Origin: Welwitschia mirabilis
Taxonomy: Eukaryota
Assembly (NCBI GenBank): GCA_051453625.1
Contig: JBOZIK010000001.1
Span: forward strand, 7,870,413 to 7,934,412
Length of the DNA: 64,000 nucleotides
Reading direction: 5' to 3'
A program made the position numbers and the translations under genes. Of the stretch, positions 1 through 64,000 are shown piece by piece (positions within the stretch are counted from its first letter, which is position 1; every line of letters starts with the position of its first letter). The notes under the pieces are model-generated. The model was not told the DNA's origin and made no database searches. It saw only the letters and a program-made list of their open reading frames with translations.

Positions 1-188
1 TAAAATACAACACTGATGAAGCTACATTGGTGCACTATTACATAGTAAAGAATATAATTTTCTTTTAATTTTGCTTTTTTATTATAAATAAAAAACTTTT
101 TTTAATTTAAACGTTCTTACATTACATGACATTTTCATATCACGTGTTGCTTTTTTTACTTCCTTTCAATGAGACTTTTCTTTACCAT
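1..188 (-). pseudogene. rps14: Plastid-derived ribosomal protein S14 fragment (NUPT), runs off window start
   Basis: Minus-strand translation from ATG at 188 gives MVKKSLIERK*KKQH..., and near base 1 gives KLYSLLCNSAPM*LHQCCIL. These match plastid Rps14 MAKKSLIQREKKRQ...KLQSLPRNSAPTRLHRRCF, with internal stops. Confidence 0.85.
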
Positions 189-249
189 ATTATCCAAAAT
201 AATAAACTAAATATAGATCTGTTTTTAGATGGAAAAATGGTTATTTGTT

Positions 250-1580
250 TTTACCAAGCTACTAATGCATATTTTTCATTAGGAATTAATGATCTTTTAG
301 CAACATCGTCAAAATGGTGGCTTGTTGAAGAGGAAGTTCAATAAGGTTTTTTTCCCCAGAAAAGGAAAATCTTTCTAGAAATTTACATATAGTTGAAACA
401 TTATATCAATTAATGAATAGATGGCATACTACAAGTGAAAATTTAAAAGAAGAAATGTATCCAAAATTTCNNNNNNNNNNNNNNNNNNNNNNNNNNNNNN
501 NNNNNNNNNNNNNNNNNNNNNNNNNNNNNNNNNNNNNNNNNNNNNNNNNNNNNNNNNNNNNNNNNNNNNNNNNNNNNNNNNNNNNNNNNNNNNNNNNNNN
601 NNNNNNNNNNNNNNNNNNNNNNNNNNNNNNNNNNNNNNNNNNNNNNNNNNNNNNNNNNNNNNNNNNNNNNNNNNNNNNNNNNNNNNNNNNNNNNNNNNNN
701 NNNNNNNNNNNNNNNNNNNNNNNNNNNNNNNNNNNNNNNNNNNNNNNNNNNNNNNNNNNNNNNNNNNNNNNNNNNNNNNNNNNNNNNNNNNNNNNNNNNN
801 NNNNNNNNNNNNNNNNNNNNNNNNNNNNNNNNNNNNNNNNNNNNNNNNNNNNNNNNNNNNNNNNNNNNNNNNNNNNNNNNNNNNNNNNNNNNNNNNNNNN
901 NNNNNNNNNNNNNNNNNNNNNNNNNNNNNNNNNNNNNNNNNNNNNNNNNNNNNNNNNNNNNNNNNNNNNNNNNNNNNNNNNNNNNNNNNNNNNNNNNNNN
1001 NNNNNNNNNNNNNNNNNNNNNNNNNNNNNNNNNNNNNNNNNNNNNNNNNNNNNNNNNNNNNNNNNNNNNNNNNNNNNNNNNNNNNNNNNNNNNNNNNNNN
1101 NNNNNNNNNNNNNNNNNNNNNNNNNNNNNNNNNNNNNNNNNNNNNNNNNNNNNNNNNNNNNNNNNNNNNNNNNNNNNNNNNNNNNNNNNNNNNNNNNNNN
1201 NNNNNNNNNNNNNNNNNNNNNNNNNNNNNNNNNNNNNNNNNNNNNNNNNNNNNNNNNNNNNNNNNNNNNNNNNNNNNNNNNNNNNNNNNNNNNNNNNNNN
1301 NNTCATGTCTTTACAGATGATGTATGTATAAATAAAAGATTCATTACCACACATGATTAAGATATTAGTGTTAGACTTGCTAATCAATTTAAGAATCTTT
1401 TAATTCAAGTAATATCTATACTAACTTCATTTACTTGCAAAATTTTATTTTGGATCTATCAATTATGTTACGGAAAAAGTCTTAGTTACAATAATTTGTT
1501 TGAATTAGAAGAAGTAGTAGGTATTATTGCAGGCCAATCCATTAGCAAACCAAAAAGGACTTTTCACATTAGAGTAGAGT
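250..1580 (+). pseudogene. rpoC2: Plastid RNA polymerase beta'' subunit N-terminal fragment (NUPT), spanning a gap
   Basis: QATNAYFSLGINDLLATSSKWWLV and WHTTSENLKEEMYPKF match RpoC2 SISLGIDDLLTIPSKGWLV...WYATSEYLRQEMNPNF. After the gap, WIYQLCYGKS...[22 protein letters not shown] matches WICQLCYG...[27 protein letters not shown] with a short deletion. Confidence 0.92.
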
Positions 1581-1821
1581 TTTCAAAACATAACAAAAAA
1601 TTTATGAAAAGAAAACTGAAAAAATTTCTCATTTCATTCACATTCACTACTTTTTTTCCATGAACTTATTAAGAAACAAGAGATCTATAGGATTGTTACT
1701 CATTTTTCTAAATGGATTTTGGTTCAAATGCATATGCCTTAGTTTTTTACTTTTATAAGGTGGAAATACTTTGGGTATACACTACATACAACATTTTGTT
1801 TTTTGGAGGGGTCCCTATATA

Positions 1822-2178
1822 GATAAAGTATACGATTGGTTTGAAGAGCATCTTGAAATTCAAGTGATTATAGATGATATTACTAGTAAGTATGTTCTTC
1901 CCTACATCAATATATTTTATTGCCTTAAGAAAATTACATTAACTTATTTCTTGGTGCAGGTGGCTACTAGTTTTGCTATGATTTTTTACTATCATCTAAC
2001 TATGACTGAATCTTTTTCTTCCATTAAGTACATAATGGTTAAGGTCAATTTTGGTTGGTTAATTTAATCAATTCATTAATGGTCAACAAACATGATGGTT
2101 CTAATGATGATTTTACATGTTTTTCATGTTTATCTCACAGGTGAATTTGAAAACCCTCATGAATTAAGTTGGGTATAG
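1822..2178 (+). pseudogene. petB: Plastid cytochrome b6 exon 2 fragment (NUPT), probably preceded by the 3' end of the petB intron
   Basis: [56 protein letters not shown]...[42 protein letters not shown] is clearly PetB with nonsense mutations. Confidence 0.96.
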
Positions 2179-2184
2179 ATTGCA

Positions 2185-2460
2185 ATAAAAGAAAATGATC
2201 ACAGTTTTTTATTATGATCAACAATGGTATTACCACTCTTCTTTGAAGAAAATTTAGAGCTAGTAATAGAGGACCCTTTAACTTATGATAACATCTATGA
2301 TCCAACTTAGTCAAGTTATAATAAACCTTTCTTGTCCATTATTGTCTTTTTTTAAAATGGATAAAATCCTCCTCCATATCCTCAAGATATTTTTTTAAAG
2401 TCAAAAACTTATTCTTAATGTTTAAATCCATCAAAATATTATCTAAATCCCTAATGAAAT
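2185..2460 (-). pseudogene. ycf1: Probable plastid ycf1 fragment (NUPT)
   Basis: Minus-strand KGPLLLALNFLQRRVVIPLLIIIKNCDHFL resembles the conserved Ycf1 segment RG.LL.TQS.LRKYI.LP.LIIAKNI.R.LL. It lies among other plastid fragments. Confidence 0.5.
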
Positions 2461-2697
2461 CCCTTTTTTTTTTTTTTTTGCTTTTCTTTCATTTATAAAA
2501 TAAAAGTATAATACCTTTATTTTTTAAAATAGTAAAAATTAACTTTCCAAGGTCTAGTAGGTTTACCTCTTTGACATCTGAAGGATTATTTAAACATGTA
2601 ATGGTAATTATTACATACAACATGTCTATGTACTTCAAATTATTTTTCATTTAAAAAAGGGATTTCATCATGATATCCTACATTTTTTAGTTACTTG

Positions 2698-2771
2698 GAG
2701 TTAGTAGCTCAGCATAAAAGACTTCATGGTTCTAGACCATAAGGTCAAGGGTTTAAATCCCTTCTATCTCA
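2698..2771 (+). tRNA. trnR-CCG: Decayed plastid tRNA-Arg(CCG) pseudogene; anticodon now reads CTA
   Basis: Cloverleaf remnants: acceptor GAGTTAG/CTATCTC, D arm TAGCTCAG, anticodon arm CATGG-TT-CTA-GA-CCATA (2725-2741), T arm AAGGGTTTAAATCCCTT. The anticodon arm fits trnR-CCG CATGGTTCCGGACCATG after CpG deamination. Confidence 0.72.
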
Positions 2772-4353
2772 GATTCTAAAAGATAAATATTAATATCTTT
2801 TCTTTTGTAAAAGTATTTTTCTTCATTAAGTAAGGTAGATTAAAATCCTTTTAATTTAAAAAGTGTAATAGAATCATAATGTTTTAAAATAAAAGAATTT
2901 TTTCTTTCTTTTGAATTAAAACAAAATTAAATAACTTCTAGAACAACATTGACATTTACTATGCCATTTTTCCTTTTTTTGATAAATTCATTTTGAATTT
3001 GAATATTTTTCTTTCTCAGTGTATCCCTAAGAACATAATATTCTACCATTAGTGGTTTAGATAATTTCTTATCCAAATTGTTAAATGTTAAATATAGTGG
3101 TTAGATAACTAGATAAAAGTCTCAAAGATTGATGAATGAACAATAGAATAATTTGTTTGGAATGAGATACCAATTCATACATGGATTATGGACTAAGAAC
3201 AAAACTAAAAAAATAAATGGAAGAGATGGAAAAAGGGGACAATCTGAGGTAAAAATTAGTAATCCAATGGAAAAAGAATGACTAAAAAGGGAAGAAAAAT
3301 AACTAGAAAGGGACAAAGAAGAACGAAGACAAAAATGAAGGGAAGAAAAATAATTAGAAAGGAATATAAAAGAATGGGAATAAAAAGAGAAAGAGCTAGC
3401 AACAAATCAAATATAAAGTAAAAATGAATAAATAAAAATTGACTAAAGAAAAAAATAGAACTTTTGCATAAGTTGAAAAAATTAAAGTTTTTGGAGTGGC
3501 CTATTTATTTATTTAATTATTAGAGATAAACGCGATAAGTTTTCAAAAGATCTCATTCTAATTTAATACATTTCATAAAAGATAGGATTTTCCAATACTT
3601 TTTTAGTCCATGTTATAGTAATGGAAACAAAATACTTAGTTTTATAATGTCTCTAACTAAAATGTTTCTTGAACAAAAATTCCAAAAAACATTTCTAATA
3701 CTGAGTCTTCTTATAAAAATTTTGAATAAATATCCTATAGTAGCTAGAAAACCCAATAATATAGTTGATGTCTTTAGCACTTTTAAGAACAAAAAGATAA
3801 GGAGAACTAGGAAGGTGCAGGAAGTTATAAGTTAAAATCTTTAAAGTTTGAAGAGGTGAAGGTAGGATTTCCATAGGAGGATCCTACTAGTTGTGGTGAG
3901 TTATGCTACAATATTGATCTTAATGAGTGTCATTTCATCTTTCTATACACTTGGTAAGAATTGTATTATCTTTGCCTTAGAGTAAGTGTTTTACTTCTTA
4001 TAAGGGGTACTTTGGTTTTTTTGTGCTCAATCACATATGTTTTGAAGCCAAGGTGAAGTTCCTTTTTTGATCTTTTTGGTTGCTTTGTTTTCACTATGTC
4101 TCACTCACATTTAAACCTAATAAGTGCTTGGATTAACTTAAAATGCAGAGTTTTTAATGGTCTCTTGCTTTTTCACTTTTGTTTAGACTTGGATAGAAAT
4201 AAAATTATAGTAGAGAGGTTGTGGGTCTTTGGTACTTGGGGTTTTAACCTAATTTATTAGAAACTAAGGACCTAGTATGATTTGAACCTTTTTGATAATG
4301 TTCTGGCTTAGATTAGAATCTCTAATTTTTAATTGATTTTTGTAAGGAATCAT

Positions 4354-5920
4354 TACTAGAATAAGTAGTTAAAAACTTTGAAAAACCGGTTAAGATAAAC
4401 CGTACCACATTAAAGGCATTCCACTTTTTCTTAGCAAGATTCTATGTTTGGACAAACTTTTCCAACTTAGAAAAAATCAATTACATTTAATTCTAATCAA
4501 AGTATGAACGTAAAACCTTATTAGTAGAATACAAAAATATCCCACCCTCCTACAAATATTATGGAAGTTGAGAGCACTCGGAGAGATTCTTTAGTTTGAA
4601 AAAGAACAAGCACTCCTTCTATAGGGAACACTCAAAGAGATTCCATAGTTTGAAAAAAAGCAAGTTCTTCTTTAATAATAGAGAAGGGCACAATGAGAAA
4701 GAGTATAGAAAAAAATTTATTATAGTTCTATGATAAAACAAACCACATAAGAAGTGAACATCACACTAAGTTGAGAAAAGAGTACATGGAAAAATAGATG
4801 GCCCAAGGATTAGTAGTTGATTAAAAAAATTTACATCAGAAATAATATATTTATGCATAGTTATATGTTAGAAACATATAATTAATAGTTAGTTCACATA
4901 ATAATAGCAATTATATTTTATATTTAGGCATTACTTTAGAATTATAGTTTAGGATTACATATTAGTTATAGTATATAATTTAATAGTTAACGAAAATAAT
5001 ATTATTATTTTACAGGTTTATGTAACTTAGAGAATGATAACAAGTATGACAACAATTAGCAATGGAGAATAACATAGGAAGAAGGAAGAAAAATAACNNN
5101 NNNNNNNNNNNNNNNNNNNNNNNNNNNNNNNNNNNNNNNNNNNNNNNNNNNNNNNNNNNNNNNNNNNNNNNNNNNNNNNNNNNNNNNNNNNNNNNNNGCA
5201 AGATTCTATGTTTGGACAACCTTTTCCAACATAGAAAAAATCAAGTACATTTAATACTAATCAAAATATGAATGTAAAACCTTGTTAGTAGAGTACAAAA
5301 ATATTTCAACCTCCTACAAAACTTATGGAAGTTAAGAGCACTCAGAAATATTCTTTAGTTTGAAAAATAATAAGCACTCCTTCTATAAGGAACACTCAAA
5401 GAGATTCTATAGCTTGAAAAAGAGCAAGTGTTCCTTTCATAATAGAGAAGGGCACAATAAGAAAGAGTGTAGAAAGGAATTTATTATAGTTCTATGATAA
5501 AACAAACCATGTAAGAAGTGAATGTCATACTTAGTTAAAAAAAGAGTAGGTGGAAAAATAGATGGCCGAAGGATTAGTAGTTGATAAAAAAATTTAAATT
5601 AAAAATAATATATTTTATTCATAGTTATATGTTAGAAACATAGAATTAATATTTAGTTTACATAATAATAGCAATTATATTTTATATTTAAGAATTACTT
5701 TAGAATTATAGTTCAGTATTACGTATTAGTTATAGTGTATAACTTAGTAGTTAATGAAAATAATATTATTATTTTATAGATTTATGTACACTTAGAGAAT
5801 GATAACAAGTATCACAATAATTAGCAATGGAGAATAACATGGAAAGAAGGAAGAAAAATAACCCATTACATGAAAATTCTACATGGCACATGAGGAGAAA
5901 TCTATTCTAACTCCCCTAAA
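4354..5920 (-). mobile_element. Probable 3' LTR plus polypurine tract of a truncated LTR retrotransposon (LTR partly duplicated across the gap)
   Basis: The minus strand reads AATTTAGGGGAG then TTAGAATAG at ~5920-5902. Inverted termini TAGAATA (~4357) and TATTCTA (~5903). No coding domains recognised. Confidence 0.4.
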
Positions 5921-7090
5921 TTTATGCATAACATGTGGTAATGTGCTTCCTTAATATAGGAGGAGTTGTTATTCATTATTGTACAAGTTTTCTTCTTCCA
6001 AATATGTAAAGACTAGTACAAATACAACCTAGAGTTACCATTATAAGATCTTTTGGCACGCTTTGCATAACATCTAGAAATGGTAGCAAGCCTTGGGATC
6101 AATCTTCAAGTACTCTTCTTCATTTTAGCTATGACCTGCAAAGGAAATACTATTTGTAATCAATTTATTTATCATAATATAAGCTTTATATTTTTATAAA
6201 AATATGCTTTTATTATGATTTTATTTCAGCATTTGCTACATATTGTAGAACTAAAATGTTAATCTTTTAGAACACTATTTCACTTTGTTTGCATGCTAAA
6301 ACATATTGTAAACTAATGTATTACTTGAAAAAGTAATAATTTATTTTCTCATAATTCTTATCCATTCATGGATAGGTATTAGGATATAACAATGCTTAGA
6401 AGTAGTGTTGTCTAAAATCATTTTACTCCTATTCTTATATTATCAACCCTACTATTCTTGTATATTTTGTACATACCTAGCTAAGATAAATCAATAAAGT
6501 ACTTTATTATTCTAAAACTTGATCTTAACAAGTCTTTTAGAAGCATTAGTTCCTATAGAAAATTCAATTTTAGTGACCTAAATAAGAAATTTAAATAAAG
6601 TTATTACTTTAAAGTAAACTAGGTCCTTTAAGACCTTCCCTTAAACAAAATATATTTATGATACATATGTGAGATTAAGGTTATAATAACATACATTATT
6701 TCATATTTTTATCTAGTTTTACTACATAAATATGCATAAATAATCTTAATCCAAGGACTTGTTAGTAGTAAATAGCAATAACAGATTTTATCCTATGGCT
6801 CAAAAAAAATAAGACTTTTGGAGATCAATAGCTAATGATTTATAGAAAGATATGGATAATACCTCGAGATTTCCTTAAAAGACTGATAATGCCCTATTTC
6901 AAGATAACATTAATAAAAAATTTATCAAACATAAAGATGAGAAGGAATTTTCTCCTTCAACCAAAGGGCATGACTTACATAATATAAGAGGTAGATCAAA
7001 AACTAAGAAAAACGAAATAAAGAAATAGAAATAAACTTGGTAAGTAAATTTCAAATCACTCTAAAAAATGTGGTTGAAAAGCATAATAGC

Positions 7091-7507
7091 TATAATGTTC
7101 CATTTTACTACTTTTGGATTTTTTGGCATAAAAATAAACATATAAATAATATCCTAGAAATAATAAGAATAATAAGAAATCATTTGGCAAAATATGGATC
7201 TTATTATTAGAAGCAGAAAATTACATTTCTTAACATTTAGATAATAGTCCTAGACTAGTGGTCAAAGGTAAATACATGGACTATGACTTGAGTCCCCTTC
7301 TTAAGACCCTTAGGAATCAAACAAAGTTTTCATTAGTTACATCCACCTTATCTATCCACCTTAACCTAATGTCATAGGCTTTTATAGCATAAATGAAAGG
7401 ACATAGTTTTATATCTTTAGATCATAACCATTCGTAACAACTCATTAATCATGCTTATTTAGCACCTTAATAAATTCTTTTATAAATTGTAAATTTGGAA
7501 CATTACA
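7091..7507 (-). repeat. 3' LTR of element A (~417 bp)
   Basis: Termini TATAATGTTC (decayed TGTAATG) and AACATTACA. Homologous to 33470-33796 and, in reverse complement, to 22826-23240. PPT is adjacent at ~7508-7521. Confidence 0.88.
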
Positions 7508-7689
7508 TTCCCTTCTCCTTAAGCATCATGCTCATCCTTGATTGTGGTTTCTCCTCTTCTTGCATCATTCATGAAGGTATGCTCATTTAGATTATTTTCT
7601 ATCTTATCTACAAAACATAAGAGAAGGAAAATATTATACATTAAGAGATATGTTAATGATGGAGAGATAATATATCATGTTTTATTTAA

Positions 7690-10205
7690 AAGTTTAAGAA
7701 AATTCTCCTACATGTACTTTCTATTTTTCCAAGTTTCTTGGTTATAATGGATTCATTGGTTGAGTACTTCATCTATATTTTAATTACTTAGTTATGGTAT
7801 CTAAGACTTTTTCGAGTGGGAAAACAAAGGTTCAATTGGGTCTAAGCATAATATGCTACTAATTTAGTGTTTAGTCCTAGTTCTTATCCTTATAGTAAGG
7901 TTTCAGCATGATTAAATGGAAAACTAGATGAATTCGAGACATTCACAATGTTAGTTCTAATTCATAGGCTAAATCCCCTATTCTTTTCATGATCTTAATT
8001 GGACCACAATATTGAGGGACTATTTTGATATACTTTTCCATTTTTAAGGAGTTCATTTTTTTCTTGATTTTTAGTAGAACTTGTTTGCTAACTTGGAATA
8101 TATGAGTCTAATGTTTCTGATCATAGTACTTCTTATACTGATCTTGAGCAACTTGTAGTTGTCTTTTTGTTTTAGTAATCATGTATTTCATAATTTTTAA
8201 TTTGGAAAGTGTATTTTTTTTAATTTTTATAAAGGATCTAATAATGTGACATGGGTGGAGTAGTTTACATCACTTTGAATAGCAAACCTTGAATTGAGGT
8301 TTGAAATATCTAATTATAAGTAAGTGTGACCAGGTGTAGGTAGTTATTCCATTGTTTGGGTTTTCTAGCCATTTATTATTATTAGAATATCTTCTAGAAT
8401 GTGATTTAATCTTTCTATTTGGCCATCTATTTCTAGGTAATATGTAGTATTAAAACTAAGTTTAGCACCCAAGTAATGAAAGAAACTTTATCAAAAATTT
8501 GATAAGACTTTAGATCTCAATCACATATAAGAACTTGAGGTGCATCATATAACTTAAAAAATTCTTACACAAATCATAGGATTAATTATTTTACCATGTT
8601 AGAGCTTTATACTACAATGAAATGGGCCATCTTAGTCAACCTTGCTACACAAATAAAAATTGCATCATGTTATCTATTAATAAGAAGTAGCCCACTAATA
8701 AAATCTATAGAGATTTATTTCCATTTCCATTGTGATATCCCTAAAGGTTGAAGGTGTCCATTGGGTTGTCCTTAATCAATATTTATTTACTAGAATATGG
8801 GATAATTATAGATGTATTTATTAAAATCTACTTTCATTCTAGGCTAAAGGTAATGTTTTCTTAATTGGTGGTAGTTTCCGATAAATCTAAGATGTCTTTC
8901 ATATAGAACTTTATGTAGTTTAGACATTAAATTTCTTCCCCATGGGCCTTATGAAATGCAAAGATGCTATCCTTTTAATAGGTATCCATCCCATAAGAGC
9001 ATGTAGATGTCTACTTCTTGGATTAATTGATGTATATCTCTGAGATATGGATCATCCACTATGGATGTCTTAAAGAAAACTGATAGATCTGATGTAATAG
9101 TGATGGCTAGCATGCACCACATTCTACTTAGAGTGTTTGCAACTTTACTCTCCTTTCTTTGGGTGTACTATAGTTTGAATTCATATTCTATAAGGAATTC
9201 ATTCTATTTTCTCTATCACATACTTAGAAGAGGCTATTTCTAGGAATATTATATGCTTTTGTAACCTATTTTAAGAAGAAATTTACCATTCAACAAGTAA
9301 TGTCTTTAAACTTTTAGCACATGCATTATGGCTAGTAGTTTTAGATCATGAATGGAGATAGTTCCTCTCATTTTGGTTTAATATTCATGATTTGTAGGTA
9401 ATTACCTTATCATCTTGAATTAGTATGGCTCCTATACCTTGAGTAGAAGCATTAGTGATAACTATGGTTGGTTTATTCATGTCTCTAATTTTGAGAATAG
9501 GTGTCATTATAAGCAGTAGATTTAGCATGAGAAATGCCTTCTTAGATTTTTCATTGAATTTAAATGTAAATGTTGATTTGATTAAATCTATCAGTGGTAC
9601 TACAAGTTGAGAGAACCTTGGAATAAATTTCTAATAGAAGTTAGCTAACCCTAAGAAGCTTCAAAACTATGTCACATCCTTTAATTCTAGTCATTTCCTT
9701 ATGGCTTGTACTTTGATTGGATCAGTTTTCATCCCTATACTAAAAATGACGTATCCTAGGTAGCTAATTTTTATCTGGAAGAAGTTACATTTGCTCAACT
9801 TAGCTTCAAAATCATACCAGGTTAGGATCTGTAAAACTTGCTTCAGGTGTGCAATATGATCATCTCGAATTTTGGAATATATCATAATATCATTTAAAAA
9901 CACAACTATAAATTTATTTAAATAAGATCAAAAACTATCATTCATCAAACTCATAAAAGTAGTAAGAGCATTTGTTAAACCAAAGGACACTACTACGAAC
10001 TTGTAATGCCCATATCTTGTTTTAAAGATAGTTTGGTAAATATCTTCATCTTTAATATATATTTGGTGATATCCAGATTTAAGTTGATTTTTTAGAAGAA
10101 TTTGACTTTTTTGAATTTAATCCAATAGGTCATTAATTCTTGGTAAAGGATATCTATTTTTAATAGTTACCTTATTTAGCTATCTGTAGTCAATGCAGAG
10201 TCATA
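7690..10205 (-). pseudogene. Element A pol, 3' part: RT, RNase H, integrase, chromodomain
   Basis: [60 protein letters not shown], integrase ISIDFISGLL, and chromodomain PLEKVLDT...HYNQETWKNRKYM*ENFLKL. Many stops. Confidence 0.93.
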
Positions 10206-10339
10206 GGATATGTAATGTTTTCAATTTACTATTTGAGTAATAAGTATGTTAAAGGATAAATGAGTGTAATTAATAGAGATATGAATGAGTGTAAACCAAG
10301 TATGAAAAAATGTGTTTCTTCATCATTCTATTTAAGCTA

Positions 10340-12312
10340 GAGAGGGATTGGTATTTTTTTAATTCATCCATCAACTCATTAACTTTGGGGTATAGGATCT
10401 TCACCACTAATAAAATCTGATTGGTATGATACGATGCTTGATCTTGCTCATTGATGATGGACCACAGAACTATAGGTACATAATGAGAAGGCTCTAAAGA
10501 AGACAAGCAACAAATAGGCTTTAACTTAAAGACTGAAAGTAAGGAGTGGAACATGACATATCCCTTTGATCCATTAATGTATCAAAATAATTAAGAACCT
10601 CTTCCCCTAAGAATTAAAAGGAAATAATAAATCCATAAAGAGGCTAGTGGAAGATACAAAAGGGAAGTCTTCGCTTACTATGGTGAAATCCTTCCTTAAC
10701 TTTTAAAGGAATAGCTTTTCTAAAGGTCATGGGGTAAAATCTAGATTATTCTCGAATATGATCTCTGAGTGAGAAACATAAAATGAAACAAAAATGCTTA
10801 GTAAAGATAGCCTAGTAAGTCATAAAAAAGAAGAAAACAATAGAAATATGAAAGTAAGTTAATACCCCATAGGGTCGGTGTCACCAAGAAAAGCTAAGGG
10901 ATGCATCTTATTCCTCAGGTTTATCTAGCATAGGATAGTTAATTGGAGTTTTATTACATTTTTAGTGGGAAGAGTCATGAGATCTTGAGGCCTTACTCAT
11001 CTGTAACATAATGACAAAAAAAAAACAAAGTCATCAAAAATACACATTTTATTAAAACGTTCTCAACAAGAATCCATACCTCAGATGGAATAGAAAAAGT
11101 ACCCTAAGATGTNNNNNNNNNNNNNNNNNNNNNNNNNNNNNNNNNNNNNNNNNNNNNNNNNNNNNNNNNNNNNNNNNNNNNNNNNNNNNNNNNNNNNNNN
11201 NNNNNNNNNNNNNNNNNNNNNNNNNNNNNNNNNNNNNNNNNNNNNNNNNAAATCTAGATCATTCTTGACCATGATATCTGAGTGGAAAACCTAAAATGAA
11301 ACAAAAATGCTTAGTAAAGATAGCCTACTAAGCCATAAAAAAGAAGAAAACAATAGAAATATGAAAGTAAGTTAATACCCCAAAGGGTCAGTGTCACTGA
11401 GCAAAGCTAAGGGATGCATCCTCTTCCTCAGGTTTCTCCAGCATAGGGTAGTTAATTAGAGTTTTATTACATTTTTGATGGAAAGAGTTATGAGATCTTG
11501 AAGCCTTACTTATCTATAACATAATGACAAATAGAAAACNNNNNNNNNNNNNNNNNNNNNNNNNNNNNNNNNNNNNNNNNNNNNNNNNNNNNNNNNNNNN
11601 NNNNNNNNNNNNNNNNNNNNNNNNNNNNNNNNNNNNNNNNNNNNNNNNNNNNNNNNNNNNNNNNNNNNNNNNNNNNNNNNNNNNNNNNNNNNNNNNNNNN
11701 NNNNNNNNNNNNNNNNNNNNNNNNNNNNNNNNNNNNNNNNNNNNNNNNNNNNNNNNNNNNNNNNNNNNNNNNNNNNNNNNNNNNNNNNNNNNNNNNNNNN
11801 NNNNNNNNNNNNNNNNNNNNNNNNNNNNNNNNNNNNNNNNNNTCTAAAGATATCCTCCTAACTAAAAAGAATAATAAGTAAATGATGTAGGTTATAACCT
11901 CATTTACCTGATCATGAAGAAAGGCTCTACCAACAATTAGTTCTCCATAAGCTACAAAGTATGGGGTAGTGAAATTAGTGATGGAGATCTCATGGTAGTG
12001 AGTATCCACCTCTCATAAACACACAGAATTATCTAATTAATTAATCATGAAGTAATATAAATACTCATTGAAATAAAAAACCTTAGAAGACATGCAATTA
12101 TCTTGATTTATTTAAAAAACCATCTCATTACTCTCTTCAAAAATTGAGATTGGGACATGACAAGGACAGGAAATGATAATTATATGAGGATCAAAATAAG
12201 AATACAAAGAATAGAGAATGTAAAAAACAATGAGATGATGAGGATGAAAAGAAGGAAAGCCACATAGATGTAAAAGATTAGAAGATAAGAACCAAGAGAT
12301 CCCTTGCTCCAT
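10340..12312 (-). pseudogene. Antisense accessory ORF of element B (unknown product, probably multi-exon)
   Basis: ATG at 12312 in GCCATGG context. It continues through deamination stops and one frameshift into DTHYHEISITNFTTPYFVAYGELIVGRAFLHD, and later NEQDQASYHTNQILLVVKILYPKVNELMDELKKYQSLS. Homologous in frame to A 29868-32372. Confidence 0.65.
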
Positions 12313-13614
12313 GGCTTATTATTGTAATTTTAGTTTATCAAACCTGATATTTGTAGAATTTCAAGAAATGATGAGGCAAAGTCTTTGAACCATACCTTAA
12401 CAAAGAATATGTACATCAATAAATAATGGAGGAGCATTAATATTTATAAGAAGAGGTAGGTTTTGAAAAGACCTACATAAAATACAACAAAAAAAAACAC
12501 TAAATAAAAGAAAGAAAATTAGAAAAAGAAACAATAATGGAAGTGCCATTCATAAGAAAGGAGAAGAAAAAGAAAAAAAAACAATCGAATTGATTATGGA
12601 NNNNNNNNNNNNNNNNNNNNNNNNNNNNNNNNNNNNNNNNNNNNNNNNNNNNNNNNNNNNNNNNNNNNNNNNNNNNNNNNNNNNNNNNNNNNNNNNNNNN
12701 NNNNNNNNNNNNNNNNNNNNNNNNNNNNNNNNNNNNNNNNNNNNNNNNNNNNNNNNNNNNNNNNNNNNNNNNNNNNNNNNNNNNNNNNNNNNNNNNNNNN
12801 NNNNNNNNNNNNNNNNNNNNNNNNNNNNNNNNNNNNNNNNNNNNNNNNNNNNNNNNNNNNNNNNNNNNNNNNNNNNNNNNNNNNNNNNNNNNNNNNNNNN
12901 NNNNNNNNNNNNNNNNNNNNNNNNNNNNNNNNNNNNNNNNNNNNNNNNNNNNNNNNNNNNNNNNNNNNNNNNNNNNNNNNNNNNNNNNNNNNNNNNNNNN
13001 NNNNNNNNNNNNNNNNNNNNNNNNNNNNNNNNNNNNNNNNNNNNNNNNNNNNNNNNNNNNNNNNNNNNNNNNNNNNNNNNNNNNNNNNNNNNNNNNNNNN
13101 NNNNNNNNNNNNNNNNNNNNNNNNNNNNNNNNNNNNNNNNNNNNNNNNNNNNNNNNNNNNNNNNNNNNNNNNNNNNNNNNNNNNNNNNNNNNNNNNNNNN
13201 NNNNNNNNNNNNNNNNNNNNNNNNNNNNNNNNNNNNNNNNNNNNNNNNNNNNNNNNNNNNNNNNNNNNNNNNNNNNNNNNNNNNNNNNNNNNNNNNNNNN
13301 NNNNNNNNNNNNNNNNNNNNNNNNNNNNNNNNNNNNNNNNNNNNNNNNNNNNNNNNNNNNNNNNNNNNNNNNNNNNNNNNNNNNNNNNNNNNNNNNNNNN
13401 NNNNNNNNNNNNNNNNNNNNNNNNNNNNNNNNNNNNNNNNNNNNNNNNNNNNNNNNNNNNNNNNNNNNNNNNNNNNNNNNNNNNNNNNNNNNNNNNNNNN
13501 NNNNNNNNNNATGGAAGTGCCATGCATAAGAAAGGAGAAGAAAAAGAAAAAAAAACTATCGAATTGATTATGGATTACATAGAAAATGAGTTAAAAATGA
13601 GGGGTCTATAAGGG

Positions 13615-13622
13615 TATTTATA
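13615..13622 (-). promoter_or_regulatory. TATA box (TATAAATA) facing the antisense ORF in element B
   Basis: Minus strand reads CCATTATTATAAATACCCTTATAGACCCCTCATTTT. Position and context are conserved in element A at 29296-29303. Confidence 0.5.
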
Positions 13623-13749
13623 ATAATGGACCAGGATTAACCTAACTCTAAGAGTAAAAGTTAATCATAGTTAACTAACCCATAGTCAAGTGTAATTAAA
13701 CTAAGTTAACTAAAGTTAAAACCATAGTTAGACATCTAATTCAAAAGAA

Positions 13750-14500
13750 GTCGATGTTGCACTCCAAGTTCATGATGTCATACTCGAAAAAACTCGATGT
13801 CGTGCTTATGTGTTTGACATTATACTAGGATCCACAAGACTCACTGTTGCACTCTAACGGCCAACATCACACTCTGAACCCGACATTGCACTTAGCTCCA
13901 CAAGGCTTAATATCATACTCTAAAGCCCAACATCACACTCTAAAGGCCAAAATTGCACTCTAAAGCCTAATGTTACAATGTAAATGCTGGCACCGCATCT
14001 GAAGGCTACCATCACACTTCAAGTCCAACATCATACTTTGGTACTTGATGTCACACTTGCCTTCACAAGGGCTCAATGCTGTTGTTGCTTCACAAAAAGC
14101 ATTTTTTCCACTTGCATGTGCAAGAAGCTCTAATGTTGTACTTGAATGTTTGATGTCAAACTTGGATGTTTGATGTCATACTCAAGTAATAGATACATCC
14201 CTCACTGCTGGTATTTTCAATGACCTCTGACATTGTAGTAGAAGACTTGACATTGCACTTTGATGTTTAACATTACACTTACATTATTAACATCACACTT
14301 ATGTATCTGATATTTCACTCAGGTACTAGACGTGTCCCTCGCCCCTAGCACTACTCTTGATGTCCCAAAATCTTTTCAAAATCTCTAATGTTACACTTAG
14401 TACTCAATGTCATACTTGGGTACTAGACATCACAATTAATCTTTTGATGTCACTCTTACAGTTCAACATCGCACCTAACTATCTAATGTTGCATTTGTAT
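13750..14500. repeat. Degenerate ~20-21 bp tandem array (inferred ancestral core CGACGTCGCACT) in element B leader
   Basis: Recurrent units CGATGTTGCACT, TGATGTCATACT, CAACATCACACT, CGACATTGCACT and TGATGTCACACT at ~20-21 bp spacing. Variants follow CG>TG/CA decay. Confidence 0.8.
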
Positions 14501-14626
14501 GCTTGATTATATAAATCCCTTAGTAGTTGGAATTCATGTTAATAAGGTTATTATGATAATAATTAAACTACTTCTTCTAATTATTTTCTATCTACCATAT
14601 GAGTACAGGTATCTAAGTATTACAAC

Positions 14627-17600
14627 AATGCTATAAAAAGGGATGTAACATCATCAAAAAGGGAACTGACAAAAAAGGAAAGAAGAATAATGAAGGAGAG
14701 CTGGCACACCATAGAACATAGAGTAAATAGATGGATAGATAAAACAGAAAGTCAAATCAACAACATTTACTTTTAGAATAAACTTTTAGCTAGTAGGATT
14801 AATAGCCTTCTCTCTTTCCTGGAAGATAGACCTCCAAAACATAATCCAAGAGCATCCTAAGTGCAACCATGTACATTAGGAAAACATACTCCAATAGATA
14901 TAATTAATCTATAGAACATCTAGATAAGACTACTGAACACATAGGCTAACCTTAATAACTCTAATCTATAGGAAGGCTAACCTTAATCACTCTAATCTAG
15001 AGGAAGGAGAGGAGATTGTGAAAATGATATGTTTGAATAAATATGAAGGAAAAGCAGAAACAAGTGAAGAAGCCATATCCTAGATCCAATAAATAGAGAA
15101 CTACNNNNNNNNNNGATTCAAAATGTTCCTCTAGAAAAATGATGCACATACATTGTTTCCTTTATTATAAAAAAGGCACAAGAATGGTGATCTAGATACC
15201 AATAAAAACATCCCCAAAGAATACCATAAGAAATATTTATAGAAGAGTTCAAAATAAAATTCATCCCAAATGATTTCATTAAAGATCAAATGTTGCAGTT
15301 CCAATGTGTTGTAGTGTGAATTCTTGCAATCTTGAAGCTCTTTAAGTAAACTTATAAATCATATAACTTGCAAAATACACATGCTAGTATATATAGGAGT
15401 TTACTGAAATGTCATAATCCCAACGAAGGCAGTAGGCTCAGAGTTAAAGAATTGATTTCCAAAGGTAGTTTTGGTTCTTTTATCTTTTACTAACTGAAAG
15501 TAAATAATAAAGTAAATGTAATGCAAGATAAATGAAGATGCAATTTAAGTAAATGTAAATGGAAATGAGATTCTACTTAGATCCTAATCCTTCTATTATA
15601 AGAACTAGCTTTTAGCCTTTCTATCACAAAGGCTATCCTTTCTATAATTTATCTTAATCAAGAAGACTATCTACTAATTCTTATTTAACATAAACTATTA
15701 GATCTACTAAGTAGAATATGCAATATATAATATGAATGAAATAGAAATGTAATGCAAACATATTACTAAGTAAGACCAATCTTAATAAAGGTTGCCCTCA
15801 TGATCTGAATAAATCATAGATCTGTCACTTAACTATGACCAACTTAAAGCATAAGGGACATTCACAGAATTAAAGTGAAAATAGAATTTGTATTAATGAA
15901 AATAACGTTACATCCACTTACAATAGAATAACAGCTCTTCAGTGGAAGAGACATAGCCTAACACTAAGAAAAGCCTTTTCTATAGTTATTGGATGGACCT
16001 CCTACCTTCAAGCTTCCATTACAAGCATAACAAGTACAAAAGATGGTTGGAAGTGAAGGAGGGAAGGGCTATTTATAGTTTTATAATGAACCATAATTCT
16101 AAACGTTCATTAAGGAAACCCTAGCCAACCACATATCCCGTTTGGCACTTGTTATAATGTAATTTACTGCCGCAGTGTAAAAACAATTATTGTTCCATCC
16201 ATCGTCCACACGACAGTAGGNNNNNNNNNNNNNNNNNNNNNNNNNNNNNNNNNNNNNNNNNNNNNNNNNNNNNNNNNNNNNNNNNNNNNNNNNNNNNNNN
16301 NNNNNNNNNNNNNNNNNNNNTCCAAGATCATTCTAAGTGCAAACATCTACATTAGGAAAACATACTCCAATAGATATAATTAATCTATAGAACATCTAAA
16401 TCAGACTACTGAACATAGAGGCTAACCTCTAAGCCTTCCTATCAAATAGAGCTAATCATTCCAATCTAGAGTAATGTAAAGGAGAGAAGATTGTGAAAAT
16501 GATATGTTTGAATACATATGAAGAAAAAGCTGGAACAAGTAAAGAATCCATATCCTAGATCCAATAAATAGAGAACTACTTCAAGCTTCAAAATATTCCT
16601 CTAAAAAGATGATGCATATACATTGTTTTCTTTCTTATAGAAAAGGCACAAGAATGGTGGTCCAGATACCAATAAAAACATCCCAAAGAATACCATGAGA
16701 AATATTTATAAAAAAGTTAAAAATAAAATTCATCCCAAATGATTTCATTAAAGATCAAATGTAGCAATTCCAATGCCTCTACTATAGAAAGTGCCCACTG
16801 GATAAACATTAGTCTGAATTCTAGTGCCTCATGAAGTACCAAAAGAACTTTATTAAGAATCATTTGATCATCAGTTTCATTGGGATATTACCGCCAAAAG
16901 TTAGAAGTGTCTTATTCATCTTGGAGATTAAATCCACTGGAGATTCTTGCTACAAGATAAGACATCATCTCCAAGGATAAGAAAATTGATGGACAGAGCA
17001 ACATCACCTCTAAGTGAACAGACACCTTACATCAAATGCACCACCAACAAGAGAGTCATATAAAAAAATCATACTTATCATAAATACCACAAGAAAGGTC
17101 ACATTACTAAGAACTACCCATCTAAAGCATGACCATCGAATTTTCTTAAGCACAGTTGGCCTCAAACTTTTCAAAATCTGCCTATGTTATAAAAAAGAGT
17201 ATACACTACCATCTGAAGGGGTGATTCATAATTAGTAATCCATCTTAGACTTACGTGGTAATATTTTATCTTTTTCTATTTCATTCCTAGTTGATAGTAG
17301 TTCCTTACATAATTTCATTTTATCCATATTATTTTACAAGCTAAACATAACCCCATTCAAAGAACAAGAATCCACCATAGGCATTGCAGGGAATAGTTTT
17401 CTTGCATAAGATAGGACTACTGCCCTTATCAACTACAATATTCATAACTTACATTTTAGGAATAAATTCTATATATTCCAAATAAGGGAGTATGATGTCA
17501 TTCTAGGGATCTCCTTCTTAATTAGATATAGTGTTTAAATCAATTTTCACCAATGAACTATATTACTATCAACTTTCTTCAGAGAACAAATATTCAAAGG

Positions 17601-20600
17601 TAAGGGAAGGAGTAATAAGATATTCTTGACCTCATCCAAATAGATCTTAAGAGCTATCAAAAGAAAACAAGTCTTCATTATCCTAGCATAGGTAGAAAAC
17701 CATAAAGAAAATCCTACTATACTAGAAGAACTGTAAGAATACTCTAATGTATTTAAAGACTAAAAACCACTCCTATCCAAGAGGAAAGTATAATACACAA
17801 TTAACTTAGTTCCTAGAGTGCAATCAATAGCATAAGCATCTTATCATTTCTAAGTAAATAATTAAGAGAACTCAAGTTGCAAGTTAAGTAGCTATTATTG
17901 GAAGGAAAAATTTACCCTAGTGTATCACCATGGAAAGCACTAGTTCTCTTTGTTAAGAAAAAAGATGATACCTTGTAACTTNNNNNNNNNNCTACAGGAA
18001 GTTAAACAAGGTAACCATTAAGAACAAGTATCTATTATCAAGAATCAATGATTTATTGGATCAACTTTAAGGAGCTAAGTTTTTTTAAAGATTGAGTTAC
18101 AGTTTGGATACCATTAGATCCACATCAAGGATAAAAACATCTACAAGACCTTCTTTAGAACAAGATATGGACATTACTAGTTTGTAGTAATTCCTTTCAG
18201 TTTAATAAAGATTTAGCTACTTTTATGAGTTTAATGAATGATATTTTTTGACTGTATTAGGATAAATTCATAGTTGTATTTTTAGATTATATTCTAATAT
18301 ATTCTAGANNNNNNNNNNNNNNNNNNNNNNNNNNNNNNNNNNNNNNNNNNNNNNNNNNNNNNNNNNNNNNNNNNNNNNNNNNNNNNNNNNNNNNNNNNNN
18401 NNNNNNNNCTTATCAACTACAACATTCATGACTTATATTTTAGAGATAAATTCTATGTCTTCCTAATTGAATAGTATCATGCCATTCTAGGGATTTCCTT
18501 CTTAACTAGATATAGTATTTAAATCAATTTTCATCAATGAACTATATTACTATCAACTTTGTTCAAAGAACAAATCTTCAAAGGGGAGGGGAGGAGTAAT
18601 AAAATATCCTTGATCTCATCCAAATAGATCTTAAGAGCTATCAAAAGGAAATAAGTATTCATTACCCTAGTATAGGTAAAAAACCATAAAGAAAATCCTA
18701 CTACACTAGAAGAACTATAAGAATAATCTAATGTATTTAAAGACTAAAAAACACTCCTATCCAAGAGGAAAGTATAATACACAATTGACTTAGTTCCTAG
18801 AGCATAACCAATAGCATGAACATCTTATCGTTTCTAAGTAATATAATTAAGAGAACTCAAGCTGCAAGTTAAGTAGCTATTGTTGGAAGGAAAAATTTAC
18901 CCTAGTGTATCACCATGAAAAGCACTAGTTCTCTTTGTTAAGAAAAAAGATGATATCTTATGACTTTGCATTGACTACAGGAAGTTAAACAAGGTAACCA
19001 TTAAGAACAAGTATCTATTACCAAGAATCAATGATTTATTGGATCAACTTCAAGGAGCCAAGTATTTTTAAAGATTGAGTTAAAGTTTAGATACCATTAG
19101 ATCCACATCAAGGATAAAAACATCTACAAAACCTTCTTTAGAAGAATATATGGACATTATGAGTTTGTAGAAATTCCTTTCAATGTAATAAAGCTTTATC
19201 TACTTTTATGAGTTCAATGGATGATATTTTTTTACTGTATTTGGATAAATTCATAGTTGTATTTTTAGATTATATTCTAATATACTTTAGAAATCAATAT
19301 GACCATATTGCACACTTGAAGAAGGTTCTACAGGTTATGTTCAAGCATAATTTTAAAGCCAAATAAAGCAAGTATAACTTATTTTAAATAGAAATTAGCT
19401 ATCTAGGCCATGTCATCTCTAGTAAAGGAATTACAACTGACCTAGTTAAAGTGTAAGCTATAAGAGAATGATGAGAATTAAAAGATGCTACATAATTTTG
19501 AAGTTTCCTAGGATTGGTTGACTTATATCAAAAATTCGTTTCAAGATTATTTTAACTCATAGTGCCATTAATATATTTAACTAAGTCAAAAACCACATTC
19601 AACTTTAATGACAAATGTAAGGAATCATTTCTTAGATTAATCTACTACTTATAATAACATCTATTCTCAAAATCACAAACATAAACAAATTATTTACAAT
19701 CATCATCAATGGTTCTACTTAAGAAATAAAAGTTGTACTTAGCTAGAACTATTAGGTAATTATTTATGAATTACTCAAGTTAAATTAACATGAGAAGAAC
19801 TATATTGTACATGATCTCAAATTACTAGTCATAGTACGTGCCTTGAAAGTTTGGATATGTTATCCTATGGAAAGTGAATTTTTTCTCAAAATAGATTATA
19901 AAAGCTTGGAATATTTTTAGAAATAGCTTCTTCTAAATATTTTATAGAGAAGATGGGATAAGTTGCTTATAGAATATAACTTCAAAATATATTATACCCC
20001 TAAGAAAGAGAATAAATTCCAGATGCCTTAAGTAGAATGTGGTACATGCTAGCAACCTCTATTACAACTGATGTATCTGTCTTCCTCAAAACATCTTTAA
20101 CCGATGATTCATACTTCAAGGACATACATCAAATGATCCAAGAATAAAAAGAAGTAGATATATACATGCTCTCATAGGATGGATACCTCCTGAAAGTATG
20201 ATGTTTATTCATTCCACAAGGCCCATGGAGAAGGAAGATGGTGTCCGAACTACATGAAGTTCTATATGCAAGATACCTGGATTAATCAAGAATTACCACC
20301 ACTTGCAAAAACAATACTTTTGGCCCATAATGAAAGTATAATTAAAGGTATACATCCATAATTATTCCATATGCTATCAAATGAAGATTGATTAGAGAAG
20401 ACCCACTAGACNNNNNNNNNNNNNNNNNNNNNNNNNNNNNNNNNNNNNNNNNNNNNNNNNNNNNNNNNNNNNNNNNNNNNNNNNNNNNNNNNNNNNNNNN
20501 NNNNNNNNNNNATAGATTATAAAAGCTTGGAATATTTTTAGAAATAGCTACTTCTAAATATGTGATAGAGAAGATGGAATGAGTTTCTTGTAGAATATAA

Positions 20601-22110
20601 CTTTAAAATATATTATAACCCCAAGAGAGAGAATAAATTTGTAGGTGCCTTAAGTAGAATGTGGTACATGCTAGTAACCTCTATTACAACTGATCTATCT
20701 GTCTTTCTCAAAACATCTTTAACTGATGATTCATACTTCAAGGACATACATCAAATGATCCAAGAAGAAAAATAAGTAGATATATACATGCTCTCATAGG
20801 ATGGATACCTCCAAAAAGTATGATGTTTATGCATTCGACAAGGCCCATGTAGAAGGAAGATGATGTTCGAACTACATGAAGTTCTATATGCAAGATACTT
20901 GGATTAATCAAGAATTACCACTGCTTGCAAAAATACTACTGTTAGCCTAGAATGAAAGTATAATTATAGGTATACATCCACAATTGTCCCATATGCTAGA
21001 AAATAAAGATTGATTAGAGAAGACCCACGAGTCTCCTCCAACCTTTGGAAATCCCATAGTGGAAATGGGAAGAAATANNNNNNNNNNNNNNNNNNNNNNN
21101 NNNNNNNNNNNNNNNNNNNNNNNNNNNNNNNNNNNNNNNNNNNNNNNNNNNNNNNNNNNNNNNNNNNNNNNNNNNNNAATATAATCAAATAATTAGTCCT
21201 CTAGTTTATATAGGAAGTTTTTAAATTACATCATGCATCACAGGTTATAGTACCCAACTAAGATCCAAAGTTCTTGTCTAAGTTCTAACAAAGTTTATTT
21301 CACCACTTAGGCTCTAAACTCAACTTCAGTACTGCATACCACTAAGAAATAGATGTTCAAACAAAAAGAGTAAATTATATACTAGAAGATACTCTAATAT
21401 GTTACATGATAGGAAAGCCTAAACAATGGGAGAACTATCTACATTTGGTAAAGTTTGCTTATAATTAGATGTTTCAAACTTCCATTTGATGTTTACCGTT
21501 CAAAGCAATGTATGATAGGAACTATTCCACCACTATCACATACTCATATCCTTCAAAGAAATAAAAAAGGATAATACCCTCAGAATTAAAGATGATGAAA
21601 AATGTAATCAATAAAATAAAAATACAGCTACAAAAAGTACAAGATTGATAGAAAAATTCATATAATCAAAAACATTAGACCCACACATTCTAAGTTAACA
21701 AACAGGTATTGCTAAGAATTAAGATAGAAAGTAACTCCTTGAAAATGAGTAAGTATAGTAAGTTATCATTATAGTTCTGCAGTCTATTCAAGATCATTGA
21801 CAGAATAGGAGATCTAGCATATAAACTAGAACTCACTCAAAAAATGTCTTGAATACATTTAGTTTTTCATGTGAGAACAATGAAACCATATCATGAAGAT
21901 AAAAACTAGGACTACACCTTAAACTGGTAACATATTATGCTCAAACCCAACCTAACTTTCACTATCCAATTGAAAAAGTTTCTAGATACTAGAATTAAGA
22001 AATTAAGAATTAAACATATAAATGAAATACTTATTTAATGAATCCACTATAACTAATAGATGTGGAAAAATAAGGGGTATATGTAGGAGACTTTTCCTGG
22101 ACTTTTTAAA
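14627..22110 (+). pseudogene. Element B gag-pol (gag, protease, RT, RNase H, integrase, chromodomain), with assembly-duplicated segments
   Basis: gag AQEWWSRYQ...FIPNDFIKDQM, protease FLVDSSSLHNFI (~17280), RT SVSPWKALVLFVKKKDD and [47 protein letters not shown], integrase FSTAYH*EIDVQTKRVNYILE, and chromodomain KFLDTRIKKLRIKHINEILI (~21970-22110). Confidence 0.93.
15307..16220 (-). mobile_element. Younger LTR (TGTTGT-terminus family) inserted in element B gag; far end lies in a gap
   Basis: gag homology stops at TTCCAATG|TGTTGTAGTG, while the duplicate copy continues TTCCAATG|CCTCTAC at ~16775. Minus-strand CTATAAATAGCC at ~16068-16079. Similar to the LTR at 57885-59074 and retains more CpG. 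Confidence 0.75.
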
Positions 22111-22825
22111 TAAAGCCTAATATACCATTTTTTTAATATTATTAATGTATCTATTAATAAATAATATCTATCCTTTTATTATGTCTTGTATACTGCCCCT
22201 GGCCTAAATTTGCACTTCAAAAGTAGTTNNNNNNNNNNNNNNNNNNNNNNNNNNNNNNNNNNNNNNNNNNNNNNNNNNNNNNNNNNNNNNNNNNNNNNNN
22301 NNNNNNNNNNNNNNNNNNNNNNNNNNNNNNNNNNNNNNNNNNNNNNNNNNNNNNNNNNNNNNNNNNNNNNNNNNNNNNNNNNNNNNNNNNNNNNNNNNNN
22401 NNNNNNNNNNNNNNNNNNNNNNNNNNNNNNNNNNNNNNNNNNNNNNNNNNNNNNNNNNNNNNNNNNNNNNNNNNNNNNNNNNNNNNNNNNNNNNNNNNNN
22501 NNNNNNNNNNNNNNNNNNNNNNNNNNNNNNNNNNNNNNNNNNNNNNNNNNNNNNNNNNNNNNNNNNNNNNNNNNNNNNNNNNNNNNNNNNNNNNNNNNNN
22601 AAAACAAGGAGTATATGTAGAAGACTTTTCCTAGAATTTTTAAAGAAAGCCTGATATACCTTTTTTTTAATGTTATCGATGTATCTATTAATAAATAATA
22701 TCTCCCCTTTCATTATGTTTTATATACCATACAAAAAATAATCAAGAGGAGCATGGATTCAGAAATAATATAAGAAGAGGATAGACCATATTCAAGGATG
22801 AGAATAATTCCTAAGAGGGAGGGAA

Positions 22826-23240
22826 TGTAATGTTCCCAATTTACTATTTGTATAATAAGTGTACTAAACACTAAATAAGCATAATTAATAGAGATAGAAA
22901 TGGGTGTAATCCAAGTTTGAAAAGATGTATTCCTTCATTATGCTATTTATGCCTATGATATTAGGTGGGGGTGGATAGACTGAGTGGATGTAACTAATGA
23001 CAAACTTGGCTAATTTGCAAGGGTCATAGGAGGAGGACTCAGGTCATAGTCTATGTCTTTATCTTTAACCATTAGTCCAAGGCTATTGCCTCATGATGAG
23101 GACTATAATTCACTGCTTTTAATAATAAAATCTACATTCTTTTTAGATTATTCCTTGTTTTTTCTATTGATCCTATTATATTATTTTATATGTTCCTTTT
23201 TATATGAAGTAATCTAAAATTAGTAAAATAAAACATTACA
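22826..23240 (+). repeat. 3' LTR of element B (415 bp); second assembly copy at 24054-24466
   Basis: PPT AAGAGGGAGGGAA, then inverted termini TGTAATGTT...AACATTACA. Confidence 0.93.
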
Positions 23241-23245
23241 GGGTA

Positions 23246-26200
23246 CCATCCTTTTTCTTCACAAAAAGTACTGGGGCTCTCTAAGTTGACACACTAGGAT
23301 AGATATTGCCTTCCAAAATTAATTATTCAATTTGCAATTTCATTTTTCTTAATTATATAACTGAGAATTAGTAGGAAGCTTGAGCTATTTGGTTGTACAT
23401 TAGGAAGTAAGTCAATTATGTGTCTTGGATAATACCATCTTAAAATCTTTAAATACATTAAAAAATTCTCAGAGTTCTACTAGTAATGTGGAATTTTCTT
23501 TAGAGATTTTTTCATGAATCAAGGTAATAAGACTTATTTCCTTTTAATAGCTTTTGACATCTGCTCAGGTAAGGTTAATGATATCTTCTTATTAATTTCA
23601 TCCCTTTCAAGATTTATTTTCTAAATGAAGTTCTTAGCAAGAGGATGCATTGGTAAAAGTTAATTCAAACATTATATCTAAGTAAGAAGGAAAATCCCAA
23701 AATGGCATGATATTCTCCAANNNNNNNNNNNNNNNNNNNNNNNNNNNNNNNNNNNNNNNNNNNNNNNNNNNNNNNNNNNNNNNNNNNNNNNNNNNNNNNN
23801 NNNNNNNNNNNNNNNNNNNNCATTAATGTCATAATTAGATGGTTAGATCAGATTATGATAAAATGCTTGAAAATGACTGAATTGAGTGCCTCTTCCCTGC
23901 AAAACATCACCAATTACACTATTAAAACATGATAATTTGGGATCACAACATATACCATACAAAAAATAATCAAGAGGAGCATGGCTTCAAAAATAATGTA
24001 AGAAGACGATAGACCATATTCAAGGATGAGAATAATTCCTAAGGGGGAGGAAATGTAATGTTTCCAATTCACTATTTGTGTAATAAGTGTATTAAATACT
24101 AAATAAGCATAATTAATAGAAATAGAAATGGGTGTAACCCAAGTTAAAAAGATTTATTTCTACATTATTCTATTTATGCCTATGATGTTAGGTGGGGGTG
24201 GATAGACTGAGTGGATGTAACTATTGACAGCCTTGGCTATTCCCCAAGGGTCACAAGAGGAGGACTCAGGCCATAGTCTATGTCTTATCTTTGACCATTA
24301 GTCCAAGGCTATTGGCTAATGATGAGGACTGTAATTCACTGCTTCCAATAATAAAATCTGCATTCTTTTTAGATTATTCCTTATTTTTTCTATTGATCCT
24401 ATCATATTATGTTATATGTTCCTTTTTATATGAAGTAATCTAAAATCAGTAAAATGAAAAATTACAGGGTACCATCCTTTTTCTTCAAAAAAAGTATTAG
24501 AGCTCTCTAAGATGACATACTAGGGTAGATATTGCCTTCCAAAATTAATTATTCAATTTGTAATTTCATTTTTTTTAATTGTATAACTAAGAATTAGTAG
24601 AAAGCTTGAACTATTGGTTATGCACTAGGAAGTAAGTTAATTATGTGTCATAATTTTATTTTGGATAGTACCATCTTAAAATCTTTAAATACATTAAAAA
24701 ATTATTATAGTTCTACTAGTAATGTGGAATTTGCTTTGGAGATTTTTTCCTGAATCAAGGTAATAAGACTTATTTCCTTTTAATAGATTTTAACATCTTC
24801 TTAGGTAAGGTTAAGAATATCTTATTATTCATTTCATCCCTTTCAAGATTCATTTTCTAAATGAAGTTCTTAGCAAGATGATGCATTGGTAAAAGTTAAT
24901 TCAAACATTATATCTAAGTAAGAAGGAAAATCCCAAAATGGCATGATATTCTCCAATCTGAAAGACATAGAAGTTATTCCTAAAATGTGAGTCATGCATG
25001 GTGTAATTGACAAGAAAAGTAATCCCATTCTATGTAAAAAAAAAAAATTCCCTATGACTTCTATGATAGATTTTTATTCAGTAAATAGGGTAATGTTGAA
25101 TTTGTTAAATAATATTAAAGAAATAAAGCTATGGGAGGCATAACTATCTATCAGAAATGAAATAAAGAAAGATGAAATTTAACCATGTAAGTTCAAGATA
25201 AAGTACTAGTTATGAATCATACTTGCTTAGATGGTGTCATACATCCTTTTTAACTATGCACCTAAATTTTATAAGGTTTGAGGCCATGTGTTCTGAGGGA
25301 GATTCAGTGCTCAAGATTTAGCTGGATAATTTCTAATAACATAAACATTTTTATTCATGGTAGGTAATGTTAGTTCTAGATGTTTCATGTGTCAATGGTA
25401 TGTTAGTTATGTTGGATTCATTCATTTATGAGTGGTGAGTCTTGTTCCATCAATTTTTTATCCTTAAAGATAATGTATTACTTTATGATGGGCATCTTAG
25501 GTGGATTTGATCTCCAAGATGCATAAGACACTTCTAATTTTTGTTGGAAGTTTTGAATAAAACTGTTAAACAATTTCTTTTCTTTGAAGGTCTTTTGGTA
25601 TTTCATAAGTCAGTGGAATTTAGATTAGTATTCATGAAATGGCCATTTTCCTAGGCAAAGACATTAGAATTCTACCATTTGGTCTTCTATGAAGTCTTCA
25701 GAATTGAATTTATTTTTGAATTCCTTCACAAATATTTCCTAAGGCACTTGTTAAGTATGTTTTTATTGACATCTAAACCATCCTTCCTATGTATTTCCTA
25801 CAATAAATATGGTGGCATATGCACATTGTCATTCTAATGAAACATTCCAAAGGTCATAGTAGTTTTCTATTTATTAAATCTAGGAGATGACTTCCTTACT
25901 TATCCTAGCTTTTCCTTCATATGTCTTAAGGCATATCATTTTTGCAGTCTCCTCTTCTTTTCATTATTTTTATTAGAATTGTTTCCTTAATTTGATAGGA
26001 AGAATTAGAGGATTGACTCAATGTTTAGAAGTATCATATNNNNNNNNNNNNNNNNNNNNNNNNNNNNNNNNNNNNNNNNNNNNNNNNNNNNNNNNNNNNN
26101 NNNNNNNNNNNNNNNNNNNNNNNNNNNNNNNNNNNNNNNTTTTATCTATGCACCTAAATTTTGTAAGGTTTTAGACCATGTGTTCTGAGGGAGATTCAGT

Positions 26201-27900
26201 GCTTAAGATTTAGCTGGATAATTTCTAATAATGTAAATGTTTTTATTCATGATAGGTAATGTTAGTTCTAGATGTTTCATGTGTTAATGGTATGTTAATT
26301 ATGTTGGATTCATCCATTTATGAATGATGAGGCTTGTTCCATTAATTTTTTATCCTTAAAGGTAATGTATTACTTTATGATGGGCATCTTAGGTGGATTT
26401 GATCTCCAAGGTGCATAAGACACTTCTGATTTTTATTAAAAGGTTTGAATAAAACTATTAAACAATTTCTTTTCTATGAAGTTCTTTTGGTATTTCATAA
26501 GTCAGTGGAATTCAGACTAGTGTTTATGAAGTGGCCATTTTCGTAGGCAAAGACATTGAAATTCTACCATTTAGTCTTCTATGAACTCTTCAGAAATGAA
26601 TTTATTTTTGAATTCCTTTACAAATATTTCCTAAGGTACTTGTTGAATATGTTTTTATTGACATCTGAACCATCCTTCCTATGCATTTCCTATAATAAAT
26701 ATGGTGGCATGTGTGCATTGTCATTCTAATGAAATATTCTAAAGGTTATAGTAGTTTTCTATTTATTGAATCTAGGAGATTACTTCCTCACTTATCCTTG
26801 CTTTTCCTTCATATGTCTTAAGGCATATCATTTTTGCAATCTCCTCTCCTTTCCATTATTTTCATTAGAATTGTTTCCTCAATTTGATAGGAAGGATTAG
26901 AGGATTAACTCAATGTTTAGTAGTTTTATATAGATGTTCTAAATGTTGACTNNNNNNNNNNNNNNNNNNNNNNNNNNNNNNNNNNNNNNNNNNNNNNNNN
27001 NNNNNNNNNNNNNNNNNNNNNNNNNNNNNNNNNNNNNNNNNNNNNNNNNNNNNNNNNNNNNNNNNNNNNNNNNNNNNNNNNNNNNNNNNNNNNNNNNNNN
27101 NNNNNNNNNNNNNNNNNNNNNNNNNNNNNNNNNNNNNNNNNNNNNNNNNNNNNNNNNNNNNNNNNNNNNNNNNNNNNNNNNNNNNNNNNNNNNNNNNNNN
27201 NNNNNNNNNNNNNNNNNNNNNNNNNNNNNNNNNNNNNNNNNNNNNNNNNNNNNNNNNNNNNNNNNNNNNNNNNNNNNNNNNNNNNNNNNNNNNNNNNNNN
27301 NNNNNNNNNNNNNNNNNNNNNNNNNNNNNNNNNNNNNNNNNNNNNNNNNNNNNNNNNNNNNNNNNNNNNNNNNNNNNNNNNNNNNNNNNNNNNNNNNNNN
27401 NNNNNNNNNNNNNNNNNNNNNNNNNNNNNNNNNNNNNNNNNNNNNNNNNNNNNNNNNNNNNNNNNNNNNNNNNNNNNNNNNNNNNNNNNNNNNNNNNNNN
27501 NNNNNNNNNNNNNNNNNNNNNNNNNNNNNNNNNNNNNNNNNNNNNNNNNNNNNNNNNNNNNNNNNNNNNNNNNNNNNNNNNNNNNNNNNNNNNNNNNNNN
27601 NNNNNNNNNNNNNNCTTGGATTTTATTTGATTGGTATTTCTTCCTAGTAAGATTTTATTTGATTGGTATTTCTTCCTAGTAAGAGAGAAGGTTGTCAATC
27701 TTACTGGTAAGGATTTTATTTTATGAGGAGATGTGATTAAGTTGGGTGTCTATTTTATCCATTCATCCATTTACTTTGTATTCCATAATACACCAATTGG
27801 TTTGATGTCCTTCTAAACTCACATGCCTCTCCTTTTTTACTTTTTTTTTAAGAGTGGTTTGTCTTCTTCTAATGGCATTATGTCCTTTTATAATGTTTTC
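23246..27900 (-). pseudogene. Element A gag, protease and RT start (partly duplicated across gaps)
   Basis: Minus strand GNIYPSVST*RAPVLFVKKKDGT (23246-23310), protease FISFLIDSYASHSFI (~25130-25170), and gag remnants homologous to B 14627-17100. Confidence 0.88.
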
Positions 27901-28019
27901 TACAACATATAGGTATATATAACTAAAAGGTAATTATAAAAATAATTAGAAGGATCATTAGCAATTATCATAATAGCCCTTAATGATGTGGATCCCCTTT
28001 GTAATAATTGTTAAGGAAG

Positions 28020-29160
28020 TGTGTCATCGAGTACCTTAAGTGTAACATTGGATGATACATAACTGTCTTGCTTGAAGTGCAATATTAGGTATTAAAGTGT
28101 AACATTAAGCTTCCTTATATGACTTCAAAACTTCATTATGAAGCAAGCACAAGTGAGGCATTGAATGCGAGATTTAAATGGAAGGTGCCAAGGTCTTATG
28201 GAAGTAAATGTGATATTGAATACCTAAGTTCAATATCAAATACCTAAGTATGATGTTAGACACTATTATTGTAGTTAATATAAAGCAAAACTAATGATGC
28301 TGAGGGAAAGTGAGTGGTGTTGGAGGCTAGCGAATGCAAGTATGATATTAGGAACTTAAGTGTGACATTAAGTACTTGAGTGTGATGTCAACTCTTCAAG
28401 TAGGGCATCTAGCATTTCTCCAAGAGCTATGTTTACATGGAATGTAAAGTGTTGGGGCCTTAGAAAAGGCATTAATTTGTATGGATTTAACTATGACATC
28501 AAGAACTCAAGTACAACATTTGACATCTAAGTGTGACATCAAGCACTCAAGTGTGATGTCAAAGTTTACATCACAATGTAAATTTGAAGTGAAATAAGTA
28601 ATGCGTGAGTCAAGTAGAAGATGTTAAAGCCTTACATGGGTAAGTATGATATTGGATATTCAAGTATAATATCAGGTACCTAAGTATGATACCATGGACA
28701 TTTCACACAAGCATGTAAGAGAAAAACCCATGATGTCATGAGTAAGAGGGGATGCTAGAAGTCTATGAAACCAAGTGCGATGTTAGACAGCTAAGTGCAA
28801 TGTCATACATCTAAGTATGACATCAAAGCTTGAAATGCAATGTTAAAGACTTCATTGTAGGATAGTTAAAAGATTGTGGTTGATGTTGAGACTGAGCAAG
28901 ACCTATGGGAGGTAAGCAGAGGCAAGTATGACGTTAAGCACTTAAGTGTGATGTTTAACATCTAAGTGTAATGTCAAAAATGAAAGTACAACATCAAAGA
29001 CCTCATAGAAGAGTAGGATTAAAGGGTACAATCAATGCCAAAGCCAAGCAAAACCTATTGGAGGTAGGAGGGAGGCAAGTGCAATGTCAGGGGCTCAAGT
29101 GTAATGTTGGATTCCTAAGTGTAATATCAGCCTCCTAAGTGCAATGGTGGCCCTCTGATA
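28020..29160. repeat. Degenerate ~20-21 bp tandem array in element A leader (reverse complement of the array in B)
   Basis: Recurrent AAGTGTGACATCA, AAGTGCGATGTTA, AAGTATGACGTTA and AAGTGCAATGTCA units. Confidence 0.8.
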
Positions 29161-29295
29161 TGTTTCATTGTTATGGGTTCTAGTATTATCATCTAAATGT
29201 AATTTACTTCCTTCAACTCTGGGTTAGTTGACTTTAGTTAACTTTTAACTATAGTTAAATTTATTCTTATGGTTTAGTTAACCCTGCTCCACTAC

Positions 29296-29303
29296 TATAA
29301 ATA
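29296..29303 (+). promoter_or_regulatory. TATA box facing the antisense ORF in element A
   Basis: CCACTACTATAAATACCTCATGGACTCCTCATTTTTCTC, followed by a CT-rich leader. Conserved with B. Confidence 0.5.
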
Positions 29304-29867
29304 CCTCATGGACTCCTCATTTTTCTCATGATTTTTATTTAATTAGTGGCTCTCTTTTTTCCTCATTTTTACTATTTTTCTTCTATATGTTACCTCTCTA
29401 TTGTCTTTTAGTGATTTTTATATATTTTTGTGCAAGTCATTTATGGTATACATTCCTTATAAATATAATATCTTCCTTAATTCTTTTATTTTGCTACATA
29501 CACATCTCAATGTATGGCTTAAAGAATTTGTTTTATCATTTNNNNNNNNNNNNNNNNNNNNNNNNNNNNNNNNNNNNNNNNNNNNNNNNNNNNNNNNNNN
29601 NNNNNNNNNNNNNNNNNNNNNNNNNNNNNNNNNNNNNNNNNNNNNNNNNNNNNNNNNNNNNNNNNNNNNNNNNNNNNNNNNNNNNNNNNNNNNNNNNNNN
29701 NNNNNNNNNNNNNNNNNNNNNNNNNNNNNNNNNNNNNNNNNNNNNNNNNNNNNNNNNNNNNNNNNNNNNNNNNNNNNNNNNNNNNNNNNNNNNNNNNNNN
29801 NNNNNNNNNNNNNNNNNNNNNNNNNNNNNNNNNNNNNNNNNNNNNNNNNNNNNNNNNNNNNNNNNNA

Positions 29868-32372
29868 AGAAACTATAAGATTGGTATATAGATTAAGCTA
29901 AGGTAATCATATTCCTCCTATGATCTCTCATTCTGATAAGGACTTTTATTATTTTATGGCTAATCACTTAGATGACTTTGTATGCATGTGGGAGATTAAC
30001 ACACATCACCATGGGGTATCCATAGTTAATTTCACTACCCCTTATTTTACAGCTTATGGTGAACTAATTACAGGTAGGGCCTTCCTTTATGATTGAGTAG
30101 GTGAAATCCCTACTTATATAATTTATTTGTTACCATTTTTAGTTAGTGGAATTTCCTTGGATTAGGCATCCATTACCTATTTATCCACTCTTTCTCAAAT
30201 GATGTATTTGAAGTAAAACAGCAATAGGAATAAGTATTTTTATGAATATATTCTTCTTGGTTTGTATTTTTCTTTCATGGTTTTAAATGACTTACGATCC
30301 TTTATGTCTTTGAATGTGAATCCATCTTTTCTTTACTTTCTCATAAAAATTTGGCTAGATTCTTACTTTATTTTCATTCTTTCACATCTATGAAAGATGA
30401 AGATTCCATAACCTATAATCGTAGAGAAACATCCTAGGGTACTTTTTCTATTCCATGTAAGGTATTGATCCTTGTATCAGATTTTTGAATAATAATTTTA
30501 TCTCTAGCAACTTTTTTTTTTGTTTATTATTCTTTATAGATGAGTAAGACTTCAAGAATACATAACCTTTTCTATTAAAAATGAAAGAAATCTCAAGTAA
30601 TTGTCTAGTGCACAAGGAACTAGAAGAAGAAGAAACTCCTCTTAGCTTTGCTTGGTAACACTAGCCCTATAAGGTATTTTTTTTTTAACCTTTTTTGTTG
30701 TTTTCTTTACTTAGCATGATATTTTTACTTAACATTTTTCTTTTTTTGCTTTCAAGTTCTATGCTCTAAAACATTGGTAAGGGATGATATATATTTTACC
30801 CCATAGCCTTCATAAAAGATTTTTCTTCACATGCTAAGGGAGGACTACATAGTAGTAAGTTACTTCTTCCCTTCTATTTCTTTTATTAACTTGTTCATTG
30901 ATTTACTATTTTCTTCTAATTCTCAAGAGGAGGAGGTTATTAATAAGTTTAATGCATTAATGGATTAATAAGATATATCATACCCTACCCGCTACTTTTA
31001 GCCTCTAAGTTAGAATCCACCAGTAACTTACAAATCTTTAAAGCCTTCTCATCATCCAATTGTATCTTTAAATACTAATGTTAATGAGTAGGATTAGGTA
31101 TTATACTACATAAATCAACTATTAGCAGTGGTGGAGACCCTATATATCAAGATTAAGAAGCTGATGAACTAGTTGGGAGAGTACCAAACTCTCTCTAGTT
31201 TACTACATACATATGTCATTTATCTATCTTGCCTAGGTGATGTTTATGCTCATTTTCACTCTCAGTTAAGAAATTTTCCATGGAACTTCAAGTGTAGTTG
31301 CTTTGCTCACTTCACCTTACATTGTTCTCTATAGTTCAAATGGCCTACCCCACTCTGAGATTTCNNNNNNNNNNNNNNNNNNNNNNNNNNNNNNNNNNNN
31401 NNNNNNNNNNNNNNNNNNNNNNNNNNNNNNNNNNNNNNNNNNNNNNNNNNNNNNNNNNNNNNNNATGATTTATATTTTACCCAATAGCCTTCATAAAAGC
31501 TTTTCCTTCACATGCTAATGGAGGACTTCATAGTAGTAAGTGACTTCTCCCCTTCTATTTATTTCATTGGATTATTCATGGATTTACTATTTTCTTCTAA
31601 TTCTCAAGGGGAGGAGGTTTTTTAATAAGTTTAATGCATTAATGGATCAAGAGAATATATCATACTCTATCCTCTACTTTTAGCCTCTAAGTTAGAGTCC
31701 ACCAATAACTCGCAAATCTTTAAAGCCTTCTCATCATCCAATTATAGCTTTAAATACTAATGTTAATGAGCAGGATTAGGTATTATACTACACAGATCAA
31801 CTATTAGTAGTGGTGGAGACCCTATATATCAAGATTAAGAAGCTGATGAACCAGTTGAGAGAGTACCAAACTCTCTCTAGTTACTGCATACATATGTCAT
31901 TTATCCATCTTGTGTAGATAATGTTTACACTTATTTTTACTCTAAGTCAAGAAATTTTCCATGGAACTTCAAGTGCAGTTGCTTTGCTCACTTCACCTTA
32001 CATTGTTCTCTATAGTTCAAATGGCCTACCCCACTCTGAGATTTCTATAGTTTAATTAATATGATGAAATATTTCTATTATATGGCTTGGCATGGAATAG
32101 AGGAACAAGAATCCATGAGTGATTTCCTTCAAATGCTAGAAAATCAAGTGGTGAATATGCACTTATCAGAGAAGAGGTCATGAGCAGATGCTTCTCAACT
32201 TACTACATTGTAGGAGAGCCAAGTAGCTTTATTTGTGTGATTAGTAAAGAGTGAAGGGATGATCTAGGCTTATGCAGATTATTTAGCCATTATCATTGAT
32301 GATATTAATTTTTTATATCATGAAAGAGAGATCTTTAAGGAGCATCTATTAAGAATCCTGACAGTTTATAGT
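29868..32372 (+). pseudogene. Antisense accessory ORF of element A (unknown product, probably multi-exon; partly duplicated across a gap)
   Basis: DFYYFMANHLDDFVCMWEINTHHHGVSIVNFTTPYFTAYGELITGRAFLYD*VGEIPTYIIYLLPFLVSGISL, then INQLLAVVETLYIKIKKLMN*LGEYQTLS, then a helical C-terminal part MSDFLQMLENQVVNMHLSEKRS*ADASQLTTL*ESQVALFV*LVKSEGMI*AYADYLAIIIDDINFLYHERE. Confidence 0.65.
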
Positions 32373-32779
32373 TAGCGTCATCTAAAGCTTTATAATAAGC
32401 CATACCCCATCACTGGGCTGGCTGCTATGACAGGTTTTTTTAAGTGAATATTAACACTGCAATGGTTCCTTACCATACCATTGTAATGGAGGTTATCATA
32501 AGTTGTGTGGAGTCAATCATTCTAGGTGTAAAGGGTTAGAAGCCCATTTCATTTTTTATAGAATATTTTCTTCCTCCTCATTAGTGATTTCCTAAGTTTA
32601 GTTGTTTAAGGCATCATGCATTATATTATTTACTAACATCTTATTTCCTTTTTATACCATAATGTTTCTATGTATTATTTGCTATTTGGCTTGCTTTTTT
32701 AATGTTAAGCTTCTATTTATTTATAAAACTAGATTCCTTTCTTGCTTTTCTTTGAAGTAGTAGTTTAGTACTTAATATT

Positions 32780-32792
32780 GGCTCTAATACTA
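32780..32792 (-). promoter_or_regulatory. Primer binding site (initiator tRNA-Met) of element A, decayed
   Basis: Minus strand TAGTATTAGAGCC, 2 nt after the LTR end, is the canonical TGGTATCAGAGCC with two transitions. Confidence 0.8.
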
Positions 32793-32794
32793 AA

Positions 32795-33524
32795 TGCAAT
32801 ATTTTATTTTGCTATTTTTTGATTAGTTCACATAAAAAGAATCATATAAATAATATGTCAAGAATAATAATAATAATAACAAATAACAATTTGATAAAAA
32901 GTAAACTTTATTATTAGAAGTAGTGGATNNNNNNNNNNNNNNNNNNNNNNNNNNNNNNNNNNNNNNNNNNNNNNNNNNNNNNNNNNNNNNNNNNNNNNNN
33001 NNNNNNNNNNNNNNNNNNNNNNNNNNNNNNNNNNNNNNNNNNNNNNNNNNNNNNNNNNNNNNNNNNNNNNNNNNNNNNNNNNNNNNNNNNNNNNNNNNNN
33101 NNNNNNNNNNNNNNNNNNNNNNNNNNNNNNNNNNNNNNNNNNNNNNNNNNNNNNNNNNNNNNNNNNNNNNNNNNNNNNNNNNNNNNNNNNNNNNNNNNNN
33201 NNNNNNNNNNNNNNNNNNNNNNNNNNNNNNNNNNNNNNNNNNNNNNNNNNNNNNNNNNNNNNNNNNNNNNNNNNNNNNNNNNNNNNNNNNNNNNNNNNNN
33301 NNNNNNNNNNNNNNNNNNNNNNNNNNNNNNNNNNNNNNNNNNNNNNNNNNNNNNNNNNNNNNNNNNNNNNNNNNNNNNNNNNNNNNNNNNNNNNNNNNNN
33401 NNNNNNNNNNNNNNNNNNNNNNNNNNNNNNNNNNNNNNNNNNNNNNNNNNNNNNNNNNNNNNNNNNATTAGTTCACATAAAAAGAATCATATAAATAATA
33501 TGTCAATAATAATAATAATAATAA

Positions 33525-33555
<31 letters not shown>

Positions 33556-33796
33556 AAGAAGAAGAAGAAGAAGAAGAATAATAATAATAAACAATTTGAT
33601 AAAAAGTAAACTTTATTATTAGAAGTAGTGGATTACATTTCTTATCATTTAGCTAATAGCCCTAAACTAGTGTTCAAAGGTAAAGATGTGGACTATGACG
33701 TAAGTCCCCCTTCTAAAACCCTTAGGAATCAATTAAGGTTATCATCAGTTACATTCATCCAATGTACCCACCCCCCACCTAACATCATAGGATTTT
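32795..33796 (-). repeat. 5' LTR of element A (two partial assembly copies separated by a gap)
   Basis: 33600-33796 aligns with 7200-7380, e.g. TTATTATTAGAAG, GGACTATGAC..AGTCCCCTTCT and CACCTAAC. Adjoins the PBS. Confidence 0.85.
33505..33590. repeat. Compound microsatellite (AAT)n(AAG)n(AAT)n within the LTR
   Basis: Directly visible perfect trinucleotide runs. Confidence 0.95.
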
Positions 33797-36700
33797 NNNN
33801 NNNNNNNNNNNNNNNNNNNNNNNNNNNNNNNNNNNNNNNNNNNNNNNNNNNNNNNNNNNNNNNNNNNNNNNNNNNNNNNNNNNNNNNNNNNNNNNNNNNN
33901 NNNNNNNNNNNNNNNNNNNNNNNNNNNNNNNNNNNNNNNNNNNNNNNNNNNNNNNNNNNNNNNNNNNNNNNNNNNNNNNNNNNNNNNNNNNNNNNNNNNN
34001 NNNNNNNNNNNNNNNNNNNNNNNNNNNNNNNNNNNNNNNNNNNNNNNNNNNNNNNNNNNNNNNNNNNNNNNNNNNNNNNNNNNNNNNNNNNNNNNNNNNN
34101 NNNNNNNNNNNNNNNNNNNNNNNNNNNNNNNNNNNNNNNNNNNNNNNNNNNNNNNNNNNNNNNNNNNNNNNNNNNNNNNNNNNNNNNNNNNNNNNNNNNN
34201 NNNNNNNNNNNNNNNNNNNNNNNNNNNNNNNNNNNNNNNNNNNNNNNNNNNNNNNNNNNNNNNNNNNNNNNNNNNNNNNNNNNNNNNNNNNNNNNNNNNN
34301 NNNNNNNNNNNNNNNNNNNNNNNNNNNNNNNNNNNNNNNNNNNNNNNNNNNNNNNNNNNNNNNNNNNNNNNNNNNNNNNNNNNNNNNNNNNNNNNNNNNN
34401 NNNNNNNNNNNNNNNNNNNNNNNNNNNNNNNNNNNNNNNNNNNNNNNNNNNNNNNNNNNNNNNNNNNNNNNNNNNNNNNNNNNNNNNNNNNNNNNNNNNN
34501 NNNNNNNNNNNNNNNNNNNNNNNNNNNNNNNNNNNNNNNNNNNNNNNNNNNNNNNNNNNNNNNNNNNNNNNNNNNNNNNNNNNNNNNNNNNNNNNNNNNN
34601 NNNNNNNNNNNNNNNNNNNNNNNNNNNNNNNNNNNNNNNNNNNNNNNNNNNNNNNNNNNNNNNNNNNNNNNNNNNNNNNNNNNNNNNNNNNNNNNNNNNN
34701 NNNNNNNATACTACTTAGACTAGCTTTGAAACAAGTTCACTCCTAAGAGAGATGCTTAGAAAGCCATGATGTTTTGATGCTCTAATAATTCCTATCATAT
34801 TTTTGTCAACTAAAGCTCCTTTACAATGAGGAACTAAGACCCTTTTACAGATAAGAAAAGACTTGGAGAGCTTTGTTTTGATGTGGTTAATGGAGGTCAT
34901 AATCGGGGATTATATTTTTAGGCAGTTACATTAGGAGGAAGTTATAAAATTTGGCATGANNNNNNNNNNNNNNNNNNNNNNNNNNNNNNNNNNNNNNNNN
35001 NNNNNNNNNNNNNNNNNNNNNNNNNNNNNNNNNNNNNNNNNNNNNNNNNNNNNNNNNNNNNNNNNNNNNNNNNNNNNNNNNNNNNNNNNNNNNNNNNNNN
35101 NNNNNNNNNNNNNNNNNNNNNNNNNNNNNNNNNNNNNNNNNNNNNNNNNNNNNNNNNNNNNNNNNNNNNNNNNNNNNNNNNNNNNNNNNNNNNCAAAAAA
35201 ATATGCAAGAATGTGATAATGGATTGGTTCTACCTTAAAAGGCCAATGATGCTAGTTAGCTGGATAGTGGCATCTACATTTTCTGCTAAGTCTTTATCAA
35301 TTTGTAAAATGTCTAAAGTTCATAATTTTATGAAACATGATAAAAGGATAAGAGGCATTATTTTATGATAAAATGACTAATTTATAGTCTTTGCCTATGT
35401 AAAATTGATCAAATATACTTACTTAGAATGTTAATTTTTACATGTAAATATACCCCCTACCCAGACTTTTGCTAGTATCTTTGAAAAATATTGATAAAGA
35501 AATGATCAATATAGAAAAATTGTCTAAGTAAAATGTTCAAGTATGAAAATGATTATTAAAAATTTTTATTTAATTTTTAACAAATAAAACATCAAAATTA
35601 GAAAAATTCTATTAAAAATAGATTCTGTTCTCTCTAATCAAAATTGAACTTTATCCTCAATGTTAAAAAGATTGAAAAATCTTAATACAAGACTTTTGAT
35701 AATAACTTAAAGTACTTGAAAAGAAATTNNNNNNNNNNNNNNNNNNNNNNNNNNNNNNNNNNNNNNNNNNNNNNNNNNNNNNNNNNNNNNNNNNNNNNNN
35801 NNNNNNNNNNNNNNNNNNNNNNNNNNNNCAAGTTAAAGTACTTGAAAAGGAAATTTTTCATTACATGGATTTTCATACAATAAGCTAAAAATTATTTTTA
35901 TGTAATTATTCCAATTCTACAATGAAAAAAATTTAAACTAGTATGCAAAATATTATAATACACTTAAAAACATTTGAAAACACTATAATAAAACATAATT
36001 AAATGTAATTTTTATCCAAAAGATCTTCTATGAGAGACTAAATGTTCTAGTTTTTTAATCTATCTTCTTTTATCTTTACATGGGATTTTCTTCATCTTTT
36101 TCCATAGCTTACTAATATAAGTATTATTCTTTTATATTACTTATTTCAAGAATTTTTTACTAGATGAGGAAGAAGAGAAGTAAGGAGGTATCTTTTGATG
36201 AATTATTAAAGGTACATGAGGAGTTACATATGGAGGAATGGAATGAATAGTAGATAGATGATGACAAATTTATTTCTCTGATTGTTTCTCTTCTTTTTAT
36301 TACTCTTCCTGCTATTCTTGTTACTACCCTTGGATNNNNNNNNNNNNNNNNNNNNNNNNNNNNNNNNNNNNNNNNNNNNNNNNNNNNNNNNNNNNNNNNN
36401 NNNNNNNNNNNNNNNNNNNNNNNNNNNNNNNNNNNATTCTTATTACTACCCTAGGATCCAATTAGTATTACAACACTTCTAAACTTAGGTAATCTTATGA
36501 GGAGTAATGGTTTTTAAGAAATAAGAGAATTAATAATGATCAGAAGATTTTTCAAACTCAAAATTTTTTTTCTTCTTCTTGTTATTTCATAAAGATCTAT
36601 CTTTATAAAGGAAAGCATACCACTAGGCTTTTCATGTATTGTTAGGCATGGTACCATGGTGTGCAAAAGATATAGTAATTTCCCCATCAACATGTAAATA

Positions 36701-37105
36701 CACTCTCTTCTAAGAAAAAACTAGAGTGCCTAAGGGAAAACCTTGGAAATGTTATCTATAATAAAACATTTAGAAAGGAGTTTCTATGCAAGGGAATTAC
36801 TTTGTTAAAGAAGTACTCAATTGACTACTATACATCCTGTAGGAGATAGGCTTATNNNNNNNNNNNNNNNNNNNNNNNNNNNNNNNNNNNNNNNNNNNNN
36901 NNNNNNNNNNNNNNNNNNNNNNNNNNNNNNNNNNNNNNNNNNNNNNNNNNNNNNNNNNNNNNNNNNNNNNNNNNNNNNNNNNNNNNNNNNNNNNNNNNNN
37001 NNNNNNNNNNNNNNNNNNNNNNNNNNNNNNNNNNNNNNNNNNNNNNNGGATTCAATTAGTATAACAATACTTCTAAACTTAGGTAATCTTATGAGGGGTA
37101 ATGGT

Positions 37106-40100
37106 TGTTAAGAAATAAGAGAGTTAATAATAAGTAGAATATCTCTCAAACTCAAATTTTTTTCTTCTTCTTGTTATTTCACAAAGAGCTTGCTTTATAA
37201 AGGAAAGCATACCACTAAGCTTTTCATGTATCACTATAGAAATACCCCCATCAACATGTAAATACACTCTTCTAAGGAAAAACTAGAGTGCCTAGGGGAA
37301 AACCTTAGAAATGTGGTCTATAATAAAACTTTTAGAAAGGAGTTTTTATGCAAGGGAACTACTTTGTTAAAGAAGTAGTCAATTGAATGCTATACATCTT
37401 ATAGGAGATAGGCTTACACATGCTATAATACTAGGCCAAAAATATGTACTATACATCCTATAGGACTAGGCCATAATTGTACTACACTAATACTAGAATC
37501 AAATGTTCCTTCAATTAGAGACTCGTAGATCAAGTAAAGCCTAGAATGTACAAGAAAGAAATGAGTTTGAGTCAACTTATTATCAATCTTATCTTGGATT
37601 GGAAATACTAAAACTCCTCTTGATCAAATGATTTAGTAATAATATCAAAAATTTCTTCTATAGTCAAGTAGTATACTAGTGCAATAATTTCATTTTATGT
37701 GATTTTTTTAATTTTGTGAATCCCTACACAGAAGTGTTTTATCTTATTATGGTGCACTAGATCCTTCGCTATGCAAATTACTGATTGATTATCAATGAAG
37801 AGTTCTATTGCCTTAGTTTATTTTAGATTTACTACTTCTAATAATTTTCTTAACCATTTTATTTCTCTACATGCTTCAAAAGTAGCTATATATTTGGCTT
37901 TAGTAGAATATTATACTATAGGTTTTTGACACTTCAACTATCAAGATAAAGGTGATGTTTTTAAGAATATGACATACCCTGATGTTAACAATGAGGTATC
38001 AGTTTCTCTAGTGAAATCTGAGTTAGTGTATGCCTTGAGAATTAAAAATTTCTTTTATAGATGAACCTAACTATTTTATCTTCTTTAGGTATCCTAATAC
38101 TCTCTTTGTAGTGTTTACATAAGTAACTTTAAGTGTATAAANNNNNNNNNNNNNNNNNNNNNNNNNNNNNNNNNNNNNNNNNNNNNNNNNNNNNNNNNNN
38201 NNNNNNNNNNNNNNNNNNNNNNNNNNNNNNNNNNNNNNNNNCGATAAAAGTATCTATATATTTAGCTTTGGTAGATTATTACAATATAGGTTTTTGACAG
38301 TTCGACTATCAAGATAGAAGTGATGTTTTCAAGAATATGACATACCCTAATGTTAACAATGAGGTATCAGTTTCTCTAGTGAAATCTGAGTCAGTGTATG
38401 CCTTGAGAATTAAAAGTTTATTTTATAGATGAACCTAACTATTTTATCTTCTTTAGGTATCTTAGTACTCTCTTTGTAGTGTTTACATGAGTAACTTTAG
38501 GTGTATAAAAATATCTTGACAATGCACCAATAGCATACGATATGTCTAGTTTAGTACTGGTTATACAAATTATACTTTCTACTATACTTCTATATTCTAT
38601 TTTATTTATAGGTTCTGAGTCTTCATCAACAAATCTTCTAGCATTTTTATCTAAAGGTATTATAGCTTCTTTTGTGTCTTATAGTCTAAAATTCTAGATA
38701 AAATCTCTAATTTAATTTTTTTACATAAATAAGATTCCATATTTTACTAAGAAATTTCTACACCTAAATAGAATTGAGCCAATTCAAGATAAAAAAACTT
38801 AAATTTCCTATCAATGTAATCTTTATTTGTTTCATATCTTCTTCATTACTTATGATTATCAACATATCATTCACATATATCACTATGTATGTAGATTTTT
38901 GTTCATTATATTTTATCAATAATGTGACATTCACATCTTGATAATCACATACTCTAAATCCAATGGAACTTAAATAATTTGAAGATTAGTGTACTAATCT
39001 CTTAGTGCTTATTTTAACTCATATAAAAACTTGATCAATCTACACACCTTATGTTCTTTGCCTTTTTCTTCAAAACCCTTTGATTGCATTATATAGGTTA
39101 CTTTTTGAAGTCTCTATGAAGAAATAAATTGATAAAGCTTTTAGCTTTTTATGCTATCAAGGAAATTACTATTCTAATGATATCCCATCTAGTTATTAGA
39201 GTAAAGACTTCATTATAGTCAAGTCCTTTCTTTTATTGTAGGCCTACAAAAACAAGCCAAGCTTAATGTCATTCAAGAATGTTATCTACATTATATTTGT
39301 TATAGAAACCCATCTACTAGGTAATCCTATGCATCCTCATGGAAGCTCTACCAAGTTCCAAGTATCATTTTCAATAAGGTCATTATATTATTTTTGCATG
39401 AATTCTATCCAATGATCATGTTAAATAGCAGATTTTAATGAGGTTGGTTCATCATCAAAAGTTAAGTGGATCTCATTATTATCATGATCATGAGATGTAT
39501 GTGAGTCATATCTAATTTTAGTTTTACCCTTTTCATCATTATGAACATGTTGGAGAGCAGATAACAACTAAGTACTTCGATGTCATATATAGGTAGTTCT
39601 AGCTTTTTTGATTAGAGAACCTACTAAATTGCTACTAGAATCATAATTAAGACTTCTTAGAACATCAAATTTCTTAATTCCCATAGTTTGCAAAGAAGCT
39701 TTACTAATAGAATAAATTAGAGTAGGACTGGTGGCTACATCTCTCCCCTTAACCATAGGATATTGAGCATTCAAGATGGTTACTAGGATAGACGAAAAAT
39801 AGATCTTTGAAAGATTAAGCTAAAAGTCATTATTTGAAGTCTCTGAAAAAATGGCACCATGAGAAGTAATGATCTCATAATGTTCTAGAAAATAACTCAA
39901 TAACCCTTCTAGTTAGTTAGATATTCCACAAAAATACTGATACGATCATGTGCTCTAATTTGTCATGATGCTTGTGTGAAATATGGATGTAGAACTTATT
40001 AAAAAAAAAACATGAAAGAAATGTAACTTTAGTTTGTACCCATATAACATCGTAGTGATAGATATCCCTTTTTTAGTATAGCAACCAATGCAATTAATAA

Positions 40101-43100
40101 AATGCATAGTTGTATTTACTACTTCACCATAAAGATGGATCTTATAGCCACTAAAATACATCATGGAATGCAGAATTTCCATGATTATGCAATTAAATCA
40201 CTTATTAATGCCATTTTATTGAGGTATCTCAGGGTANNNNNNNNNNNNNNNNNNNNNNNNNNNNNNNNNNNNNNNNNNNNNNNNNNNNNNNNNNNNNNNN
40301 NNNNNNNNNNNNNNNNNNNNNNNNNNNNNNNNNNNNCCATTTAGTTATTAGAGCAAAAAATTCATTACAGTTAAGTCCTTTCTTTTGTTGTAGGCCTACG
40401 ACAATAAGCCAAGCTTAATGTCATTCAAAAATGTTATCTACATTGTATTTGTTGTAGAAAACCATCTACTAAGTAATTCTATGAATCCTAATGGAAGCTC
40501 TATCAAGTTCCAAGTATTATTTTCAATAAGTTCATCATATTATTTTTGCATGAATTCTATCCAATTATCATGGTTAATAGCAGATTTTAATGAGGTTGGT
40601 TCACCATCAAAAGTTAAATGGAGCTCATCATTATCATGATCATGAGATGTATGTGAGTTATATCTAATTTTAGTTTTACCCTTTTCATCATTATGAACAT
40701 GTTGGAGAGTAGACGACAACCAAGTACTTCGATGTCGTATATAGGTAGTTCTAGCTTTTTTTGGTTAGAGAACCTACTAAATTACTACTAGAACCATGAT
40801 TAATCATTCTTAAAACATCAAAATTCTCAATTCCCATAGTTTGCAAAGAAGTTGTACTAATAGAATAAATTAGAGTAGGACTGGCGGCTACATCTGCCCC
40901 CTTAACCATGGGATATTGAGCATTTAAGATGGTTACTAGGCTAGACAAAAAATAGAGCTTTAAAAGATTAAGATAAAAAACATTATTTTAAGTCTATGAA
41001 AAAATGACATCATGAGAAATAATGATTTCATAATGTTCTAGAAAATAACTTAATAACTCTTCTAGTTAGTTAGATATTCCACAAAAATACTAATACAATC
41101 ATGTGCTCTAATTTGTTATGATGCTTGTGTGAAATATGGATGTAGCACTTATAACAAAAAGCATGAAAGCAATGCACCTTTAGTTTGTACCCATACAACA
41201 CTCAATGAGAGATATCCCTTTTTTAGTATATCAACCAATGCAATTAATAAAATGCATAGTTGTATTTACTACTTCACCACAAAGATAGATCTTAGAGCCA
41301 CTAAAATACATCATAGAATGCATCATTTCCATGATTATTTAATTAAATCACTTATCAATGCCATTTTATTAAGGTATCTTAGGGTAGGTCTCCAAATAAT
41401 GAATTTATTCAGAAGTGAGAAAGCCCTTAAATTTAGTAGATGTATACTCACCAACATTATCTAAGTGGAAACTCTTAATTTGATAATCATCCTGCTTTCC
41501 ACTTTGAGTTTAAACTTCTTAAAAATGTCTGATGTTTGATATTTTAAATTGATGAAATACATAAAACTCATTCATAATTATCAATAAAGTAGATAAAATG
41601 ATGAAAGTTGTGAAGAGTGAAAACTAACATAGATTCACATAGGTCATTATGAATAAGTAGAATCTTTCAATCGATATGCCACTTACTTAGTGTAAATCAT
41701 TGTTTAGTTGCTTTACCCATTATAAATTCTTTATACTAAGAAAATCCTATGAAATAAATTGAATATGTTAGTGGCAATTCATACACATCACATTCATGGT
41801 GTGAGGAGTAGAATGTCCTAGTTAAGTATGTCATAGTAGCAACAAATAGATCACGTCTTAGGAAATTATGCAAGTAATCTCTCATATTTTTACATAACCA
41901 CAAAGATGAATAATCTATCCATTTATGTAGCCTTTCATAATTAGTTGGTAATTGTAATATATTCACTGAGTGCTTCATCATGAAAATTTAGTGATCTTTT
42001 CACACTAGAGTGAAAAGTAATAGAAGATGAAACCTTAAAGAAGGCATATATAAAACATTAAAAAGAGTCTATAAAGTGAGTTATGTTGAGTTAATAATAA
42101 TAGAATTATAGACTTTCACTAGAAGTTAAGTTTTATTTACCCAAAAAACCTAAGTTGATGCTTCGACGAAGTCATTAAAACAAACATGTTGATAAGTCAT
42201 GTGAGGAGTAGCGCTTGTATCAAGAATCCATGTCTCATCATAAGGTACATGCTCATGCATACCTACAAAGTTAAATTTGTTAAAAAAATGCATTTAATTT
42301 AAAATTTTATCATTAAGGGATTTAGAATATTTAATAACTACATTGGTCTTGAGTGTAGATGTGATCTGGTCTCAAGCTAAATGATAGATGTCCATGATAT
42401 GACATTGTCTTCTACATTATGAATTCTAATATTTATTTTCTTTATAGTAGTAGTATGATAAACTTACTTCTTATCTAGTTGAGTCTAATTAGAATTTTTA
42501 CTTTGATATTTGTATAGAGCCTTACCCCTTATCATGATGCAATGCCTTTGGTAGATGAGAGTTGCTAGAAGACTACATATGTTGAAGAGGAGATTCATAA
42601 AAACATGAAACTTTGAATGTCACATTAAAGGATGAGGAACCTATAAAGTTAAATTGTATTTCTATGGCAATAAAATCATTTCTTAGTGTGTCAAATTTTA
42701 TATTAAGTAGCTACTTAATTTTATGAAGAGATATGTAGTTACGAAGAGATGAATCCTCCAAATAATAATGAATTAAATTGACATAATAAATGCATACTTT
42801 ATTAATTTGGTCTATCTTATTAACTTTTGCCTTAATGTCCATCATCTAAGCTATGAGCTAATAATTTTTTTCCCTTTCACAATAAAGGTTATTCATGCTT
42901 GTGATGAGGTTGATTGGTTCTAGATCATTCTTCACATAAAATGTATCGTGTAAAGTACAGTNNNNNNNNNNNNNNNNNNNNNNNNNNNNNNNNNNNNNNN
43001 NNNNNNNNNNNNNNNNNNNNNNNNNNNNNNNNNNNNNNNNNNNNNNNNNNNNNNNNNNNNNNNCATGTTCTTCATTTGTATTATAAAGAGGAACATGCAT

Positions 43101-43260
43101 TTTTTTAAAAAAATCTTAATCAAATCCATAAATCTACATGTAGACATGAAGTTATCATTTCATTCTTTCTAGCTCTAAGGTTTGTCATTATTCTGGTAGT
43201 TAATATGGGTGTGAATCTATCTAACAAAATTTGAAATCTACCTTTTGATAGAGTAGTCAT
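37106..43260 (-). mobile_element. Decayed Ty1/copia retrotransposon (gag, PR, INT, RT, RH) with putative 3' LTR ~37106-37500
   Basis: Minus strand: protease WILDTSATPHMT (~42200-42232), integrase LLIHNDLCESM...FIYFIDNY (~41575-41660), RT VCRLIKFLYELK*ALRD*Y (~38990-39047) and YIVIYVNDMLII (~38855-38890), RH ELFIDNQSVICIAKDLVHHNKIKHF (~37731-37805). INT-before-RT order is copia. Confidence 0.92.
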
Positions 43261-46200
43261 GATGAATGCAGAGAAGAGAGATAAGGTTTAACAAGTCATG
43301 AGGTAAAGTCGAATTTTAGAGGGATCTTGCTCACATTCTCTCTTAAATGTGATCTATCTAACACACAAAGGAAACTTGTCAAAACATAAAAGAATAAAAA
43401 CTAGAAAAAATGAAGATAGTGGTATAGTTATAAGAAACAAGATCTTACTCTCATCCATAATATCTAAGTGAGCTATCCCAATCACAATGCAATAAAATAA
43501 AATAGATAGAATGAAGTCACAACAGAGAGGTATAGTCATGAAGAAAAGGAAATCAAGCCTAAAAAATATAATTAATTTATCCAAATCATAATGTGTGACA
43601 ACCAAGAAAAGCCCCCCATAAATTATATAAAACCTATGCATATGAGAACAAAGATAGGTGTTTTATTAAAAATTTTTTAATATGAATGAAGTCAATTTTA
43701 ACATAAGGAATATAATTTAATTATTAGATGATGAAAATGTAGATTTATCCATTTTAGAGTCTGCTCCTAAATCCAGGTTGTGATTATATCCTCTCTAAGA
43801 ATAGTATCCTTGTCTCTTGAGAGAGTAAAAAAGATAAAGTATAAATTACCTTAGTGGCATGTCCAAGTGGTTGGTTAGTTTTGATTACCTTAGCTATATA
43901 CCCCTCTTAAAAAAGAGTACCATGTAATGTTGGAAATCTACTTATATCTTAGACTCAATAACTTTTACAATTAATTATGCTTANNNNNNNNNNAAGTAGA
44001 GCCTACTACTATACCTTTGGCCTTCACTCAATATGCCCTTAACTACTGAGACATACATGGAAATCTAGACCTTAGGGAACCTAGGACATTTTTTCTTAAG
44101 AGAGACATGACTCTCTATATGACCTGAACTTTACAGTTAAGGTAATTAAAGACTGCACAATAAGCTCAAAGGGAAGAGTAACTTGACATAGATCTCTATC
44201 TATATAATGCTTCTCATGCCTGCCACCAGCCAAGGCTTATTTCCAATAGAAAAATGAGATGTGTTTAGAGGTGAAATGTAATTTAGAATTTTAAAGCTTT
44301 ATAAAAAAATCAAATTTGAATGTGAGAAGAATAAAGAGAAAAAAGCACCAAAAGTTATACACATAAAGAGAGGGTCTAATCTAGTATAGCTAAGCTAAGT
44401 GGATCTTGCTCAACATCACATACTTAGTTGAATTTATCAAAATCACAAAAAAATCCAAGTAAGAAAAAAATCAAGTTAAGCAAATCTTGCTCCACATCCT
44501 AAANNNNNNNNNNNNNNNNNNNNNNNNNNNNNNNNNNNNNNNNNNNNNNNNNNNNNNNNNNNNNNNNNNNNNNNNNNNNNNNNNNNNNNNNNNNNNNNNN
44601 NNNGTCTACTCCTGAATCTAGGTTATGATTATATACTCTCCAAGGATAGTACCCTTGTCTCTTGAAGGAGTAAAAAAGATAAAGTATAAATTACCTTAGT
44701 GGGATATTCAAGTGGTTAGTTAGTTTTGATTACCTCGGCTATATACCCCTCTTAATAAAGAATACCATGTAATGTTGGCAATCTACTTATACCTTGAACT
44801 CAATAAATTTTACAATTGATTATGCTTATGATTTCTTGTCGACTTAGTAATGAAATCCAAGTAGACCCTACTACTATACCTTTGGCCATGCCCTTAACTA
44901 CTGAGACATACATGGAAATCTAGACCTTAGGGAACCTAGAACATTTTTTCTTAAGAGAGACATGACCCTCTATATGGCCTAAACTTTACAGTTAAGGTAA
45001 TTAAAGACTACACAATAAGCTTAAAGGGTAGAGTAACTTGATAAAGATCTCTATCTGTATAATGCTCCTCATGCCTACCACCAACCAAGGCTTATTTTTG
45101 ATAGAAAAAGATGATGTGTTTATAGGTGAAATGTAATTTACAATTTTATACCTTTATAAAAATAATCAAATTTAAATGTGAGAAGAATAAAGAGAAAAAA
45201 GCATCAAAAGTTATACACATAAAGAGAGGGTCTAATATGGTATAGTTAAGCTAAGTGGATCTTGCTCAACATCACATACTTAGTTGAATTTATCAAAATC
45301 ACAAAAAAATCCAAGTAAAAAAAAATCAAGTTAAGTGGATCTTGCTCCACATCCTAAACTTGACTTGATCAGAGAAAAGAAGATAAAAAGTAAAGGTTAA
45401 GGGCTTACAATGATTACAAAATTACCCAAAAACCTTTGAAAACCATGAAAAAACATTGAAAAAATTGAGTTTGGGCTTACAAATATGAAACATTTTTAAA
45501 AAAATTAAGAAAATGTGAAAAATACCTTAAAACAGCTAAACAAATACAAAAACTATTTATGTGTGCAAGATTGAACTAATGGCTGAGCAATAGCTCAGCT
45601 ACAGACATGTGTATACAAATGAACTGTGGCTAGGTAACGGCTCGCTAGAATTTCATGTGTGCATAACATAGAAATAGGTAGGCAAAAAATTTTGAAAAAA
45701 TATTTTTTATCANNNNNNNNNNNNNNNNNNNNNNNNNNNNNNNNNNNNNNNNNNNNNNNNNNNNNNNNNNNNNNNNNNNNNNNNNNNNNNNNNNNNNNNN
45801 NNNNNNNNNNNNATGTGAAAATTATGAAAAAACATTGAAAAAATTGATGTTGGGCTTACAAATGTGAAAAATTTTTAAAAAACTCAAGTAAATGTAAAAA
45901 ATACCTTAAAACAGCTAAACAAACACAAAAACTACTTATGTGTGCAAGATTGAACTAATGGCTGAACAATAGCTCAGCTACCCACATGTGTGTACAAATG
46001 AACTGTGGCTAGGTAATGGCTCACTAGAATTGCATGTGTGCATAACATAGAAATAGATTAGCACAAATTTTTGAAAAAATAATATTTATCACTTGATAAA
46101 ATTGAATCTATAGCCTCCAATTTTATAAACAAATGCCTTCACCATTACACCAATGTCAGGATGGTAATGATATAATGTATGAAAATAATTGGAAAAACAT

Positions 46201-48711
46201 AGATATAACTACATAAAGTGCAGTTGGTGGGTACTAACGAGAAGAAGAGGTAGCTGGATGCAGGTGGTAATTAGGAAAGGAAACTGCAGGCTATAAGAAG
46301 AATAAACATAAGGCACTTAGTATCAACAAGAAGAGAAATATAGGTGCACAGTAAATTAAGAAACATGAGATGGGATCAATAGATAGCAGCTAATAGGAGC
46401 AGTGTGATGGCTTAGTATGTAACACAGTTAGAGCATGCAAGAATAGCACTGATAAGGGTATGGTTTTAAGGTGGGAAGCAGTTGGTGATGGTTCAATAGG
46501 CAATGATAAAGGTGGATCCTAGGTTAGCAATCACAGGTAGATAGGAGATAGGCATAGAGAACAATGGTGTTAGATGATAAGAGATGCATGCACATAATGG
46601 ATTAGGAGCATGAGGAANNNNNNNNNNNNNNNNNNNNNNNNNNNNNNNNNNNNNNNNNNNNNNNNNNNNNNNNNNNNNNNNNNNNNNNNNNNNNNNNNNN
46701 NNNNNNNNNNNNNNNNNTTTAGTATGCAACATGGTTAGAGCGTGCAAGAATGACACCGATAGGGGTATGGTTTTGAGGTGGAAAGCAGTTGGTGATGATT
46801 CAGTAGGCAATGATAAAGGTGGATTCTAGGCTAGCAATCATAGGTAGATTGGAGATAGGAATAGAGAAGAATGGTATTAGATGATAAGAGACACGTGCAC
46901 ATAATGTATTAGGAGCATGAGGAAGGCTATGATAAAAATGGCATTATAGAAGACAACATTATAAAAAAAAGCAAATGGTATCATAGAAGGATAATAGCTA
47001 GGAATAGGCTGCAGTTGATGATAATTTGGTAGGTAAAGAATGTCAAATACTACTTGAAGCTAATTGGCATAAAAAAAATATAGGTGCACAAAAGCTGAGT
47101 GACAAAAATGTGTACATGAAGTGGCTACATGGACTGTGTAAGATAGTGAGGCAGTCATAGAACCAAGAAAGATACAACCAGTGGTAAATGTAATTTACAT
47201 ACGCACTAACAAGAAGTACTCAAGTAGAAATATAAAAAGGCATTAGCAGATACAAGTCAATGTAGGTAAATAACTATAAAGGCATGATAGTTACATAGAG
47301 AATAGAGGTATCTACAAATTAATAAAGGATAAATGGTAGAGTAAGAAAGGCATACAAAGCATGGAGGAAGGCTGCTTTGGCATCAGTAAAAAGATTGTTA
47401 TGATGTTATTACTAAAGTGGTAAAGGAGTTAGCATTAGGTAGTGATCGCACCAGTGAAAGATAACAGAAATAATAGCGATGTGTAGGAATAATGGATAAG
47501 AACTATTTGATGGATGTGGGTGTAGCTAGATGTAAGTGTAAAGAGAGTAGCAAAAGAGCAATTGTCAACTATTTAACCTAGTTAATAACATAGTCCCCTA
47601 AGAAAAAAGTTAACATTACAAAGAAAAGACATTTTAAACAGAAATAATAACAATTAAAAATATAACTCTCAGGCCTAAGAAAGGGCAAAATATTATCTCT
47701 TTTAAGATAATAATTGGAGTTAAATAAAGGAGAAAAACATGTCTTTAATATTACTTATGGGAAAACAAGAGATCCTACAATAGGTATAAGATTTCTTAAA
47801 CTTAAANNNNNNNNNNNNNNNNNNNNNNNNNNNNNNNNNNNNNNNNNNNNNNNNNNNNNNNNNNNNNNNNNNNNNNNNNNNNNNNNNNNNNNNNNNNNNN
47901 NNNNNNACAAAAAAGGCGTCATAGAAGACAACATTAAAAAAAAAAGCATATGACATCATAGAAGGATTATAGCTAGGAATAGGCTACGGTTGATGATAAT
48001 TTGATAGGTAAAGGGTGTTAAATACTACTTGAAGGTAATTAGCATAAAAAAAAATATAGGTGCATAAAAGCTGAGTGACAAAAAGGTGTAGATGAAGAGG
48101 CTACATGGACTATGCAAGATAGTGAGGCAGCCATAAAGCCATGAAAGATACAACCAGTGGTAGATGTAATTTAGGTAGGCACTAACAAGAAGTACCCAAG
48201 TAGAAATATGAGAAGGCATTAGCAGATACAAGTGGATGTGGGCGAATAACTGTAGAGGCATGATGGTTACATAGAAAATAGAGGTAGCTATAAATTAATA
48301 AAGAATAAATGGTAGAGTAAGAAAGGCATACAAAGCATGAAGGAAGGCTACTTTGGCATCACTAAAAAGGGTGTTGTGATGTTATTACTACAGTGGTAAA
48401 GGAGCTAGCATCAAGTAGTGACGACACTAGTGAAAGATGATAGAAATAATAGCGTTGTGTAGGAATAATGGATAAGAACTATTTGGTGGATGTGGGTGTA
48501 GCTAGATGTAAGTGCAAAGAGAGCAGCAATAGGGTAATTGTTAACTATTCAACCTAGTCAATCACATAGTCCCCCAAGAAAAAATTTAACATTACAAATA
48601 AAAGACATTTTAAAAAGAAACAATAATGATTAAAAATATCTCTCAGGCCTTAGAAATGGTAAAATATTAGCTCTTTTAAGATAATAATTAGAGGTAAACG
48701 AGGGAGAAAAA

Positions 48712-48925
48712 CATGTCTTTAATATCACTTGTTGGAAAACAAGAGATTCAATAATAGATAAAAGATTTCTCAAACTTAAAATTTTATTTTTCTTTTTCTT
48801 GTTATTTCATGAAGAGCCTGTTTTATAAAGGCAAGCACAACATTAGGGTTTTCTATATCCTTAGGAGTGGGATCACAGTATGCAAAAACCTTAGTAATGG
48901 TTTTTGTGTATGCTCTCTTTCAACA
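48712..48925 (-). repeat. Short 5' LTR (48730-48925) with decayed Met PBS, related to the LTR at 37106
   Basis: Termini TGTTGGAAA...TTTCAACA. Shares AAGAGA...TCTCAAACT.AAA...TTCTTGTTATTTCA.AAGAGC...TTTATAAAGG.AAGCA with 37106-37210. Minus-strand AGTGATATTAAAGAC next to the LTR resembles AGTGGTATCAGAGCC. Confidence 0.7.
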
Positions 48926-51900
48926 TTTACAATCTAGAATTTAGTATATAATGTTGTAAATGATACCTGAGATAAGAAAAGATAAGGAAAGATTGCTCTT
49001 ATAACCTATGTGGTTAATAACAGTTTTAAATAGGAATTTAATAATGCCAAAGGTCTTATTATTTTGGATTATTCTAATGAGATCTAAATGACTATTATAA
49101 GTATCTATGACATGAAACATAGGTAATACATTATGAATGATGAACCTAAACAAGGTAAGTTAATGTTTATCTAAAATATTACATGAAAGAAAACCTTCTT
49201 TGTTGGGAGCATACTCTACATATAAGACATGACAACAATATTCTAAAGTGTTTACTTAAAAAAAAGAAATATGATCAAAATGTTCTACCCTTAAGACTAC
49301 TTCAAAATCAACTAATAAATAGTGGTAAATGAAGTGCGTTGAATATGTTAATGAATTACCCAATGATCTTCATTATCAAATGTTACATTTTTATAGAATT
49401 TAAGTACTTCCTTTGGATAATAAAATGCATTATCTTTTTTTACTAGGTAATTCTAACTCCTAGTTTCAATTCTAGTGAGGTAGTAAGGAGCAAACACATC
49501 TATAAAGAAGCTAAAACTACCCTCTTCTATTCATCATTTTGGAAAAACTAACAAGAAGGAAAAGATAATATAGAAATAAAAAGAAATGATAGAGATAAAG
49601 AAAAGAAATATAAAAGAAAAAGTAAAAAACAAAACGAAAATGATATTAGCAAAGAATTTTTCATGGAAGATTGTAAAGAAAAACATAAATTTGAAAAACA
49701 TATGGATACCTTCATTTTTTGAATCTAAGAAGACTGTAAAAGGTAATTGTATATAGGCACAGGATACAAGACTCAAGTAAATAACAATGGCACTAGTTAT
49801 CATAGGTAACAGTGCTAGTTCAACATGACATAAGTAATTTCATGATGAACTTGAACCTTGTTGTAATGTTAAGAAGGCATTAGTCTTACAGATGCAATGG
49901 AATGTTGAGGTAAAATAGGGTATTTATAGATTTTGGAATAAATTATAACTATTGAATCATCTAGGCTAATTAATNNNNNNNNNNNNNNNNNNNNNNNNNN
50001 NNNNNNNNNNNNNNNNNNNNNNNNNNNNNNNNNNNNNNNNNNNNNNNNNNNNNNNNNNNNNNNNNNNNNNNNNNTGATTAGGATGAGCTATTACACGAAT
50101 TAAAGGTTGAATTAATAGTTCATTTCATAAAAAGCACAATTATGTTTCTTTGGGGTGTTTTTTCCATAGAATACTATTGTAAAAAATGAAATTTAGGGAA
50201 AACAAAACATGAAATATAATGAAAAATGCATCAATCACAATTCAAAAGATAGAATGCCTAAGTTAAAGGCCACAATTATTTTAAAAAAATTTCAAATTTT
50301 ATTCTAAATTTAAATAGATCACAATGCAAGACAAATAAGGTATTTTTAAGAAAACCTATAGAAATCCAAAAATTAATTAATAAAATCTTTAAGTACTCAA
50401 GTTAAAAAAAGAAATGTCATAAGAATCTCCAAATCCCACTTTTTCTTTTCATTTTCATCTTTTCTATAATCACATATATTCCTTGTTTCAAGAATTTAGA
50501 TCAAATTGAGCATCTAATATTATGACAACTTCTTCCAACAAAATCAAGCATATTATTTTGGGAAGAAATTAATGTTACATTATTAGTGAGTGTATATAAC
50601 CCTAATGTAGCTAAATATGCCATAAATAAATCATTAGAGCTATATTAGCAATAAATATCTCTAATGAAGTTAACTAAATCCATTTTTAATTGATTAATAC
50701 ATAATGTGGTCTTTATATAAGAGGTATTTTATTTTAATTTAATCATTCCTTCTCATATTAAATAAATTTTTCATGCACATGAAAGAGGTCATTAGCTCAT
50801 TATCCTAATCAAGAAAAATATCATCTCCATAAAATGATTTAAAAATATAAAACATAATATGAAAGTAGATTCTAGCTTTTTCTTTGCATGTTCCAAGTTT
50901 GAAGACCTTAAGTAATACTAATATTAATAAGATAACTTAGAAAATAAGCAAATTTTTTTAAAAAAGTATAATTAAACTTAAATTCTACCTAATTCTTGAT
51001 GATAAGGTAATTAACTATTAATGATTTATTTGTTATTGNNNNNNNNNNNNNNNNNNNNNNNNNNNNNNNNNNNNNNNNNNNNNNNNNNNNNNNNNNNNNN
51101 NNNNNNNNNNNNNNNNNNNNNNNNNNNNNNNNNNNNNNATTTATTTGTTATTGGTCATCAACTAGAATCATCTAATCTTAGAAACTCATGAATGGACGGT
51201 AATAATGGATGATTTATATGCTTAATGAGGTGATTGAAAATTGGGGAAGATGCAATGAATGATTTGAATGGGTAGTGATGCTTATGGCTATCAATGTTAA
51301 AAATGTCCTTAGGGTTTAATGAATTGGTTGTGATTTGGGAATTTCTACTACAAGGGATTTTCTCAAAGGAATGGAGTGTGAAAAATATAAATATATTATG
51401 ATTTTTATGAATCAACTTTGTGCATATATGTAAAAAGTTTAAAATAATAACAAAGTAGAATTAGAAAACTCTAAGTTTTAAAGTAAAAAATGTTTCATTC
51501 TATTGCATTTCTATGCTTTTCTAATAGATCATTAAAAGGAAAATCAAAAGAATTAAAATCAAGTTGCGAAGAACAACTATTCAATTCAATAAGATAAGAA
51601 TCAAGATCATGAATTTCATAAACAAAANNNNNNNNNNNNNNNNNNNNNNNNNNNNNNNNNNNNNNNNNNNNNNNNNNNNNNNNNNNNNNNNNNNNNNNNN
51701 NNNNNNNNNNNNNNNNNNNNNNNNNNNAATTCTTGATGATAAGGTAATCAATTATTAATGATTTATTTTTTATTAGTCATCAACTAGAATAATCTAATCT
51801 TAGAAACTCATGAATGGATGGTAATGATGGATGATTTATATGCTTAATTAGGTGGTTGGAAATTGGGGAAGATGTAATGAATGATTTGAATGGGTAGTGG

Positions 51901-52169
51901 TTCTTATGGCTATCAATGTCAAAAACATCCTTAGGGTTTAATGAATTGGTTATGCTTTGGAAAGTGCTACTACAAGGGAGTTTCTCAAAGGAATGGAGTG
52001 TGGAAAATATAAATATATTATGATTATGAGGATTAAAACCTAGATTATTCAAAAGGGAAGTATGATGAATATCATTTTTATGAATCAACTTTGTACATAT
52101 ATGTAAAAACTTTAAAAGAATAACAAAGTAGAACTAGAAAAGTCTAAGTTTTAAAGTCAAAAATGTTTC

Positions 52170-55100
52170 ATTCTATTGCATTTCTATGCTTTTCTAATAG
52201 ATCATTAAAAGAGTAATCAAAAGGATTAAAATTAAGTTGATAAGAATAACTATTCAATTTAATAAGATAAGAATCAAGATCATGAATTTCATAAACAAAA
52301 TTGGGCTTATTATTTTTTGAAAGTTTCATAGTATTAAAAATATTCAGATCCATAGTTAAGTTATCAAAAAAGATTTTTATGCTATCATTTCGATAATTAA
52401 TATGGCCATTAGATGTTTTTAGAAATGGTCTACCTAATATGATAAGAACTAAATTATCTCTAGTTGTATTCATTTCTAAGGAAATTAAATCAACTAAAAA
52501 GTAGTAATTGCCAATTCACATAATTACATCTTTAACAATTCCTAATGTTGATATTAGCTACTAACTACAATTAGGTTTTAGTTTTTTTTAAGGTCATTAA
52601 GGCCAAGTTTCTTATAAATTAAGTGGGGTAAAACATTCATGCATGCTCCTAAATCNNNNNNNNNNNNNNNNNNNNNNNNNNNNNNNNNNNNNNNNNNNNN
52701 NNNNNNNNNNNNNNNNNNNNNNNNNNNNNNNNNNNNNNNNNNNNNNNNNNNNNNNGATGTTTTTAGAAATGGTCTACCTAATATGATAGGAACTAAATTA
52801 TCTCTAGTTGTATTTATTTCTAAGGAAATGAAATCAACTGAAAAGTAGCAGTTTTCAATCCACATAATTACATCTTTAATAACTCCTAATGTTGATTTTA
52901 AAGAATTATCTACTAACTACAATTGGATTTTAGTTTTTTTAAGGTCATTAAGGTCAAGTTCCTTATAAATTAAGTGGGGTAAAACATGCATGCATGCTCC
53001 TAAATCTAATAAGTCTTTCCTAAGATGTTTATCTTTAATTGTGATAGCAATAGTAGAACAACTAGAATCTTTTTGTTTGGGAGGCATATAGTCTGGAATG
53101 ATTATACTTATTTGTTGAACTAAGGTAGCCTTTTTTTTAACATGCATTTTTATCTTAATCATACACATATTATTTAGAAATTTTTCATATGAGGGGATTT
53201 ATCTAATTATGTCTAATAGTATCATGTTGATTTACCTCTTTGAAAACCTCCAAAGATTCTAGTTATTTCATTTTTAATGTTTTTCTTCCTAAGTTACTAT
53301 GGAAAAGGTAGAGGTTTTAAATAATAAGGTAAGACGTTTTTTAATGTTTTATCCTTATTATTGTTTACTTTGGATGTTGATTCTTTTTTAATAATTTTTT
53401 GCTCTATTTTTTTAATTCAGCTCTTTGTTGCTCCTAAGGTGAATGGCTTTCATCTCTTTGATATGGTTGTTCTCTAATTCTTTAGTGAATCTAACTTCTT
53501 TAGGATTTGATTGTGAACTCATAGGAAGTTTACTAGTTCNNNNNNNNNNNNNNNNNNNNNNNNNNNNNNNNNNNNNNNNNNNNNNNNNNNNNNNNNNNNN
53601 NNNNNNNNNNNNNNNNNNNNNNNNNNNNNNNNNNNNNNNTTTTTCACTTAATCATTCATGTATCTTTCAAGAATTTTACATAAGAGGGAATTTTTCTAAT
53701 TACATCTAATAGTAGTATGTTGGTTTTAACCTCTTTGAAGATCTCTAAAGCTTCTAATTATTACATTTTAATGTTTTTCTTCCTAAGTTATTATGGGAAA
53801 GGTAGAGGTTCTAAATAATAAGTTAAGAATTTTTTTAATGTTTTATCTTTATTATTGTTTACTTTGGATGTTGATTTTTTTTAAATAATGTTTTACTCTA
53901 TTTTTCTAATTCAGCTCTTTCTTGCTCCTAAGGTGAATGGCTCTCATCTCTTTGGTATTATTAGTTTCTAATTCTTTAGTGAATCTAACCTCTTTAGGAT
54001 TTGATTGTGACTCATAGGGAGTTTACTAATTCTCTTTGATTTTAGAGAAGATAAAATTTATTAAAGCTATAAGTGTTTATTTGGATAGTTTTCTCAATAT
54101 TTCTTAAGATAGATAAATATTACTTAAGAGTTCTTTTATGGTTATGGTTGATTGGTATTTGATCTTGGTTAATCTGAGCTTAGATATCCATGAATGGTTT
54201 TAAAGATTTCTCTAATAGAGTGGGTGATGAATACTATTCATAAGTCAATGATGAAGAGAATATAATTCTTCATTGAGTAGGATGATTTTCATTATGGAAA
54301 TTATTATTTTCAAAAGCCATTAGGATGGTTCTTCCATTTGAGGTTGTAAGTGTTTAAGTAAGGATCATTTTTACTATTCTACCACTAGCATTCTATGGCA
54401 TTTACTTATTCATTAATAGTGTTTTGAAAGATGGGTATCAAAGGATATTCAAGTATTTCATGAGAGTTTAATTGACAGATCAAGAATTTGGGTGTCAAGG
54501 TTGGTGGTTTGGATGGAGTGGAAAAAATTTCCACATTTTTGATAATTAATCAAATTAGTTTTTGATGTCAAAGTCTTTTGGCACTTAGAAAACACTGGTG
54601 GATCTAATAAATGGCTAAGATCTAGATTGTTCAATTAGTTTCTCATGGTTTGTAGAGCTTTCAGCTATTATTTTAAGGTAATCACATACTTCATCTAGTA
54701 ATAAATCAAAGAAACTATATTTTCTCATAATCTTGACTAATTATCTATGATTGGTAGATGGTCCATTGTAAAATAATCTAATCTCTTTACCTGGCTTGAC
54801 TCTACGTTGTAGCCATTTTTGAAGTAAGTCTTCAAATCTCTCTAATACTTAGGAAAAGGTTTATTATTCTTTTATTTGTAATTCATTATCTCTCATCTTA
54901 GGGCATTTATCTCATGATTTGAGAAAAAATTTATTAATGAAAGCTTCATTTAAATTAGCCCATGTTTTAATCAAAAGGGGTTATAGGGTCTAGAACTAAG
55001 ACTTATATTTTTTCTTTAACGAGAATTACAAAAGAATGAGTCTCATGATATCAAAGGTATTTAGGTATTGCAATAGGGTAGATATCATACATTAAAATTC

Positions 55101-55260
55101 TTTAATGTATTAGATAAGGTTCTTTAGATTCTAAGCCATGAAAGTGAGGCAATAGTTGGATTGTAAATGGTTTAAATTTAAACCTATTAGATATTGATGA
55201 TTGGACTATGCATGAGAATATTCCTAAACATTATGGTTGTAAATAATCATGAAGAGTTTA
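52170..55260 (-). pseudogene. Athila-like Ty3/gypsy gag-protease remnant, no RT seen downstream
   Basis: gag IQLLPHFHGLESKEP (~55120-55162). Protease PPKQKDSSCSTIAITI...LLDLGACMHVLPHLIYKEL and VDFISLE...VPIILGRPFLKTSNGHINYRN...MDLNIFN are characteristic Athila motifs. Confidence 0.88.
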
Positions 55261-55561
55261 TTTAAAGAGGTTATTATAGTATTGAATTTGTGATTTATTC
55301 TAAGCAATAATTCTATCCATTTATTAACTAAGTTGATAGGCATGTAGATTATCTATAACTTTTGATTTGATCATGGCATATTATTAGGGCATTCATAGTC
55401 AGATTAGGCATTTTGATTTTTTTTTGTTGGAAAGAGAATGGTTGTTATTCTTAGTGGTTATTAGGAGGTTCATTTTTAGATGGGATTATTTTATTTTCAT
55501 TTCCTTTAAGATTAATGTCTATATTATTGAATGGATTTTTACTATTAGAAATATAGGCTTT

Positions 55562-55856
55562 TAAAGAATTTATTTTAATGAACACTTTAAGTATAATCCT
55601 TTCAAGGCATTTATTTTAATAAATGCCTTAAATAAAATATAATAAAACCTTTTTAAAAAAGGCGTGTTTTTATACAAATGCCTTAAAAGCCTTTTATAAT
55701 TGTCTTTAAGGCATTTATAAAAAGAATGCCTTAATAATAAAGTGTGTATTTTAATAAATACCTTAAATAAAATCCTCTTTGAGGTATTTATTAAAATAAA
55801 CACCTTACATAAGACATAAAAAACCTTTTAAAGGTGTTTTTTATAAAAACACGCTT
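55562..55856. repeat. Cluster of ~26-bp hairpin-forming repeats upstream of Athila gag
   Basis: AAGGCATTTATTTTAATAAATGCCTT, AAGGCGTGTTTTTATACAAATGCCTT, AAGGCATTTATAAAAAGAATGCCTT, GAGGTATTTATTAAAATAAACACCTT, AAGGTGTTTTTTATAAAAACACGCTT. Confidence 0.8.
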
Positions 55857-57884
55857 CTCCGAGTAGGCTTGAGGGTTTACATACAACACTTCTAGTTTGG
55901 ATGTCTAAGTGAGGCATTCAGAAGTTTCAACTAAATTTTTCACTCTTAGACTAATGTCTAATGGAAATCCTGATAGGTTTTTGTTTAGAGCTTTAGTTTT
56001 ATTAATAGAAAATATGCTTTAGTTCCATGTTAAGATTTAATACAAGTTATTTATTATTATTTCAATTTTCTCTTCCCATAGATAAGGCCACTTGACCCCT
56101 TTCATAATGCTCACATAGCTTAACTTTAAGGAGGTTTAGATGAAGTAAGGGACATCTATAGTTTTGCATTTTACAGGTTCATTGGGATGGAGGTAAAATA
56201 ATGAAATATTTTATGTAAAGAAATACAAGAAGAATAAAAAACATCTTTCAATGCATGGTTTTTAAGGCCATTATCATCTTCAAGGAGGCCATTTAATGAT
56301 TGGAGAAAACTGGTTATTGTTTTGAGGAAGTTCTTCAATGTTTTGAGAAAAAATGCATGACATTATGAAGAGACTATTCAATGATTTGGGGAAGAATGCT
56401 AAAAATTTTAAGGAGACTACTTGATGATTTTTATCTCTCATTCAAATTAAAAACTAATTTTAGCTATGAAGATATCTATTAGAATTTTGTTTCTGATTCT
56501 TTTATATCTGAAACTCCATTCATTATTAAGGGTCTCTCTTACTTGCTTGTTTTCTTGTGTGTTTTCTTTTCAATGTTCTTATGTAGATGAAAAACGTAGA
56601 GGTACCTCAATAGAAAATTATTAAGGTTGGCTTTTAATGCTAATTTTCATCATTTCAATGTGGATGAAAATTACAGTTCATCTTTTTCATCTAGAATGTC
56701 TAGTTTTAATCCATGATCTTCACATTTCCAGTTGGTCTAATACTACTTTGATTCATAGCTACTAAAAAAAAGAGAGATAAAAATTTAGCTTACATAAGAA
56801 AAATGACATTCAAAGATGCACATAAGCATCTCTAAATAAATAGGACATCTCCTTACCTATATAGGCCTTTAATATTTCAATGCCTTTTATATTTATAATT
56901 ACTAAAGTATATAATTCATGTATTAACCAACGTTCTCAATCATTTATTTAGTTTAAAGACTAGATAGTATCAAAAATACACTAAAATCTCAATTTTTTTC
57001 TATCTTTAGAGCTATAATTGATTTTATCATTGTTTTCTATGGTGCTTTATGAAAATGGGATCTAGATTCAATAAGTCTAGTTCTCATGAATAATAAAATT
57101 CCAATGCAAAAAGAGAGGATATTAGAAAGGTCAAGGGGAAAAAAATACAATCAAAGATAGAGGGATAAAGAAATACTAAATATATAGAGATCATAGAAAG
57201 AGTACCAAAAGGGTAATACAAAAAAGTAACTAAAATGGATTCAAGAAGGAGATGTAAAAGAATTAAATAAAAGACCAAAGGTTCGCTATAGAAGAGAAAC
57301 AATAGTCCATGCAAGAAGAAGAGAGGATTTAAAAAATAGATTGTAGTAAGACTATAATTGTTAAAAAGATACAATACAACTAAAAGAAGAATAACAATAA
57401 TAAATGCCAAATTATTCAATGCATTTTCTAAGGCTTCTAGCGCAACTACTGATAATGATTTTACTATAGTTTGCAATATATTAAAACATAAATGCATACA
57501 AATGCCATTCCTTTCTCTTCTTTTCTTAAGACATTATTTATTCATGGTCCTAATTTTTGTTTTATTGAGATAAAATTCTTTTAGTATCTTTTAATCACAG
57601 AATAGCAATGGCCTCTAGGATTTTCTACATTAGTCTTTTTAGATAATTTTCTAATTCTTTTTATCACTATTATGGGCTAAACCCATATTAGCACCAATAG
57701 ATCACTTCATGATTTTCTCTTGAATAGTGACTATGATTAAGTTTGCTATTTAATTTTGATAATTAATGGAATTTTATATTTTATTTATCAAATAAAAAAT
57801 TTTTATAATTTAAAGTATGAGATACTTGAGTGTATACTAATAACCAAGTCTTGATCCTATAAGAGTATAAGGCAACTTGAAGGT

Positions 57885-59074
57885 TGTTGTGGTACATATT
57901 TGTGAAAATGTTACATACTTAAATAAGTCCTATCACCAAAAATATATATTTCATAATACAACACACTAATATAGATGGGAGTAACTCAAATGTTGTCATT
58001 ACATCAAAGGCATAGATGAGAAGAAAGAGAATTTATTTGAAAGAAAATACTTATATAATCTCTAAGTAGAATAATAACAATGCAAATAAATACAGTATGC
58101 AAATGAGATCCAAGACTAGTCTCAATGCAACATCTATTCGATTACCAAATTAACTTGTCATGGAGATCAGTCCTTTATAATCTAGATCAATCAAGAAAAG
58201 TTGTTACTAGACTAAGATCAACCTAAGCTATTATGTGCATCAGACAGCATATGAAAACAATGTAAAGTTAATCTAAGAAATGAAATGCAATGCACCTAAA
58301 GTAATAATTTCAACCTTAAAGAAGGTTTTTCTTATGATCTATATTATAAATAAATCTATCACAGAATAAAAAGTAACATAGACCATAAGGGATATGCTAC
58401 ATAACAAATAATGTGAAAATAAAAATAGAGTTTTATTAAGTTAAATCAACATTTATATTACAAGGCAGCAATACCTTAATGAAGCATACACATTTCAACA
58501 TAAATGAAGACATTTCTCTATAACAACAAAGGATGGTTCTCCTACTCATAAATCTCCAATCATAATAATTTTTAGTGTTAAAGAGCATAAAGTTGAAGTT
58601 AAGGACGAAGGAGGTATTTATGACAAATAATAACTCTAAAAATAGTAAACACTAATACATGTAATAAAACCTTAACAATAGTGAAAGAAAACGCAAGACA
58701 CATGGAAAAAATTTAATGAAGTTTAGTAAAGCATATATTTAGGTGTAATTTTATTAATCATCCAAACATCACAGGGGATGATGCCATATCATATAGAATC
58801 CACATCAACTCCTAGATTAGTCTAGTAAGTGTCCTAATCAACATAAGTACTTCTATAATTTGTATAGTCATCTAGATGATAAGGTGGATGATAGGCTTNN
58901 NNNNNNNNAGTATTGTATTTTTCATAAAATGTTGTCAAATGTAATAAATATTACATGTTTTTGTGATATTTGTGTTAGCTCTCCATTATCGTCAAAACTT
59001 AGCATAAACATATTTATTGTCCTCTAAAACTACTTAAAAACCTTATCAAATACATATAATTTAGTAGCACAACA
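57885..59074 (-). repeat. Complete ~1190 bp 3' LTR with adjacent PPT and 3' internal sequence (to ~59900); probably Athila-like
   Basis: Inverted termini TGTTGTGGTAC...GTAGCACAACA (10/11 match). The minus strand has AAGTGGGGGGCTA immediately before the LTR. Minus-strand TATA-like CATAAATACC at ~58613-58622. Confidence 0.82.
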
Positions 59075-59902
59075 TAGCCCCCCACTTAGCCTTATTAGTC
59101 CTTAACAAAAAACTAGGTAAACAACCATGATTGTAAGCCAAATTGACTAAATATGAATCAACTAAAAACTATGAAACAAACTTAGAAATAATCTTAGAAA
59201 TATTAGAATGTAGAACAAAAATGTTAAAAATAGATAATTGAACATTTTACCTATGCAAAATAAGTGGTCATACTATTGCCACGGTGGTAGTACAGATAAT
59301 GGAGGAGACAACAGGCTCAAAAATTATTCTTGAAAAATAGAAGCTTTGAAAAATTTTTTAGAAAGATAAACATCAAAATTTAATAATATTAATAACCCCC
59401 TCATTCAAATGTATAGCATATTATAAAAGATAATCATGTATAACATAAAAATTCATTGTCATGTAATGTCTCAATAATATGATGTGCAGTAATATCTTAA
59501 AAATAAAAGATGGACATAATGATAATGCTCAAAAAATTATGTCTATATATAGAACCATGAATTTTCATACAATCCATGGAGGAAAGATATGCAATACAAT
59601 GAATCACTCCCCTCATTATGCCAAAATGAATTCTTGATGTACAGTAGGCTAAAATGTAGGTGAATAAGGTAGAGGGTGATCAGGATCTATAGGAAAACAA
59701 TGATTAAGGGTTGTTGTGACATCTTCCTATACTCTAACTACCTTTGGAATGTCCACTTTTATATCATGCTTAATGCATAATATGCACTAACATACATTAA
59801 TTAATTACTCCTTCATATGCTAAACTCTCCTCTTTACTGTAGATATCCTCTTCTCTCTCATGATGAAGCCTTAGTTTACAACCTCTCTAATGCCCTATTA
59901 CA

Positions 59903-60420
59903 GTGTGTATTTATGAAAAATTATGTTCTGAGTAGAATCTTATTAATTAAAAATATAATACACAGATACAACACACTATTATAGATGATAGTGACCCAAA
60001 TGTCATAATTCTTCAAAGACCAAAGTAGGAAATAAGAGAGTTTCTTTCCACAAAGAAATGCTTGCACACTAATCTATAGAAATAACTTTCAATGCATTAA
60101 AGTAAAAATGCAAGATAGTTGTGCAAAGCTAATCTAGAAAAAAAGAAATAACAATGCATCTAATCTAAACTAACCATGCACAACCTTGACAAAGGTTAAT
60201 CTTGTAACCTATATCACTAAAGAAACTGTCACTGGATGAGAAGCAACATAAGCTATGAGGGTGAGAAACAAACATGCATGAAAATTATATAAAGAAATGT
60301 TTTATATTAGATTGCAAACCACATTCGTATTATAAAGTAGCCACATATTAATGGAAGAAACACTACCCAACACCAATGAAAATTATGTAAACTTTCATAT
60401 TTATCTCTAATATGGAATCA
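59903..60420 (-). repeat. Truncated LTR fragment of the same TGTTGT-terminus family
   Basis: CAACACTATTATAGATGATAGTGACCCAAATGTCATAAT aligns with ~57960-58000 and ~15380-15420. Confidence 0.55.
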
Positions 60421-61049
60421 GAGTACTCTTCCGCAAACTCCATCATGGGATTAGAGCATTCTTGTGATTTTTTCTATTCTACATGAAAATTTTAACATTT
60501 AGATTATTAAGTTTGTGTAACTAATTCTTTATTTGTAAATGGTATTTCCTAGTTTTTAAAAATTTTAACTGTCTTTTATAAAGTATCCCAAGCTTCTCAT
60601 ATCTCTTTAGATGCAAAATTATTACCACTTATTATTTTTTTGAGTTGTATACTTTAGGTAGTTAATCTTTTATAGAAAAAGTTTAATAATCTTAAAGCTG
60701 TAAGCCCATGTTTGGGGATTTTTAAAGCACTTAAATAAATTATGAATAGATTCAACACTTCATGCTTGAAATATTTTCATGATCCAATTGAGTAATGTTT
60801 AAATAATGTAGCTACACTCTGTCCAAGAAAAAATAAAAAGAGTTCATACTAGTTACATCACCTTAATCATATATAGTTTAAATTATAGATTTAATATCTC
60901 TTAAGTGTTTTGTTAATATGTACAAATTAACATTTATATCAAGCGTTTTAGGTTAATTTATTATAAATAACAATATTAATATAATTATTTTAATCATAAA
61001 ATATGTATTCTATTATTTTTAAAAATAAAATTTAATATTACATTTTTCT

Positions 61050-64000
61050 GCATGATAATGATAGATATTTCTCCCTCTTTTGAAACACATGACAAAAGAT
61101 GAATACAATTCTACACAAAACAATAGTGGCAATGGATACATGATGTGGTGACACTTAGTAGTACCATTGGAAGACATATGGCATAGGTATGTGGAGGTGA
61201 CACTAGAGACATGTGGAAATAGCACTAGTTGGTAGAGGATTGAGCTAGTCTTTAGGATTACTTAAGGAGATCTTCTTGCTTTCTTCTTTTTCTGTTGTAA
61301 AGTTGTTCTCATTTTGTAATAAAAAAAGTTATTTTCTTTGATTTTAATTCATGAGTAATATTGTAATTAGAATGCTTAGGCCATTTTAATTATCAGGTTT
61401 ACTTTAGTTGAGTAAATTCCTTTCATTAATTTATCTAATTCTTCTAATTTTACAGATCTTAAGTACTTTATATTCCTTACTTTCTATTGTTATTTTAAGG
61501 CTGACATATTAATTGAATTCACCATTTATCAAATGATTGATGAGATTATGCCTTATGATTTGAACCATATGCACTTGATGATTTGAATTGTTTTATAGGA
61601 AAGACAATTATATAACATTATATTGAAGAATTACTTAAGGATAAATCAATAATACCTTGGAGCTAGTTTTCTCCCCTTATCTTCCAAGACAAAGATCAAC
61701 TCTAAAATTAATTAAATCTCTTCTTTTATTTTTCTTTAAATCTGTAACGTACATCAAAAGATAAAGTTAGTGTAAATTTAAACCTATACCCAATGTTATC
61801 CCTGAGAAAGAATGATAGCTAAGTAAAAACCTAACTTTAAATCTAGTCATTATATTATAGTAATTAAATTTTGACATTATCACTCAGGATAACAGCATGG
61901 TAGTAGTTTATAGGACTACTAGTTTTTATTTTTGCAAGTTTTACATGGTTTTTATTTCTATAATGGTGGCTACTAGTTCTTTTTTTCTAGTAACACCTAA
62001 ACTAGTCACTTTTCTTTTGATTTATGTATNNNNNNNNNNNNNNNNNNNNNNNNNNNNNNNNNNNNNNNNNNNNNNNNNNNNNNNNNNNNNNNNNNNNNNN
62101 NNNNNNNNNNNNNNNNNNNNNNNNNNNNNATGCAAGTCTAATGTTTAATTTATAGTTTTCTTTTATAATTAAAAACCTAAAAACGTTTAAAACTTTGAAT
62201 CAACTTTGTATTTCATTATGTGCTTTCTTTTTTCTACTATATTTTGGTACATTTTACTATTTCTATTTTTTTGATTTCACTATGTGTTTCAAAATCTTAA
62301 GAATCAAAAAATATTTATCATGATTTCAATAATGTTAAGCTTAATTTTATTCACATTTTTAATTTCAATTTTATTTCACTGTGACCCCAATACTACATTT
62401 GTTCTGCATGAACTCTACAAATTACTTCATGGAAACTAAACCTAATACTCAAAAATTTACTGATGCTGCTACCCATTATGCCTTAAATATAGTAATATTT
62501 TCACCTAACCTTTTGTGTAACCCATGAAATTCATGTAACTTCTAAGATCTAAAAATTTCCCTCTTATTCTTATCTAAAACCTTCTGATCTTATTCTTGCA
62601 TGATCTAAACCCCTGATAAAACTAAAAGATTAATTCAAGATAACATGGACTCTTACACAGACTATGAAANNNNNNNNNNNNNNNNNNNNNNNNNNNNNNN
62701 NNNNNNNNNNNNNNNNNNNNNNNNNNNNNNNNNNNNNNNNNNNNNNNNNNNNNNNNNNNNNNNNNNNNNAATCTATACCTAATGTTATCCTTGAGAAAGA
62801 ATGATAGCTAAGTAAAAACCTGACTTTAAATCCAGTCATTATATTATAGAAATCAAATTTTAACATTATCACTTAGGATAATAGTATGATAGTAGCTTAT
62901 AGGAGCACTAGTTTTTATTTTTGCAAGTTTTACATAGTTTTTATTTCTCTAATGGTGGATACTAGTTCTTTTTTTCTAGTAAAACCTAAGCTAGTCCTTT
63001 TTCTTTTGATTTATGTATTTCTTTTCTTTCTAGTAGTTGGTACTAATCCTTTTAGTGTTATTTAACTAGTCAAGTTAGTTTCTAAAGTTTGTTTTTGATT
63101 GTTTTCTAACTTATTTTGTGCAATTCTAATGTTTAATTTGTAGTTTTCTTTTAGAATTAAAAACCTAAAAACCTTTAAAACTTTGAATCAAATTTGTGTT
63201 CCATTATGTGCTTTCCTTTTTCTACTATGTTTTAGTACATTTTACTATTTCTATTTTTGTGATTTTACTATGTGTTTGAAAACCTTAATAATCTAAAAAT
63301 ATTTATCATGATTTCAATAATTTTAAGTTCAATCTTATTCACATTTTTAATTTCAATTTTATTTCACTGTCACCCCAATACTACATCCGTTCTACATGAA
63401 CTCTGTAAATCACTTCATGAAAAGTAAATATAATACTCAAAAATTTACTGATGCTACTACCCATTATGCCTCGAATATAGTAAGATTTTCTTCTAACCTT
63501 TTGTGTAATCCATGAAATTCATGTAACTTCCAAGATCTAAAATTTCCCTCGATTTCTTATCTAAAACCTTCTAATCTTATTCTTGCATGATCTAGACACC
63601 TGACAAAACTAAAAGATTAATTCAAAATAACATGGACTCTTACACAGACTATGAAAGAATGTAAGAAATTATAAATAAAGCTCATGATAATTCTTAAAGA
63701 GATTAAACTTTGACCCCCCAAAAGAATCAAATTAATTAAGAAATTGTCTCATCATAATGACTACAATAAAACTTTAATGATCCACTTAATCTTTAAGATT
63801 CCTTCAATGGATTTTTGTCTAACTAATAAATGCTCAATAAATTAATAGCCTATTATTTCATTGAAGAAGTGGTCAAGTGACAAGCTACCCTCACTGCTAC
63901 TGCTAACCAATCTAGGAAAACCATGCATGATTACCTCCAATCATAAAGCTTAGGAAAATCCTCTTGCATATTTTCACCATCCATTAATCATGGGCTATAA
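61050..64000 (+). mobile_element. Probable Athila-like element: LTR end (~61894), leader and gag start, running off the window
   Basis: U5-like end ...GTTATCCCTGAG...TATATTATAG...GGATAACA, a T-rich leader, and RKTMHDYLQS at ~63915-63942 resembling the Athila gag start RTLRDYLQP. Confidence 0.5.

What the first reader, a model, noticed from the sequence alone, without database searches (positions are those of the whole stretch)
13750..14500. CG-palindrome tandem array next to the accessory gene promoter: possible cis-target and trans-factor module
Seen: dozens of ~20-21 bp units whose variants converge on CGACGTCGCACT (a palindromic CGACGTCG core with three CpGs). The array lies between gag and the divergent TATA box, in both B and A (28020-29160). 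Known: Arabidopsis VANDAL transposons pair an accessory VANC protein with tandem arrays of short target motifs to reverse silencing. Inference (speculative): the array plus the antisense gene could be an analogous anti-silencing or methylation-sensing system in an LTR retrotransposon. The ~21 bp period is about two helical turns, which would phase binding sites.
Basis: partly seen in the sequence, partly recalled or inferred. Interest (0 to 1): 0.7.

Follow-up and report, generated by a model that had tools for sequence, protein, structure and literature searches.

The report
Decayed binding-site array inside old retrotransposon
Two old, dead copies of a plant-type Ty3/gypsy retrotransposon each carry a worn-down array of about 30 copies of a 20-base unit, once rich in CpG, between two outward-facing promoter-like boxes (one towards gag, one towards an antisense extra gene); this is a variant of a known retrotransposon layout whose function is still unproven.

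Summary
The degenerate core YRAYRTYRCACT occurs 59 times in the window against 11.2±3.3 in shuffles. Of these, 53 lie in two arrays, 13752-14495 and 28018-29149. The period is 20 bp, not 21, and the units sit in blocks separated by spacers. The three YR steps are CG/TG/CA/TA mixtures, which fits an ancestral CGACGTCG that no unit retains.

The arrays belong to two nested copies of one Ty3/gypsy family: E1 (+, 10211-23240) is inserted into E (-, about 33.9 kb to 7091). In E the array lies in a roughly 4-kb leader between an iMet-like primer binding site and gag. It is flanked at 126-147 bp by two outward TATA-like boxes. One faces gag. The other faces a decayed antisense ORF, which shows a codon-periodic substitution pattern over 97 codons (p=1.8e-5) but has no Pfam domain and no credible homologue.

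My best reading (0.4) is a multimerised protein-binding-site cluster serving a divergent internal promoter, possibly bound by an ACGT-core factor and sensitive to methylation. A neutral minisatellite is the main rival. The VANC-like anti-silencing idea is untested (about 0.1). Antisense extra ORFs together with tandem repeats are already known in plant Ty3/gypsy elements, so I class this as a new variant of a known kind, of moderate interest.

The parts
13752..14495 (+). Array, copy 1 (in element E1): 28 units of a 20-bp repeat with core YRAYRTYRCACT, in blocks of 3-6 units.
28018..29149 (-). Array, copy 2 (in element E): 30 units in eight blocks of 2-4 units, separated by spacers of about 72 bp (higher-order period about 132-152 bp).
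   Evidence: self-similarity at 59-60%
13615..13622 (-). TATAAATA box facing away from gag (antisense promoter candidate), copy 1. It is 130 bp from the array edge, inside a conserved block at about 13594-13640.
29296..29303 (+). The same antisense TATAAATA box in copy 2, 147 bp from the array edge. The bin that contains it has higher contig depth than its neighbours.
14632..14639 (+). TATAAAAA box facing gag, copy 1. It is 137 bp from the array edge and 58 bp before the gag ATG at 14690. The promoter role is inferred.
27885..27892 (-). TATAAAAG box facing gag, copy 2, 126 bp from the array edge.
13640..13745 (.). Run of 3-5 GTTAACTAA-like repeats between the antisense TATA box and the array. 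The same run is at about 29155-29285 in copy 2.
11845..12135 (-). Best-supported coding stretch of the antisense extra ORF, copy 1 (97 codons, 3 stops).
29869..30159 (+). The same antisense coding stretch in copy 2 (97 codons, 2 stops; 54% amino-acid identity to copy 1).
10338..13614 (-). Region Z of E1, between the truncated 5' LTR and the antisense TATA box. It is broken by N runs (11113-11249, 11540-11842, 12601-13510) and by duplicated contig ends. The part 10338-11112 shows no codon periodicity.
29304..31944 (+). Region Z' of E, homologous to Z (N runs 29542-29866 and 31365-31464).
14690..17981 (+). gag and protease of E1. RVP_2 matches at 17263-17575. gag-like text is readable in the translation. 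Contains assembly duplications.
10211..23240 (+). Element E1 as a whole. Layout: 5' LTR remnant 10211-10337; Z; array; gag-PR-RT-RH-INT; polypurine tract 22813-22825; 3' LTR 22826-23240 (TGTAATGTT...AACATTACA). Flanking 5-bp repeats GGATA (10206-10210) and GGGTA (23241-23245).
23241..27840 (-). gag and protease of the older element E. It ends in ...FVKKKDGT exactly at the E1 insertion.
7946..10205 (-). RT, RNase H and integrase of E, downstream of the E1 insertion.
7091..7507 (-). 3' LTR of E (417 bp), preceded by a polypurine tract at 7508-7520.
32780..33796 (-). 5' LTR of E (partial, broken by an N run; ends at 32795) and an iMet-like primer binding site, TAGTATTAGAGCC, at 32792-32780.

Best explanation
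The array is the decayed remnant of a multimerised protein-binding-site cluster. It lies in the long 5' internal region (between the primer binding site and gag) of an old, abundant Ty3/gypsy LTR retrotransposon family.

While the family was active, each 20-bp unit carried a conserved core of about 15 bp, inferred to be YY-CGACGTCGCACT-T. That core has three CpGs and a GACGTC (C-box, ACGT-core) palindrome.

The cluster sits midway between two outward-facing TATA boxes. One leads to gag, 58 bp before its ATG. The other leads to an antisense extra ORF. I read the array as the shared upstream activating region of this divergent internal promoter. The most likely binder is a dimeric ACGT-core factor of the host (bZIP type). 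Every site contains CpG, so cytosine methylation would shut the cluster off, and later deamination turned the sites into the TG/CA/TA variants seen today.

Shown: the array, its core-versus-linker conservation, its position, the two TATA blocks, the coding signature of the antisense ORF, and the high copy number of the family.
Inferred: the ancestral CpG palindrome, promoter activity, the identity of the binder, and methylation sensitivity.
For: -
- Half-motif anchoring avoids circular selection of units. Among 55 sites chosen only by YRAYRT, the unselected positions +7 to +13 keep purine/pyrimidine identity in 0.89-0.96 of units, and the two bases before the motif in 0.91. Linker positions +14 to +18 keep it in only 0.51-0.73. 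Background elsewhere in the window is 0.50-0.60.
- The two copies differ in unit number, block structure and spacer length, and are about 38% diverged over this region, yet they keep the same core.
- All three YR steps show TG, CA and TA together. This is expected from CpG decay on either strand, in a window with CpG observed/expected of 0.12.
- The two TATA boxes lie in conserved blocks 126-147 bp from the array edges in both copies.
- The antisense ORF has a coding signature.
- The array lies about 4 kb into the leader, after the primer binding site. A promoter just before gag would give a translatable mRNA without that leader (inference).
- Plant bZIPs prefer palindromic ACGT-core hexamers, with C- and G-boxes (SACGTS) preferred (passages of PMC4012195).
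- Thousands of DNA contigs at 80% likeness or more cover both the array and Z in two runs (5,467 and 5,956 laid). Many joints skip 233-677 bp inside the array, which indicates array-length variation among family copies.
Against: - There is no functional evidence of any kind.
- RNA support is nearly nil: 21 of about 12.5 million and 13 of about 11.1 million reads lie on the 3.75-kb stretch at 80% likeness or more. None marks a transcript start.
- Tandem repeats are common in expanded non-coding regions of plant LTR retrotransposons, and their origin and function are described as unknown (passages of PMC11963269 and PMC6317226).
- The core/linker contrast could partly reflect how a higher-order block was amplified rather than selection.
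- The ACGT core survives in only 1 of 58 units, so the C-box is a reconstruction.
- TATA-like strings are frequent in DNA of 29% GC.
- The binder is a guess.
Confidence: 0.4

Rival explanations
1. Neutral minisatellite. The leader is a hypervariable non-coding region in which a short unit expanded by slippage or unequal exchange, as in other plant LTR retrotransposons. The CpG-rich unit and the nearby TATA-like strings have no function.
For: Arrays of tandem repeats in expanded non-coding regions are a known, frequent feature, and their function is called unknown (passages of PMC6317226 and PMC11963269). Array length varies among family copies (joints) and between the two copies here. No expression evidence was found.
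Against: The core is far better kept than the linker when units are chosen by the other half of the motif. The same core persists in two copies with different block architecture. The array is centred between two conserved TATA blocks in both copies.
Confidence: 0.25
2. One reading: the product of the antisense ORF binds the array units of its own family and counteracts silencing or senses methylation. This would be analogous to VANC on VANDAL repeats or TnpA on En/Spm subterminal repeats.
For: There is a same-orientation, high-density motif array next to the promoter of an element-encoded extra gene with a coding signature. [quoted passage not shown] Antisense ORFs with likely DNA-binding domains co-occur with tandem repeats in Retand elements (abstract and passages of PMC11963269).
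Against: The product has no recognisable domain or homologue. The element is not a Mutator-like transposon. The published VANC motifs have no CpG. All sites in these copies decayed by deamination, so any protection ultimately failed. Co-variation cannot be scored from two copies carrying the same core.
Confidence: 0.1
3. RNA-level element. The array is transcribed as part of the genomic RNA leader. Its GC-rich palindromes would act in dimerisation, packaging or Gag binding, like the palindromic dimer-initiation sites in retroviral leaders (that comparison is from my recall).
For: In element E the array lies between the primer binding site and gag. All units have one orientation. Both decayed arrays still fold somewhat better than shuffles, with z-scores of -2.79 and -2.13.
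Against: Any palindrome-rich repeat would give such modest z-scores. About 30 copies and rapid copy-number change are unlike known packaging signals. The spacing from the two TATA boxes is not explained.
Confidence: 0.1
4. Foreign module. Z plus the array is the remnant of another mobile element or captured gene, with its own promoter and upstream repeats, that was inserted in reverse orientation into the leader of a founder copy and then inherited by the family.
For: The module has its own TATA box and opposite orientation. It makes the leader unusually long for an element with an iMet-type primer site; passages of PMC6317226 say tRNA-Met is used by most chromoviruses and not by non-chromoviruses. 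A short LTR-U3-like piece borders Z. RNA reads with CpG-rich flanks match about 50-70 nt of Z, which suggests an expressed relative elsewhere in the genome.
Against: No transposase, terminal inverted repeats or target duplication around the module were found. No homologue was found outside this family. This origin would not exclude any of the functional readings above.
Confidence: 0.1

Closest known systems
Plant Ty3/gypsy elements with extra ORFs and tandem repeats in expanded non-coding regions (Retand, Grande, RIRE2; eORF classes of Neumann et al. 2019)
   Same: An antisense extra ORF with its own promoter lies inside the internal region. Family-specific arrays of short tandem repeats sit in the same non-coding region, with variable array length. 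Function is unknown (PMC7264820 read in full apart from the end of its reference list; passages of PMC11963269 and PMC6317226).
   Different: Here the module lies upstream of gag (the eORF-5'R position), not between pol and the 3' LTR. No Transposase_28 domain and no archaeal-type RNase H domain were detected. The primer site is iMet-like. The LTRs are short (about 416 bp). The array is flanked by two divergent TATA boxes, and its unit is an inferred CpG palindrome.
VANDAL21/VANC21 anti-silencing system of Arabidopsis
   Same: [quoted passage not shown] The repeats gain and lose units quickly (passages of PMC5735166).
   Different: That host is a Mutator-like DNA transposon. The VANC motifs (YAGTATTAY; AGTTGTCC/AGTTGTAC) lack CpG. 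VANC binding and hypomethylation are shown experimentally, whereas nothing is shown here. No sequence relation of the antisense product to any known family was found.
En/Spm (CACTA) TnpA and its 12-bp subterminal repeats (recalled, not checked in any call)
   Same: A CpG-containing 12-bp motif is repeated many times near a promoter. It is bound by an element-encoded protein whose action is tied to methylation state.
   Different: Those motifs occur in both orientations next to terminal inverted repeats of a DNA transposon. Here all units share one orientation, inside an LTR retrotransposon.
Clusters of ACGT-core (C-box/G-box) bZIP sites in plant and viral promoters
   Same: The inferred GACGTC palindrome matches the SACGTS class preferred by plant bZIPs (passages of PMC4012195). 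The sites are multimerised upstream of TATA boxes.
   Different: The ACGT core is intact in only 1 of 58 units. About 30 copies is far more than in usual promoters. The conserved flank CACTT is not part of known bZIP sites, as far as I recall.

Membership tests
Ty3/gypsy LTR retrotransposon | Domain order gag-PR-RT-RH-INT on one strand | tested here: met
   RVP_2 at 17263-17575 is followed by RT from about 17992. RVT_1, RT_RNaseH_2 and SH3_Tf2-1 match on the minus strand at 10203-7946. Retrotrans_gag matches only weakly (E=0.2), although gag-like text is readable.
Ty3/gypsy LTR retrotransposon | LTRs with TG..CA ends, polypurine tract, primer binding site, 5-bp target duplication | tested here: met
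   The 3' LTRs are 22826-23240 and 7507-7091, each with 9-bp inverted ends and preceded by a purine tract. The 5' LTR of E ends at 32795 and is followed by TT and TAGTATTAGAGCC. That string differs by two transitions from the iMet primer site as I recall it. Flanking repeats are GGATA/GGGTA. The 5' LTR of E1 is truncated after 127 bp.
Extra ORF, 5' reverse class (eORF-5'R of Neumann et al. 2019) | ORF of at least 250 codons upstream of the polyprotein, on the opposite strand | tested here: inconclusive
   Both copies are decayed and interrupted by N runs. Coding-type periodicity is shown for 97 codons only. No periodicity is seen in 10338-11112.
Retand/Tat lineage module (antisense TRP28 ORF plus repeats) | Module located between pol and the 3' LTR; Transposase_28 domain; primer site not tRNA-Met | tested here: not met
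   The module lies between the primer binding site and gag. No PF04195 hit at E up to 0.1 or 1. The primer site is iMet-like. Criteria are taken from passages of PMC11963269 and PMC6317226.
VANC-type anti-silencing system | Accessory protein of the VANC family encoded by a VANDAL (Mutator-like) element | tested here: not met
   The host is a Ty3/gypsy element. The antisense product has no Pfam family and no credible relative among 1.84 billion representatives. Decay limits sensitivity.
VANC-type anti-silencing system | [quoted passage not shown] | tested here: met
   28 and 30 units, all in one orientation, in non-coding DNA. The motif is essentially absent elsewhere: 6 of 59 matches lie outside the arrays.
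VANC-type anti-silencing system | The protein binds the motif and causes local loss of DNA methylation | not testable with these tools
   This needs DAP-seq or EMSA and methylome data.
bZIP C-box site cluster | Palindromic hexamer with ACGT core (SACGTS) | tested here: inconclusive
   It is present only as an inferred ancestral state. 1 of 58 units keeps ACGT (at 28936). The TG/CA/TA mixtures at the central step fit CpG decay.
Coding heptapeptide repeat | Period a multiple of 3 and an open, conserved frame | tested here: not met
   The period is 20 bp in 34 of 56 intervals. There is no substitution periodicity over the array. No Pfam hit on array ORFs.

The most novel reading that the evidence does not exclude
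An LTR retrotransposon family carries its own sequence-specific regulatory circuit. The antisense extra gene encodes a DNA-binding protein that recognises the roughly 30 CpG-palindrome units next to its own promoter. Binding would read or oppose their methylation and so switch the divergent gag and antisense promoters. That would be a retrotransposon counterpart of VANC/VANDAL or TnpA/Spm, evolved independently in a GC-poor, gymnosperm-like genome.
Probability: 0.08. Interest if true: 0.75.

Novelty: new variant of a known kind. Interest (0 to 1): 0.35.

Why it matters
The roles of extra ORFs and of internal tandem repeats in plant LTR retrotransposons are both open questions, and reviews call their function unknown. 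This family places the two side by side, with the repeats centred between two opposed promoter-like boxes, and the unit is made of CpG-bearing palindromes. That gives a concrete, testable layout for asking whether such repeats are regulatory sites and whether methylation controls them.

If young copies exist, the family could show how a retrotransposon runs an internal bidirectional promoter in a heavily methylated genome. If the array proves neutral, the case still documents how fully methylation-driven deamination erases CpG-based sites.

Tried and rejected
- Whole-genome search: no genome is held for this window.
- Earlier findings of this scan: three look-ups returned nothing.
- Pfam on both copies of Z in all relevant frames: nothing credible. 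The only rows were RTP at E=0.054 and TMEM251 at E=0.21, both far under their cut-offs.
- Profile search of the 97-codon antisense stretch against 1.84 billion representatives: one hit at E=4.6e-6. It is a 2,665-aa highly repetitive protein matched in six short stretches, which I regard as chance.
- Sequencing-run search: no RNA holder listed.
- Looking for the rest of the 5' LTR of E1: the last 120 bp or so of the 3' LTRs align weakly to the stretch just after the array (14540-14654; 27973-27889). BLAST E values were 0.002-0.3, and the scores did not exceed shuffles. I do not rely on this.
- I first read copy 1 as a minus-strand element with Z as its gag. This was rejected once RVP_2 and RT were found on the plus strand right of the array and the nested insertion was resolved.
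- Codon periodicity in Z 10338-11112: none in 10 of 10 windows. The gag-PR control reached p<0.05 in only 4 of 24 windows, so the test is weak.
- RNA folding of the arrays: z-scores -2.79 and -2.13, not decisive.
- A second palindrome (CACTT/AAGTG) spanning core and linker: linker purine/pyrimidine pattern fits in only 57-79% of units, so I left it as a possibility.
- Literature search for the literal 8-mer: 536 papers; the 12 listed are not about transposons or plant cis-elements, judging by their titles and abstracts. I did not open any of them.
- I found no paper describing this family or this motif in searches. That is not proof that none exists.

Full report
SETTING. The window is a gap-rich draft of a eukaryotic genome. 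It has 39 N runs, 29.06% GC and a CpG observed/expected ratio of 0.12. Sequence on the two sides of most N runs overlaps at 84-93% identity, so contig ends were not merged. This inflates lengths and adds noise to every comparison below. No whole genome is held for the window. The base composition equals the 29.07% GC that one paper reports for a heavily methylated, deamination-worn gymnosperm genome (passages of PMC8275611). I did not establish the source organism.

THE OBSERVATION.
- The degenerate core YRAYRTYRCACT, with at most one mismatch, occurs 59 times, against 11.17±3.28 (maximum 18) in 100 shuffles.
- Of the 59 matches, 27 fall in 13752-14495, 26 fall in 28018-29149 on the other strand, and 6 fall elsewhere.
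- At up to two mismatches there are 28 and 30 units.
- Spacing is 20 bp in 34 of 56 intervals and 19-22 bp in 41 of 56.
- Units come in blocks. Copy 2 has eight blocks of 2-4 units separated by spacers of about 72 bp, giving a higher-order period of about 132-152 bp. In copy 1 the spacers are about 27-85 bp.
- Tandem Repeats Finder reports only five short period-20 pieces.
- At the three YR steps the 58 units read CG 4/1/3, TG 22/23/16, CA 13/23/27 and TA 16/10/10. TG and CA at the same step, together with TA, is what decay of a CpG on either strand produces. The ancestral core CGACGTCGCACT is therefore a sound inference, but no unit has it and only one unit keeps ACGT.
- The 20-bp period and the absence of substitution periodicity over the array exclude a coding heptad repeat.

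IS THE CORE CONSTRAINED? Choosing units by the whole motif would be circular. I therefore anchored on one half and read the other half. Among 55 sites chosen only by YRAYRT:
- positions +7 to +13 keep purine/pyrimidine identity in 0.89-0.96 of units;
- the two bases before the motif keep it in 0.91;
- linker positions +14 to +18 keep it in only 0.51-0.73;
- the same anchors elsewhere in the window give 0.50-0.60.
The conserved core is thus about 15 bp and the linker about 5 bp. The two copies keep this core although they differ in unit number and block structure and are about 38% diverged over this region.

WHAT THE ARRAYS SIT IN.
- Pfam places RT, RNase H and the integrase SH3 domain on the minus strand at 10203-7946. 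It places a retroviral protease on the plus strand at 17263-17575, followed by RT from about 17992.
- Self-comparison shows 10274-17981 matching 31944-24459 in reverse, and 7077-10222 matching 23255-18942 in reverse.
- A single nested insertion explains these matches. E1 (plus strand, 10211-23240) lies inside an older element E (minus strand).
- E1 begins TGTAATGTT and ends AACATTACA, and is flanked by GGATA and GGGTA.
- E reads ...APVLFVKKKDGT up to the insertion and L*LCIDYR after it. This is one continuous RT motif with one stop.
- The 3' LTRs (22826-23240 and 7507-7091, about 416 bp) follow purine tracts.
- The 5' LTR of E ends at 32795. It is followed by TT and TAGTATTAGAGCC, which is two transitions away from the initiator-tRNA-Met primer site as I recall it.
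- The contig carrying that site runs on without a gap into the start of region Z'.
- In E the order is therefore: LTR, primer site, about 0.8 kb, Z' (about 2.8 kb as assembled, including an N run and a duplicated contig end), array, gag. The leader is about 4 kb.
- E1 keeps only the first 127 bp of its 5' LTR (80.8% identical to its 3' LTR), joined directly to Z. E has a weakly LTR-like piece at the matching place. A deletion by recombination between these two pieces would explain the structure of E1. That is inference.

THE TWO FLANKS OF THE ARRAY.
- On the side away from gag, a TATAAATA box lies on the opposite strand (13615-22; 29296-303), 130 and 147 bp from the array. It sits in a block of about 60 bp that differs between the copies almost only by transitions.
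- Between this box and the array there are 3-5 GTTAACTAA-like repeats.
- On the gag side, a TATAAAAA/TATAAAAG box on the gag strand (14632-39; 27892-85) lies 137 and 126 bp from the array. In E1 it is 58 bp before the gag ATG.

THE ANTISENSE GENE.
- In six-frame comparison of Z with Z', the best frames are antisense.
- Over 12135-11845 against 29869-30159 (97 codons, 54% amino-acid identity), mismatches at codon positions 1/2/3 are 28/96, 17/97 and 47/97 (chi-square p=1.8e-5).
- The RT control gives 72/272, 48/270 and 105/271.
- That frame has 3 and 2 stops. The other five frames have 5-13.
- Position 3 exceeding position 1 fits the antisense strand, not the sense strand.
- Against this, 10338-11112 shows no periodicity in 10 of 10 windows. 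The test is weak, however: only 4 of 24 control windows in gag-PR reach p<0.05.
- Much of Z cannot be compared because N runs fall at complementary places in the two copies.
- No Pfam family matches.
- A profile search of 1.84 billion representatives gave one hit that I judge spurious.

FAMILY-LEVEL DATA. Two DNA runs gave 5,467 and 5,956 contigs at 80% likeness or more on 27615-31364. Most were under 90% alike (3,623 and 4,044), and only 78 and 64 were at 99% or more. All covered bins had depth, and many joints skipped 233-677 bp inside the array. The family, including the array and Z, is therefore abundant and mostly old, and array length varies among copies.

Two RNA runs gave 21 of about 12.5 million and 13 of about 11.1 million reads, with no start sites. 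Four reads in each RNA run match only about 50-70 nt of Z' near 30594-30667 and run on into unlike, CpG-rich sequence. Read by hand, one frame of that flank (SFCRKWEKAPINYPVP) parallels the antisense frame of E1 (SFHQKCNKTLINYPML). The differences are largely transitions of the kind deamination would cause. This hints at an expressed, less decayed relative. However, the strand is unknown and an open frame also exists on the other strand, so it is only a lead.

INTERPRETATION. I favour (0.4) a cluster of protein-binding sites that served the divergent internal promoter. A roughly 4-kb leader makes a promoter just before gag useful for a translatable mRNA (inference). The inferred GACGTC core belongs to the class preferred by plant bZIPs (passages of PMC4012195). 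Because every site holds CpG, methylation could silence the cluster, and deamination then erased it.

The rivals are:
- a neutral minisatellite (0.25), since such repeats are common and of unknown function (passages of PMC6317226 and PMC11963269);
- an RNA-level leader element (0.1; fold z-scores -2.79 and -2.13);
- a captured foreign module (0.1), which is an origin story rather than a function.

COMPARISON WITH WHAT IS KNOWN.
- Antisense extra ORFs with their own promoters (Grande, RIRE2, Retand) are established in plant Ty3/gypsy elements, as are tandem repeats in the same internal regions. A 5' reverse class of extra ORF is part of the standard classification (PMC7264820; passages of PMC11963269 and PMC6317226).
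- This case differs in five ways: the position upstream of gag, the lack of the Transposase_28 domain, the iMet-like primer site, the two opposed TATA boxes, and the CpG-palindrome unit.
- It fails membership of the VANC/VANDAL system on the element type and on the protein family. The resemblance in layout remains.

VERDICT. I class it as a new variant of a known kind, with interest 0.35.

Noticed in passing
window, flanks of most N runs (e.g. 4434-5097 vs 5198-5862; 17425-18308 vs 18409-19291; 22722-23720 vs 23950-24956; 39185-40236 vs 40337-41386): Sequence on the two sides of the 100-N gaps is duplicated at 84-93% identity. Overlapping contig ends were left unmerged, so lengths are inflated and the sequence is noisy. 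The 910-N gap 12601-13510 is flanked by a 64-bp overlap at 97%.
   Followed up: partly
10206-10210 / 23241-23245, and E on both sides: There is a clean nested insertion of one family member into the RT-coding region of another. It has a near-identical 5-bp target repeat, and the RT motif is continuous across the site.
   Followed up: yes
10211-10337: The 5' LTR of E1 stops after 127 bp and runs straight into region Z, so the primer binding site and about 0.8 kb of leader are missing. This looks like a deletion between the LTR and a weakly LTR-like internal piece.
   Followed up: partly
1361-2064 (+): Open frames match RNA polymerase Rpb1 domain 5 (E=1.5e-4, under the cut-off) and cytochrome b/b6/petB (E=3e-14). 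This looks like an organelle-derived DNA fragment in the nuclear scaffold.
   Followed up: no
33526-33578: A perfect (AAG)17.7 microsatellite lies inside the 5' LTR of E. It is absent from the other LTR copies.
   Followed up: no
30594-30667: Reads from two RNA runs match only about 50-70 nt here and continue into CpG-rich sequence unlike the window. This suggests an expressed, less decayed relative of the antisense region elsewhere in the genome.
   Followed up: partly
46001-50000: Strong GC skew (+0.23 to +0.36) and AT skew occur over about 4 kb of otherwise unannotated repeat DNA. No Pfam hit on its ORFs.
   Followed up: no

Follow-up and report, generated by a model that had tools for sequence, protein, structure and literature searches.

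A constrained antisense open reading frame in the PBS-to-gag leader of a Ty3/gypsy retrotransposon family from Welwitschia mirabilis

To our knowledge, extra open reading frames (ORFs) are common in plant LTR retrotransposons, and none of them has a proven role. Antisense additional ORFs (aORFs) are described, in the accessible parts of two reports, for maize Grande (gene23), rice RIRE2 and Silene Retand, as well as the Retand TRP28 ORFs, and the Grande gene is said there to use its own promoter (PMC7264820, PMC11963269). The accessible part of the second of these reports also mentions the antisense genes of HTLV (PMC11963269). In the corresponding portion of a survey of plant elements, the REXdb category eORF-5'R designates an extra ORF located in the 5' part in reverse orientation (PMC6317226). 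According to the same portion, the Ogre/Tat/Athila group is distinguished by extra ORFs and extensive non-coding regions, 57% of Ogre elements contain a plant mobile domain (PMD), polyprotein sequence makes up nearly the whole internal region of lineages that have no extra ORFs, and plant elements differ widely in their extra ORFs, which seem to have been gained independently (PMC6317226).

We analyzed a window of 64,000 nucleotides of Welwitschia mirabilis DNA, for which a sequence-only reading had proposed an accessory gene antisense to gag-pol in two elements of one family. The window holds two nested Ty3/gypsy elements, A and B (Table 1), the B-element being inserted within the reverse transcriptase (RT) of the A-element: the target duplication of B matches at 4/5 bases, and the RT reading resumes beyond B. 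The LTR is 416 bp in both elements, with TG..CA ends and three further full or partial copies, and at all three LTR starts preceded by an internal region, a purine tract (PPT) stands ahead of TGTAATG. In A, where the LTR ends at 32795 (minus strand), 2 bases separate it from the PBS. The domains follow the gag-PR-RT-RNase H-INT order of Ty3/gypsy, with a pol-to-PPT spacer of only ~430 bp. Pfam matches were above the cut-off for RVT_1 (41.0 bits; cut-off 29.6), RT_RNaseH_2 (38.6; 29.8) and SH3_Tf2-1 (51.0 and 53.7; 30), and under it for RVP_2 (19.6 bits; 20.3; E=0.084) and Retrotrans_gag (14.1; 24.1; E=0.054). By its LTRs, PBS, PPT, target duplication and domain order, the host is a Ty3/gypsy LTR retrotransposon. 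Motif likenesses judged by eye were found unreliable: what looked like an antisense gag of the B-element turned out to be its true gag in reverse complement.

Table 1. Positions, within the window, of the two host elements, their leaders and the antisense ORF.
Feature	Position	Strand	Remarks
B-element	10211-24467	+	5-bp target duplication 10206-10210 / 24468-24472
B-element LTR start (LTR positions 1-127)	10211-10337	+	
B-element leader	10338-14850	+	
B-element gag/PR	16621-17559	+	RT to integrase downstream
B-element 3' LTR	24054-24467	+	duplicate at 22826-23241
A-element gag, protease, RT start	24459-26941	-	truncated by B-element insertion
A-element remainder (RT, RNase H, integrase, PPT, 3' LTR)	7090-10210	-	
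A-element 3' LTR	7507-7090	-	
A-element 5' LTR (LTR positions 127-416)	32795-33791	-	32795-32928 plus 33565-33791, spurious gap between
A-element PBS	32781-32792	-	2 mismatches to iMet PBS motif, both transitions
A-element shared leader block	27615-31880	-	homologous to B 14850-10338
20-bp sub-repeats of A leader block	28338-29150		
Assembly duplicate in A leader	31465-32045		repeats 30784-31364
PBS-side leader segment, A-element only	31881-32780	-	no domain found
Antisense ORF, A copy	29956-30489	+	~178 codons; ATG 29956-58
Antisense ORF, B copy, first 68 codons	11845-12048	-	
303-N gap within B ORF	11540-11842		hides the middle of the ORF
Antisense ORF, B copy, last 19 codons ahead of double stop	11055-11111	-	
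Double stop closing the ORF	30490-30495	+	kept in B at 11054-11049
TATA-like box upstream of ORF	29296-29303	+	motif only; B counterpart 12448-12441 (-)
Most conserved family island, ORF 3' part	30414-30465	+	
Second periodic stretch	30925-31202	+	mismatches 33/17/37, p=0.021, weak

Regarding the lineage of the host, the nearest RT matches were an Arachis protein (51%) and a rust fungus protein (47%), two of 17 candidates. The 416-bp LTR is short for the Tekay clade. The Pfam Chromo domain gave no match at E<=1 in nine read-through frames, nor at E<=10 in six stop-free pieces, of these heavily decayed copies. By eye alone, a motif resembling a chromodomain can be made out.

The scaffold is gap-ridden, so its contigs may derive from different family copies, and since the contigs it joins have gap flanks that are only ~90% alike, an "element" may be a mosaic of such copies. 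The B-element is without LTR positions 128-416, the PBS and 0.9 kb of leader, and therefore represents a deleted form or an assembly loss. Three junctions lie inside single contigs, namely those of the LTR start with the leader (10211-11112), of the leader with the gag 5' region (13511-15104), and of the leader with the PBS and LTR (31465-32928).

After removal of gap-flank duplicates, the leader measures ~4.3-4.7 kb (~4.5 kb) from PBS to gag, is homologous in A and B, and is colinear with gag on its far side in both. It is here, antisense to gag-pol and homologous in the two elements, that the ORF had been placed; its position and strand are borne out, and the codons quoted as its core are present (A 30031-30087, plus strand; B 11996-11940, minus strand). 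As to the concern that this segment might be an unrelated nested transposable element with its own termini, a search of the leader block for terminal repeats of its own found none. In A, the stretch 31945-32794 showed no RT likeness in protein or DNA tests.

The start ATG of the A copy is common to B, the region of the TATA-like box is homologous between the two elements, and the A and B ORFs share 68% residue identity over 69 columns. The A copy is stop-free over 29902-30093 and has six internal stops, at 30094, 30163, 30214, 30391, 30409 and 30466, while two stops occur within the first 69 codons of the B copy; the two copies seen here are both defunct remnants. Other family copies are plentiful in the read data, where contigs covering the stretch at an identity of at least 80% number 563 to 2830 per run. 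At five of the six internal stops of A, the loose-end consensus of at least one run carries a sense codon; the stop at 30094 is also a stop in the consensus of one run, that at 30391 in the consensus of run X2, and that at 30214 is uncovered by the run consensuses. The loose-end consensus stops at the shared ORF end in three of four runs. Word depth in the bin 30417-30466 reached 9768/383/10177/7052 in the four runs, and in X1 the adjoining bins had depths of 202 and 498.

The evidence for selection comprises these two broken copies and the contig-level read data. The region compared was chosen in the sequence-only reading after the pattern had been seen; A 29869-30159 and B 12135-11845 align without gaps over 97 codons. 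Their 98 mismatches are distributed over the codon positions as 31/21/46 (chi2 p=0.008), and transversions as 6/4/17, so that 17/27 fall at position 3 (enrichment p=0.0015). The clustering of differences at third positions, transversions included, which had been claimed from a 19-codon core, is weak in that core alone (10 differences, 2/2/6, binomial p=0.077) and holds over the 97 codons; outside the core, the mismatches are 29/19/40 (chi2 ~7.5, p ~0.02). In the ORF frame, Nei-Gojobori dN/dS is ~0.15 (pS 0.685, pN 0.23), a rough value because pS is near saturation, and the other five frames range from 0.41 to 1.03. The ORF frame contains two stops in A and three in B, and the other frames 5-13.

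Controls were taken from the same two elements. RT/RNase H showed mismatches of 64/39/82 and a dN/dS of 0.16, and gag-PR 76/70/111 and 0.33. No periodicity appeared in the LTR (33/33/38), in two promoter-side leader segments (11/13/13 and 19/16/24), or in leader 30496-30924 (35/37/47). Overall, the expectation that the antisense frame is under selection is upheld in the comparison of the two elements, in which purifying selection on the ORF is as strong as on RT/RNase H.

Searches for relatives gave nothing that could place the ORF. In Pfam, 10 ORF pieces yielded no relative, the sole match being MerE at E=0.15, and read-through frames yielded 0 relevant matches in six frames of A and 0 in four of B. 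A faint likeness to Transposase_28 (PF04195) had been suggested, and PMD (PF10536) had also been named; neither was recovered at E<=10, the former in ORF pieces and read-through frames of A and B, the latter in A and B. With no described extra-ORF domain matched in Pfam, the ORF stays uncharacterised, as had been claimed. Using phmmer, no credible homolog was found among 1.84 billion representative proteins; five matches at E<=0.001 were repetitive proteins aligned in 2-3 stretches and were judged spurious. The single candidate from a word-index search of longer proteins failed to score, and a protein atlas search with the ORF gave no usable match. A PDB profile search returned four WD40 (LIS1) chains (E 0.4-1.1), whose repeat spacing does not fit, and three read-through frames produced nothing relevant against the PDB. 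AlphaFold2 on the single ORF sequence gave a pLDDT of 45.3 and no usable fold. Scans of metagenome contigs returned 93 pattern matches without any relative, and then 0 matches.

With moderate confidence, we interpret the ORF as an accessory gene that forms an integral part of a high-copy Ty3/gypsy family, lying antisense in the middle of the ~4.5-kb PBS-gag leader. What points to it is the same place and orientation in two separately inserted elements, the conserved start, stop and TATA-like box, and the RT-like selection. On this sequence evidence, the ORF probably once encoded a protein that was of use and of a hitherto unseen type.

It is unlikely that the leader block is instead a fragment of another gene or mobile element, captured once in reversed orientation by an ancestor of the family, with the ORF as a roleless passenger relic. 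When a compact Ty3/gypsy element has a long foreign leader, capture is the usual origin; the block contains a TATA-like box and sub-repeats of its own; and the heterogeneity and apparently independent acquisition of plant extra ORFs, in the accessible text of the survey cited above (PMC6317226), agree with such an event. Nevertheless, a passenger should drift neutrally, whereas the A-B comparison gives the low dN/dS and the position-3 transversion excess reported above, both RT-like; moreover, the leader block has no terminal repeats, and no donor was found among the 1.84 billion proteins.

Periodicity by chance or composition in a non-coding leader, with the conserved blocks acting as cis-acting signals (packaging, dimerisation, promoter), is still harder to credit. 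The region was singled out once the pattern had been seen, significance is lacking in the 19-codon core by itself, both copies contain stops, and the most conserved island hits all codon positions. However, the periodicity remains outside that core, the transversions cluster at position 3, the four non-coding controls from the same elements show nothing of the kind, stops are fewer in the ORF frame than in any of the other five, and the stop position is common to A, B and three of four run consensuses.

A reading of the ORF as sense-strand gag, from another retrotransposon adjacent to the RT-bearing elements, is very improbable, as the PBS beside the LTR end at 32795 (minus strand) overturns it unless the contigs are chimeric at all three junctions named above: although the B ORF is co-stranded with the nearest Pfam-verified RT/RNase H/integrase (10188-7946), at a distance that suits gag plus protease, that RT is part of the A-element, in the 3' half separated off by the B insertion, the nearest LTR-PBS in A points the opposite way, the leader is colinear with gag on its far side at both loci, no RT is detectable downstream of the A copy, Pfam gave no match, hhalign against the elements' own gag gave a probability of 0.07%, and Smith-Waterman scores against their own gag/PR stayed within the shuffle range (best 8-9/300 shuffles, in an off-frame reading).

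If the ORF is an accessory gene of the family, it would have been transcribed from its own internal promoter toward the 5' LTR, and its product would have been a ~178-residue protein, possibly longer via further exons, which might have served the amplification of the element or its control. Antisense orientation would let the promoter, the terminator and any introns persist, because these are not read as such on the genomic sense RNA, and an antisense transcript overlapping the leader could damp or tune the sense RNA. As regards further exons, the second periodic stretch matches a 103-codon open frame in B (10273-10581, minus strand) and may represent a further exon or a second ORF. AT-rich spacers bounded by GT..AG recur at shared places of A and B in the orientation of the ORF, and no frame-consistent splice model could be fixed for the spacers of A and B. 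A PBS-like TGGTAT at 29882 on the ORF strand was taken as chance.

A bolder proposal, which we hold only tentatively, is that the family depends on, or is governed by, its own backward gene, with an internal promoter in the 5' leader, possibly spliced, and a protein without a database relative. If true, L1 ORF0 or HTLV HBZ would have a plant counterpart here, in a type of element believed to carry only gag-pol; splicing would be something that only an antisense gene could keep through retrotransposition; and a family with such a backward gene would fill a large share of its host genome. The locus matters in other respects too. Selection equal to that on reverse transcriptase, in the same two copies, makes a clean case for asking what extra ORFs do, the family, with thousands of contigs per run, has enough copies to support evolutionary tests across all its members, and a 4.5-kb untranslated leader ahead of gag on the genomic RNA raises the question of how gag is translated.

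LINE-1 ORF0 is driven by an internal antisense promoter. Like HTLV HBZ, it resembles the present ORF in being short, antisense and located in the untranslated 5' region of its retroelement, but the elements and hosts are unrelated and there is no sequence likeness. Ogre ORF1 likewise adds a reading frame to the interval from the 5' LTR to gag; it is in sense orientation, whereas the ORF described here is reversed and has no PF10536 match. The REXdb category eORF-5'R fits in position and strand, although our ORF has ~178 codons and the minimum in the survey, in its accessible text, is 250 (PMC6317226). The second periodic stretch might lengthen the ORF relative to that minimum.

The Grande, RIRE2 and Retand aORFs and the present ORF are alike in being antisense to gag-pol and kept in family copies and, as far as the accessible parts of those reports describe them, in being conserved about as well as the proteins of their own elements. 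In the non-chromovirus (Tat/Retand) elements described there, the aORFs occupy the interval from pol to the 3' LTR, and PF04195 is present in many of them, whereas ours lies between PBS and gag without a Pfam domain. The host also differs from Tat/Retand elements in its short LTR and in having almost no 3' spacer. In Tat/Retand-type elements, the known antisense extra ORFs occupy the 3' end; the one described here occupies the 5' leader, and its host is compact with short LTRs. Within the accessible descriptions of these systems, the ORF belongs to the known sort of antisense extra ORFs of plant LTR retrotransposons, but as a domainless member placed in the 5' leader.

The codons quoted by the sequence-only reading were found at their places in both Ty3/gypsy elements, namely the older minus-strand A-element and the plus-strand B-element nested in it, and the presence of an ORF antisense to gag-pol in their PBS-gag leaders was confirmed. 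Its two copies share 71% identity between A 29936-30146 and B 12068-11858, and 68% between A 30429-31202 and B 11112-10333, the stretch between these blocks being hidden in B by a 303-N gap. The common frame contains no stop for 64 codons in A (29902-30093) and, ahead of the gap, for 56 codons in B. In the gap-free alignment of A 29869-30159 with B 12135-11845, 98 mismatches fall on codon positions 1, 2 and 3 as 31/21/46 (chi2 p=0.008), or as 29/19/40 when the 19 codons quoted earlier are excluded. The third-position clustering claimed for those 19 codons was not significant on their own (2/2/6, p=0.077), and it is the full ungapped alignment that bears it out. Transitions are distributed as 25/17/29 and transversions as 6/4/17 (position 3, p=0.0015); this excess, which agrees with the earlier remark on transversions that deamination does not explain, speaks against deamination or composition as the sole cause. 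Moreover, the Nei-Gojobori comparison of the two elements (pS 0.685, pN 0.23) gave a dN/dS of 0.15 in the ORF frame versus 0.41-1.03 in the five alternative frames, with two stops in A and three in B in the aligned frame, as against 5-13 in the alternatives.

Given the architecture of the two elements, the RT control and the ORF test compare the same pair. The RT/RNase H region (mismatches 64/39/82) showed a dN/dS of 0.16, and gag-protease (76/70/111) one of 0.33. Mismatches by phase were 33/33/38 in the LTR (p=0.79), 11/13/13 and 19/16/24 in the promoter-side leader, and 35/37/47 in the leader at 30496-30924. These control comparisons indicate that the ORF was constrained like the enzymes of the element while the A and B lineages diverged, a divergence that postdates the arrival of the leader block (the stretch shared between PBS and gag), as both elements have its junction with the gag-side flank. 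Overall, the main proposal of a selected accessory ORF in a retrotransposon leader is supported, on thin material.

From ATG to shared stop, the ORF measures about 178 codons, and its A copy has six internal stops. On the same strand, a second stretch (30925-31202) displays weaker periodicity (33/17/37, p=0.021) and matches an open frame of 103 codons in B (10273-10581). AT-rich spacers bounded by GT..AG occur at places common to A and B, and attempts to fit them gave no consistent splice model; introns would survive retrotransposition only in an antisense gene. A Pfam search of the A and B frames returned no match, and hhalign detected no likeness to the elements' own gag (probability 0.07%). 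The leader block was also checked as a possible nested transposable element, and no terminal repeats of its own were found.

To survey the family, contigs with at least 80% identity on 29867-31364 were collected from four of the eleven listed DNA sequencing runs, yielding 2830, 563, 2781 and 2636 contigs, most of them below 90% identity. The best kept parts across the family are the first 70 codons of the ORF and a 50-bp island (30414-30465), where summed word depth reaches about 7,000-10,000 in three runs versus a few hundred in adjacent sequence. In this island A and B are nearly identical at every codon position, and it may carry a nucleic-acid signal in addition to coding. A sense codon is present in the loose-end consensus of at least one run at five of the six internal stops of A, position 30214 not being covered; the stop at 30094 is a stop in one run consensus and a sense codon in another, and that at 30391 is a stop in one of the four. 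The shared stop position ends the frame in three of the four consensuses.

In B, the closest RT, RNase H and integrase SH3 domain verified by Pfam (10116-7946) are, like the ORF, on the minus strand, and the ORF was therefore first read as a decayed sense-strand gag. This reading was overturned by the minus-strand PBS adjoining the LTR end at 32795; none of the protease/RT motif likenesses seen by eye passed an objective test, Smith-Waterman scores against gag, protease and RT of neighbouring elements were inside the shuffle range, and one apparent "antisense gag" was the reverse complement of a true gag. Matches to the initiator-Met PBS motif with at most three mismatches numbered 38 versus 32 expected, thus no overall excess. 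The A-element PBS is one of only four two-mismatch matches, both mismatches being transitions, and lies two bases from where homology of three LTR-like copies ends. The LTR starts with TGTAATG and finishes with TTACA, with a purine tract in front.

Features of the two elements, the antisense ORF and gap-flank duplicates (window positions)
Feature	Position	Strand	Remark
ATG of ORF	A 29956-58; B 12048-46		common to both copies
Double stop of ORF	A 30490-95; B 11054-49		common to both copies
TATA-like box upstream of ORF	A 29296-29303; B 12448-12441		common to A and B; motif only
Twenty-base sub-repeats			farther upstream of ORF than TATA-like box
A-element 5' LTR	seen 33791 to 32795	minus	
A-element PBS	32792-32781	minus	
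A-element leader segment, 0.9 kb	32780-31881	minus	
A-element shared leader block	31880-27615	minus	holds ORF on plus strand
A-element gag, protease, RT start	26941-24459	minus	Retrotrans_gag E=0.054
A-element RT, RNase H, integrase, PPT, 3' LTR	10210-7090	minus	beyond B insertion
B-element	10211-24467	plus	
B-element leader block	10338-14850	plus	follows LTR positions 1-127; ORF on minus strand
B-element gag 5' region	from 14851	plus	
B-element gag/PR		plus	RVP_2 E=8e-4
B-element RT to integrase, then 3' LTR		plus	SH3_Tf2-1 53.7 bits
LTR unit, 416 bp	22826-23241		assembly duplicate 24054-24467
LTR copy	7507-7090	minus	
LTR copy, first 127 bp only	10211-10337	plus	
LTR copy, positions 127-416	33791-33565 plus 32928-32795	minus	
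Gap-flank duplicate, example	4434-5097 vs 5198-5862		
Gap-flank duplicate inside ORF region	31465-32045 repeats 30784-31364		91%

The B-element is flanked by GGATA and GGGTA, a 5-bp duplication (10206-10210 / 24468-24472) with 4/5 matching, and one RT reading frame runs on through these flanks on the minus strand, indicating that it inserted into the RT of the A-element, whose RT halves lie 14 kb apart, split by a clean nested insertion. In both mapped elements, the ORF strand is opposite to gag-pol, just as had been described. Between PBS and gag, the leader measures about 4.3-4.7 kb, with duplicates removed and gaps allowed for, and three junctions (LTR start/leader, leader/gag region and leader/PBS/LTR) each lie within a single contig. 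The 5' LTR of the B-element ends at position 127 and passes straight into the leader block (10337/10338), leaving this element without LTR 128-416, PBS and the 0.9-kb leader segment. Since the A-side LTR contig ends at most five bases from LTR position 127, the deleted form may occur often enough to make the assembly graph branch. Identity is 73-78% within the A-element LTR pair (32795-33791 vs 7090-7507) and 81% within that of the B-element (10211-10337 vs 22826-22952), low values reflecting either very old insertions or a scaffold mixing contigs of different family copies. The LTR copy to the right of the ORF contains a (GAA)n microsatellite (33527-33577), missing in the overlapping contig at 32870-32900. 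Furthermore, the gag 5' region of the B-element occurs twice (14845-15306 vs 16321-16775, 85% identity), separated by approximately 0.9 kb of unrelated sequence (15311-16220) and a gap, owing to either misassembly or insertion.

The window is 71% A+T, with 39 N runs totalling 7859 bases. A decayed petB fragment at 1759-2064 (+; Pfam Cytochrome_B, E=3e-14) is plastid DNA inserted in the nucleus, which identifies the window as plant nuclear DNA. At 16 of the 39 N runs, pre-gap sequence is repeated after the gap with about 84-93% identity and few indels, and these 16 include 14 of the 23 runs that are exactly 100 N long. These duplicates are an assembly artefact, probably resulting from uncollapsed haplotypes or differing repeat copies joined by the scaffolder, and apparent lengths are therefore inflated. 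The gaps 12601-13510, 32929-33466 and 26952-27614 have stated sizes, and their real size appears to be near zero. Remnants of a Ty1/copia element are found at 38442-41000 (-; RVT_2 E=0.016 at 38767-38985), likewise duplicated over a 100-N gap (39185-40236 vs 40337-41386).

A Pfam search for a chromodomain in the elements returned no match, and a full-text literature search found no 5'-leader antisense ORF in a chromovirus, an absence that is not proof. The REXdb survey, in the part considered here, has a 5' reverse category, set for ORFs of at least 250 codons, and associates the Ogre/Tat/Athila group with extra ORFs and with large non-coding regions (PMC6317226). As described in sections of two reports, antisense extra ORFs of plant Ty3/gypsy elements lie in the interval from pol to 3' LTR of Tat/Retand-type elements, and many of them carry PF04195 (PMC7264820, PMC11963269), whereas the ORF described here sits in the PBS-gag leader. 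We class it as a variant of the antisense extra ORFs already described for LTR retrotransposons of plants.
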